Origin: Squalus acanthias
Lineage: Eukaryota
DNA: 64,000 nucleotides
Assembly: GCA_030390025.1 (NCBI GenBank)
Contig: CM059432.1
Coordinates: forward strand, 78,246,001 to 78,310,000
Direction of reading: 5' to 3'
This document shows, piece by piece, positions 1-64,000 of the stretch. Within the stretch, counting starts at the first letter, position 1. Each line of letters opens with the position of its first letter. The notes below the pieces were generated by a model, which saw only the letters and a list, made by a program, of their open reading frames with translations, searched no databases and was not told the origin of the DNA. The position numbers and the translations under genes are program-made.

Positions 1-590
1 TGCCCATCTCTCCCAAAACTCCTGTTTGAATCCCTCCAGTCCAATGTCCACCTATGTTGCAGCGCTAAGACTGTATTGGCCAAATTCACGAAATACATCC
101 TTTGTGACTGTGACCTTGGTGCATTATCATCCTTGACCTCTACACATGTTGATTGGGCTGTCCTCCACCACTGCCGGTTCTCTCCTCTATTATCCAGCTC
201 TAGGGAACTGCTCTTGCATGGTTCCACTCCTACTTATCCAAGACAGCCAGAGCATCACCTGCAATGGTTGTTCTTGCTTTCCGTGCACCATCACCTCCAG
301 AGACTCCCAAATATCTATCCTTGGCTCCCTTCATTTCTTCATCTACATGCTGCCCCTCTCGGACATTATCCACAAGCATGTGGTTAGCTTTCATATGTAT
401 GCTGACAATACTCAGCCTTACCTCTCCACTACTTCTTTCAACCCCATGACCACCTCACTACTGTTGGACTGCCTATCTGACATCAAGTCATGGATGAGTC
501 ATAACTTTCTTTGGCTGAACATTGGAAAGACTGAAGCCATCATTCTTCGTGTCCGCTACAAACTCTGCTCCTTTACCACAGACTGCAAGA
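1..590 (+). mobile_element. L2-clade LINE RT fragment (degenerate)
   Basis: Translation contains SFHMYADNTQPYLS and WMSHNFLWLNIGKTEAI, typical of L2 RT; homologous to 31135-31833. Confidence 0.8.
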
Positions 591-1296
591 TGGAAACCAG
601 TCTGAAGGATTTGAACAGTGAGTGGTTGTACAGCAGTTTTGTAACTTATAGAAAACTAAAGACCTGGGACTTGTATTTTGTAAACAATGAGCTTTGTGGC
701 TAAATTAGCATATCCTACATTTTTATGGGCCAATTATATGCAAATTCTGTGCACCTGCTGGAATACCAAACTTTTTGTTTGTTAAACCAGGTGAAGGGTT
801 ATTTAATTACTTGAGAAGTGGAAAAGGAGCATTATTACTGCTGTGTCATTGTCCAATCTTTTGTTCAAATGGATTACAAATTTGACCAAAATAAAATGCC
901 AACCATCCACCATTTGATTGCAAAACTATTGTCATCAACACTTTTTTGAGAAAAAGAGAGAAATGTATGCCCCTTAATGATTCTGATTCTGTTAGTATTA
1001 AAGTAACTTATCTTCATGCCACCTATGTGTGCAGTGAGGTGTAGTCCGGGGCAGACTGGCTCCCCTTTAAGGGAACAGGATACTTTGGGATTCTCACAGG
1101 AAAAGGGGAGCCCTATTTCCCATATGGTCAGTCCACCCTGGGTGTAGTGTAGCTACACACTTGAGCCTGGAAGACTAAGGTAAGACAAAGCCTATCTGAC
1201 GTGTTTTTTAAAAAGAGAACCCAATGCCTTGAATGACCAATGAAGCAGGAAACTGGAGGTTCGCACAGGAATGGCCATGCACAACACGGGCAATCA

Positions 1297-1525
1297 CAAG
1301 AACATAAGAAATAGGAGCAGGTGTAGGCCATACGGCCTCTCGAGCCTGCTCTGCCATTCAATAAGATCATGGCTGATCTTCTACCTTAACTCCACTTTCC
1401 TGCCCTTTCCCCATATCCCTTGATTCCCATAGTGCCCAAAAATCTATCGATTTCAGTCTTGAATATACTTAACAACTGAGCATCCACAGCCCTCTGGGGC
1501 AGAGAATTCCAAAGATTCACAAAGC
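1297..1525 (-). mobile_element. CR1 LINE 3' fragment
   Basis: [12 protein letters not shown]...[10 protein letters not shown]...GIKGYG C-terminus plus the 3'UTR shared with other CR1 copies in the window. Confidence 0.85.
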
Positions 1526-1675
1526 CCGTTGTGCACCCTTCCAACCACCAGAGCGCGGCCAGTGGAAAATCCAGCCCATAACTCTCAGTCCGAGAGCTCA
1601 ATAGCACAGCAGCCCCAACTAAATTATATATTCACTTCTGATTGCTTGCTTTTGTCTGATTTGCATTTTACCCAG

Positions 1676-1847
1676 GGCCTTTTTGTGTTCTGTGGGCTGA
1701 TCACTGGCTGTTACTTCTGTTGCTGCCTCTGCTGCTGCTGTAACTGTTGCTTTGGTAAATGCAAACCCAAGTCCCCAGGAGAAGAATACGAATACTACGT
1801 CTCACCAGAGGACCTGGAAGAACAAATCCGCACGGACATGGAGAATG
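1676..1847 (+). CDS. DNAJC5B: Cysteine string protein (DNAJC5 family, DNAJC5B-like), penultimate coding exon with the cysteine string
   Basis: Polypyrimidine/cag acceptor ending 1675 and gtaagt donor at 1848; 172 nt encoding [69 protein letters not shown] resembles CSP-beta. The J-domain exons lie upstream of the window. Paralog assignment is inferred. Confidence 0.9.
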
Positions 1848-3490
1848 GTAAGTGCTAAAGGGAAGGTACCTGTTCTCCTTCAGCTTGAGCCTTACACGGA
1901 CAAGAAGCATCGGGTTAGTCCTGCGAGTGCTCAATTGACCAGAAAATTTGTAAAATTTTGGCCCTGATATTCTTCTTCCTAGAGCCTGGAGAATGTTCAG
2001 TTCCTCAGTGAAAAAGAGGCGAGACTCACGGCACCAGGTCTCCACCTTGTTGCCCTGAGATTTCAAGGGCATCCCCCGGGGGCACAGGCACAGGGTACCC
2101 TGCCTATGCCTACTACTGATGCAGGCATTCTAATAACATGGATATGAGGGGGAGGGGCCAAACCGCATCTCCCGTCACATTTTCCATTGGGAATGGATGG
2201 TGAGCACCCATTTTGAGGGGTGCCCAGAAAGCTAACCTAAGGGTCTGAGAGGAACATAGGAACAGGAGGAAGCCATTTAGCTCCTCAAGCCTGTTCTGCC
2301 ATTCAGTGAGATCATGGCTGATCTGCGACCTATATACCCATCTTTGCCCCATATCCCTTAATACCTTTGGTTAACAAAAATCTATCTATCAGATTTAAAA
2401 TTAACAATTGATCTAGCATCAATTGCCGTTTGTGAAAGAGAGTTCCAAACTTTTACCACCCTTTGTGTGTAGAAGTGTTTCCTAATTTCACTCCTGAAAG
2501 TTCTGGCTCTAATTTTTAGACTATGCCCCCTAGACTCACCAACCAACAGAAATAGTTTCTCTCTAGCTACCCTATCTGTTCCCTTTAATATCTTGAAAAC
2601 TTCAATCAAATCACCCCTTAACCTTCTAAATTCTAGAGAATACAACCCTCGTCTCTGTAATCTCTCCTCTTAATTTAACCCTTGGAGTCCAGGTATTATT
2701 CTGGTAAACCTACGCTGCACTCCCTCCAAGGCCAATATATCCTTCCTAAGGTGAGGTGTCCTGAACTGCTCACAGTACTCCAGGTGTGGTCTAACCAGGG
2801 CTTTATATAGCTGTAGCATGACTTCTCCCCCCTTGTATTCTTGTCCTCTAGATATAAAGGCCAGCATTCCATTAGCCTTTTTGATTATTTTCTGTCTGTT
2901 CATGACATTTTAATAATCTATGTACCTGGACCACCAAGTCTCTTTTACCTCCAATGTTTTAAGCTTTTCACCATTTAGAAAGTACCCTGTTCTATCTTTT
3001 TAGGTCCAAAGTGGATGACCTCACATTTGCCTACATTGAAATTCATTTGTCACAGTTTTGCCCATTGGCTTAATCTATCAATATCTCTTTGTAATTTTAT
3101 GCTTCTATCTACACTGCCTACAATGCCGTCTATCGTTGTGTCATCGGCAAATTTGGATATGTGGCTTTCTATCCCATTATCTAAATCGTTAATAAATACA
3201 GTGAATAGATGAGGCCTAAACACAGATCCTTGCAGGACACCACTAGTCACATCCTGCCAATTAGAGTACCTGCCCATTATCCCTACTCTCTGTCTCCTGC
3301 TGCTCAGTCAATTTTGTAACCAGGTCAATAATTTGCCCTCACTTCCATGGGCTTCAACTTTAGTTAACAGTCTCTTATGAGGGACTTTATCAAATGCCTT
3401 CTGGAAGTCTATATAAATAACATCCATAGACATTCCCCTGTCCAATACTTTAGTCACCTCTTCAAAAAATTCAATCAGGTTTGTCAGGCA

Positions 3491-3770
3491 TAGAAACATA
3501 GAAACATAGAATCTAGGAGCAGGAGTAGGCCATTCGGCCCGTCGAGCCTGCTCCGCCATTCAATACGATCATGGCTGATCATCCAAATCCAGTACCCTGT
3601 CCCTGCTTTAATCCCCACAGTACACATATCCCACCCTACCCCCGTAACCCCACGTATTTAATTCCCCCTAACATATCCCCTCCTATCCCCATAACCCCAC
3701 ATATTTAATCCCCCCTAACACTAAGGGTCAATTTATCATAGCCAAATCAACCTAACCCACACATTTTTGG
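3491..3770 (-). mobile_element. 5'-truncated V-SINE/HE1-like SINE with CR1-type tail, nested in CR1
   Basis: (catagaaa)n tail, CR1 3'UTR, then ctaagggtcaatttatcatagccaaatcaacctaaccc resembling the shark SINE body; GGCAT is repeated at both junctions. Confidence 0.55.
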
Positions 3771-6303
3771 CATGACCTACCCTTTACAAATCCATGCTGT
3801 CTTTCTCTGATCAACTGAAAATTTTCAAGGTCTTCAGTCGCCCTATCCTTAATTATAGACTCTAGTAATTTTCCGACAACAGATGTTAGGCTAACTGGTC
3901 TATAATTCCTTGATTTCGCCCTCTCACCATTCTTAAATAGCGGAGTGACATGCGCAATTTTCCAATCTGAAGGAACGGTTCCTGAATCGAGAGAACTTTG
4001 GAAGATTATAGTTCGGGCATCTGCAATCTTCTCACCTACTTCCTTTAAAACTCTGGGATGGAAACCATCTGGCCCTGGGGATTTGTCACTCTTTATTGCC
4101 ATTATTTTCTTCATTACTGTTATTTTGCTTCCGTTAATTTTGGTGAGTCCCTGTCCCTGATTAAGTATTAGTTTCTTTGGGATGTCCGGCATGCTGACCT
4201 CTACCTCTACTGTAAATAATAACGTAAAGTAATTATTCAACATGTCTGCCATTTCCTTATTATCATTGACAATATCACCATTATCAGTTTCAGGGGCCAA
4301 CATTGCTCCTGACCACCCTCTTTTTCCTAATATAGTTGTAAAAAATTTGTGTTCATTTTGATATCCCTTGCAGGTTTCTTTTCATACTCCCTTTTTGTAG
4401 CTCTTACTATCTGTTTTGTCACCCTTTGCTGTTCTTTGTATCTTTTCCATTTGCCAGGATCTGTGCTATTTTTTGCATTTTTATTTGCTTTTTCTTTTAG
4501 TTTTATGTTGTCTCTTACCTCTTGAGTCATCCATGGTGGTTTTTTTGGCAAGTAGAGCTCTTGCCCCTTAGGGGTATAAACTGGTTCTGTATCGCATTAA
4601 ATTATTTTTTGAGCACCTCCCACTGATCTTCTGTCGTTTTACCCATTAACAGATTTGCCCAGTTTACGGTGGACAGTCTCTGTCTCATCACATTGAAATC
4701 AGCCTTACCTAAATCTAGAATCTTAGAAGCTGTTTGGTGTTTCTCCCTTTCAAATGCTACGTTGAACTTGATCATATTATGATCGCTGTGAGATAAATGT
4801 TCACACACCGTTAGGGTGTTAACTAAATCTGGCTCATTACTCATTACTAAATCTAATATGGCATGCCCCCTTGTTGGTTCTAGGACATATTGTTGCAGAA
4901 AACTATCCTGGACACACTCAAGAAATTCACTACCTTTCTGACATGTGCTAGTCTGCTTATCCCAATCTATATGAAAGTTAAACCCACTCTGCCTTTGCTA
5001 TGTGCTTGTCTAATCTCTGCATTTATACAATCTAGCGCTTCACAGCTGCTACCAGGGGGCCTATACACAACTCCCACTACAGTCTTAAATCCTTTATCTT
5101 TTCTTAACTCTACCCATAAAGTCTCCACTGCCGACTTACCTCTCGTTATATCCTCTCATCGTTGAAGTGATTTCATCCTTAATCACTAAGGCTACTCCTC
5201 CCCCTCTACCATTTTCCCTATCTTTCCTGTAGACCTTATAACCTGGTATATTTAGGTCCCAGTCCTAACCATCTTGCAGCTATGTCTCAGTAATGGCTAC
5301 CATTGTCATCCATTCCAAGTTGAATTTGCGCCTGCAGTTCATTCACTTTGTTCCTCATACTCCGCGCGTTTGTATAAAGAACATTTATTTGGGCCACGCA
5401 CCCTAACCTGACCTTCAGCTCTAATGTTTTACTTACATATTTCTTATTTCTCTCTCCTGGTTTAATCACTTTACATCTTTTAGTTTTACCTGTAGTGCCT
5501 AAAGCACAATTTCTGACTGTTACTCTACTCTCTTCCCTTTCGTTTGTTTTTGAACTATTATTTATACTACATTTTCCACCTGAAGCCCTCCCCCCACCCC
5601 CATTTACTAGTTTAACGTCCTTGTGACCGCCCTATTTTACTTTCCGCTAGGACCCTGGTCCCAGCCCAGTTCAGGGGGAGCCTGTCCCAACATTACAGTT
5701 CCTTCCTGTCCCAATAGTGGTACTAGTGTCCCATGAAATGGTACGAAGGGTCAGGGTCGAATGGCCTACTCCTGCTCCTATTTTTCTATTTTCTATGTAT
5801 CCCTCCTTCCCACACCACTCCTTCAGCCACGTGTTCACCTCCTTAATTTGCTTATCCCTACGCCAATTTGCACGTGGCTCAGGTAATAATCCAGAGATTA
5901 TAACCCTTGAGGTCCTGTTTTTTAATTTAGCTCCTAGTTCCTGGTACTCTCCAAATAGGACCTCTTGCCTGCTCCTTCCTGTTGTTGGTCCCAATATGGA
6001 TCGCAACAACTGAATCCTCCCCCTCCCTCGCCCAATATCCTTTCAAGATGGTTCAAGATGTCCCTCACCCTGGCATCAGGTAGGCAACATACCATGTGGG
6101 ACTCTTGATCCTGTTTACAAAGGATACAATCTGTCCCCCATATTATTGAATCCCCTACAACTACCACATTACGCTTCCCCTCCTCCTCCTCCCCCCTTTG
6201 GACAGCCTCCTGCTGCAAGGTGCCATGGTCTGCACTCTGGCTGTGCTTCCGACAGTCTTTATCCTTATCCTCACAGGTAATAAGTACATTGTACCTGTTG
6301 AAT

Positions 6304-6783
6304 AGAATCATAGAAGATAGGAGCAGGAGTAGGCCATTCGGCCCCTCTAGCCTGCTCCGCCATTCAATGCGATCATGGCTGATCATCCAAATTCAGTACC
6401 CTGTCCCTGCTTTCTCCCCATATCCCTTGATCCCTTTAGCCTTGTGAAATATATCCAACTCCTTCTTGAATCTATTTAATGAATTGGCCTCTACTGCCTT
6501 CTGTGGTAGAGAATTCCACAGGTTCACCACTCTCTGGGTGAAGAAATTCCTCCTCATTTCTGTCCTAAATGGCTTACCCCTTATCCTTAGACTGTGACCC
6601 CTGGTTCTGGATTCCCTGACCATCGGGAACATCCTTCCTGCATCTAGTTTGTCCTGTCCAGTCAGAATTTTGTAAGTTTCAATGAGATCCCCTCTCATTC
6701 TTCTAAACTCCAGCGAGTATAAGCCCAATCGACCCAATCTCTCCTCATACGTCATTCCTGCCATCCCAGGTATCAGTCTGGTA
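6304..6783 (-). mobile_element. Younger CR1 3' fragment nested in ORF1 of the older CR1
   Basis: FTRLIPGM...GIKGYGEKAG C-terminus interrupts ORF1; aatagaatca/aataggatca at the flanks. Confidence 0.8.
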
Positions 6784-8439
6784 AATAGGATCAGTTTCTG
6801 TGGATCCTCGTTCTCGATCTCACCTGGGTTCCCCTTACTTTGCACAATATCGGTCACACCAACCCCGTTCTGAACCTGCACCTCTCTACGAGTTGTGACC
6901 GAGGTCTGGAGCAAACTGTCCAGATACTGCTCCCCCTCCCTTGTGTGTCGGAGTGTCTCCAACTCGCACTCCAGTTCAATGACTGAGCCGGAGAGGAGCA
7001 CGCAGTAAAGCCAAGGAGGCCTAAAAAGGTATGTGGCCTTTTCTTCCCACTGAGATTCATCAGATCCTTGGGGCTGGAGCCCTTCTGCCTGCCGTCAGAA
7101 GGCCGCTATGTATTTTCTATGTAAGCATTCACTATCCTTTGTATGTAAACCCTGTTCTGATGGTCATCAATAGTCCTTTTTACTGCTTCACCAGTAACAG
7201 GTCAGACCGTGTTACTGTTTAGAATACAGGCCTCATCTAATCTTATCTGAAATATCTAATCTTATCTGAAATATAATTGTGAAGTGTCCAATGGGAATGT
7301 GAAGCCGGCTGGGCTGTGGTGATCTAACCGTTGAATAGTCTGCTGAAACTCAAGGAACCCCAGATAGGCAAATAACTACGTCCCTGGGATTTTTGGTCAA
7401 CAGGCTGGGGCAAGGGTAGGGGTGGGTTCTGCTCCACTGCACTTACACCAGTGAAGTGGGCCCTCAGGAATGTGTTAGTTGGTGCAATGGTGAGCATGCT
7501 GGCCATGCATCTCTGGGACTGGTCTAGAATCCAATCCAAGACAGATGCAATGAAAGTCTCCTCTGTCTTTTGGCTTTACAGGCCCTTTGTGAAATTAGTT
7601 TGTGCACTTTCAGGCCAGCTCTCAGTTTTGTGCTTTGGGTCCACATCTACTAACACTAATTAGTACTAAAATTTGCAACCTTGCTCAAAAAAGCCACAAG
7701 ATAACTCGTGTGAGAAATGTTACACTGGTGCATTATGGTGTACTCTTCTGTAGTTGGGGCTAAATCATATTTTTGGACAGAGTAAAGGGTCATTTATTCT
7801 GCCTCTATCTTTACTATAGCTGATCTTGGAATGTTTGATGCTGACACTGTGGCCTACAAATTTGTCCGTGACCGAAAAGGTGACCGCAGGGAATGATCCT
7901 TGTGCCTGAATGGATAGGCCCGAGGCACACCTAATATTGGGCCTCGAGCCTCATCATCAATGAACCAATGAGCTGTGTGCCCCAGGCAGCTCGCCAGAGA
8001 AGAGGCCTTAAAAATCGGGCCACTGCAATGTTGGCAGCGACCTTCGGGTAAGTTCTTAAAGGGGGGGATTGGAAGAGGATGGCAACCGGGAGGGTGAGTA
8101 GTGGTGGCCAGGATAGGGAAGGGTGGGTAGCGGTGTTCGGGTTTGGGTGGCGACAGAAATTGGGGGGGTGGGGGGAATGGGCGCGAGGTCGCGATTGGAG
8201 TGGGGGGGGGGGGTGGGAGGCGATGGCTGGTAGCGGCCCGCTTTGGAGGACGGTGTAGTCGCAAAATCAAAGGCTTTACAGAGGCTGAGCAAGCTGCCCC
8301 CATATTGGTGTAGGCAAAAAAAGGCATCCAGGGTCCATGCCTGAAACAGGCCGTAGGCCCCTTATTTGAATATGCAAAGACCTAACTCCTTTCAGGCGTG
8401 GGCCCAGGATGCCTATTTTTTTGCCTACGCCAATATGGC

Positions 8440-9530
8440 AGGCAGCTTGCTCTACCTCTCTGCAGCCTTTGACATGGCGACTGCACCGTCCTCCAACGCT
8501 TCTGTTGTCGAGCTCCATGCTTACCTGTCCTATCTTAGCCAGAGCATCTCCAACAATGGCTTCTCTTCCCGCCCCTGCACTGTTGCCTCGAGTTCACCAA
8601 AGATCAATCTGCCTCCTCTTCCTCAGCTACCTGCTGCCCCTCAGCAACATTATCCAAAGACACACTGTCCGGTTCCACACGTATGCTGACGATACCCAGC
8701 TCTGCCTCTCCACGACCCCTCCACGACCTCTGTGTTGTCAGACTGCTTGTCCGACACGCAGGCTTGGATAAGCCGCAGTATCCTCCAGTTAAACATTAGG
8801 AAGACAAAAGGTGTTGTTTTCAGCCCTTACCACAAACTCCATACCCTAGCCACCAATTCCATCCCCCTCCCTTATCATTGTCTCAGGCTGAACCAGACTG
8901 TTCACAATCTCTGTGTCCTATTCGACTCTGAGCTCAGTTTCTGACCCCATATCCTCTCCATCACAAAGACCGGCTACCTTTACCTCCGTAACACTGCCCG
9001 TCTTCCTCAGCCCATCTGCTGCTAGAACCCTCATCCACGCCTTTGTCACCTTTAGACTAGACTCAACTATTCCAATGGTCTCCTGGTTGCTTCCCATCCT
9101 CCACCCTCTATAAACTGCAGTTCATCCAAAACTCTGCAGTCTGTATCCTATCCTGCACCAAGTCCCTCAAACCCATCACCTCTGTCCTTGCTAATCTACA
9201 TTGGCTCCAAAATTCTCAAAATTGAAATCATCATCCTCATATTTAAATCTCTTTAATGCCTTGCTCCTCCCTAACTCTGTAACCAGGCCTACACTCCCCT
9301 CCCCTTCCCCAAATGCTTCATTCCTCTTGTGCATCCACCCTCGTTTCACCCCGACATTGGTGGCCGCGTCCAGGTCCCACGCTCAGAAATTTCCTCCCTA
9401 AACCTCTCCACCTCCCTCTCTTCCTTTAAGACTGTCCTTAAAATCCACCTCTTTGACCGAGCTGCTCATCACCCCTCATAACTCCTTCTTTGGCTCGGTG
9501 TCAATTTCTGTCTGAATTTACCCTGTGTGT
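8440..9530 (+). mobile_element. L2 LINE 3' fragment
   Basis: LSAAFD, FHTYADDTQL, LNIRKT and LIHAFVTFRLD remnants. Confidence 0.8.
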
Positions 9531-10119
9531 CACCGTGCAGCACCTCGCTAGATCTGCATCAAGAAGTCTTCCTAAAATGAACAAAATACTTAGCGCTGCA
9601 TAATTTAAAATCTCTAAAGATTTTTAGAATCAAATGTATTGTAAACAGAATACACATTAAAGACTAATTTTAAATGAAACAAACAATGGCATTTCTGTTA
9701 CCAAATGCATCTGGTGGCCGTCCGCAGTTTATCTTGTGTTTTCTGTGAAGCACCTTGGGATGTTTTTCTATGTTAAAGGTGCTATACAAATGCAAGCTGT
9801 AACAGCAAGATAATGAAATACTGCAGTGAATGTGATATGTGGGAATTCAAAGCATTTAGAATCTCTTCACCAGTGGATGCCTCGTGATAAACCTGCTCTC
9901 CTGTTACTCATCGGTCACATCTTACTGTTGAATGGAAGACTGTCAGCTTATTTTTAGAAGTTAAGCTTTTATACTTTATTTAGCTTCAATTTACAACTGT
10001 TTCATGGAATTTACTCCTCAGTGCTTTCTGTTCTTCAAAAAACCTAACACTGCCAGGGCCAGAACTGTGATTGACAAGATCGAAGTATAAAAGACTGTTT
10101 GGATAATTATTTTTGAAAT

Positions 10120-12876
10120 TTGTTTATGGGATGTGGGCGTCGCTGGCAAGGCCAGCATTTATTGCCCATCCCTAATTGCCCTTGAGAAGGTGGTGGTGAG
10201 CCGCCTTCTTGAACTGCTGCAGTCCGTGTAGTGATGGTACTCCCACAGTGCTGTTAGGTAGAGAGTTCCAGGATTTTGACCCAGCGACGATGAAGGATCG
10301 ATGATATACTTCTAATTCAGGATGGTGTGTGACTTGGAGGTGGTGGTGTTCCCATGCGCCTGCTGCCCTTGTCCTTCGAGGTGGAAGAGGTCGCGAGTTT
10401 GGGAGGTGCTGCCGAGGAAGCCTTGGTGAGTTGCTGCAGTGCATCTTGTAGATGGTATACACTGCAGCCACGGTACGTCGGTGGTGGAGGGAGTGAATGT
10501 TTAAGGTGGTGGATGGGGTGCCAATCAAGTGGGCAACTTTGTCCTGGATGGTGTCGAGCTTCTTGAGTGTTGTTGGAGCTGCACTTATCCAGGCAAGTGG
10601 AGAGTATTTCATCACACTCCTTACTTGTGCCTTGTAGATGGTGGAAAGGCTTTGGGGAGTCAGGAGGTGAGACACTCGCCGCAGAATACCTAGCCTCTGA
10701 CCTGCTCTTGTTGCCACAGTAATTATGTGGCTGGTCCAGTTAAGTTTCTGGTCAATGGCGACCCCCAAAATGTTGATGGTGGGAGATTCGGCGATGGTAA
10801 TGCCGTTGAATGTCAAGGGGCGGTGGTTAGACTCTCGCTTGTTGGAAATAGTCATTGCCTGGCACTTTTGTGGCGCAAATGTTACCTGTCACTTATCAGC
10901 CCAAGCCTGAACGTCGTCCGGGTCTTGTTGCATGCGGGCATGGACTGCTTCATTATCTGAGGAGTTGTGGATGGCGCTGAACACTGTGCAGTCATCAGCG
11001 AACATCCCCATTTCTGACCTTATGCTGGAGGGAAGGTCATTGATGAAGATGGTTGGGCCTAGGACACTGCCCGAGGAACTCCTGCAGCTGAGATGATTGA
11101 CCTTCAACCACCTTCCTTTGTGCTAGGTATGACTCCAGCCAGTGGAGAGTTTTCCCCCCGATTCCCATTGACTTCAGTTTTACTAGGGCTCCTTGATGCC
11201 ACACTCGGTCAAATGCTGCCTTGATGTCAAGGGCAGTCACTCTCACCTCACCTCTGGAATTCAGCTCTTTTGTCCATGTTTGGACCAAGGCTGTAATGAG
11301 GTCGGGAGCCGAGTGGTCTTGGCGGAACCCAAACTGGGCATCAGTGAGCAGGTGCCGCTTGATAGCACTGTCGATGACACCTTCCATCACTTTGCTGATG
11401 ATTGAGAGTAGGCTGATGGGGCCGGATTGGATTTGTCCTGCTTTTTGTGGACAGGACATACCTGGGCAGTTTTCCACATTGTCGGATAGATGCAGTGTTG
11501 TAGCTGTACTGGAACACAAGTCTTCAGCACGATAGCCGGGATGTTGTCTGAGCCCATAACCTTTTCTGTATCCAGTGCGCTCAGCCGTTCCTTGATATCA
11601 CGTGGAGTGAATCGAATTGGCTGAAGACTGGCTTCTGTGATGATGGGGACCTCAGGAGTAGGGCGATATGGATCATCCACTCTGCACTTCTGGCTGCAAA
11701 CGCTTCAGCCTTGTCTTTTGCCCTCAGGTACTGGGCTCCACCATCTTTGAGGATGGGGATATTCATGGAGCCGCCTCCTCCTCCTCCCTTTAGTTGTTTA
11801 ATGGTTCACCACCATTCATGGCTGGATGTGGCAGGACTTTGATCTGATCCGTTGATTGTGGCATTGCTTAGCCCTGTCTATAGCATGCTGCTATCTGCTT
11901 TTTAGCATGCGTGTAGTCCTGTGTTGCAGCTTCCCCAGGTTGACACCTCATTTTTAGGTACACCTGGTGCTGCTCCTGGCTTGCTCTTCTGCACTCCTCA
12001 TTGAACCAGGGTTGGTCCCCTGGCTTGATGGTAATGGTAGAGTGAGGGATATGCCAGACCATGAGGTTACAGGTTGTGGTGGAGTACAATTTCTGCTGCT
12101 GCCCCACAGCACAGCGCCTCATGGATGCCCAGTTTTGAGCTGCTAGATCTGTTCTGAATCTATCCTATTTAGCACAGTTGTCGTGCCCCACAACACGATG
12201 GAGGGTGTCCTCAGTGTGAAGACAGGACTTCGTCTCCACAATGACTGTGCAGTGGTCACTGCTACCATGAACAGATGCATCTGCGACAGGTAGATTGGTG
12301 AGGACGAGATCAAGTAGGTTTTTCCCTCATGCTGGTTCTCTCACCACCTGTTGCAGGCCCAGACTGGTAGCTAGGTCCTTCAGGACTCTGCCAGCTCCGT
12401 GGGACAGACTGGTTTGGGACATTGGCTGAAAGGTATGATTCTAAGTATGACTAGTCTGTGGGACAGCTCTCCCAATTTTGGCACAGGTTCCCCAGATGTT
12501 GGTGAGGAGGACTTTGCAGGGTCGGCTGGGCTGGGTGTGCTGTTGCCGTGTCAGTCCACATTCTTATTATTGTGTTTCATAGCGATTTGTTATAACTGAG
12601 TGGCTTGCTAGGCCATTTCAGAGGGCAGTTAAGAATCAACCACATTGCTGTGGGGTCTGGAGTCACATATAGGCCAGACCAGGTAAGGACATTAGTAAAC
12701 TAGATGGGTTTTTATGACAATCCAATAGTTTCATGGTTACCATTACTGATACTAGCTTGTTATTCCATATTTATTTAATTAACTGAATTTAAATTCCCCA
12801 GCTGCCGTGGTGGGATTTGAACTCTCATCTATTGGATTATTAGCCCAGTGACATTACCACTAGGCTACTGTTCCCA
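10120..12876 (-). mobile_element. CR1/L2-group LINE (APE-RT remnants) with a tRNA-like 5' head
   Basis: RT ALDIKAAFDRVWH, GSVLGPT and MFADD; APE LDLVLTN...SDH near 12260-12320; C-terminus KKAAHHHLLKGN; A box TAGCCTAGTGG (12857-12867, minus) and B box GTTCAAATCC (12813-12822, minus). Confidence 0.8.
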
Positions 12877-15045
12877 CAATTCTGTATAAGGGACAAGAAT
12901 TGATGACTTATTGTTAACTAGCCAGGTTTGTGGTCCTTGGAGGATCGGAAACATAGAAATAAGCAGGGATAGAGTGGATAAACAGCAGAAAGCAGTGGTT
13001 TATTTCAGGTAAACTGCGGATGGCCATCAGATGCATATGGCAACAGAAACACCATTGTTTGTTTCATTTAAAATTAGTCTTTAATGTGTATTCTGTTTAC
13101 AATATATTTGATTCTAAAAATCTTGAGATTTTAAATAAGGCAGCACTAAGTTTTTCGTTCATTTTAGGAAGACTTCCTGATGCAGATCTCGTGAGGTGCT
13201 GCACGGTGACACACAGGGTGAAGGCACAAAAAGCCAAGACTGGTGGGGAAGAAAGTTTGAAATACATCTTTACTTTTTGTTAGTAGACAACTGTTAGAAA
13301 TGTGTTTCAAAAGTAAACACACTGGGAAGAGGGAGTTCACTGAAACACACTCGACCCCAATAACTGAAAGGGAACAAAGTTCCCACAGTGGCTTGATGGA
13401 AAAACAAATCACCCAGCATAGACTACCAGGATAATTGTACTGTCACAGCACCTATAAACCCATGGCATCATCTGTACAGTGAGGGACTTGCTGCTTTATG
13501 GAAGGTTTTGCAATATCTTGGCCAGCCTGCCACACTGCCTTTCTATTTTTAAATGTTGGAAAGAGATAACTATCCCAGCATCCCCTTATAATCATCCTAA
13601 ATTTCAATGGCATTCAGAGGCTAGTGATCAGAGCTCCATGTACAAGTCTGAGTAAGTATGCACAGAGCTCTGATCTCCCCTGCTCAATAGCAATGAGAGT
13701 GAGTGGTGTAACTATGGCTGCACTGCTTTTATAGATGCCCCTGATTTTGCTGTCCACAATATGTAGAAGTGGGGCATTAGCATGAATAAGGCTGGTCAGA
13801 GTTTCTTTTGCTCACTCTTTCAGAATGACATTTGTGTCAATAACTTACTATTTTTGAGTTGTATATTATTTTTTCACACCCACCCTGGAAAAGGGATTTG
13901 ACTGAAGTACAATTTCACAGGAGCTGGCAATCCCCATTCCCAGTATTTATTCTTCATGTGTGAGCCTAAACAGTGTATTTCAGCAGGCTATTCTAACATG
14001 AGGGCATCACTGCAAAGCCCAATCATGTCCTCACCCAAAGTACACTCTCAGTTTCCAGCAGGGAATGCAATGCAGTTATTGAACAGTGATCAGGAGCAGG
14101 AATTTCTTCTCGGAACAGTCCAAACTTTGAACCTGGGAATTTGCTGGTCTGAATCTAATTAAATGGTGAATTTACTTGGTGAGTCACGTGAGGAAGCCAA
14201 GTAATGTATTTTTAAAGAGGCACCATCTAAATATAGTGACTACTGTGTGGAGCTTATTCCTTCCACTGGAGACATGTATCATAGTGTTTAACTGATCATG
14301 TTACACTCTCCTGAAAATCTACTTGTATTTAAATTCTGTTTTCCTAATTCATTTTGTGTAGGAACCCCTTGAAAACAGTGCATTTGTTGATTCTGACACC
14401 GCATAGTGCTACAATTGATTTTCATTTACTTTGGAAAAAGGTGGGAATTTCCAAAATAGGAAACAACATTCCATTCTACCATATGCAGTTCACTCAGCGG
14501 CTAATACCAGGGAATGTTTCTTCAGCTGCCTCCCTTGCTGAAATAGATTCTATCAATGGTTTAACAGTAGATCATCCCTTGAATACTTGCAGTACTCTCT
14601 GCATTGTATATAATTTAAGTGCACAGTGAAAGCATGACTTGTTTTGATACAATGAAAACCCACTTTTAGCATGTACATCAACAACAGAATATTAATTATT
14701 ACTAGAATTTCATTTGGTCTTGTTTCCAGGAGGTGAAATTAATTAATTATGGATCAATAATGTTCAGTTTTTGGGAACAAAGGGCCATAAATTCAACATC
14801 GTTGCCCTGTAAAACGGGCCCAAAAATAACCAATTTGCTGGTTGATCAGAAGGACTGAGTTTTGCTGAAACAAATGCGAAGCTCACAGTAAATAAATCAA
14901 AAATTGGTGTTGTATGCTCTTCCAAAGCTTTGTTTGATATAATATCAGATTGTATATTTTTTGGCTTCAGAACAATATGTTGAGGCATATCCAAACAGCA
15001 TTTTAATGCGCTGTTTCCTTACTACTTGTTGCTTTGTTGTTGCAG

Positions 15046-15140
15046 ATGGAGAGACTCCGATCGTGCTTCAGCCTACAAATGCAAATGAAAAAACTCAGCT
15101 TATTGGCGATGGTCGACGTAGCTACAACACAGATCAGTAG
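15046..15140 (+). CDS. DNAJC5B: DNAJC5B-like final coding exon
   Basis: ttgttgttgcag acceptor; a phase-1 join with the 1676-1847 exon gives [31 protein letters not shown], matching the recalled CSP-beta C-terminus ([13 protein letters not shown]...RSY.TD). Confidence 0.9.
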
Positions 15141-18050
15141 AATTTGAGAGAGTAGGAAGTTGAGCTGAAATTCCAGACAACCTTTACAATGTGGACATGT
15201 CATGGAGAGAGGTTGCATTTTTTCATTTGGAAAATGAAGCCATCAACTACCGATCTTGACATTACTTAAAAGACCATCATCAATTGTACCCACAACTGTA
15301 AAGCAGTTTGAAAACCTATCTATAAGCAGAGTTCAGTGTTGCTTTGTTGCTCTAAGCACTTCAAAATCAAATCCCTGTTTTTTCTCACTTTTTACCTTTA
15401 TAACATCATCTGGAAACAAGCATTCAATTATTTTAAACACTTCTGGTGACTATTGTGTTTAATATACTTTTCCCTCAAATATATTGTCATATTTTGTATA
15501 CTGTGTAACCAAATTGCACCTTTTTGGATAAGCAGATGTATTTTATTAAATAGACTCCAACTAACGTGAGGCTGGGAATGAAAACTAACACCTTCCTTCC
15601 ACTTTACTAGCTATTCATTGCCCCAACAGTAAGAAAGTTAGAAATGAATCTTTCGCTACTAAATATTGTAGTAGTTCTGCTGCTTGCTACTGCATTCTTT
15701 GTGATTGGGATATTGGCACTGCACCTCTGGAAAATAATAGACTGACTGACCTGGTTACAGCTGTAACGCAAGGACTGGGTGACAAATACAGGGAGGAGTA
15801 AGACCAGCACTTCAATCATTTATAGTTTAGAAGCTCTGTGAAGTACAAATGAACTGTGCTAGAGATTTTAGCAAGATTTCTCAGGTCAAAAAAATTTAAT
15901 TAAAAGGATTTGATCAGATGCAGTATAGGAATTATTTGATATGCCTTTGGAGCAGAGACTGTAATGTATTTCTGACCTATCTCAACCATAATCTCAGTTC
16001 AGTCATCTACATTTCAGCTCTCTGATTACTGGATTCCCTTTCATAGCTTTCATAAGATGCACATTTCTCGAATAACCAAAATGAATAAATTTCTAACTTT
16101 GTGTACAATAGAATTAGAGAAATATCAAAACCATAGAAAACGTTGTAATTCCCTGCATTCTTGCAGTAAATTCAGGAGCAAACTGTCATTTTGTAGTTTA
16201 TTTTGGTGTTAACATCTTCATTCAGTGCTCAGACTTAAAATGCATCTGCTTTTCACTCCTTTATGGACTAGATTTAAATATATTTATATTCTATTGAATT
16301 ATCATGCAATCCTAAATCTTGTAAAGAGATATTTCTGTGCTTACTTTTATCTTTCAGTCGCAACGTATCTTGCTTCATAATCGATGGTTAAAGAAAGTCT
16401 TGAAGCAGACATTTAAAGAGTAATTTAATAACTTGGTGTTCCTGGTGTGGAGCCTCACACCCACTTGACCCCAAGAGCACATATCAGACATTTCAGCCTG
16501 TACTGTGCCGGGTGTTACAACCACCTCAAGCACAAAGTTGTAAAATGACCCCTTTAGTGTAAAGCTTCCTGTCCTATGATACAATGAAACTTTTCCAGTT
16601 GCACCCATCATCGAGGCAATTCTGAATGCAATTCGTCATTCATGATGTCACTAGTACAGAAATTTACTAGCCTACATTTTTCATGTACCCCAGGTAGCAA
16701 GGAACCTTGCTTGCCACCAGCACATACTGGAATTTCTGTCCATTGAAATTGTACTGATGAGGGGGAGGTTCCCCATCTCAAGCATTCAGAAAATGTAGCT
16801 TGTTTCTGCCTCTAAACATGAAGCAGAGTAACCATGTGTGTGCATAACTCTCCCTTTATAACTTTTTGGATTGTTGGACAATTCTATTACTTCCTGTTTA
16901 AAAACATAAAGAATATTGTCTTCTATATCTTCTATCCTTCTCGTGTAACTAAAGATCGTTAAATAGCAACATCAAATATGTTTTAAAAAATAAATTACAG
17001 GAAGGTTTTCTGAAGGCAAATATATGATGCAACTTTATGTAGGTTTCATTTTAGAATATGAAACAGATTGATTTTGCACAAAGGGATGTTATCTTTGTCA
17101 ATATTATTTAAAAAATGAATTGTTTAAAAATTAGCAATTGATTTGTGTAGTTTACTTATTTTCTTTAAACAATATTGTAAATTGCTGTAGTTAATGCATC
17201 AAGACATCTGTGTGTGATGCTACTTGTATTTTGCAAAACTTGTCACTTGTAAAGACCAAAGCCCTGGTTAACCACTTTCCTTTGTTCAGTCCATTGTGGG
17301 AATATTGTCTGTCCATTGGAGTTAAATCAATTGTGAAGAAAGTGTGAATTTGTAGTTTTGGATATTTTAATACTAGACCAATTCATATTGCAGGCGGCTT
17401 CAGGTGTTCTCTGTTGTAAGTTGCTACCTTTAGCCACTGTACTTGCCTGACTACTTGGCTTCACTTCTTTGGTATTTACCCATCACGATATGATACAAAG
17501 TGCAGGTGGTGTGAATGAGAAACAAATGGAGATGTAAGAAAACAATACTAATTTTCTGACATGTAAAATGTAAAGCACAGTTCTCAGAAATGCAAGCATA
17601 CTACATAACTAAATATTTGTTAGTGGATATTAGTATGTGGTTACCATCCCATCCACTGCTTGCTGTGAATTCGGAGCATTAAAAAAGTGGGAAAGACTAG
17701 TAAGCTCTGTGAAAGAACATTCTAAGCTTTTTGCACTACACTTAAACCAGCTGAGGATGACAAAGGACAAATCAACATTTCTTTTACCTTTGTATTTAAT
17801 GTTTACCTAAATTTTTCTTTCTGTTCTGTTTGACTAATGAATATAAACTCAGACTATGAGAAAAGAAAAAATACAGTATTTGAACGAGAAAACTACTTGA
17901 TGTGTATGGTTGCACTGAAGCTTAACAAAATAAAAAACGGAAAAAAGTGATGAAAGTGTTAGCAAAATGTCTGCAATCAGAAAAATGATTTCATATTTAT
18001 GTTTTGTGTATACATTTGCCTATGTGAAAGAATCAGTATCTTATTAAAAA
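15141..18050 (+). other. Probable long 3'UTR of the DNAJC5B-like gene
   Basis: AT-rich stretch with no recognisable repeats after the stop; candidate polyA signals AATAAA near 16084, 16989 and 17929, and ATTAAA near 18043. The true end is unknown. Confidence 0.45.
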
Positions 18051-19801
18051 GTGTACTGTTCTAAACAGAGGCCTACACTTGCTGAATGCTGACTAGAAGT
18101 CTGATATTTCAATATCTACACCTTTTTTGGTTATATTATAGAGCAGATTTTATGAATTTGCTTTCCCAGCTCACAGCTTCGTGCAACAGGCGCACATACT
18201 GGGATTTGGATGTGAAGATCACTAGGCCCTTCACAATTTTTTGACATTAATAGATGGAAAATTCTATAGATCCTGTTGACTTCCATCTCATATTCTTAAT
18301 GAGATCCTGACGCACAAAGCTCTACACTGGGAACGCAAATTTGTAAAATTTGCTTTCATGTCTCTGTTAGGTCATTTTGCACCACGCACTGAGCCAATGT
18401 TCCATTCTGCATAGCCAGTGGTGCCAGCATGGAATGGGTGAGTGTGGCTGAGTAATTGTGTTGAGATTCATAGTGCTGTGCCTCATCCATTTTGTTGATC
18501 TGTTTCCTTGCACAAAATGTGTGAAGGCTTCATTTCAATATAATATATGCTAATATCTGCATAAGTGCAATTCCCAATTTTCCTGCAGGCACTGAGCTCA
18601 GATCACCCATATGAAATATGTCAGCCTAGTTCAGGACTGGTGGGAAGTGATTCCTTCAAGGACTACCAGTTGTATTCTTCCCATGATGACTTCCTTAAAG
18701 TGGACACTAATGGGTAGATTTTCCAATGAACATACAAAAATGACAGGCAGAGAAAAGACCAGATGGCCAATCAAGCCTACCCCACACTCATGGTTGGAGC
18801 ATCATGACTAATGTGCACTTTTGGTGTACAATTTGTGTTTTGCATTTTATTGGCCAAACTTAAACATTTTTGATTAGTCCAATTAAAAATTAGAATATGT
18901 GAATTCCTTTGGGGCATCCTCATTTTGTGTTATTTAGAAGAGGAGGAGGATGAAAGAATTGATGTGAGGCAGACTTCCTACCCACACAATTGTATGTAAA
19001 CCTAGACATCATTACCTGGAACTGTCTGGAAGACTGCCCTCACCGATTCTGCTTCACCATGGAGGCAGTGGTGGAATTGTGCTATCTACTAGAATCAACA
19101 GTGGCATTCGGGTCATCACAGCCCTGAACTTTTACAGCGCAGGCTCATTCAAAGTTACCAAAAGTGGCATCAGCAACATCAATGAATCAAACAGGTCACT
19201 GCTGTGAAGTTCGCCAAGGCAAACACCTTCATTACTTCCCCACTGGAAACCTGGCAGCAGAATAAGAGGTCCTGAAATGTTTCCACTTTGCAGGATTCTC
19301 CAAACAGGGATGATATATAAATATCTTCCCATTTGCTGGTCCATATGACTGTTAATATTGTCCATATCCCCTGCAGTCCATGCTATCTTACAAACTCCAA
19401 TGGGTACTCAGTTACTTTGTGAATAAAAGCCACAAATAAAAGTGACTTCTCTTTGTGGAACATGCTCCTTCCACCTCTGGAACATTGCCCGTTTGGGCCT
19501 CTAGGTCTCTCTGCCACCAAAATCCTAATCTATACCTTCATCACCTTCATTGATATTTCAAATGCTCTCTTCACTGGCCTTCCCTCCTACAACCTTCACA
19601 AACTCCAACTAATTCAGAACTTCAGAGCCCAAGATCTCTCTCTCTTACAATCTCCTATACTCATCATCCCTGTCCTCAGTGCATTGACTTCAAGGTGCTT
19701 GTCCTCATTTTCAAATCCCTCCACAGTTTCACCACCATATCTGACCAACTCTCTCCAACCTGCACCTTCCATCCCTGTGACTCCAGATTATTTCTATATG
19801 G

Positions 19802-20208
19802 GGTACGGTAGCATAGTGGTTATGTTACTGGATTAGTAATGCGCGAGTAATCCAGAGGCCTAGACTAATGATCCATGAACCAGGAGTTCAAATCCCACCA
19901 CAGCAACTGGGGAATTTAAATTCAATTAAATAAAACTGGAATAAAAAGCTAGTGTCAGTAATGATGACCATGAAACTTGTTGTAAAAACCCATTTGCTTC
20001 ACTAATGTCCTTTAGGGAAGGAAATCTGCTGTCCTTACCTGGTCAGCCTATATGTGACTCTAGTCCTACAACAATGTGGTTGGCTCTTAACTGCCCTCTA
20101 CAGTTCAAGAATGGCAGCTCACCACCACCTTCTCAAGGGCAATTAGGGATGGGCGATAAATGCTGGCCTTGCCAGCGATGCCCACATCCCATGAACAAAG
20201 AGAAAAAT
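19802..20208 (+). mobile_element. tRNA-derived SINE sharing both ends with the LINE at 10120-12876
   Basis: A box TAGCATAGTGG 19809-19819 and B box GTTCAAATCC 19886-19895; 3' end nearly identical to the LINE's 3' end (cagttcaagaa...gggatggg...cccacatccc). Confidence 0.8.
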
Positions 20209-20326
20209 GTCTCCAACCTGCACCTTCCATCTCTGTGACTCCAGATTATTTCTCTATGGTGGTACGGATATGCTTGTTCAGCTTTACTACAGGAGGCTTT
20301 ACTAAATGGCTGACTCCAGAGACTAT

Positions 20327-21196
20327 GGCCACGATTTTGTCATCGGTGTCGGGTTGGGTGCAGGACAACTGGTTTCCAGCTTCCAGTCCCACCCCCAGCT
20401 GCATCCGCTCCACAGACTTGATTGACCTTGTTAAGCCCGCCCTGCGGGCTTGTCGGCCAATTACCAGGAAGCAGGTCTGATGATGTCATTTAATGACGCA
20501 TCATCTGCTGGTTTCCTTAAAGGGACCACACACAATTTTATTTTGACAATTGATTTCTCAGTATTTGACAGCATTGAGGTGCTGAAAACACTGACAATCA
20601 CTGCACAAAGGTGACCTCTTGCATCCAGGCTCTCCAATGACTCCCTCCATATGCTGGAATAGATGGCAGCTGCAGGTGAGGTGACAGAAGCGATCTGTCA
20701 CTGGTGAGAGAGGTCCTCCCAATGAGGTAGCACTGGACATATAGTTGGATTTAAAATTGTAAGCTAAAGAAATCTGTAAATGTTTTAAAAATGCAGTACC
20801 CAACATTTTCTTTGCTCTGAAACTCACCATGTGCAACATTGGATCCTTCACACCACTTCTGCAGCTGTCATCATTCCACAAACATCACAGCAGACTCAGA
20901 ACACGCCACACTTACCTGGCATGGTGTCCGGATGTCGGGAAAGCCGACCCAGAAGCGGGAAAATCCCAAAACAGGCTGAAAACTACTGGCAAGTACCTGT
21001 TAATAGGCAGGTAATTGCCTTTAATCCGCTTCCCGCTGCTAGGTCTTGGGTCCATTTGCAAATCGGGGACCCGACACTTGGGAAAGCTGTTTGGAGGTGG
21101 GTTGACGGCGGATTCGGAACCCGCCGTCAATCAAATCGAATTTAACCTCTGACCCGCGTCCAAACCCGCCCTCTGAGCGCTGGCAAAATTGCGGCC
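20327..21196. mobile_element. Harbinger-like non-autonomous TIR element
   Basis: TIR GGCCACGATTTT...AAAATTGCGGCC with 3-bp TSD TAT; its right end is homologous to the right end of 21305-24082. Confidence 0.7.
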
Positions 21197-21304
21197 TATG
21201 ACCCAAAGTTCTAGACTCTCCAGCCAGGGGAAACAGCATCTTAGCATCTACCCTGTCAAGCTCTCTAAGAATTTTATACATTTCAATAATCTTAGAGCCA
21301 TTAT

Positions 21305-24082
21305 AGCCGCGATTTTCTTCTTGGAGGCGGGTTGGCATCGGGAACGGTGCTCACGGGTTCCGGTCTCACTGCCAGCTCCAACCGGCCTGCTGACACAATT
21401 TTTGGTTAATTGGGCTAGTTAAGCCCGCCGTGTGGGTTACCCACCCCGATCACAAGGTGCGGGTCTGCTGAGCTGCTCTGTTGACGTGTTTGCAGCTGGT
21501 GCATTTAAGGGGGCCATTTCCCCATTAGATCTCAGGTCATTTCTGCTGCTTCTCACCACAATGTCTGCAAAGAAACAAAAGGCAGCTCCCCGCTTCAACG
21601 ATGACTCCCTCCATGTTCTTGTGGAGGGAGTCAGAGGATGTCGGGAGGTCCTATACCCAGCTGATGGAAGAAGGAAACCTCCTCAGCAGACAAAGGCAGC
21701 CTGGCTGCGAATAGCTGAGGAGGTCAGTGCCAGGTCCATGTACCTGGGTCCAATGCAGGAAAAGGTTCAATGATCTCCTGCGCTCTGGAAAAGTGAGTAT
21801 AAAAGCACACTTACCTTAATTCTGCTGTGCTTGTCATAACATCCCCATCACTCTGCATTGGTAACCCTACTCCTGCACATCCTAACATCCTAACAACTCA
21901 ACCCAACATCCCTTGCACCATCCCCCATCCCTCTCTCCCTATGCACAGAATCACTTCCCCATCTTACTATGCACCCCTCACACCCACCCTCAAGGTTATG
22001 CAATGACAACAACTAACAACTCAAAAGGAGGGAACTCCATAATGGGAACCCAATCCTTCACAGTCTCCCTCTAAACATCTATCCTATCCATTCTTTACAC
22101 GCATTCCATCACTCTCACTGAAACTCCACTTCTTTCCCTCATTGCAGGAAAAGATAGGCCACAATAAGAGAGAGAGGGAGAGAACAGGAGGAGGGCCACC
22201 ATCCTTATCACAGCTGACCAATGCTGAGGAGGCCGCTCTGGACATTTTTGGACAGCTCGAAGTGGGGGACGGAGAGACGGGCTCAGTTGAACAACCTGGT
22301 GACAGAATGCATCTCCATCCATCTTACTTGGCTTTCATGAATGACACATATGGCATCTGATGTCAATAAAAATTGAATGCTCATCATGTACACATTGGGA
22401 TGTGTCTGCAATCTACATATCACATGTCTAACTCCTGTCTTTACTCTCCCACAGGACCATCAAGAGCCCCCCTCCCTACTGTCCAGTTGGAAGAGCAGGA
22501 GCACTCCTCAGAGGATGCTGCATCCTCTGAGGGAGCAGCATCAGCAGCAATGAGCACACCAAGCACCAGCGCAGAGACACACACCTCGGTGGGTCGTTTG
22601 CGAGATAGAGTAGTGTTGTCACCTGATGTATCACAACGCACGAGTGAGCAAGAGCAGATGATGGAGACAGGGACAGCCATGGAGAGTCCTCGTTGGAGGC
22701 TGCAGGACGCTCCTAGCTCTGCTCAGCTGCATGTAGACGCTGAGCCTCAGGGGCCATCCAGAAAGAGATCAGTGCTGAGCTTCAGGAACAAGTGCAGGAG
22801 GCTCTGACTGGGTTTGCAACCACGGTAACAGCGAGTGTGCAGAGAATAGAGGAATCCATCTCAAACATGAGCAATGTCGTGTTGCACGCAATCGTGAATG
22901 TAGGTCCCGCCATGGAAAGGATGACAACCTCCACGGAGGACATAAATCGCCAGACTCAAATGAACATGGTGACTCTTCTAAATAGATGGTCAGCTATGGA
23001 GGATAGATGGGTATCTATTGAGGAGAGGAACCAGAGGTACATGGACGTCCCCATTATGAGGACTGTCAGTACAGAGACGGGTCCACATGGCCCCACTAAT
23101 GTGCAGCAAGGTGCTCTTCAACTACTTGCTAGCAGAGAAGTGCGGGTGGCCCATGAGAGGGATGATGGTGGGAGGCGACATGCAAGTGGGGGCTCCTCTC
23201 CAAGCACTCCAACTTCCATCCCCTTGCCAAATCCTCGGTCAGAGCCCCAGATGACTGCCGGAGCAGTGATGGCCGAGTCTGCCCCTGTGCAGCCACAGGA
23301 GGAGCAAACTTTGGCAGGGCCTTCAAAGGCTCCAAAACCCGGAGGACGACCACCAAAGGCGTCTAAGCAGGCACAGCAGGGAAGCGAGCAGGCTGTCTCT
23401 ACATCTGCTGAAACCACAGGGGTAGCACAACGTAGAAGCACGCGTAAGAGAAAGCTTACACATAGATGATCACAAGGGTACTCACTTGGGTGTTCTGATA
23501 GAATTCAATGTTAAGTTTCTGTTCTTTTATTATGTTTGAATAAATTAATCTTCTATGAACGTTTGACATCGTTGCCATTTGTATGCTCACAATTTGAGGT
23601 GGCACAGTGAAGGGTGAGGGTGCCTTTTATGTCCAGCAATGCAGGTGACAGTGGATATAGAGTTAACAACAGACACTTACAGCCTCAAGACCGCCTCCCA
23701 AATCGTGAAATCAGCAACCTCTGACATTTGAAATTGAGCAGATTTGATAGTGCAGCTTTTAGACTGCAGTAGCAGCTGTGAAGTTTCCAGCTCGTTGGTC
23801 TTCCCGACACACTTACCTGCCGTGATCTCCGAACGTCGTGAAACCTGAATAAAATGTTGGGAAATCAAAATAGCAGTTAACAAGCACTTAACAAGGAGTT
23901 AAGTGCCTTAACCCTTACCCGCCGCTTGGTGTCGGGTCTGTTGTGAAATTGCAGACCCGACACTCTTGAAACTCACACGGAGGCGGGTTCGCTGTGGGTT
24001 TCCAGCCCGCTGTCAATCATTGTGAGTTTAACACCTGACCTGCCTCCGAACCCACCCTCTGAGCGCCGGCAAAATCGCGGCC
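21305..24082 (+). mobile_element. Non-autonomous PIF/Harbinger-like transposon carrying a Myb/SANT gene
   Basis: TIR AGCCGCGATTTT...AAAATCGCGGCC with 3-bp TSD TAT; internal spliced Myb/SANT-like gene; no DDE transposase visible. Confidence 0.75.
21561..23469 (+). pseudogene. Three-exon Myb/SANT-like (MSANTD/NAIF1/MYPOP-type) DNA-binding protein gene, frameshifted
   Basis: Exons 21561-21792 (gtgagt donor), 22148-22298 and 22455-23469. Motifs APRF...LVEGV...KAAWLRIAEEVSA, TWVQCRKRFNDL and EKIGHNKRERERTGGG; basic C-terminus RRSTRKRK; AATAAA near 23539; frameshifts near 21740 and 22780. Confidence 0.75.
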
Positions 24083-24293
24083 TATGTCTCACCTCTGTGG
24101 AACTCTCCTGAAATCAGTTTTTCTTGTGACTTTTCTCTCTTCCTTCAAAAGCCTCTTAAAAACCAATCTTCTCGATTGTGTTTCCCCTCCCGCAAATCTT
24201 TCCTGTCTTCTTCTTTGTGCCCTCATCTGAATGCCCTAACTAAGCACTCTGAGATATTCTTCTGCATGAAGGGCCTTTATAAATGCAAATTAA

Positions 24294-26310
24294 GAACAGA
24301 AGAAATAGGAGTAGGAGTAGGTCATACGGCCCCTCGAGACTGTTCCACCATTCAATAAGATCATAGCGGATCTTCTACCTCAACTCCACTTTCCAGTCCT
24401 ATCCCCATATCCCTTGATTCCCTTAGTGTCCAAAAATCTATCGATCTCAGTCTTGAATATACTCAACAATTGAACATCCACAGCCCTCTGGGGTAGAGAA
24501 TTCCAAAGATTCACAACCCTCTGAGTGAAGAAATTTCTCCTCACCTCAGTCCTAAATGGCCGACCCTGTATCCAGAGACTATGACTCCTAGTTCTAGACT
24601 CTCCAGCCAGGGGAAACAACATCTTAGCATCTACCCCGTCAAGCCCTCTAAGAATTTTATACATTTCAATTAGACCAGCTTTCATTCTTCTAAACTCCAG
24701 AGAATATAGGCACATTCTACTCAATCTCTCCTCATAGGACAACCCTCTCATCCCAGGAATCAGTCTCGTGAACCTACGTTGCACCCCCTCTAAGGCAAGT
24801 ATATCCTTAGGTAAGGAGACCAAAACTATACACAGTTCTCCAGGTGTGGTCTCATCAAAGCCCTATATAATTGCAGCAAGATTTCCTTACTCTTATACTC
24901 CAACTCCCTTGCAATAAAGGCTAACATACCATTTGCCTTCCTAATTGCTTGTTGTACCTGCATGTTAACTTTCTGTGATTTGTGTACAAGGACACCCAAA
25001 TCCCTCTGCATGCCAACATTTAAACGTCTCTCACCTTTTAAAAAATATTCTGTTTTTCTATTCCTCCTACCAAAGTGGATAATTTCACATTTCCCCACAT
25101 TATACTCCATCTGCCACCTTCTTGCCCACTCACTTAACCTGTCGATATCCCTTTGCAGCCAGTGTGCGTCCTCCTCACAGCTTACTTCTGACCTAGCTTT
25201 GTATTGTCAGCAAACTTGGATACATTACACTCGGTCTCCTCATCTAAGTCATTTATATAGATTGTATATAACTGAGAGGCCCAGGCACTGATCCTTGCGG
25301 CACTCCACTAGTTGCAGCCTGCCAACCCGAAAATAACTTGTTTATTCCTACTCTCTTTTCTGTCCATTAACCAATCCTCAATCCAAGCTAATATGTTACC
25401 CCCAATCCCATAAGCCCTAATCTTGTGTAACAACCTCTAGTGTGGCACCTTATCTAATGCCTTTTGAAAATCCAAATATACTACAGCCACTGGTTTCCCC
25501 TTATCTACCCTGCTAATTACACCCTCAAAAAACTAATAGATTTGTCAAACACGATTTCCCTTTCATAAAACCATTTTGACTCTGCTTAATTGTGTTATGA
25601 TTTTCTAAGTGCCCTGTTACCACATCCCTAATGATAGATTCTAGCATTTTCCCTACTTCTGGTATCAGGCTAACTGACCTATAGTTCCCAGTTTTCTCTC
25701 TCCCTCCTTTTTTGAATAGCGGGGTTACATTTGCTACCTTCCAATCCACGGACACCGTTCTAGAATCTAGGGAATTCTGAAAGAGCAAAACCAATGCATC
25801 CACTATCTCTGCAGCAACCTCTTTTAGAACCCTAGGCCACTAGATCCAGGGGATTTATGGGCTTTTAGTCCCATTAATTTCTCTAGTACTTTTTCTTTAC
25901 TAATATTAATTACTTTAAATCCCTCACTCTCATTAAACCCTTGGTTCCCCACTATTGTATGTTTTTTGTGTCTTCTACTGTGAAGACAGATACAAAATAT
26001 TTGTTTGATGTCTCTGAGATTTCCTTATTCCCCATTATAATTTCCCCTGTCTCTGCCTCTAAGGGACCCATGTTTACATTCACTAATCTTTTCCTTTTTG
26101 CATACTTGTAGAAGTTCTTACAATCTGTTTTTATATTTTTTGCTAGTTTACTCTTATATTCTATTTTCTCCCTCTTTAGCAATTTCTTGGTCAAAACCCT
26201 CCCAATCCTCAGGCTTGCTACTCTTTTTGGCAACATTGTAAGCCTCTTTTAATCTAATACTATCCTTAACTTCTCTAGTTAGCCACTGTTGTAACACTTT
26301 TTCCATGGAG
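24294..26310 (-). mobile_element. CR1 LINE ORF2 3' half, degenerate
   Basis: DWKVANVTPLFKKG, GFMKGKSCLTNL and LMRPHLENCV, plus the CR1 C-terminus and 3'UTR. Confidence 0.9.
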
Positions 26311-26772
26311 TTTGTATTCCTCAAATTCCTCAAACTTCTTTGCAATCCCCTCTATGGCACTGCTGTATCTTGCACCCATCATAACTATCACAACCCTGCC
26401 ACAGCTTCTCCTCTCCTATCTACATGGTCAGATCAGTGTACCCCAGGATCCTTTATCCACCCCCCCCCCTCCTCCCCCAACCCTGCACACCCTTTGGCAA
26501 TATCATCTGGAGGCATGTATGTTGATGACATGCAGCACTATCTCTCCCCATTTAAGAATAGGTTAGATATAGTTAGGTGGTTGAAGGAAAAAAAGAATAA
26601 AGGGATGTGAGAACAGGATGGGCATATGTGATTAGAACTACTGCTAAACTCCAACACAGACTGGTTGGGCCCAGTGTTTCTGTGTTGTAATTTCAATATA
26701 ACTAATTAGTATCTCGGCAAATATACAGAAATAACAATCATATTGCAATGAAACAAGGCAGTGGCTTTCCAT

Positions 26773-27610
26773 GCAAAAGCAAAATACTGCGGATGCTGGA
26801 AATCTGAAATAAAAACAGAAAACGCTGGAAATACCCAGCAGGTTTGAATCCTGCCTGACTCATACTGCTTTTTAAATTAGATTACTGTCATTTAAAAAAC
26901 CCAGAAATTAAAACACTTTTTTAAGTCTAAAAAGATGTGTTAAAATAACATCTACACAATTTACTTAAAGCTCAAAGCCTTTTCAGGAAGCTGAACAGAT
27001 CTTAATATATGAAGTCACGTGAAAACATAGTACTGTGTCCAATTCTGGGTACCACACTTTAGGAAGGATGTGAAGGCCTTAGAGAGGGTGCAGAAAAGAT
27101 TTACAAGAATGATTCCAGGAATGAGGGACTTCAGTTACGTTGATAGACTGGAGAAGCTGGGATTGTTCTCCTTGGAGCAGAGAAGATCGAGAGGTGACTG
27201 GATAGAGGTGTTCAAAATCATGAGGGGTCTGGACAAGGTAGATAGAGAGAAACTGTTCCCATTGGCAGAAGGGTCGAGAACCAAAGGACACAGATTTAAG
27301 GTGATTGGCAAAAGAACCAAAGGCGACATAAGAAAAAACTTTTTTACATAGCGAGTGGTTAAGATCTGGAATACACTGCCTGAAAGGGTGGTGGAGGCAG
27401 ACTCAATCTTACCTTTCAAAAGGGAGTTGGATAAGTACCTGAAGGAAAAAAAATTGCAGGGCTACTGAGAAAGGGCAGGGGAGTGGGACTAGCTGAGAGT
27501 CGGCATGGGCTTGATAGCCACATTTTATTGCAACATTTAAATCAGATTGATTTTGATATATGTGGAAAGAGAAACAGTTAACCTTTCAGGTCCACGACTT
27601 GTCGTCAGAA
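26773..27610 (-). mobile_element. Split Penelope-like pLTR remnant (26773-26843 and 27561-27610) with a degenerate hammerhead core
   Basis: aaaatactgcggatgctggaaatctgaaataaaaacagaaaacgctgg, and minus-strand CTGACGA-caagtc-gtg-gacct-GAAA-ggttaac; the two parts are separated by later sequence including a CR1 fragment. Confidence 0.55.
27028..27495 (+). mobile_element. CR1 3' fragment
   Basis: ALERVQKRFTRMIPGM...LFSLEQRR...GHRFKV. Confidence 0.85.
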
Positions 27611-27713
27611 TTTAGAACTTCATTAGTGGCTATCAATGTATTGCAGAAGTTATCAAATATTGGATGTTTAAAGTGCAATTTACTGCAGTGCATTATTTTT
27701 TTTAAAAACAGCA

Positions 27714-27786
27714 CGAGTCAGGCAGGAGTCGAACCTGCAATCTTCTGATCCGTAGTCAGACGCGTTATCCATTGCGCCACTGACCC
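27714..27786 (-). tRNA. tRNA-Arg(ACG), copy 1
   Basis: GGGTCAGTGGCGCAATGGATAACGCGTCTGACT-ACG-GATCAGAAGATTGCAGGTTCGACTCCTGCCTGACTCG; 73-nt cloverleaf with A and B boxes; T-run terminator just downstream. Confidence 0.95.
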
Positions 27787-29542
27787 CACAATGTTGAAAG
27801 TAACCTCTCACCAATAATAGCAAAAAATCGATACAAACGTTCCCCCACTTACTAATTTGATGTTAAACTGCCGCTTCTTCCAGCTGGCGCCCGGTCACTT
27901 TAACAGCTGCTACCCGCAGCTCATTGCACTTCACAAGTCGCCCCTTCACCGCCTCCTTTTCAAAAATACAACCAGATTGAAGGCAGAAGCTGCTCCTCAG
28001 GCTGATGGGACAAAATATTCTTTCATTGAGAGATGTCGTTTTCCCATCACTCACAATTGTCGTTCTGTGTTCGACAAGATCTTATTGTCGGATGGTTCAA
28101 TATTTCAAATTTGAAATCGGGCCGACTTTTCAGCCAATCTTTATTGTTTGTCCTGTACCATAAACAATCGAGTACTTTTAAAGTTAACATAGTCACAGAC
28201 CTTTCCCAGTACCGGCTGCTTATCTATTAGCAAACATGATTTGTGAAAGACGTTTGGCTTGTTTTTTACAAAGTTCTTCAAGTAATTAGAAATGATAACT
28301 GCAAGAAGGCAGTGTGTCAAACATAATAACGTTTCATTTACATTGAATTATTACTTAGATCTTGTTTGGTACAAGAATATAGTGTACATATGAATCAAAA
28401 TGGGCTTTGTGCCTTTATCCTCAATGTCCTTTGGAAACAATCTTGCTCTTGTTTTCGGATCAGTCTTTTGCGCTCGGTTGGTAGTGTTCAGACTTTCATT
28501 GATCCGAGTTTACCTATGCTGCTTTTACAGTATTTCTGATAAGTGATTTTTTTCTGCTTCTTAATTTACAAAGAGTACTATTCCTCCCCACTTCATATCC
28601 CCTGCAATAGGCATGCATATTCTGCTAGCTTTGAGAGCAAGTGATGTGCTTTCGGATTTCTGCCACTAGAAATTGCACAAAAACTACTTTGTGTAATCTG
28701 CCGAAAATGTTCTCTGCTCTTGTTGCCACCCCTCAGATCCTCAGCAATAGGAAGAATCTGTGGCTTGCCATTTCTGGGAGAATTTAAAGATGCCAATCGG
28801 CCATCCCTGCCGAAAGGCAGTTCCAGTGACAAGATCAGTAGTATAAAAAATCTGGGGTTATTTCCAATGCTACAGAGAAGGCTAAGAGAAGTTTAATACA
28901 GGTTTTTAAACCATGAAGCTTTTTAATAGGGTGAACAGGGAAATACAATTTCCTCTGCTTGAAGAGTCTGTGACAAAGGGTATTCAATTTAAAATTATCT
29001 CTAAGAAAGTGAGGAATAAGATTAGGAGAACATTTTTCATACAGTGTTGGAGATTGAAATACTTTGCCACAGAGGGTAGTTGAGGCAAAGACCTTAGCAT
29101 CATTTGAGGGAAGAGTTGATAAATATTTGAAGCAAAGAAATGTACTGGGCTAAGGGGAGGAGGCAGTGCAATGGGATTAGTTTTGGATTGTTTTAGCAAA
29201 GCGCCGGCATAGACATGATAGGCTGAAAGGCCACCTCTGTGCTGCAAACATCTGTGGGCAGAACTTTCAACTTTGGTGGGGTCTGTTATACACCCAGCTC
29301 AATGTTCCTTTCCATTGACGTCAGAGTTGTTGTCAATGTTGTCCTCCAGTGCTGGCTGCAGATGGGTTTCCTCCTCCACTTCCTCACTATTTAGGCCTCT
29401 TCTTGATGGTGAAATTGTACAGCATCATACATGCTAATCATTCTATGAATCTGGTCTGTGTTCACAGGCAGAAATCAGTGTGGGCTCGCACCCCACCCCT
29501 CCCCCACCCCGTTTCCTCAATACCAATCCTGCCCGAGTCACA

Positions 29543-30600
29543 GAATCATAGAATGATACAGCACAGAAGGAGGCCATTCGGCCCATCATGCCTGTGCCGG
29601 CTCTTTGAAATAGCTAACTATTTAGTCCCATTCCCCTGCTCTTTCTCCATAGTCCTGCAACCTTTCCCCTTCAAGAATTTATCCAATTCCCTTTTGAAAG
29701 TTATTATTGAATCTGCTTCCACCACTCTTTCAGGCAGTGCATTCCAGATCATAACAACTCGCTGTATAAAAAATGGTTTCCTCATGTCGCCTCTAGTTCT
29801 TTTGCCAATTATCTTAAATCTGTGTCCTCTGGTTACCAACCCTTCTGCCACTGGAAACAGTTTCTCCCGTTCATGATTTTGAACACCTGTATCAAATCTC
29901 CCCTTAACCTTCTCTACTGTAAGGGGTACAACCCCAGTTTCTCTAGTCTCTCCAAGTAACTGAAGCAATGTTCCCCATAATTCTTTTGGACTGCGCGACC
30001 TCTTTAACAGGCTGCGCGGCCCATTCAAAAGTCCGCGTATGTGTGTTTTTTTCCAATTTAAAATCTGGCTCACCGGCTGCGCAGGACCCCTGGAGCGCTG
30101 CGTGGCCGCACAGTTTAAAGGGACCATTGACCTGAAGTCCTTCATCCCTGGTACCATTCTAGTAAATCTCTTCTGCACCCTCTCTAAGGCCTTGTCATCC
30201 TTCCTAAAGTGTGGTGCTCAGAATTGGTCAAAATACTCCAGCTGGGGCCTAACCAGTGTTTTATAGAGGCTTAACATAACTTTCTTGCTTTTGTACTTTA
30301 TGCCTCTATTTATAAAGCCAAGGATCCCATATGCTTTTAACAGCCTTCTCAACTTGTCCTGTCACCTTCAAATACTCATATACCTACACCCCTGGGTCTC
30401 TCTATTCCTACACCCGCTTTAAAATTGTACCATTTAGTTAATATTGCCTCTCCTCATTTTTCCTAACAAAATAAATCACTTCACACTTCTCTGTGCTAAA
30501 TTTCATCTGCCATGTGTCTGCCCATTTCACCAATCTGTCTATGTTCTCCTGAAGTCTGTTACTATCCTCCTCACTGTTTACTACGTTTGAGTTTTGTGTT
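29543..30600 (-). mobile_element. CR1 3' fragment interrupted by a MITE
   Basis: QKRFTRMVPG and WNALPERVVEADSI...FKRELDKFL. Confidence 0.85.
29966..30129. mobile_element. hAT-type MITE (164 bp)
   Basis: TIR CAATGTTCCC...GGGACCATTG (9/10 match); 8-bp TSD AACTGAAG/ACCTGAAG (7/8); cleanly splits the CR1. Confidence 0.75.
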
Positions 30601-30871
30601 ATTTGCTGCTATTTGAAGTGACTCCAGGCATTGCATACTGTAGGTAGGAATGATCATGACACTAGTATACAGCGGACAGATTCACTTCAAATAGCAGTTT
30701 GACTTGGATGGAAAGGAACTGAGGGGAGAGGGAAGAGTGACGAAGAGGAAAGGTGAAAGCAAGGGGGAAAGGGAAAAGGCAAAAGTAAGCAGCAGTAGCA
30801 GAGCCTTGGGACTGGGGAAGAGGAAGAGTGTCAGGTTAAACTGGCGAATACAGTCAGCTTGAACTGGGGAA

Positions 30872-32120
30872 CAACAACAACAACAACAACAACTTGCCTT
30901 TAACATAGTAAAACATCCCAAGGCGCTGTACAGGAGTATTTTAAGACAACAAATTTGACAATGATCCACATAAGGATAAATTAGGGCAGGTGACCAAAAG
31001 CTTGGTCAAAGAAGTAGATTTTAAGGAGCGTCTTAAAGGAGGAAAGAGAGGTATTGAGGCAGAGAGGTTTAAGGAGGGAATTCCAGAGCTTAGGGCTGAG
31101 GCAACAGAAGGCACGACCACCAAAGTTTGAGCGATTAATCAGGGATGCTCAAGAGGGCAGAATTAGAGGAGCGCAGATATCTCGGGGGGTTGTGGGGCTG
31201 AAGGAGATTACAGAGATAGGAAGGGGCGAGGCCATGGAGGGATTTAAAAACAAGGATGAGAATTTTGAAATCGAGGCGCTGCTTAACCGGGAGCCAATGT
31301 AGGTCAGCGAGCACAGGGGTGATGGGTGAACGGGACTTGGTGCGGGTTAGGACACAGGCAGCCGAGTTTTGGATGACCTCAAGTTTACGTAGGGTGGAAT
31401 GTGGGAGGCCAGCCAGGAGTGAATTGGAATAGTCAAGTCTAGAGGTAACAAAGGCATGGATGAGGGTTTCAGCAGCGGATGAGCTGAGGCAAGGGCGGAG
31501 ACGGGTGATGTTACGGAGGTGGAAGTAGGCGGTCTTAGTTATGCTGCGGTTATGTGGTCGGAAGCTCATTTCCGGGTCAAATATGGCACCAAGGTTGCAA
31601 ACAGTGTGGTTCAGCCTCAGACAGATGTTCGGGAGAGGGATGGAGTCAGTGGCTAGGGAACGGAGTTTGTGGCGGGGACCCAAAACAATGGCTTCGGTCT
31701 TCCCAATATTTAATTGGAGAAAATGTTTGCTCATCCAGAACTGGATGTCGGACAAGCAGGCTGACACTTTAGAGACTGCGGAGAGGTCGAGAGAAGAGGT
31801 AGTGAGGTAGAGCTGGGTGTCATTAGCGTACATGTGGAAACTGACGCTGTGTTTTCAGATGATGTCACCAAGGGGCAACATGTAGATGAGAAATAGGAGG
31901 GGGCCAAGGATAGATCCTTGGGGGACACCAGAGGTAACGATGCGGGAGCGGGAAGAGAAACCGTTGCAGGTGATTCTCTGGTTACGATTAGATCGATAAG
32001 AATGGAACCAGGCGAATGCAGTCCCACCCAGCTGGACGACAGTGGAGAGGCATTGGAGAAGGATAGAGTGGTCAACCATGTCAAAGGCTGCAGACAAGTC
32101 AAGAGGACAAGGAGGGATAG
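30872..32120 (-). mobile_element. L2 LINE, 5'-truncated, relatively young
   Basis: GVPQGSILGPLLFLIY, MYANDTQLYL and LHWLPVKQRLDFKIL; (TTG)n tail read as (caa)n at 30872-30893. Confidence 0.9.
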
Positions 32121-33485
32121 TGGGAAAGAAGAAATGCCAGCTTGAATGGCAGGGTGGAAGGAGAATATTGATTTGAATTTGGGGAGAGTAGCAGAAGGGT
32201 GCCAGTATGAACTGGGAAGGTTGGAGGATGTGAGAGTACGGTGGATTTTCCTCTTCATTTTTCCTGGGGACCACTAATTTTTCAGGAGCAGTAAAAAGAT
32301 CAGGTTTCAGCTCCCACTGTTCTATCCTAGGATTTCCTAGGGATCCCTGATGGGTGGTACTGGGCCAGGAATAGACCAGCGTAACCATATAAATGATATG
32401 GATGTGGTCCTGGCCTCCAACCTCACTTTCCTGATCCTAAAACCATTGGGCACTCCAGTTGAGAGGCACCTGAAGAAAGCCGGTGTTGGGGCTTGCGCTG
32501 GGACCCCGATGGACTGGAGAGTCTGAAGTGGTGTGGGGACAGCCTGAAGATTGCAGAGGAGGCCAGAGCTGTACATTTTAGAAGATTCCCTCATCACCAG
32601 GGCAATCTTTTGGGCCTTTTGGCTGCTGCTCTTCATTTAAATGTTAAAGCAACAAAAAGACTATATAATTGATCATTCCTTATTTTGAATTTTTTTTTAT
32701 TATGTTGCACAAGCAACGTGGAAGCCATTGGCCATGTTACACTGCTGCATGTCTTGGAGGCCTTGGGACTGGGGAAGGGAAAGTGCCAGGATTAACTGAG
32801 GGCAGGAAGGGGAAAGGTGTTAGTATGGCAGAAAATATATCCCAGAAACTTTTAGCAACCCGGTTTACCCACCATCAGCACACAAACAACAATTCCAGAC
32901 CTAAATGTCCAGGAAGGTTTTGGCTGGGTGTGTGCTCTCCTTTAGACAGTAAACTAGGTTTCAGAAGTAAAACATGAAACAGAAAATACATCTGACTCAA
33001 GAAGTACACTCCTCCTTAGACCATGTAAAATTAACACTATCATGTCTGTCACTGATTGCATATATCACTCATGTGAACTGAATATCAATGGTTTATTTAT
33101 GGCCTGTTATTTCTGAAGCAACACTTTTTCTGACTTCAAAAATCTTGCAACGCATCACCTGTAACACAAGTAAATCCTAGTGATTGCAGCCTTTTAAAAT
33201 GTGTGTCCCTGTGCTTTCTGTCAGTTAATAAGCACCTTGAGACGTTTTACTACATTATAGGCGCTTTATAAATGTAAGTTTTTGTTGTTGTTTATATAAT
33301 GTGTATTGTTTAAAGATTTTATAGTTAACAATCATATTGCCCCCAAAATAGACAGTGGTTTTCCGTGCAGTGCAGAAATAATTCAACATCGATATTTAAA
33401 CTCCAAGGAACATCAGAACAAAAATATGTATCTACGTAAGTGCGATTTACTGCAGGAAATTATTAAAGTAAAATAAAAAGCAGCA

Positions 33486-33558
33486 CGAGTCAGGCAGGAG
33501 TCGAACCTGCAATCTTCTGATCCGTAGTCAGACGCGTTATCCATTGCGCCACTGACCC
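33486..33558 (-). tRNA. tRNA-Arg(ACG), copy 2
   Basis: Identical over all 73 nt to copy 1; downstream T-run terminator. Confidence 0.95.
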
Positions 33559-34010
33559 CACAAAAATGTAACTTCGCCTCTCACTGATAATAGTGGTAAC
33601 ATCGATACAAACTTTAACCTCATTCACTGACCCGCTTTTAAATTGCGGAATCCTTTACAACCAGCGTTCCCTCACCAACAGCCGCTGCCCGCAGCTGGTT
33701 CGACTTCACTTGTCGCCCTTTCTCCGCCTTCTCATAATGAAGGCAGAAGCTGCACCCGCAGCAGAATGAAGTTTACGGACGAGTGTCCGTGGTGGAAAAT
33801 AGAGTTTGATTCCGGGATAGGGCAGCCCCTGGACTCCAACCTGCAGCTGCAGGCAGATTAGTTCGGAGTAACAACCTGCCCTCAGTAAGTGCAGGCCGTC
33901 CCCGGAGTAACAGCTTGTGCGTGCGGGGTGCTCTCGGAGTATCAGTTTGTGTAGGAATGGATGTAGGCTGATCCCGGAGTATCAGTGGGTGCAGATTGAT
34001 CCTGCAGCAA

Positions 34011-34506
34011 CAGCCTGTGTTTGTTTGGGTGCAGACTGATCCCAGATTAACAGCCTGTGTTTGAGTGGGTGCAGACTGATCCCAGATTAACAGCCTGTGT
34101 TTGAGTGGGTGCAGACTGATCCCGGATTAACAGCCTGTGTTTGAGTGGGTGCAGACTGATCCCGGATTAACAGCCTGTGTTTGAGTGGGTGCAGACTGAT
34201 CCCGGATTAACAGCCTGTGCTGGAGTGGGTGCAGACTGATCCCGGATTAACAGCCTGTGTTTGAGTGGGTGCAGACTGATCCCGGATTAACAGCCTGTGC
34301 TGGAGTGGGTGCAGACTGATCCCGGATTAACAGCCTGTGTTTGAGTGGGTGCAGACTGATCCCGGATTAACAGCCTGTGCTGGAGTGGGTGCAGACTGAT
34401 CCCGGATTAACAGCCTGTGTTTGAGTGGGTGCAGACTGATCCCGGATTAACAGCCTGTGTTTGAGTGGGTGCAGACTGATCCCGGATTAACAGCCTGTGC
34501 TGGAGT
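34011..34506. repeat. 40-bp minisatellite, ~12 copies
   Basis: Unit cagcctgtg(tttg/ctgg)agtgggtgcagactgatccc(g/a)gattaa, head-to-tail with no spacers; more degenerate units extend left to ~33850. Confidence 0.95.
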
Positions 34507-34715
34507 AATACTGAGGGTGTGCCGAGGCTCTTGTCCGGCCGTGTTGCTGTCACATTGCTCACACTGGGCTCGGCCCGGCTGCTCACGGTCTCGGTGCCGG
34601 CGCCGCGCTCCATGATCCTGCACAAAGCCCGCCTGTGCCAGGAGCTTCTGACTCAGCTCCCCGCCTCTGAGTAACTTGTTGTCGAGTGGAGCAGGGCTCC
34701 GATTTCATCTCAGGG

Positions 34716-34804
34716 CCTTCGATAGCTCAGCTGGTAGAGCGGAGGACTGTAGAGGCTTAGTCCAGGAAATCCTTAGGTCGCTGGTTCGATTCCGGCTCGA
34801 AGGA
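34716..34804 (+). tRNA. tRNA-Tyr(GTA) with a 16-nt intron (34753-34768)
   Basis: CCTTCGATAGCTCAGCTGGTAGAGCGGAGGACTGTAG + intron + ATCCTTAGGTCGCTGGTTCGATTCCGGCTCGAAGGA, the canonical vertebrate Tyr sequence; T9 terminator at 34810. Confidence 0.97.
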
Positions 34805-35116
34805 CAGAATTTTTTTTTACAATTTCAGTTTTTTGCTGCAATTTTTTGCCGATAATCGCGTCAATTTTACAGGACATTTTAAACCAAAATAAATATTTTA
34901 CGGGAGATATTTTACCAGTCTATGCATTTATACTACTGGATTAGCAGCCATGTTTACACAGGCTGTACACAGCGGCTATGTACACAAGAAAAGAAAGACT
35001 GGCATTTATACAAGGCTTGCATTTATTACAAGTGCTCTGTACACTTGGGCTGTACACAGGGGCTCTGTCTGCTGCCCTTTGTGTGATCTCTTGGTTTGGT
35101 TCAGGTCGGTCTCAGA

Positions 35117-37650
35117 GAATCATAGGAATTTACAGCACAGAAGGAGGCAATTTGGCCCATCTTGTCTGTGCCGGCCGACAAAGAGCTATCCCCCCTAATC
35201 CAACTTTCCAGCACTTGGTCCGTAGCCTTGGAGGTCATGGCACTTCAAGTGCATATCTAAGTACTTTTTAAATGTGATGAGGGTCTCTGCCTCTACCACC
35301 CTTTCAGGCCGTGAGTTCCAGACCCCCACCACCGTCTGGATGAAAAAATTTCTCCTCAAATCCCCTCTAAACCTCCGGTCTGTACTGGTTTTGGCGTGTG
35401 AAGTCCAAGTACAGATCGACTCTGACTGAGGCTCCCAGTTCAGAGTTGTCACCTTCACCTAGAACTTGAGTACAAACCAGAGTCCAAGGAGATAGGGAGT
35501 GAGATAGAATCATAGAATCTTACAGTGCAGAAGGAGGCCATTCGGCTCATCACGCCACTTTGAAAGAGCTGTCCAATTTAGTCCCACACCCCAGCTTTAT
35601 CCCCATAACTCTGCAAATTAGTCCTCTTCAAGTATATGTCCAATTACCCTTTAAAAGTTCCTATGGAATCTGATTCCACCAACCTTTCAGATAGTGCGTT
35701 CCAGATCTTAACAATCCTCTGTGTGAAGAAATTTCTCTTCATTTTCCTTCTAGTTCTTTTGCCACTTATTTTAAACCTCTGGTAACCGACTTGCTCTATC
35801 AAAACCCTTCATAGTTTTGAATACCTCTATTAGGTCTCCCCTTAACCTTCTCTGGTCTAAGGAGAACAATCCCAGCTCCTACAATCTCTCCACATAACTG
35901 AAGTCCCTCATCCCCAGTATTATCCCAGTAAACCTCCTCTGTACCCTCTCCAAGGCCTTGACATCCTTCCTAAAGTGTGAATTGTCCAGTTGAGGCCTAA
36001 CCAGAGATTTGTAAAGGTTTAGCATGACTTGTTTTTGTATTCAATGCCCCTATTTACAAAGCCAAGTATCCCATACGCTTTCTTAACCCCTTCTCAAATT
36101 GCCCTGCCACCGGTGGATGTGGTATATTTAGATTTTCAGAAGGCATTTGATAAGGTACCACACAAGAGGTTATTAAACAAAATGAGGACTCATGGGATTG
36201 GGGGTAATATACTAGCATGGATTGAGGATTGATTAATGGACAGAAAACAGAAAGTAGGAATAAACGAGTCATTTTCGGGTTGGCAGGCTGTAACTAGTTG
36301 GGTACTGCAAGGATCAGTGCTTGGGCATTTGGATGAGGGGACCAAATGTAATATATCCAAGTTTGCTGATGATACAAAGCTGGGTGGGAATGCAAGTTGT
36401 GAGGAGGATGCAAAGTGGCTTCAAGGGGATATAGACAAGCTAAGTGAGTGGGCAAAAACATGGCAAATGGAATATAATGTGGAGAAATGTGAAGTTATCC
36501 AATTTGGTAGGAAAAATAGAAAAGCAAGAGTATTTTTTAAATGGTGAGAGATTGGGAAATGTTGGTGTTCAGAGGGACCTGGGTGTCCTTGTACACAAAT
36601 CACTCAAAGTTAACATGCAGGTACAGCAAGCAATTAGGAAAGCAAATGGTATGTTGGCCTTTATTACAAGAGGATTTGAGTATAGGAGTAAAGACGTCTT
36701 ACTGCAATTATATAGGGCCCTGGTGAGACCACACCTGGAGTATTGTGTACAGTTTTGGTCTCCTTACCTAAGGAAGGATATACTTGCCATAGAGGGAGCG
36801 CAACGAAGGTTCACCAGACTGATTCCTGGGATGGGGGAATTGTCCTATGAGGAGAGATTGAGTAGACCAGGCCTATATTCTCTAGAGTTTAGAAGAATGA
36901 GAGGTGATCTCTTCGAAACATACAAAATTCTTACAGGGCTTGACAGGGTAGATGCAGGGAGGATGTTTCCCCTGGCTGGGGGGTCTAGAACCAGGGGTCA
37001 CAGTCTCAGAATAAGTGGTTGGCCATTCAGGACTGAGATGAGGAGAAATTTCTTCACTCAGAGGGTGGTGAATCTTTGGAATTCTCTACCCCAAAGGGCT
37101 GTGGAGGCTCAGTCGTTGAGTATATTCAAGACAGAGATTGATAGATTTTTGGATATTAAGGGAATCAAGGGATATGGGGATAGTATAGGAAAGTGGAGTT
37201 GAGGTAGAAGATCAGCCATGATCTTATTGAATGGCGGAGCAGGCTCGAGAGGCCAAATGGCCACTCCTGCTCCTATTTCTTATGTTCTTCAAAGATTTTG
37301 AATATGCACCCCCAGGTCCCTCTGTTGTTGCACATCCCTTCCTCAAAATAGTACCATTTAGATTATACTGCCTCTCCATTTTGTTTTTCCCAAAGTGCAT
37401 CACTTCACACTTATCCACATTTAATTGTGTCTGCCCATTTCACCAGTTTGTCTATGTCCTCCCGAAGTCTGCTACTATCATACTCACTATTTATTATGTT
37501 GCTAAGTTTTGTATCGTCTGCAAACTTTGAAATTGTACTCCCTATACTCAAATCCAGGTCATTTATATATATAAAACAAGGAAAGCAATGGTCCTAATAC
37601 CGACTCCTGGGGGACCCCACTGCTTTCTTCTCTCCAGTCAGAAAAACATG
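35117..37650 (-). mobile_element. Older CR1 fragments (35117-35375, 35507-36108, 37288-37650)
   Basis: Minus-strand CR1 3' ends and RT remnants; 35507-36108 and 37288-37650 are continuous on either side of a nested + strand CR1. Confidence 0.7.
36109..37287 (+). mobile_element. CR1 LINE 3' portion (RT to tail), nested
   Basis: VDVVYLDFQKAFDKVPH, ISKFADDTKLGG, a 252-aa C-terminal ORF and the 3'UTR. Confidence 0.9.
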
Positions 37651-38829
37651 CAATAACATTTGCAGATGTCACATGATCAGGTGTCACACAAGCAAATGTC
37701 ACGCGGTCAGAACGTCATGGGACCAAACCTCCGGGAATACATCCAACCAGAGTGGGCAACACTAGCCCCCCTGTAGGTTTTCATGCTCCCCTCCAACATA
37801 GCTGTCCTGCTTTAACAAATGGCACATCTAGCTCATCTTTCTATTGGTACTGCCCCAAACAGCATCCAACTGCCTCTTGAACTATACCAATTTTTAATTC
37901 CACTATCTTACCTAGAACACCATTCCAAGCATTACTCATTACATGAATAGATGCTCCCTGACTTTCTTGCTGAACTTATTGTTTATCAGTATAGCGCTGG
38001 TTACTTGTGTATCTTACGAGGGATTTGATTACTGAAGTTTCCAAAGAATTTTCATTCTTGACCCAACATCCTTTCATTGCTGGCGGGCAAGGTTCCCCAC
38101 TGATAACGCAAACTTGGAAAATTATCCACATGGTCTTCCACAGCTTGCTGCTACTCCAATCAAGTCCATAGTGAGGTCTCTGTTCACGATGATATTGTGT
38201 AGCATGCTGCTATAATTTTGTCAACCTTCTCCAGGGTACACTGTAAGACACTCACTAAACTGCTAATTGTTTTGCCGATTTAATGTTGTAAGACTCCCAG
38301 TGACTGGGCAAAGCATCTAAAATATTGTTTTGCCACTCTAAATGTCTGCCTGGTTCACTCTGTGCCTCATTGCATTGGCTATCTGCTTGGGCACAGTGGT
38401 TGTGCAAAAGTGTCATTAGCCGTGATTGCACCTGTAGCACATACATCCAACCCTCTCATTCAAAGTGTTGTGTGATGTTTAGTTGCTCTGGAATGAAAAT
38501 GCAGTGGTCAAGAAATTTGATTTGCGCCCAAGACAAATTTGAGGCCCAAGACAAATCTGGCTTTGGGCCTTATTTAAATACCATCGGCGAGGCGCAGGCG
38601 CCAAATGGGCACCCTTGCGGCAGCTCGCCAGTCGGGAGGGTGGATAATTAGCCAGCTTCTACGCTGAGCCGGCCAGCGGGTTGGGTCTGGGGTGGGGAGG
38701 CAATCCCGTGGGGGCGTCAAACGCATCAGCAATGGGGTGGTATTTTTTCCAATGTTCAACTATTCCAATGCTTTTCTGGCCGGCCTCCAATCCTGCACCC
38801 TCCATAAACCTCAGCTCATCCAAAACAGG

Positions 38830-39400
38830 TCCTTACACTCACTACCACATTGAGGCAGGGTTCCAGAAGCAGCTGAAGACTGGAGCTGCTTTCATAGACT
38901 TGTCGTCGGTATACGACACTGACTGATGTGAAGGTCTGCTACGGAAGCTTTCAGTAAACATCCAATGCCGCAAGACTCTCAGGTTTATCAACACCCTAAC
39001 GAGCAACTGTAAGTTCCGCATCTATCTTGGTGTCAAGACCAGCCGAACACAGAAGCTCAACAACGGTCTACTACACGGGTCGGTGCTCGCACAGCCCTTT
39101 TTCAACATCTATACGGTGGACATGCCCCGCACCAAATCCCGGAATTTTGCGATATGCCGATGACTTAGCACTGCTGATGCAGGCATCAATGCTAGAGGAA
39201 GCAAGTAGGACACTAACAAGTGACCTGGACCTATTGGAATGCTAATTCTGGACCTGGCACCTCCGCCCCAATCCAGAGAAGACAGTTGTGTCGGCGTTCC
39301 AACTGAACCACAACGCCGCCGGGAAAGAACTCAACGTTTCCTTCTGCGGAAGGTGACTTACCCATGAACCCCACCCAAAATACCTGGGCATCACCCTGGC
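38830..39400 (+). mobile_element. Vingi/Ingi-like LINE RT fragment
   Basis: TGAAFIDLSSVYDT, GSVLAQP.FNIY, YADDLALL, WHLRPNPEKTVVSAFQLN and PKYLGITL motifs, unlike the CR1 and L2 copies here. Clade is inferred from recalled motifs. Confidence 0.55.
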
Positions 39401-39471
39401 AGCTGTGCCTTCAGTCACCTAGGACCCATGCTCTGGAATTACTCTCCTAAGCCTGTCCACCTCCCTATCCT

Positions 39472-42400
39472 TGAGCAGAGCCAGCGGACCTGGGCGGAAC
39501 CGGAGCGGCAGCGGGACCAGAATAAAGAGCGCGGTGAGAGGAGGCCTGAGAGCAGAGCCAGCGGGGGAGGAGCAGTGAGGCTCCGATTCAATAACAAAAA
39601 ATCTAAGTGTGACGTCACAGGTAAGCAGATAGGTGATTGGTGGTGAGTATTTCTTTTCTCTTAGGACTGAGGGCTAAGTTACAGTAAAGACCTGTAGCAT
39701 ATAACTAAATTTATAACTAACTAAACTTATTTTAATAAATTAAACAAGGTTACTACCTAGTTTACCTAGATTAAAAACTATAAATAGACAATTGATTGAT
39801 ATTGACGTAATTAATTAAATAAAATACAATAGAGATGGCAAGGCAGGTGATGTGTTGCAGCTGAAGCATGTGGGAGCTGGTGGACACCAATGTGATCCAG
39901 GGCGACCACATCTGCAGTAAGTGTCTGCAGCTCAAGCAACTTCGGCTCAGAGTTGATGAGTTGGAGTCCGAGCTGCAGTCATTGCGATACATCAGGGAGG
40001 GAGAAAGTTACCTGGACACTTTGTTCCAGGATGCAGTTACACCCCTTAGGTTAAATACTTCAGATTTGGCCCGTGGTCAGGGACAGGAGTGTGTGACTGC
40101 GAGTGAGGCAGGTATGGGGATCCAGGAGGTAGCATTGGAGGAGCCTCAGCCCTTGCAGTTGTCCAACAGTTATGAGGTTCTTGCAACCTGTGTGGACGAG
40201 AGCAGGGACTGCAGGGAGGATGAGCAAACTGACCATGGCACCATGGTACAGGGGGCCATTCAAGTGGGGAGTGTAAAAAGGAATGTCGTAGTGGTAGGAG
40301 ACAGTATAGTTAGGGGGATAGATACTGTTCTCTGCAGCCGAGAGCGTGAATCCCGAAGGCTGTGTTGCCTGCCAGGGTTAAGGACATCTCCTCGGGGCTG
40401 GAGAGGAACTTGGAGTGGGAGGGGAAGGATCCAGTTGTCGTGGTCCACATAGGAACCAACGACATAGGTAAGACTAAGAAAGAGGTTCTGCTGAGGGAGT
40501 ATGAGCAGCTAGGGTCTAAATTAAAAAGCAGAACCACAAAGGTAATAATCTCTGGATTACTACCTGAGCCACGAGCAAATTGGCATAGGGTCAATAAGAT
40601 TGCGTTGATAGGGTTGAATGCGTGGCTCAAGGATTGGTGTGGGAGAAATGGGTTTTGACTCATGGGGCACTGGCACCAGTACTGGGGAAAGAGGGAGCTG
40701 TTCCGTTGGGACGGCCTTCACTTGAACCACGCTGGGACCAGTGTCCTGGTGAATCAAATAACTTGGACTGTAGATAGGGCTTTAAACTAAATAGTAGGGG
40801 GGAGGGTTCAAGTGAGGGGAAATTTAGAAAGTTAAAGAGAAAGGACAGGGCAATAGGGCAATATGGGCATTGAGTGTGATGGGAAGGGACAGAGCGTACA
40901 AACATAAGAGTGCACCAGCAAATAAGGTCAGAGTAGGGAAAAATGATAAAAAGACAAAATTAAAGGCTCTTTATCTGAACGCACGCAGCATTCATAACAA
41001 GATAGATGAATTGATGGCACAAATAGAAATAAATGGGTATGATCTAATAGCCATCACAGAGACATGGTTGCAATGTGACCAAGGCTGGGAACTGAATATT
41101 CAGGGGTATTTGACATTTCGGAAGGATAGACAGAAAGGAAAAGGAGGTGGGGTAGCTCTGTTAATAAAGGATGAGATCAGTACAATAGTGAGAAATGATC
41201 TTGGCTCGGAAGTTGCAGATGTAGAATCAATTTGGGTGGAGGTAAGAAATAGTAAGGGAAAGAAGGCACTGGTGGGAGTATTTTATAGGCCCCCTAACAG
41301 TAGCTACACTATAGGACAGAGTATAAATCAAGAAATAATGGGGGCTTGTAAGAAAGGTACTGCAATAATCGTGGGTGATTTTAATCTTCATATAGATTGG
41401 ACAAATCAAATTGGCAAAAGCAGCCTTGAGGACGAGTTCATAGAGTGTATTTGGGACAGTTTCTTGGAACAATACATTGTGGCACCAACCAGGGAACAGG
41501 CTATTTTAGATCTGGTAATGTGTAATGAAACAGGATTAATTAATGATCTCATAGTAAAGGATCCTTAGGGAAGAGTGATCATGACATGTAGAATTCCACA
41601 TTCAGTTTGAAGATGAGAAACTTGGGTCTGAAACTAGAGTATTAAACTTAAATAAAGGCAATTACAAAGGTATGAGGAGAGAGTTGGCTAAAGTGGACTG
41701 GGACAATAGATTAGAAGGTAAGATGGTAGAAAAGCAATGGCAGACATTTAAAGAGATATTTCATGACTCTCAACAAAGATATATTTCAGTGAGAAAGAAA
41801 GACTCAAAGGGAAGGATGAACCAACCATGGCTAACCAAGGAAGTTAAGGATGGTATCAAATTGAAAGAAAAGGCATACAATGTTGCAAAGATTAGTGGTA
41901 GGCCAGAAGATTGGGAAAATTTTAGAAACCAGCAAAGGATGACTAAAAAAAATAATAAAGAGGGAGAAAATAGCTTATAAGAGTAAACTAGCAAGAAATA
42001 TAAAAACTGACAGTAAGAGCTTCTACAAGTATATAAAAAGGAAGAGAGTAGCTAAAGTAAACATTGGTCCCTTAGAGGACAAGACTGGGGAAATAATAAT
42101 GGGAAACAAGGAAATGGCAGAGACTTTGAACACATTTTTTGTATCTGTCTTCACAGTAGAGGACACTAAAAACATCCCAGTAATAGTAGAAAATCAAGGG
42201 GCAAAAGGGAGGGAGCAACTTAAAACAATCACTATCACTAGAGAAAAAGTGCTAGGCAAACTTATGGGTCTAAAGGCTGACAAGTCCCCTTGACCTGATG
42301 GCCTGCATCCTAAGGTCTTAAAAGAAGTGGCTACAGAGATAATGGATGCATTGGTTGTGATCTTCCAAAATTCCCTTGACTCTGGAAAAGTCCCAGCGGA

Positions 42401-43049
42401 TTGGAAAACTGCAAATGTAACGCCCTTATTCAAAAAAGGAGGGAGACAGAAAGCAGGAAACTATAGGCCAGTTAGCCTAACATCTGTCATTGGCAAAATG
42501 CTCGAATCCATTACTAAGGAAGTAGTAGCAGGGCATTTAGAAAATCATAATACAATCAAACAGAGTCAACATGGTTTTATGAAAGGTAAATCGTGTTTGA
42601 CAAATCTATTAGAGTTCTTTGAGGAGGTAACGAGCAGGGTGGATAAAGGGGAACCAGTAGATGTAGTGTATTTGGATTTCCAAAAGGCATTCGACAAGGT
42701 GCCACATAAAAGGTTACTGCATAAGATAAGAGCTCATGGTGTTGGGGGTAATATATTAGATTGGATAGAGGATTGGCTAACTAACAGAAAATAGTGAGCC
42801 GGGATAAATGGATCATTTTCAGGATGGCAATCTGTAACTAGTGGGGTGCCACAGGGATCAGTGCTGGGGCCTCAATTATTTTCAATCTATATTAATGACT
42901 TGGTTGAAGGAAGCGAGTGTAATGTAGCCAAATTTGCAGACGATACAAAGATAGGTGGGAAAGTAAAGTGTGAGGATGACATAAAGAGTCTGCAAAGGGA
43001 TATAAATAGATTAAGTGAGTGGGCAAGAATTTGGCAGATGGAGTATAAT
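39472..43049 (+). mobile_element. CR1 LINE with intact 5' end (5'UTR, ORF1 ZnF/coiled coil/SGNH esterase, ORF2 APE-RT), 3'-truncated
   Basis: ORF1 CSKC, VVVGDSIVRG, VHIGTND and DGLHLN; ORF2 YLNARSI, ITETW, GDFN and KFADDTK; ends abruptly after WQMEYN. Confidence 0.9.
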
Positions 43050-43899
43050 GGCCTGGGCTCACCTCTGCCACCAGATCTGTGGGCAGGAATTCACCTGTGC
43101 TGAATTTTGTGATGGCAGTCACTCCCCCTAATTTAAATAGGCTGCAGACACAGGAAAAACTTGCCCAAGACCAGGGCTTGTAATACATTTGGGTACTAAA
43201 TCCAGCAAGGCAGCAGCTCTTAAAGGGTGCAGCATGGCATAAAAGAGAAAGTTGTGGTGGTGTCAGAAAAGTGGACTTATTGTTCACAGTGACATATGGG
43301 TAACATTGGAGGGTTCTCGCAAAATCAGGGCTAATGCCTTAGAAGGGATATTTTGCATGCCAGTCAATGATGTGTACCCTCTACAGCACATGCAAAAGCA
43401 ACTTCAAATCAGCAGCCACGTCTCATAAAACTTACTTGTGATTTGAATTTTCACAAAATGATTCGTCATAGTTCGAATATACCTTTAAAACACTTTAAAA
43501 TTTAAATACTTATTAATTTTTCATTTTTTTGCAAAGCAATATGCATAAAGTATTTAAATATTATTATTAGGAGACATTTCATATTTTTACATTTAAACCA
43601 AAAGTGATACTATAGTCTGCTGAATCAGTATGATAAATACTTACTACGTATAGTATCTCTCTGCTATTTAAAACTTTTGGCTTGGCTCTAGGTTTGAGTG
43701 AGCCTGTGCAGAACTGTCAAGGTTGTTAGCACTCACTGTCATGATACCAAGATATTTTAATAAAACACAATTTGCATATTAGTTCACTGCTGTCTTGGGG
43801 GGCTGTGAATTTGGCAAAAGTTATTACGTGAAGTTCTATTTGACGTTGTTTGGTTCAATTTGGGTTAAAGAACATTTCTTTCTGAATGTCAGTGTCCAG

Positions 43900-44060
43900 A
43901 GAAGCAGCTGTTTTGGATGTGAGTGCTGACAGGTGTAAGTTTGGGGAGACAGAGAGAAGATAGACAGCAGCTCTGGCAGTCAGTCTCATTCAGTGGCAGT
44001 TTCATATAAGGACATAGCGATGCACAGCAAACATAGCAACGCCTGACGTACTGCTGCTAA
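43900..44060 (+). promoter_or_regulatory. Putative muscle-type promoter of the TRIM55-like gene
   Basis: E-boxes CAGCTG 43905-43910 and CAGGTG 43930-43935, CArG-like TCATATAAGG 44002-44011 (one mismatch) and TGACGT 44044, all within ~350 bp of the ATG. Motif-level evidence only. Confidence 0.4.
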
Positions 44061-44246
44061 AAACAACATCAAACCCACCAACCCAATTCAAGGCAATGTT
44101 ACCCATGCAGAAACATCAAGAAGCGTTCTAATCAATCAGGTCACAACCTCAGTCCGAGTCAGGAAGAAAGGAAAAGGAGAAGCTGGAGCGGTTTAATTTC
44201 TGAAAGTAACTTTAAGAGTTAGCCCTGATCTCGGAAACTTTCTGAC

Positions 44247-44411
44247 ATGACTTCCATGGACTACAACCTTTTGTGCAATGACCGGCAAACCATGGACAAC
44301 TTGGAAAAGCAGCTGATTTGCCCGATCTGTTTAGAAATGTTTTCCAAACCAGTTGTTATTCTCCCATGTCAGCATAACCTGTGCCGGAAGTGTGCGAATG
44401 ACATGTTTCAG
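44247..44411 (+). CDS. TRIM55: MuRF-family RING E3 ligase (TRIM55-like), coding exon 1
   Basis: [55 protein letters not shown] followed by a gtaagt donor. QTMDNLEK and the DNAJC5B linkage favour TRIM55; FSKP is TRIM54-like, so the paralog call is not certain. Confidence 0.88.
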
Positions 44412-44757
44412 GTAAGTTAACGACTGTCGGGACAGTGTATAAATCACTCGAATGAGAAAGCACTAAATTAACTAATTTGTAGAGCTGTGATCACAATGTG
44501 AGATTTCTCCTGCTGATGTAAAGGAGAGAATGGTCTCCGAGATCAGACAACGGATATTGGGGAACATTTATCCCAGCAAAGGCTGGAGCGGGGTCGGGTG
44601 TTACCCTAAGTTCGGTGCAAGATTTTTTTTCTTACTTAAATTTTTCCAAGGAATTCTATGGAAAAGTAACTCTCTTGTGAGCATGGTTTAAGGAAGCTTT
44701 TTTCAGGAAATTGGAATTGATGAGCAGTGGGGTTGGGAGATTTGGGCCTGTGTTAGG

Positions 44758-45328
44758 GATCCATGCCTTTGTTACCTCTAGACTTGACTATTCCAACGCA
44801 CTCCTGGCCGGCCTCCCATCTTCCACTCTCCATAAACTTAAGCTCATCTAAAACTCTGCTGCCCATATCCTAATTTGCACCAAGTCCCGTTCACCCATCA
44901 CCCCTGTGCTCACTGACCTAAATTGCCTCCAGGTTAAGCAACACCTCTATTTAAAAATTCTCATCCTTGTTTTCAAAGCCCTCCATGGCCTCGCCCCTCC
45001 CTATCTCTGTAACCTCCTCCAGCCCTACAACCCTCCGAGATATCTGCACTCCTCCAATTCTGGCCTCTTGCGCATCCCTGATTTTAATCGCTCCATCATT
45101 GGCGGCCGTGCCTTCAGCTGCTGAGGCCCTAAGTTCTGGAATTCCCTCCCTAACCCTCTCCACCTCTCTACCTCTCTCTCCTCCTTTACGACGCCCCTTA
45201 AAACCTAACTCATCTGCCCTAATATCCCCTTATGTGGCTCAGTGTCAAATTTTGTTTGATAATGCTCCTGTGAAGTGCCTGGGGACATTTTACTACGTTA
45301 AAGGCACTATATAAATGCAAGTTGTTGT
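44758..45328 (+). mobile_element. L2 LINE 3' fragment
   Basis: IHAFVTSRLDYSN...KILILVFKALHGLAPPYL; gttgttgtt tail. Confidence 0.85.
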
Positions 45329-47539
45329 TTTTATTTGCAAATCTCCATTAATAATCATGTGGGTTGATAAAATATACTGTATTTCACCTTACCTTAATGC
45401 TGGGCACTGCATCCCTAACACAGGCCCCAAAATTACCCCGCATTTACATTGGGATTGTACCTGTCAGTGCCCTCCAGTGCTGACTGTGCCAGAGTTACAG
45501 GGTCAGTGAGAAGCACAAGTGCCATTAGAGGTGAATTTCCGGTGCTCGTCTACCCCATACGGATGGAAACTCCACTGCCACCCACCATTAAGGAGTGGGG
45601 ATTGTCCAGGCTTTCAGTCGACCCTAGCCATCTCCTCCTCAGCCCCCTGTGTAAGGGGGATGATCTAGTTTCTTTTCCATTTTCTTGGGCGGCAGAGAGT
45701 CCAGGTCATTTCTTTGGCCTGGAGCCCACCAGTGGGGCCCACTTTTGCCCAGCTGGAGGCCAGCATGACTCAACTCACTGTGCATACTGGCCTCTAAAGA
45801 TGCCAAATCCCAACCAAGCCAATGGAATGGGAACTCTCACAGTGGAGATTCCCTGCCCCTGGCTTTTCTCCCTAATCACATTTGCCTTGCAAGGATTGGG
45901 TTATAGGTTGCGCCCCTTACACAGCAAGTCGAAAACCTCCGTAAATGGAGGAGAACTGGCACAGCTGGTTCTCCGCCATTTTCTGGGGGGGGGTTCCACT
46001 GGTCTTCCACTGTAACTGTGATAAGAAACCGATGGAGCCTTCGAGGAATTTTGCCCCCACTAGTTTTTAAATAGCTTTTTAGTGCAGCCGACAGCTTTCT
46101 CATTGGTTTTATACGAAACCTATTTCAGCCATTAGACCTCAAGCAGGGCCAGAGAAACTCTTATACCCCTGGGCCCATCAGCTTTGTTTCAGCTCACACA
46201 CCTGACACCAAATATTGCAGTAATAATCTATGCAGATGTCAGGAAAAGCGTTATTACTGTAATATTAACCCCACACAAGTAATATAAGCACCTACATGAT
46301 TTTACATAAAAATTTCCAATGCTTAACATATTCTTTTTGTCATATTCTCTCTCTCCTTCCCTCTTTGTCCTTTTTAATTTAATTTTACTGTTATGTAGCT
46401 AATATATCCTATTGCACCTATTCTAACTTTTCTTTTCTGCCTTCCTGCTTCCACTATCCATTTTGAAAGTGAGTGTAACTTTGCAAAAAAGGTACTATTT
46501 GTTTGGTCAAAATCTGTCTCCAAAGGTCAGTTTTCCAGCCAAACAAAAAGCAAAAAATTGACAGGGTCACAGCATAGAGTCTAGTATTTAGTAGCCTCGA
46601 TAGCCCTAGAGTGTCCAGATAGGTAAACTTGTCTATGATGCTTGTAGGATTAATACACTGATCTCTTCCTTATCATATAATCTTTAATGTTGGTGATGTT
46701 ATCAAATGAATGCTTACTGGAGGCGTTAAACCATTTAAAATAAATGGGTTAAAGCATACATTAAATTAATGGAAAGAGGACTTTGCAGAAGCACAGTAAG
46801 TACTCGTATAATTATCTTGCCAACAGTCATTTCTATTCCTAACACCTTTATGTTGAATGTGCACAATAGTTTTTTATTTGTTCTATGTGACATTCGTAGG
46901 AGCTAATGTACCAAGAGGGAGTTGTTAGCAGTAGTGTCAGGAATATACCCATTCTCCAGCTGTTCGTATGTACAGTATGATGAAACTTCTTTACTTTCGA
47001 CAAAAAAATCATTAAAAAGTTAAAAGAGGTTCCTGAAAATGGAGGAGTGTTTCGAAGCCTGCACCAGGCCTAGGATTTGTTTAACATGAGCCAGCTCAGG
47101 AAGCTGCAGCTGTACATTTCCACTCCCTGCAGTTTGACCTGTATTTCCCTGACAGTTCATAGTGTGGGGACAGTTGGCAGAGATACACTATCATGTGTAT
47201 CACTCTGTCTGACTACTGTGGAGGCCAGCAACACCAGCTTAAATGGGTGTGTGCTGAGCGGAAAATAGAGTTCTCTGGAGTGCCTCTGAGAGAGATAGCT
47301 TTATATATTTATGAAAAATAAATTACTTAATTCCTTTACTAATGTTAATCCAATCTGAAATTATAGCAATGTTTTATTAGTTAATTTACTCGATTTAATT
47401 CCAGTGTAAATGGACTTTTATTTTACTATGTATGTCATATATTCCACAAGCTCTCCTTATCCTTGAAAAAATAATCTGACATTCGAAAGGCCAGATAGAG
47501 TACTGTTCAAATTAAAAAAACCACAACTGTTTTCTGTAT

Positions 47540-47975
47540 TTATTAGCTCATTATTACTCTCATTTCTGAGCTAGAAGATTATGGGTTGAAGCCTCACTCC
47601 AGGACTTGAGCATATAATCTAGACTGACTGACACCCTGTTCACAGTTGACGGAGTGCTGCATTACCAGATAGGCCATCTTTAGCACGAGATATTAAACCC
47701 AGCCACAGCCTTTCTGTTCAGGTGGCTGTAAAAATTGCATGCTGCTATTTGAAGAGCAGAGAGTTCTCCTGGTGGCCTGGTCAACATTCCTCCCTGAAAC
47801 AGCATCACCAAAACTGATTAACTGCTCATTCATCTAATTTGTGAGATCTTGCTGTGCACAAATGGGCTGGTATGTTTGCCTACATAATAACAGTGACTAC
47901 ACTTCAAAAGTAATACTTTGGGATTTGTAGCGCTTTGGAATGTGACAAGGTGCTTTATAAATGCAAATTCTTTCT
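47540..47975 (+). mobile_element. Deu-domain SINE (SacSINE1/AmnSINE1-like), diverged
   Basis: Reverse-complement homology to 50310-50756 and 60835-61995; L2-like tail. Confidence 0.6.
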
Positions 47976-50309
47976 TTACACCTATTTTAAACTAAAGACT
48001 ATGGTGACAATTTTCTAGCCCTTGCCTAAGTATTGGACAGGAGTATCGCACCTGAAGTGTGCTCTTCTGTTCAGGCCCAGGAATGCTGGTATTTCGTGTC
48101 CTGGGCCTCGAAACCTCCAATCAAACCTCCAATATTGGGTCTTTTGGCTCCTGCTCTACTGGTTGGGGTGGGGGTGGGGGCGGGGGGAGCGGGTTCTCAA
48201 AAATCAAACAGAAACTTATCTTCCTGTCTTATGCTTGCCCCTGAGACCCCCACCAGACTCTCCAATTGGCAGGAGTCCAAGGCCAGACCATATGATTATG
48301 TTTCACTGGGAACCCAGTTAATGTTATCCTAGGAAAATGAGGTTGAAGACTGGGAATGGCCCCTTCCATCTCATTTGAATGCCTGCAATGGGCCAAGCTC
48401 TGCCCTGAAATCCCAGGGCAACATACAGTTGGGCAGGGATCTGGTGAAACACGTCTCTATCCCTTTTTCATGACCTTTTCCCCAAGGAAATAAATGTTCC
48501 TCAGGGGCAAAGCAAAGACAGAAAAATTGGCTCTGATATTTTACTATAAGGACCAAAAAGCAGCTAACCTGCCATATGTAGAGTTTCACTGGGGTGTAAA
48601 AGCAAGGATTGAAACACTTCCACACTTCTCTACCCATTGCTGGGATACTGGAAGACTGGTGTGATTAGGATTGATTGACCAAGCATTTAATTAAAAGCAG
48701 CCTTGGAGTGCTAACATAAACAGTCCTCTCTGTACTCCACTTGCCCCATACCAACATGCGGGGTCAAATCATCCCTGCCTTCACTCTATCACCACATTCC
48801 TTCTAGTGATCAAATCATCCCGAAACATTCAAAAGAAGGTGCAATCAGTCTCTTTCTCTATTCCATGTCTGTCCCTGCTTCAATGTTTGCTTCCCTGCTG
48901 CTTTCCCTTGGTGAAAAGTTAGCATGTTTATTGTCTACTTCCTAACCTTCTGTTCCTTCTAAGTGCCACTTCAGTGAGAGAAGCAGGTTTAGTCTCACAC
49001 TGCTGCTCACAAAGGGGACCCTTCGACTCAGCTGTGGCGAATGGCCCCTTTCTGTTAGGTCATGAAATGGCCCTTCTATCACTGCCTCTGCACTGGTTGG
49101 CCGCTGCTGACCCCTCTTCTGCAGTCTTCTGAGACAACCAACTCTGAGGGCTGAAATTCTTCCATCTCTCCTCCTGCCATATCCCAGCTCCTAGCTTGTG
49201 GATGACCAGGAATCTGCATTAGGATAGTCCTTTGCCCATCCCTGAAGAGCATAGTGCCCAACATCAAGATGCTTTCAAGCCAATCTCCTGGCCTCTGTAG
49301 ATCAGAAGTGAGAGTCACCTGCAAATTGAAGCTCAGGCTCTCAACAACCGACACAGCCTTGGTGAGCAAAACTGCATCAGCGATTGAGCTCTCTATCTTT
49401 TGGAGGCTCCTTAACAGGATGCCCTGGAGTTACCATTCACTCCATTGTGCTCAGCAGGTTCATGAAACCCTCTAATATGCCTACATAGATGTTGGAGCAG
49501 CATTGCTATATATTCTACAACATCCCATGCAGGGAATGCAAGATTCTCAAGACTTAATGAAGAGTTTCTACTAATTAATGAGTACAGCCTGGTATGGAAC
49601 CTCTAAAAGGTACAAATCAGTGGATTCTGCAGCATTTGCCCAAATATCTACACCTCTGCCCTCAGTTACCACCTCCACTTGCTTCTCCTCAGTGGTACTT
49701 GTGGATCATCCAGTGCTCCATCCTGACTCCCCTATTTAATTCCCACAAAGTGAATGTATCGGGGCTGATGCTTGCAGGGTCGGGACTGCATGATGGGGTG
49801 TTCATGAGATGGATCTGCTTCCTGCTCCTCCTTGGTCTCAGCTTCCTCACCTTGGAAAATTTTCTGAGGTCATTTTCTGAGTCTCCCCTATGGATTTATT
49901 GACAGGAATAGTTTTTGGCTCTTACGGTATCAAGCAGTTTTGAAAACTCCCAGTTCCCCCTCTAGTGTCCAGTTGAATACACTACCCTTCCCTAGGCTGA
50001 GTGTAAACCAGACTTTGCAAAACATAATATGCAAACTTTCAAATAACATAGTCCTTCAGGTACAACAAGGGTCTCCAAAAGGAGAACATGAGTAGTAGAT
50101 GGTTGATCTGGATAGTGATCGTGGCATCATCTGATTCAGAAGCACTAAAATCAGCATTGTGTTTTCCTTAAAGAAAGATGCATTGCTGGCCATTTAATGG
50201 TTACCTCTTTGAGCAGTTATACTGGAACCACAAACTTTTTCTCACAATAGTATAAATTGCAAATCACCATGTTAGCAAGGATGTGCTCACCAACATGGAT
50301 TTTACTAAA

Positions 50310-50756
50310 AGAAAGAACTCACATTTATAAAGCACCTTTTATGACCTCAGGATGTCCCAAAGTGCTTCATAGTCAATTAAGTACTTTTGAAGTGTCATCA
50401 CTGTTGTAATGTAGGGAATGCACCAGCCAAAATTCCACAAACAACAATGAGATAAATGATCAGATCATTTGTTTTAGTGATGTTGGCTGAGATATAAATT
50501 TTAACGAGGACACGGGGCGATCTCCCTTGCTGTTCTTCAGATAGTGCCATGGCTTTTTTTACACCCACCTAAGAGGGCAGATGGGGCCTTATTTTGGAAT
50601 CTCATCCAAAAGGCAGCACTTCAAACAGTGCAGTTCTCCCTCAGCACTGTAGTGAAGTGTCAGCCTAGGTTATGTGTTTAAGTCTCATAAACTGGGGCTT
50701 GAGCCCACAACCTTCTAACTCAGAGGTCAGAGTACGACCACTAAGCCACAACAGCC
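50310..50756 (-). mobile_element. Deu-domain SINE
   Basis: cactgttgtaatgtagg...cagcc...ccacaaacaacaatgagataaatgatcagat...atagtgccatgg matches the recalled Deu-domain core. Confidence 0.65.
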
Positions 50757-51199
50757 ACGAGGTTGAGTGTGCTGCTTTGATCAGCATATTCCTTCATTCG
50801 TACCTTAGTATTGTGATCTTTTACATAATCTTATCATTGTATTTGGAAGTGATAGCAGGATGCACTGTGGTTCTCAATTTTCAATGCCACTTTTGAATGA
50901 CACTAAAATAGCCAGCCACAAATTCTGAGGCTCTATGAGAATTATCAAGTAGTGCGTCCAGACTGCTCAATTGGATGGTTTATCTTGATAGCAATGATTT
51001 TGTGTATTCCTGTGTAACTACTGTGCTTGGCTTTACTCCACTGCGGATCATGGTATGATTAGGTATCGATTGCTTGATCTGAAGTTGGGTGTAATCATGT
51101 TTGTCTTCCCACTTGAAAATGCGACCTTTCGCTGTTAGATCTCACAAAAATGAGAAGTCGCACAACACCAGGTTATAGTCCAACAGATTTATTTAAAAT

Positions 51200-51235
51200 T
51201 ACAAGCTTTCGGAGCTGTCGCCCCTTCCTCAGGTA
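51200..51235 (-). ncRNA. Minimal type I hammerhead ribozyme (PLE-type)
   Basis: uac-CUGAGGA-a-GGGGC-gaca-GCUCC-GAAA-GCUU-gua: conserved core, 5-bp stem II, 3-bp stem I and palindromic AAGCUU in place of stem III. Confidence 0.75.
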
Positions 51236-52069
51236 GAGTTACTGTGAGACAATCTACCAGAATTCACAGAATATAAACACAGCGAAAATGCATTCAATCT
51301 TTCCCTACATCAAAGACACACTAAGAGCACAGCCAAGACAATGAGATGTGTCCCAGGGGGTCCAACGTGTCAAAACACCTGCTGGCTGCATATCCTCTCC
51401 ATTTGGGTTTGTTTCTTGTGTTTGTTTCTTGTGTTTGTTTTTTTAAAAAGCTGGAAAGACCGGCAACGATGTCAAGTCACGTTCTGTATCGTGACATGAA
51501 CCCGATATCCCGATTGAGGCCGTCCTCATGAGTGCGTAACTTGGCTATCAGTTTCTGCTCGATGATTTTGCGTTGTCGTGGATTCCGAAGGCCGCCTTGG
51601 AGAACGCTAACCCGCAGATCCGAGGCTGAATGCCCTTGACTGCTGAAGTGTTCCCCGAACAGCAGTCAAGGGCATTCAGCCTCGGATCTGCGGGTTGGCG
51701 TTCTCCAAGGCGGCCTTCGGGATACACGACAACGCAAAATGATCGAGCAGAAACTGATAGCCAAGTTACGCACTCATGAGGACGGCCTCAATCGGGATAT
51801 CGGGTTCATGTCACGATACAGAACGTGACTTGACATCGTTGCCGGTCTTTCCAGCTTTTTAAAAAAACAAACACAAGAAACAAACACAAGAAACAAACCC
51901 AAATGGAGAGGATATGCAGCCAGCAGGTGTCTTGACACGTTGGACCCCCTGGGACACATCTCATTGTCTTGGCTGTGCTCTTAGTGTGTCTTTGATGTAG
52001 GGAAAGATTGAATGCATTTTCGCTGTGTTTATATTCTGTGAATTCTGGTAGATTGTCTCACAGTAACTC

Positions 52070-52105
52070 TACCTGAGGAAGGGGCAACAGCTCTGAAAGC
52101 TTGTA
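52070..52105 (+). ncRNA. Minimal type I hammerhead ribozyme (PLE-type), mirror copy
   Basis: uac-CUGAGGA-a-GGGGC-aaca-GCUCU-GAAA-GCUU-gua; two CpG-type changes relative to the minus-strand copy. Confidence 0.72.
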
Positions 52106-52211
52106 ATTTTAAATAAATCTGTTGGACTATAACCTGGTGTTGTGCGACTTCTCATTTTTGTCCACCCCAGTCCAACGCCGGCATCTCCACATCAAGATCT
52201 CACAAAGGCTC

Positions 52212-55200
52212 TGTTGAGGCTGCCGCGAAACACGAATTAAGACTGAATCCATGTGTGGGAAAACAAAGGCTTTTTATACAACTGCATGGTCCAAAATGGC
52301 TGAACCGACTGCTCCCAGAAATCTCTGGAAAAATCCTGAGGCCCCGCCCACTCCTTTTCTCCTGCCTTAAAGGCAAGGTGCCTTAAAGGCAAGGTGCTCG
52401 ATATATTGTCCACGGACGGAAAAGTGGATAATGCCCATTTAGGTGGCGATCTGCCACACAGCTCCCCCCAGAATCCACTTAGGAGGTGTGGACGAGACGG
52501 TGCGGCGGTCTGATGGGCCGGCCGGAGCGGCTCTTGTAGGACGCCGGTGGACGTGGAACGGCCGGGTGTGGAGCAGCCGGGTGAACCGGCTTGAGGGCAG
52601 GTCGGCCGGGTGGTGGTGGACGAGCTACAGGGACCTGCTCACCGGGCTCCGAGTGTGCTGGCTTGAGTCGGTCAACCGACACTTTTTCGGTCCTGTCGCC
52701 CACTTGCAGGGTGAAAAATTTGTTCCCAGCCTGTAGCACCTTGTAGGGCCCGTCGTACGGGGGTTGAAGGAGTCCGCGGTGGGCGTCGTGCCGGACGAAA
52801 ACGAACCGTGCCTGGTGCAGGCTTAGTGGGACATGTGAGGTGGATTCGCTGTGTCGGGCAATGGGCACCGGGGCGAACTGCAGCGCCGGTGAGGCGAAGT
52901 CGTGGCGTTGCTGGTCGGCTGACCAGGGTGTCGTGGCGGTGGGCAGGAACTCGCCGGGTACGCGCAGCGGCTGACCGTACATGAGCTCTGCTGCCGATGC
53001 GTGGAGGTCTTCTTTAACCGTGGTGCGCAGGCCGAGGAGGACCCACGGAAGTCGGTCGGTCCAGGCGCCGTCCTGGAGGCTGGCTCGAAGAGAAGCCTTC
53101 AAGGATCTGTGGAACCGCTCACACAGTCCGTTGGCTTGGGGGTGGTACTCTGTGGTGCGGTGAATGGTCACCCCGAGATTGCGTGCGACGGCGGTCCAGA
53201 GTTCAGAGGTAAATTGCGGACCTCTGTCCGACGTCATGTCGGAGGGGACGCCGAACCATGCGACCCAGGTGCTGACGAAGGCTCTGGTGATGTCGGCGGT
53301 GGTGGTAGAGGTCAGTGGAATTGCCTCGGGCCAGCGCATGGTGCGGTCAACGATCGTCAGCAAGTGCGTGTGGCCTTGCGACGGCGGCAGGGGCCCGACG
53401 ATGTCCACGTGGATGTGGTCGAATCTACGCGAGGGGACGGTAAACTCCTTGAGGGGTGCTTTCGTGTGTTGCTGTACCTTGGCCCGTTAGCAGGCTAGGC
53501 AGGAGTTGGCCCAAGTACGCACAACCTTGCGAAGGCCGCGCCAGACAAAGCAGTTGGCTACCAATTTGATGGATGCGCGGGCGCCGGGGTGGGAGAGGTT
53601 GTGGAGAATGTCGAATACTCGGCGGCGCCAGGACACTAGGACGACGGGCCGAGGTTGACATAGGGATATGTCGCACTTGACCGTGACTGTGGTCGGGCCG
53701 CAGGCGACGTCGGCCAGGCGTAGCCCTGGTAGGTTGGTAGGTGCGGAGAGCAGATCAGGGTCGGTGATCTGGTCTGCGGCGAGTTGAGCGTAGTCGACTG
53801 CCAGGTGTGCGGCATGGTTGGCGGGGCGGGAGAGGCAGTCGGCTACCACATTGTCTCGGCCGGAGACGTGTTGGATGTCCGTAGTGAACTCGGACACTGC
53901 CGCGAGCTGGCGCTGCTGCCTGGCGGACCAGGGGTCGGTTGTCTTTGCCATTGTGAATGTCAGGGGCTTGTGGTCGACAAACGCAGTGAAGGGGTGGCCC
54001 TCAAGCAAAAACCGGAAATGGCGGAACACCAGGAACAGTGTGAGGAGCTCGCGGTCGAAGGTGCTGTACTTGACCTCCGGGGGGCGTAGTTGGCGGCTGA
54101 AGAAGGCAAGTGGTTGCCAGGCGCCGTCGACCCACTGCTCATACACGGCGCCGACCGCGTGGTCGGAGGCGTCCGTGGTGAGCGCTACCCTGGCATTGGG
54201 CCGTGGGTGCGCGAGCAGGGTGGCGTTGGCGAGCGCGGTCTTGGTGGAGTCGAAGGCGGCGGACGTGTCTGCCGTCCATTCGACCGCCATCTTGCCGCTC
54301 CTGCCCCGGAGGGCTTCATACAGGGGCCTCATGAGGGACGCCGCTTTGGGGATGAAGCGGTTATAGAAATTCACCATCCCGAGGAACTCCTGGAGGCCTT
54401 TGATGGTGGTGGGGCGGGGAAATTGTTGGACGGCCTGCACCTTGGTGGGCAGGGGAATGGCCCCAGCATGGTGGCCGAGGAAGTCGATCTTATCCAGGCC
54501 GAACTGGCATTTGGCTGGGCTGAGGATGAGCCCGTGGTCGCTGAGGCGCCCAAACAGGATGCGAAGGTATTCGAGGTGTTCCTGCTTGGAGGAACTGGCT
54601 ACCAAGATGTCGTCAAGGTAGATGAAAAGTAACTTCAGGTCCCGAAGGACCGAGTCCATGAGCCGTTGGAATGCCTGGGCTGCGTTTTTGAGGCCGAAGG
54701 GCATCCGCAGGAACTCGAACAGGCCAAAGGGGGTGATTACGGCCGTCTTGGGGACGTCCGCGGGGTGGACGGGGACTTGGTGGTAGCCGCGCACCAGGTC
54801 GACCTTGGAAAAGACTGAGCGGCCGGCCAGTCTAGCCGAGAAGTCCTGAATGTGCGGCACGGGATACCGATCAGGGGTGGTGGCGTCGTTGAGGCGCCGG
54901 TAATCCCTGCAGGGGCGCCAACCCCCACCTGGTTTGGGGGCGATGTGGAGTGGGGAGGCCCAGGGACTGTTGGAGCGGCGGATGATGCCGAGCTGTTCCA
55001 TGGTGGCAAACTCGGTCCGCGCGATCTCCAGTTTGGCCGGGTCCAGCCTGCGGGCGTGGGCGTACACTGGGGGGCCTGTGGTGGGGATGAAGTTTTCCAC
55101 CCCGTGTTTGGCGGCCTCCGCAGAGAAGGTCGGATTGGTAAGGGCCGGGAATTAGGCCAGGAGTGCCGAGTAGTCATCCGTGGCCCGGGCGTGGCACTGT

Positions 55201-56571
55201 GACGCCATGTCGGCGGGTTGACGGGGGGCCATGGCGCCCAGGATGGGGGACATGGTGTTCATGTCGACGAGGCGGTGACGAGGGATGTCTACCAGTAGGC
55301 CGTGGGCGCACAGGAAATCTGCGCCGATGAGAGGGGAGAGCACCTTGGCAGTGATGAACTCCCATCGGTAGCGGCGACCAGCGAGGTCGAGGGTGACTGT
55401 CCAGGGTGCCGTACGTCCGGATTTCCGAGCCGTTAGCAGCAGCCAGCGCCGGTCGTCGTTCGCCCTTTTGGATGTCGAGGGAGGAGGCCGGGATGATGCT
55501 GTGCTGAGCTCCAGTGTCGCACAGGAACCGGCGGCCGGTTTTGTCATCCGTGACGTACAGCAGGGAGCCCGCGTGGCCCACGGCCATCGCGGGGGCTGGT
55601 ACGGGGGCGGACTTGAAAGAGCAGGGAGGTGTGCACCGTTGTGCCCTGCCGCCGAACCGTGCGTGGTAGTAACAGTGGCCCGGGTTAGTGGGGCGCGAAG
55701 GCCCCGTGGGCCTGGTGGCTGGTCCTTGTGGCCGTGTGGTGGCCGGTGAGGGGCACGCCCAGGCATTGGCTGCCAGGTCCGGAGTGACGTCGTGGCTGGA
55801 GTGAGCAGACAGCAGCTTGTCGGCCTCATCGGCCAGGGCTTCCAGGTTCGTGAGGCCGAACACCACGATCGCTGGGCGGATGCTGAGAGGGAGCTGGCGG
55901 ATGAACAGCGTGCGGAAGAGGGATCCGGGTGGGCTCTCGTCGGTGAGGGAGAGCATGTGGGAGAGGAGGTCTGACGGTGAGGCATCACCGAGGCCTGGAA
56001 GGTCGAGGAGCTGGCAGTTTCGCTGATATGCCGAGGCCGTAAATTTTTTAAGGAGCGCTGCCTTGAGATGTGCATACTTGCCTTCCTCTGGTGGGTTCTG
56101 CAGCGCTGTCCAAACCTTCGAAACTGTGGCGCTACCGAGTGATGTGACGAGGTAGTCGTACTGCGTCCCATCTGTGGTGATGTTTCGCAGCCGGAAGCGG
56201 GATTCAGCTTGGAGAAACCAGGCTTTGGGCTGGTTTTCCCAAAACTCTGGCAGTTTCACGGAAACTGCGTTCGTGTCCGCCATTGCAGTGCTCGGAATAC
56301 GTTCTGAGCGTCGGGGTCACCAATGTTGAGGCTGCCGCGAAACACGAATTAAGACTGAATCCATGTGTGGGAAAACAAAGGCTTTTTAATACAACTGCAT
56401 GGTCCAAAATGGCTGAACCGACTGCTCCCAGAATTCTCTGGAAAAATCCTGAGGCCCCGCCCACTCCTTTTCTCCTGCCTTAAAGGCAAGGTGCCTTAAA
56501 GGCAAGGTGCGCGATATATTGTCCACGGACGGAAAAGTGGATAATGCTCGTTTAGGTGGCGATCCGCCACA
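52212..56571 (-). mobile_element. Full-length Ty3/Gypsy LTR retrotransposon, CsRn1 clade
   Basis: LTRs 52212-52458 and 56324-56571 (TG...CA; ~5 substitutions and 1 indel); TSD GCTC; PBS TGGTGACCCCGACG (56309-56322), complementary to the tRNA-Trp 3' end; PPT ggggggag next to the left LTR; Gag CHCC knuckle. Confidence 0.95.
52479..56283 (-). pseudogene. Gag-PR-RT-RNaseH-IN polyprotein of the Gypsy element, disrupted
   Basis: Gag AVSVKLPEFW and CYYHARFGGRAQRCTPPC; protease FLCDTGA; RT YLDD; RNase H TDAS; integrase HVDIVGP/SDRGPQF/ERFH and GPY. One frameshift near 55400 and in-frame stops at 55152 and 53487. Confidence 0.9.
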
Positions 56572-56635
56572 GCTCTGTAATTGTGGGAACTTGGGAATAA
56601 AATGGAAACAGTTAGTAGCTAGATCAGAAGAATTT

Positions 56636-57329
56636 GGCCTGGATGTTAACAGGGGCGGGTTACGTAGGCGGAGAGGCGGGGGGAGATTGGGGGGGGCGCG
56701 GAGTTTTGGACGGGAAACCTGAAAGTTCCCCGCATGCTGTGGAGTTTTAAATCCACAGCGTGTGTCTTTTGTACTTGGATGGTTCCCCGCCTGGAGTTCA
56801 GCCTGATTGACAGGTTTGTCTTCCAGTCAGGCGGGGAGGACTCCGGAGCAGGCCACAGGAGCAGGTAGGTTCGATCCACAACCCAGGGTTGGGGGGGTCC
56901 GATCCCTGACCCGGGGGCTGGTCTGATCCGGGGGGGAGATCCAATCCTGGGGGGGTCTGATCCCAGGGGGAGTCCGGTCCCCGACCTGGGGGGTTCTTTG
57001 TATGGGGGGGGTGAATTGATGGGGGGGAGCTTGGGGGGCTGGGGGCAAACATCCCTGCTCCTCCTGGCCCACAAACAGTGCTGTAAAGACACTTATCCTC
57101 TCCCCGAAGCTGTCCTCGCCTCCCTTCAGCTGCCGGGTTTCTGGGAAACACAGCTGGCAACTGTAAAACCTGCACCTGCAAAGCAGGTTAAAACAGAGGC
57201 TGCCAGCCTTATTAAAATATTTAACTTAAACCCGGAAGTGGGCGGGTTAGGGTTGGGTTTCAGGTTTTTAAAATGTTAACCTCTAACTCGAATCCAACCC
57301 ACCTGCTTTTGGGTTCTAAAATTCAGCCC
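56636..57329. mobile_element. Harbinger-like MITE
   Basis: Ends GGCCTGGATGTTA...TAAAATTCAGCCC with 3-bp TSD TTT; shares ccggaagtgggcgggtt subterminal sequence with 62511-63548. Confidence 0.6.
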
Positions 57330-58057
57330 TTTGTCTTAGAAATCCAGTGGGGGAGGGGCACACCCACCTGGCACCTCCGGCACTGATCTCTTTGAAGATT
57401 ACAGGATCTGGGGACTGGGGAGGTCCCTTAATTAGCAATAGCAGGCACCTACACCATTAGGGGTGTATCTCGGACACCTGCCTTGTTCCAGAGGCTGCAC
57501 ACTGCGCTGCAAGTTACCAGTCCAGGATTTTCTGCCCCCCCTCCCAACCTGAGAAGCATCTGATAATTGAACCCAGTAGCCCTCTTTATAAGGAGGGGCC
57601 AAAAACTCAAAATATTTATATCAACCTTCAGAGGTTCAGGACGCATTGTAGGTCTGACCCACAAGTTGGCCCTCACATTTGCCATTCAGTGGTCTAGTAA
57701 ACCTGGTTTCACCAGGCATACCACTACCAATGCTCTGCTGGGCCTCTGTATGGACATGGACATGAGAACTCCTGGTGTTGGCAGTTTTTGCCTCCCCCTG
57801 CCCCCTCGGATCTATGCCCTCTCCCATCCTCCTCTGTTGCTGGCCTTGTTTGGGGTGGGCAAAGATTCTGCCCCTTGCAAGGCCCTGTAAGGCTGGGAAT
57901 TGTTGGTCTGGTATTCTTGTTTTTGTAAAACGTCTGCGGACCACATCACAAACAAAGTGTAAAATTGCAGCAAAAGAAAGAAAAACCCAGAGTAAAAATT
58001 ATTTTAAAAAAAAAGTAGAAATTGTATTTTAATAGGTATTTTTTCAATTATAATCAG

Positions 58058-58230
58058 GCATCCAATCCATACTGGTCAACCCGTGGCAGCTCCACTGTTG
58101 GATCAGGGGGTCGTTTCCGTTGTCCTTCCTGTCGACATGAGGTGATTCTGGACAGACATGGAGTCTATGGGCTACAAAGAAACCTACTTGTTGAAAATAT
58201 AATTGAACTATACAAACAGGAGTCAATCAG
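58058..58230 (+). CDS. TRIM55: TRIM55-like coding exon 2 (end of RING plus MuRF-conserved box)
   Basis: cag acceptor and gtaatt donor; 173 nt, in frame with exon 1, encoding [57 protein letters not shown]. Confidence 0.92.
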
Positions 58231-59330
58231 GTAATTCTCCAGTATTAATGTCAACTTGTCCTGTAAATCGTCATTAAAACCTTGATACTTGAAGTTGAAA
58301 ATAAGAGTAATGCATTTTTAAAATAGATTTACCATCTTTATTTGGACTTTATGTATGAACAAAGCTTTCAGTGAACTATGCATGAGCTGTGATCAATGGT
58401 ATCTATTGCTGTTCACTGCTTAATGCACATTGTGTGATTCCATGTAAGGGAACTTAATTAACATACACTGTTGAAATGGGAAAGATAACAGAAATTCTCA
58501 GGTTAATGACAGTATCTGCTGAGGGTGGTTCTGCTCCCTCACACTATTGGACAGTTATTATTTCTAGGCAATCCCCCCTTTGCCCTGATGAAGTTATTGA
58601 AAGTTGTTGATTAGCAACAAAGATTTTTTTTTAATCAGAAAAAATGGCCAAAAGATTGTTAGTACTAATGATATTTCTTCCTAACAGTTTGATTTAAAAA
58701 GAATACTGACAATGAGATGCACAATCTTCTGAGATTAACTGATCGTGTTTCTAATATAATAATCAAAAAGTTGTTATTCAGCTCTCACTGAGTTTATGCA
58801 TGAAGTATCTGAGCCATTCGGAACAGGTAAGATGCGGGATTGGTCTCTGGTGTGTGCTGCATTTATTAATCTCAGCTGAGGTGCTACAATTGTCCTTAGC
58901 ACCCTGGGGTTAGGGATAGAAAAATGGTCTAAGGTTATCTCTACTGATATCTACTGGAAAGCACAGGAGCCTCAGGAAGAACAGATTAGGTTTGGCTGCT
59001 ATGTGTCCCGTGGTAGAATAGCCTGTTCGAATTCACTGTCAAGGCTCACAAATGAATTGACAAGTTTTGGATATTTTTGACAATTGTTTGGGCAAGTACC
59101 AGATGGCAACCAGATGGAACTGGATCCCAGCAAGAAGTCAGTGCCTTCAGGAGAGGAGAGGAAAGTAGAAAAATTGTCAAAAATAACCAAAACTTGTCAT
59201 TCCTGCAAAAGTAGCCTACATTATAATGCCTAATGACTTGAAATAGTCATGTAGATCATAGGTTATAAATTACAATGTGAAAAGGATAGCAATAGAATAT
59301 ATGAGTATCTTCAAAGTATTAGTCTTATTG

Positions 59331-59872
59331 CAAATCCATTGGCAGGATAGGTGCACCAACGTCAGTGTTCTCGCTCAAGCCAACCTCCCCAGCATCGAAG
59401 CTTTGACCATGCTCGATCAGCTCCGATGGACGGGTCACATCGTCCGCATGCCCGATATGAGACTCACAAAACAAGCACTCTACTCGGAGCTCTGACATGG
59501 CAAGAGAGCCCCAGGTGGGCAGAGGAAATGCTTCAAGGACACCCTCAAAGCCTCGTTTAAAAAGTGCAACATCCCCACTGACACCTGGGAATCCCTGGCC
59601 CAAGACCACACAAAGTGGAGGAGAAGCATCCGGGAAGGCGCCGAATACCTCGAGTCTCTTCGCCGGGAGCAAGCGGAAGCCAAGCGCAGGCAGCGCAAGG
59701 AGCGCACGTCAACCCAAGCACCCCACCCACCTGCCCCTTCCACCACCGTCTGCCCCACCTGTGACAGAGACTGTAGGTCCCGCATTGGACTCATCAGTCA
59801 CCTGAGAACTCATTTTTAATGTGAAAGCAAGTCATCCTCGGTTCCGAGGGACTGCCTAAGAGAAGAAGAAGA
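59331..59872 (+). mobile_element. RTE-clade LINE, 5'-truncated
   Basis: QLRWTGHIVRMPD.RL.KQALYSEL, GGQRK.FKDTLK and C-terminal CPTC...SRIGLISHLRTH; (GAA)n tail; 10-bp TSD AGTCTTATTG at 59321 and 59873. Confidence 0.9.
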
Positions 59873-60834
59873 AGTCTTATTGTGATAAATTATTGTTCTT
59901 TTACCAACTAGCATAAAGTCCCTCACACCCATCCCCACCTCCATCCTCAGCAAATTTTACTGACTTCCTGTGCCCCAGTGAACTAGTTTCAAGATCCTTG
60001 TCTTCATCTTTAATTCCTTCATGATCTCACCCAACCCTATCTAGAAAATGATCTCCAGCTGTTTGTTCCAGCCCTGTTTCTCAGACAGTGGCTTACTATC
60101 TGTTACCTTTCCCTCCACTTCACCATCGGAACTTGATCTTTCATCCACTCGGCCGTAGCTTCCAAAATCATTTTACCTCACTACTTTTCTCCCTGCTTTC
60201 AAAAGCCACCCAAGAAGCTTTGTCTTTGATTGTGCCTTCAGTTCTCTCTCACCATAATTCCTTCACTTCCTGTTTTAGCATCAGGATCATATTGAAGAGT
60301 CACTTTCCTCCTTGCACAAGACATTGGAAGATGGTGGGGCAGTGTGAAGAAGTTTAACATCTCTCAACCCACTAAGAATAATTTCTTATATTACAACTGG
60401 TGCATTTTCTGCTGCCGCTATAGAGGCTTTCGGGTCCAAACTCTGGGATATGCTTGTCTCCAGCTTCAACTTGGTTGGAGAACTGTTTCAGGCAACAGGG
60501 ATGGAGGGACTCTGAAGCTTTGTAGAGTCCACTATGCCATGACCACACAGATCAGTGGTCATTGGGAAAAGATGCTATCAACTGAGGGTATGCATGCAAC
60601 AGGAGATTGGCACTGCCAGCGGCAGTTCTGAGCCATCATGCAGATGCAGATCCATCAGAGTTATTTGTAGATGCAGGTAGAAGGCCTTCTGTTTCACATG
60701 CAGCTTGCCAGTTGGCTATGTAGATAGCCACCAGCACTATTCGCTCGACTTAGTAGTAGGGCACATGCACAAACAACATAGAGTCCATAGCACACAAAGG
60801 GGAAACACAGCAGCAAAACATATTAAATAGGTAA

Positions 60835-61995
60835 AAAGAAAGAAAGACTTGGATTTATATAACACCTTTCACAGAGTGCTTTACAGCAAATTAAGTGTAG
60901 TCACTGCTGTAATGTAGGAAACCTGGCAGCCAATTTGCACACAGCAAAGTCCCACAAAACAGCAATGTGATAATGACCAGATAATCTGTTTTAGGCGTTG
61001 GTTGAGGGATAATGGCCCAGAAATTCGGCCGAATATGGGAGAGTACGCACCGTGTACTCACCCGTATTCGGTCCCGAAGTGCCGGTTTCCTGCATGCACT
61101 GCGCATGCGCGGGAAACCGGCACTTCTGATATGGCGAAGGGGGCGGTTCCTAAGTGAACCACGTGCGCACTACAGGCTGTGCGCACGCAGCGCACTTAGG
61201 TTTTTTTTCAGGTTGGAACGCGAGGGTAAGTATGGAAGATTTTACACATGAGAAAAGGAGGCGTAAGACCCCCTTTTAACAAGGTAAGTAGTTAATTAAG
61301 TATTATTTTAAATTTTTTTCAACAGGTTTATCTTCTTTAGAGACTTTAAAAAAAGGTAAGTTTATTTTTATAACTTTTAAAAAGAATTAAAATTTTTTCA
61401 AAAATTTAAATTTTTGTTTAAAGTGGTTAATTTATTTAACTATAGTTATTTTATTAATGTGATGGGTTTTTAAAAAAATTTATTTGAGGTTTAGCTGTTC
61501 TTTTGGGGGCAAGTTGTATTCATAGATTTCACAGTTCTCCTGTCAAATCTATGAATGAAAGATGGTGTGCTGCCATTGGCTCTCCATGGCCCACGTGATC
61601 CCAGAGGTAGCATCGCACTAACTACGCCTCTGGGACACGCACACACTGCGCGCCAGCACCAGGGAGAGGCCCAGGAACTGAAGTTCGTGTGGGCCCGAAA
61701 CACAACGGCCGGCGCGGAGTGTGATATCGCGGGGGATCCTTACCCCCGCGGCAAGCCTCCGAGTCAAATGTCTGGGCCATAATTGACTAGTACACTGGGG
61801 AGAACTCTCCAGCTCTTCTTCAAAATAGTGCCATGGGATCTTTTACGTCTACTTGAGAGGGCAAACTGCCTTGGTTTAACATCTCAGTACTGCACTGGAA
61901 TGTCAGCCTAAATTTTTATGCTCTCTGATGTGGGGCTTGTACCCACAACCTTCTGACTCAGAAGCAAAATGCTCTACAAACTGAGCCACAGCTAA
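60835..61995 (-). mobile_element. Deu-domain SINE split by a MITE
   Basis: Deu-like core gtagtcactgctgtaatgtaggaaac...cccacaaaacagcaatgtgataatgaccagataatc resumes at 61780 with ggggagaactc...atagtgccatgggatc. Confidence 0.7.
61014..61778. mobile_element. TIR MITE (Harbinger-like)
   Basis: Ends GGCCCAGAAATT...AATGTCTGGGCC; inserted into the SINE; CpG-rich ends with an internal palindrome gtgccggtttcc...ggaaaccggcac. Confidence 0.65.
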
Positions 61996-62510
61996 CACAG
62001 CACATTGTTATCACTGCACAACTAGACAACATTATCATCTGGGAGATGAGACCCTCACACATCTATCTCCCTGCCTGCAGCAGCTGGTCTGCTACTGGTC
62101 TTGCTGAGGTGTATGTGGCAGTGTTTGGTGACAATATAAGGCTTCAGCTACGTACTTAATAGAACCTCACGTGGCAAAATGACTGATCCTAAAATGTCCC
62201 TTTTGAGTGCCTGGAATGTTCCTGTGGCATAAAAGTTGACAGCATGGGTGACTTTCAATGTCATTGGCAGTGAGCTGCAGATGGTTGACTATCCCTGTAG
62301 GTTACACCTCAGTCACAACCTCTCTGGTGAGCCTGAAGCACCTTATGCACTGTTCCTCCACCATGGAGGTAGGCCCACTACCAGGGGAAGTACCAGCTAT
62401 GAGCTGTGTACCTTCTATGTCTTTTCCCCTCTTCATCCTCCTCCTGTTTTGCTCTAATATATTCACAAGTCATTCATAGTAGGCATTAGAACTCACTTTA
62501 TTAACACAAT

Positions 62511-63548
62511 GGCCGGAATTTTAATTTGGGGCGAGAAAGCGGTCAGGAAACCCGGGAGAACGGATTTCCCACAGGCCCTGCCGAATTTAATGGCGGGGCC
62601 TGATTAGCATTTCAAAGCTGTTTCCCACCCGCAGCCAGCCAGATGGAGAGGCTGGCTGGCTGTCGGGCAGGTAGGCCTGCAGTACCAGGCTACAGAGAGG
62701 AGGGAGGGAGGGATCGGGGGGTGATCGGAGGCCTGAGACGGATTGGGGCTGGAGGGGGGAGGCCTTGAGGAGGAATGGAGCCGGAGGTGGGGAGGCCGGA
62801 GGAGGATCGGGACCAGAGTGGGGAGGCTAGGAAAGCAATCGAGGGCCGGAGGGGGGAGGTCGGAAAGCCAGGAAGGTGATCAGAGGCCGAAGGGGGGAGG
62901 TCAAAAGGCCGGGAAGGCAGTCGCGGGCCAGAAAGGGAGGTCAAAAGGCCGGGAAGGTGGTCGGGGGCCGGAGGGGGAGGTCGGAAGGCCAGGAAGGCGA
63001 TTGGAGGCCGGAGGGGTGAGGTTGGAAGGCTGGAGGGGGTTTGAGGGCTGGAGGGGTGGTCGGGGTCCAGAAGGGGATCAGAGGTCAGAGGCCTCATGGG
63101 GGAGATCGGAGACCTTGGACGGCGGGGGGGGGGGGGGGGAATCGGAGGACTCGGGGGGAGATCGGAGGCCTCGAGTGGCGGAGATTGGAAGGGTAGGAAG
63201 ATGTCAGATCACGGGGGGCTAGTGAGGCAGGAACGCTGGATCCCACAGGTAAGTGGAAAGGCACTTACCTCCTAGATCCAGCAGTCCTCGCCTCCCTTTA
63301 GCTGCCAGGTTCCCCGAGGCCTGGGAAACCCGGCTGCTCACAGTTAAATTTGAAATGGTGGTTCACCATGAGGCATGGAGCCTCATTCTAATATTTAAAT
63401 GGGCGACCCCCCTCCTGGGAGCGGGTTGGCGGTCCGTCCCCCCATCCTGCCTCCATTAAAACCGGAAGTGGGCGGGTTGGAAGTTTTTTAATTCTGTAAC
63501 CTCCCATCCGACACCAACTCACCTGTTTTTTGAGTTAAAATTCCCCCC
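62511..63548. mobile_element. Harbinger-like MITE with a G-rich low-complexity core
   Basis: Ends GGCCGGAATTTTAA...TTAAAATTCCCCCC with 3-bp TSD AAT; degenerate G-rich repeats at 62700-63200. Confidence 0.65.
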
Positions 63549-63691
63549 AATGTATTGATTTACATCATGATTTTTGACTTTGCCTCTTCTGCACTTTTAC
63601 TTTGTGTAGAGGCAACAACATGTTCAGGGAGTGGATACAGATCCGTAAGTCAAAGTGTGAAGCTATTTCTTCTCTATATTGCTAGCAGTTT

Positions 63692-64000
63692 CAACAACAA
63701 CAACAACTTGTATTTATATAGTGCCTTTAACACACTAAAACGTCCCAAGGTGCTTCACAGGAAAATATAAAACAAAATTTGACACCGAGCCACACAAGGA
63801 GTTATTAGGGCAGATGGCCAAAAGCTTGGTCAAAGAGGTAGGTTTGAAGAAGCGTCTTAAAGGAGGAAAGAGAGTTAGAGAGGCGGAGAGCTTATGGGGA
63901 GATTAATTCCAGAGCTTAGGGCCTAGGCAGCTGAAGGCACGGCCACTAATGGTTGAGTGATTAAAATCAGGGATGCTCAAGAGGCTGGGTTTTGAGGAGT
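63692..64000 (-). mobile_element. L2 LINE 3' end (continues past the window)
   Basis: (caa)n tail and 3'UTR homologous to 30872-31160. Confidence 0.85.

Follow-up and report, generated by a model that had tools for sequence, protein, structure and literature searches.

A CR1-Zenon LINE of Squalus acanthias with a tRNA-type 5′ head, and a short element with the structure of its internal-deletion derivatives

LINEs and SINEs are divided by polymerase, LINEs being transcribed by Pol II and SINEs by Pol III (Kojima, 2024, PMC10886601). In the same account, the processivity of Pol III restricts the elements it drives to about 1.3 kb or less, and autonomous partners (this was said of LTR elements) must use Pol II, Pol III being weakly processive. 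Like the LINE described here, the TRIMp3 elements Cassandra, Helenus, and Ajax are non-SINE retroelements with Pol III promoters derived from small RNAs, but they are non-autonomous LTR elements of 311-1,263 bp that encode no protein (PMC10886601). RTE-1_DAn and related elements are described as LINEs of the autonomous type with tRNA-like sequence that matches many SINE2 elements (Kojima, 2018, PMC5786205); they belong to the RTE clade, unlike Zenon, and the likeness is one of description, as the available part of that paper gives neither the position nor the role of the tRNA-like part. The bipartite SINEs Bov-tA, AfroSINE, SINE2-1_ACar, and others likewise share 5′ and 3′ parts with a partner LINE, but there the tRNA head was joined after deletion within a LINE that has no head (PMC5786205), whereas the Zenon LINE itself bears one. 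Among cartilaginous fishes, SacSINE1 and CmiSINE (PMC5499810), as well as HE1/HER1, are tRNA-headed SINEs with LINE-derived tails; the partner of the chondrichthyan SINEs is described as L2, with the tail alone in common (PMC5499810), and this description sets them apart from the Zenon element.

The closest systems are Zenon elements and their derivatives. Persaeus is a SIDE of lepidopteran (moth) Zenon in which the 5′ and 3′ ends of Zenon are joined by internal deletion, with repeated origin and short direct repeats at the borders, but it lacks both homology to tRNA and a Pol III promoter (Wang et al., 2019, PMC6740152). In elasmobranchs, the family is represented by SquAca_Zenon-1, -2, and -3, CarCar, RhiTyp, ScyCan, and HypSab, which have no ORF1, carry a poly-A tail, and measure ~3.3 kb, with consensus lengths of 2,886-3,314 nt (Stuart et al., 2026, PMC13343379). 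'CR1-Zenon like' is the name used by Weber et al. (bioRxiv 10.1101/443036). The words tRNA, polymerase, and promoter do not occur in the main text of PMC13343379, and its available part describes no short derivatives.

We analyzed a window of 64,000 nt of S. acanthias DNA that contains a minus-strand LINE and, about 7 kb away, a short plus-strand element (Table 1). The LINE is a decayed, 5′-complete copy of an elasmobranch CR1-Zenon element; its placement in the Zenon clade is taken from PMC13343379. It has one EN-RT frame, no ORF1, and poly-A. The frame is collinear with that of P0002, a full-length relative that carries Exo_endo_phos and RVT_1 domains, and contains an FADD motif at ~11002. 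Unlike the published consensuses, this copy is decayed: stops, frameshifts, and deletions disrupt the frame, and ~130 endonuclease codons are gone near 12430-12395. The absence of ORF1 is evident from the ~80 nt that separate the end of the head (12596) from the endonuclease start (12515). This leader codes for a basic stretch resembling that of L004, an invertebrate relative (protein-level local alignment, P=0.003, best of three frames). Within the head, one of two short hairpin repeats between the A and B boxes of the Squalus consensus is missing, and a 24-nt deletion in the body lies between two GTCCTT repeats. The 3′ region (10125-10216) is predicted to fold (z -3.9; 0 of 200 shuffles). 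Both window elements have A-rich ends, and the poly-A of the LINE is supported by plus-strand poly-T loose ends at 10118 (631 contigs) and 10128 (694 contigs). The L2-like and CR1-like copies in the window are 24-36% identical to P0002 and have no tail in common with the Zenon element.

Table 1. Features of the two Zenon elements in the window
Feature	Position	Strand	Remarks
CR1-Zenon LINE, decayed, 5′-complete	10119..12875	-	2,757 nt; by eye, 5′ end agrees with the opening letters of SquAca_Zenon-1
tRNA-like part of LINE head	12809..12875	-	A box 12867-12857, B box 12824-12813
Non-tRNA body of LINE head	12596..12808	-	~210 nt; shows conservation across the consensuses of sharks and rays
Leader between LINE head and endonuclease start	12516..12595	-	short; no room for ORF1
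Single APE-endonuclease/RT frame	10172..12515	-	Pfam RVT_1 E 2.5e-13; tblastn with full-length relative P0002
LINE 3′ UTR with stem-loop, then A-rich tail	10119..10171	-	short
Short-element head	19801..20099	+	A box 19809, B box 19884
Short-element tail and A-rich end	20101..20208	+	corresponds to the LINE's last ~14 codons and 3′ UTR
Direct repeat, left copy	19752..19808	+	57-58 bp; likely target-site duplication
Direct repeat, right copy	20210..20267	+	94.8% identical to left copy

The two elements share both of their ends, as an earlier note on this DNA had claimed. The common head, ~280 nt with A and B boxes, aligns between LINE positions 12875-12620 and 19801-20099 of the short element with identity in 217 of 243 ungapped columns (score 239; maximum of 300 shuffles, 27). 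The note's second match, between the last ~100 bp of the short element and the LINE 3′ end, also stood: LINE 10216-10119 and 20101-20199 are identical at 94 of 98 positions (score 171; shuffle maximum, 29). When both strands of the whole 64 kb were searched with an A-box/B-box consensus pattern, five pairs were found, three in tRNA genes called by ARAGORN and one in each of the two heads. Neither head could be aligned with the three tRNA genes. Rfam returned 10 weak matches in 9000-21000, the best of them tRNA at 12809-12868 with 23.1 bits (E 0.46), which is below the gathering score of 29 and alone not significant; the head of the short element had no match.

To place the LINE within its family, we compared it with the published elasmobranch Zenon consensuses (Squalus x3, Carcharodon, Rhincodon, Scyliorhinus, and Hypanus; supplement of Stuart et al., 2026, PMC13343379) over the first 400 nt. 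Over this stretch the LINE shows, by eye, high identity with its published counterpart: ~15 substitutions and four indels separate its 5′ ~310 nt from SquAca_Zenon-1, and exact 16-17-nt motifs of the window recur in SquAca_Zenon-1 and -2. In the same 400 nt, all seven shark and ray consensuses, from five species, begin with the head and run through the junction into the leader (by eye), while none of three hagfish and coelacanth Zenon consensuses has the head. Two exact B-box strings occurred three times each in the 5′ 400 nt of the 1,003 consensuses of that paper, in every case in elasmobranch Zenon. Since all seven consensuses run from head to leader, the head-ORF junction is family-wide, and the concern of the earlier note that it might be unique to this locus is ruled out. 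A chance adjacency or one-off chimera, with which the lack of a detectable target-site duplication around the LINE (best repeat 7 bp, away from the junctions) would agree, is refuted by the same seven consensuses and can be dismissed. Judging from sequence, an ORF1-less Zenon LINE with a tRNA-derived, SINE-type head as its family-wide full-length 5′ end is very probable. Even if the polymerase is Pol II, the tRNA-type head is an unremarked structural feature of the published Zenon family.

The short element is well supported as an internal-deletion derivative of a Zenon LINE. It is a SIDE in that both its ends have homology to those of a single autonomous LINE and the middle is missing. At 408 nt, non-coding, with a partner-LINE tail and a head bearing A and B boxes, it also falls under the 700-bp size criterion for SINE2 and has the boxes of a SINE2 head, the tRNA similarity being weak (Rfam below threshold, in the LINE copy only). 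The retained tRNA-type 5′ end gives the shark derivative its SINE2 appearance, which Persaeus, without such an end, does not have. Because its head differs from that of the LINE at positions by which the Squalus subfamily consensuses can be told apart, the short element was not derived from the LINE copy in the window. The last letters of the left direct repeat appear to overlap its 5′ end, with ACGG as microhomology. Identification as SacSINE1 or HE1 was considered and not adopted. Five exact motifs of the head body, sought as a Deu, CORE, V, or Meta SINE central domain, occurred 0 times in the searchable supplements of PMC4824008 (two files), PMC7245038 (two), and PMC11481361 (eight), exact matching being blind to distant homology; five exact motifs were likewise absent from all searchable paper texts.

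The route of the deletion differs from that proposed in the earlier note, in which a LINE carrying the head spawned the SINE through CAGTT microhomology; the internal-deletion origin held, but the CAGTT junction did not. Because the 5′ homology of the short element ends at CCCTCT (LINE 12620), ~20 nt before the cactCAGTT of the LINE, CAGTT did not form the junction here, barring a further deletion later on. Moreover, at tail position 10215, most family contigs read CGGTT rather than CAGTT (7.2M of 9.1M summed depth in DNA run X1). Among the 15 joints listed of 1,650, nine link head to tail, with 5′ breakpoints at 12586-12653 and 3′ breakpoints at 10182-10253. These joints comprise many different junctions, each in up to 13 contigs, and some extend beyond the head into bases of the LINE leader. 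A microhomology of 4 nt marks one of them (nine contigs), and another retains 10 nt past CAGTT (13 contigs). The exact junction of the short element had no match among the joints listed (15 of 1,650 and 12 of 278).

These data also bear on whether the short element is instead an older independent SINE, made of head, body, and borrowed tail, that passed its 5′ module on to the LINE and continues to propagate on its own. The clustering of 5′ breakpoints at the end of the body (12586-12619 among the joints listed) looks like a fixed module boundary, and L004 and the hagfish and coelacanth Zenon elements have no head; therefore, the module came from elsewhere. Against this reading are the many junctions instead of one, some of them extending into the leader, and the subfamily-level letters that the short element has in common with the Squalus LINE consensuses. 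In run X1, where figures are summed contig depth and not copy number, the head bins had 620k, 492k, and 261k compared to 603k in the bin right after the head (unique flanks, 15-24). A head depth not above the post-head depth counts against a separately propagating SINE, and we regard this alternative as very unlikely. Two other runs gave side observations. In run X15, which we guess to be RNA, the head had 63k and the leader 4.7k; this was not used as evidence. Run X21 gave 155 mostly partial reads; coverage of three of three head bins was partial or absent, and the run was taken solely to indicate a divergent relative.

We propose that an ORF1-less CR1-Zenon element gained a tRNA-derived 5′ module (A and B boxes plus the ~210-nt body) before sharks and rays diverged, and that this module would then have been retained as the 5′ end of the full-length form. 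With a promoter-like head and an RT-recognition tail on one RNA, any internal deletion, possibly by a template jump during reverse transcription or between short repeats, would give a ready-made SINE-like element, and the short element would be one of many such derivatives. Such a one-step SINE origin needs deletion alone and makes head capture unnecessary. The two alternatives of the earlier note, a LINE that captured a SINE head and a LINE that spawned the SINE, would then probably be successive rather than rival. Repeated production of internal-deletion derivatives is known of Zenon (PMC6740152), which speaks for this explanation. When elasmobranch genomes are annotated, short repeats with a tRNA head may be derivatives or 5′ ends of Zenon.

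The most likely role of the head would be that of an internal type-2 Pol III promoter producing the 3.3-kb template RNA, with T runs kept scarce in the sense strand and synthesis of the protein starting independently of a cap. From sequence features, Pol III transcription of the full-length LINE has about an even chance of being correct, and the same holds for the full statement that combines a family-wide tRNA-type head, deletion derivatives, and Pol III as the maker of the template RNA. We hold more tentatively, a little short of even, that Zenon is an autonomous, captured-promoter element whose 3.3-kb Pol III RNA is translated without a cap or in-frame AUG, that it has kept this arrangement since the shark-ray ancestor, and that it repeatedly makes SINEs by internal deletion, in a single step. 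An uncapped Pol III RNA would then serve as mRNA for an enzyme of ~940 residues. This counts against Pol III, as an RNA of that kind needs an unusual translation route and the head body has no significant structure. Also against it are the length limit of about 1.3 kb argued for in PMC10886601, the sub-threshold Rfam tRNA match, the lack of alignment between the heads and the tRNA genes, and the degenerate stingray B box. Very abundant in sharks and rays, with A and B boxes at its start and few T runs, Zenon offers a direct test of the rule that LINEs use Pol II.

T runs that would stop Pol III, a check suggested in the earlier note, were rare. The LINE has one run of at least four Ts in 2,746 nt (TTTT at 10770), fewer than the five closest invertebrate loci (18 in 7,914 nt; P=0.026) or four CR1 copies in the window (31 in 8,779 nt; P=0.002), comparisons in which related copies are pooled and base composition is a confounder (T 20% in the LINE, 23-26% in controls). 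Its observed/expected ratios for TT (0.75) and TTT (0.51) were the lowest of 13 sequences, with AA at 0.98. TTTT was not seen by eye in the first 400 nt of the seven elasmobranch consensuses and was present in three of three others. However, the deficit was not significant compared to the LINE's own shuffles (mononucleotide, P=0.10; dinucleotide, P=0.53). An L2 copy elsewhere in the window likewise had one such run in 1,013 nt.

The shuffle result fits a possible, though less than probable, alternative with the same family-wide structure, in which Pol II makes the full-length RNA, either with head or body as its promoter or by host read-through, and the A and B boxes are of use mainly to the short derivatives or survive as an element bound by TFIIIC. 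LINEs are by definition Pol II-transcribed (PMC10886601), a capped RNA would settle the translation problem, and, by eye, conservation of the ~210-nt body between species is no lower than that of the tRNA part. On the other side, in the published first 400 nt, shark and ray consensuses alike begin where the tRNA-like sequence begins, and TT/TTT depletion is specific to T and to the Zenon lineage among the 13 sequences.

The precise common 5′ end could also mean that the head acts at the RNA level, in 5′-end processing from host transcripts or in ribosome recruitment, rather than as a promoter. This alternative is modelled on the self-cleaving ribozymes of R2, RTE, and Ingi elements, and ribozyme-headed LINEs also give bipartite derivatives. 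Furthermore, ATG is absent from the endonuclease frame of the LINE and, by eye in the available sequence, of the stingray consensus, while L004 has one. We consider this reading unlikely, since the conserved part is the promoter boxes: by eye, the consensuses keep the A and B boxes (the stingray B box is degenerate) but conserve neither the intervening sequence nor the would-be acceptor stem. No acceptor-stem pairing was seen by eye in the heads, neither window head has a significant fold, and the 10 Rfam matches include no ribozyme family. An IRES- or ribozyme-like fold of the head body found no support (z +0.4 to -1.3), and an ATG in the body had no support as an in-frame ORF start.

We also searched more widely for relatives. 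DNA-pattern scans of GTDB genomes, IMG/VR, and JGI metagenomes found no copy, nor did a protein scan of viral contigs; peptides from the head/leader junction and the endonuclease start had no homologue in protein searches, which is weak evidence. An A-B box pair lay within 800 nt upstream of the ORF match in 0 of 34 loci, among which the only close relative is L004, a single decayed copy, and Rfam found no tRNA in 15 related loci. L004 is the closest invertebrate relative with a 5′ end, and an apparent likeness between its 5′ UTR and the head of the shark element lacked significance (P 0.28-0.72). With its threshold lowered, ARAGORN made 909 calls in 83 loci, which we discarded as noise. Matches in the ESM Atlas were to generic EN-RT clusters.

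The decayed Zenon LINE copy and the short element share both ends. Their tRNA-like heads, each with an A and a B box, are identical at 217 of 243 ungapped columns (alignment score 239, with 300 shuffles reaching at most 27), as are their tails at 94 of 98 (score 171, shuffles at most 29), bearing out the earlier note, which had described a LINE and a SINE alike in these parts. A consensus box pattern found five A/B-box pairs on the two strands of the 64-kb window, in three tRNA genes and in these two heads. The window tRNA-Arg and tRNA-Tyr genes did not align with the heads. Rfam returned 10 weak matches in 9000-21000, the best being tRNA over the LINE head (23.1 bits; gathering score, 29). 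The 64-kb window contained no copies of the family besides these two.

Positions of the Zenon elements and other features in the window
Feature	Position	Strand	Details
Zenon LINE copy	12875-10119	-	decayed
Short element	19801-20208	+	
Direct repeats flanking the short element	19752-19808 and 20210-20267		57-58 bp
Young Ty3/Gypsy LTR retrotransposon	52212-56571	-	248-bp LTRs, 97.6% identical
tRNA-Arg(ACG) genes, two, identical	27714-27786 and 33486-33558		within ~290-bp duplicated unit, 77% identical
tRNA-Tyr(GTA) gene	34716-34805		90 nt
40-bp minisatellite	33984-34506		13 copies, between the tRNA genes

Zenon elements, which lack ORF1 and carry a poly-A tail, have been reported from five elasmobranchs (Stuart et al. 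2026, PMC13343379), and window motifs matched the Squalus consensuses SquAca_Zenon-1 and -2 in the supplement of that paper. We compared the first 400 letters of each Zenon consensus in the supplement by eye. The LINE copy matches SquAca_Zenon-1 from the first letters and differs from it over ~310 nt by four indels and ~15 substitutions. All seven elasmobranch consensuses (three from Squalus, and those of Carcharodon, Rhincodon, Scyliorhinus, and the stingray Hypanus) start with the head and join it to the same leader, which removes the alternative that the head-ORF junction is unique to this locus. The head is absent from the start of the hagfish (n = 2) and coelacanth (n = 1) consensuses. 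A search of the 400-letter starts of all 1,003 consensuses in the supplement for two exact B-box strings gave six occurrences, always in shark Zenon families, and the Hypanus B box is degenerate. Thus, the head is a real, family-wide feature of a published LINE family. A conserved ATG directly past the head opens a short frame, which is out of the endonuclease frame in the stingray consensus, and the stem letters of a second inter-box hairpin differ between galeomorph and Squalus families.

The head has apparently gone unremarked on elasmobranch Zenon. The words "tRNA", "polymerase", and "promoter" do not occur in the main text of PMC13343379, and the available text of the literature, including PMC1845163, PMC3531059, PMC4758252, PMC5381603, and bioRxiv 10.1101/443036, contained no description of a tRNA or Pol III head; Repbase, Dfam, subscription journals, bioRxiv supplements, and Zenodo files lay outside this scope and may matter for novelty.

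In the LINE copy, the endonuclease motif KVLLTNIWG begins at 12515, ~80 nt past the head, an interval into which ORF1 cannot fit. The endonuclease and reverse transcriptase occupy a single broken frame with a stop at 10172, and ~130 endonuclease codons are lost. Small deletions are numerous across the copy, at least two of them between short direct repeats; one takes out a hairpin that lies between the two boxes, which cuts the head to tRNA length. The 3′ end forms a stem-loop (z -3.9; 0 of 200 shuffles); the tail of the short element has the same lower stem, yet its z is -0.9. No target-site duplication was detectable around the LINE copy.

We read the repeats around the short element as a target-site duplication with a 4-nt microhomology at the joint. 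Read as such, the duplication shows that the element inserted as a unit and is compatible with deletion before or after insertion. At certain letters, the short element agrees with Squalus consensuses 2 and 3 and the LINE copy with consensus 1; in addition, each keeps segments lost from the other; the neighboring LINE is therefore excluded as its parent. The earlier note had suggested that a CAGTT microhomology could account for the deletion. CAGTT is not the joint at this locus: the head of the short element stops at CCCTCT (LINE 12620), ~20 nt short of cactCAGTT, and most family contigs have CGGTT in the tail instead.

In the DNA sequencing run X1, 217,355 assembled contigs map on the 3-kb LINE stretch. 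Summed contig depth, which does not equal copy number, is 9.6M over the tail and drops to 0.2-1.2M at the 5′ end, the pattern that 5′ truncation would give; head bins (620k, 492k, and 261k) are on par with the first post-head bin (603k), and unique flanks have 15-24. Nine of the 15 joints listed, out of 1,650, connect head to tail (5′ breakpoints 12586-12653, 3′ breakpoints 10182-10253), as do at least five further pairs among the 12 rows listed in a second table. Joint 10182/12597 has a 4-nt microhomology (9 contigs), and joint 10182/12586 retains 10 nt beyond CAGTT (13 contigs). The junction of the short element has no equal among these 15 joints and 12 rows. Since many joints differ, head-tail derivatives formed or were remodelled repeatedly. 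The proposal that a LINE spawned the SINE by internal deletion is thus well supported by the many derivatives and a known Zenon route, but loses its CAGTT joint.

That route is known from Lepidoptera, where Zenon repeatedly yields internally deleted elements, Persaeus (PMC6740152). Like the short element as best read here, Persaeus is an internal-deletion product of a Zenon LINE; as described in the available text, it shows no homology to tRNA and carries no Pol III promoter, whereas the shark derivative has a tRNA-like head with A/B boxes. Chondrichthyan SINEs so far described in the available text share only an L2 tail (PMC5499810), whereas the short element shares head and tail with a Zenon LINE. 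Pol III-type promoters are known from non-autonomous TRIMs (PMC10886601). The LINE family and the deletion route to SINE-like derivatives are known, and the Pol III reading is the testable proposal.

We consider it evenly balanced whether Pol III transcribes Zenon from the head. Counted in favor are the 5′ end, which falls at the start of the tRNA-like sequence, and the A and B boxes: by eye, the published consensuses keep these but neither the acceptor stem nor the sequence between the boxes. Also in favor, the LINE copy has one run of at least four Ts per 2,746 nt, compared to 18 per 7,914 nt in the five closest loci (P = 0.026) and 31 per 8,779 nt in four window CR1 copies (P = 0.002), and its observed/expected TT (0.75) and TTT (0.51) are the lowest among 13 sequences, with AA normal. 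The exact 5′ end and the TT/TTT depletion likewise speak against Pol II making Zenon RNA, which we regard as possible if rather doubtful. Pol II is favored by the lack of significance of the T-run deficit against the LINE's own shuffles (P = 0.10 and 0.53). This point counts against Pol III, as do the short products expected of Pol III (PMC10886601), a window L2 copy likewise poor in T runs, a TTTT at 10770 that may or may not be a copy mutation, and fold tests, which found no structure in the head body accounting for cap-independent translation. The check for Pol III-stopping T runs proposed in the earlier note thus came out divided. A third explanation, that the head acts at the RNA level, appears improbable. 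In its favor, the endonuclease frame has no ATG in the LINE copy and none visible by eye in the Hypanus consensus; this fits unusual initiation, although decay or consensus error could be the cause. Both the lack of a significant fold in the head body and the retention of the boxes but not the acceptor stem argue against it.

Among metagenome relatives (497 loci confirmed, 80 kept), the only close relative that retains a 5′ end is an invertebrate locus, L004. Its basic leader, homologous to the shark leader, includes an in-frame ATG, and no head was detectable in its 5′ region. As L004 and the hagfish and coelacanth consensuses show no head, the simplest reading is that a Zenon LINE would have captured a SINE-type module as its 5′ head in the elasmobranch stem, and that the headed LINE would then have shed deletion derivatives; this reading is built on a single decayed copy from an invertebrate and on three distantly related consensuses. 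"LINE spawned SINE" and "LINE captured SINE head", offered previously as alternatives, would both hold as successive steps. By exact matching, which can miss distant homologs, five motifs of the head body had no hit in the available parts of the supplements of PMC7245038, PMC4824008, and PMC11481361.

Proteins with the Zenon ORF, as exonised pieces or gene models, are labeled Heptranchias, Heterodontus, and Rhincodon; outside sharks, the closest named proteins belong to amphioxus (44-47%). In two shark species, annotated isoforms (P0007, P0008, P0018, and P0021) have exonised the end of the ORF, with KCNH2, a cationic amino acid transporter, a proteasome chaperone, and JMJD8 as host genes. Three bacterial genome records (L081-L083) have short contigs with matches to eukaryotic LINE-like endonuclease-reverse transcriptase, which are probably contamination.

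A 218-bp segment occurs twice, inverted and 91% identical, on either side of the LINE (9517-9734 and 13007-13222), the left copy interrupting an L2 element at its 3′ end; the pair may stem from templated insertion of neighboring DNA or represent a small repeat. The Ty3/Gypsy element has gag-like, RT/RNase H, and integrase frames with stops in between. Fragments at 21423-23469 (+), without Pfam matches, presumably resemble a Myb/SANT-like gene of a PIF/Harbinger transposon and are bounded by inverted-looking or repeated ~290-bp segments (20904-21200 and 23805-24086; 69% direct match). A cysteine-string-like coding stretch at ~1700-1858 (+) resembles what we take to be an exon of DNAJC5/CSP.
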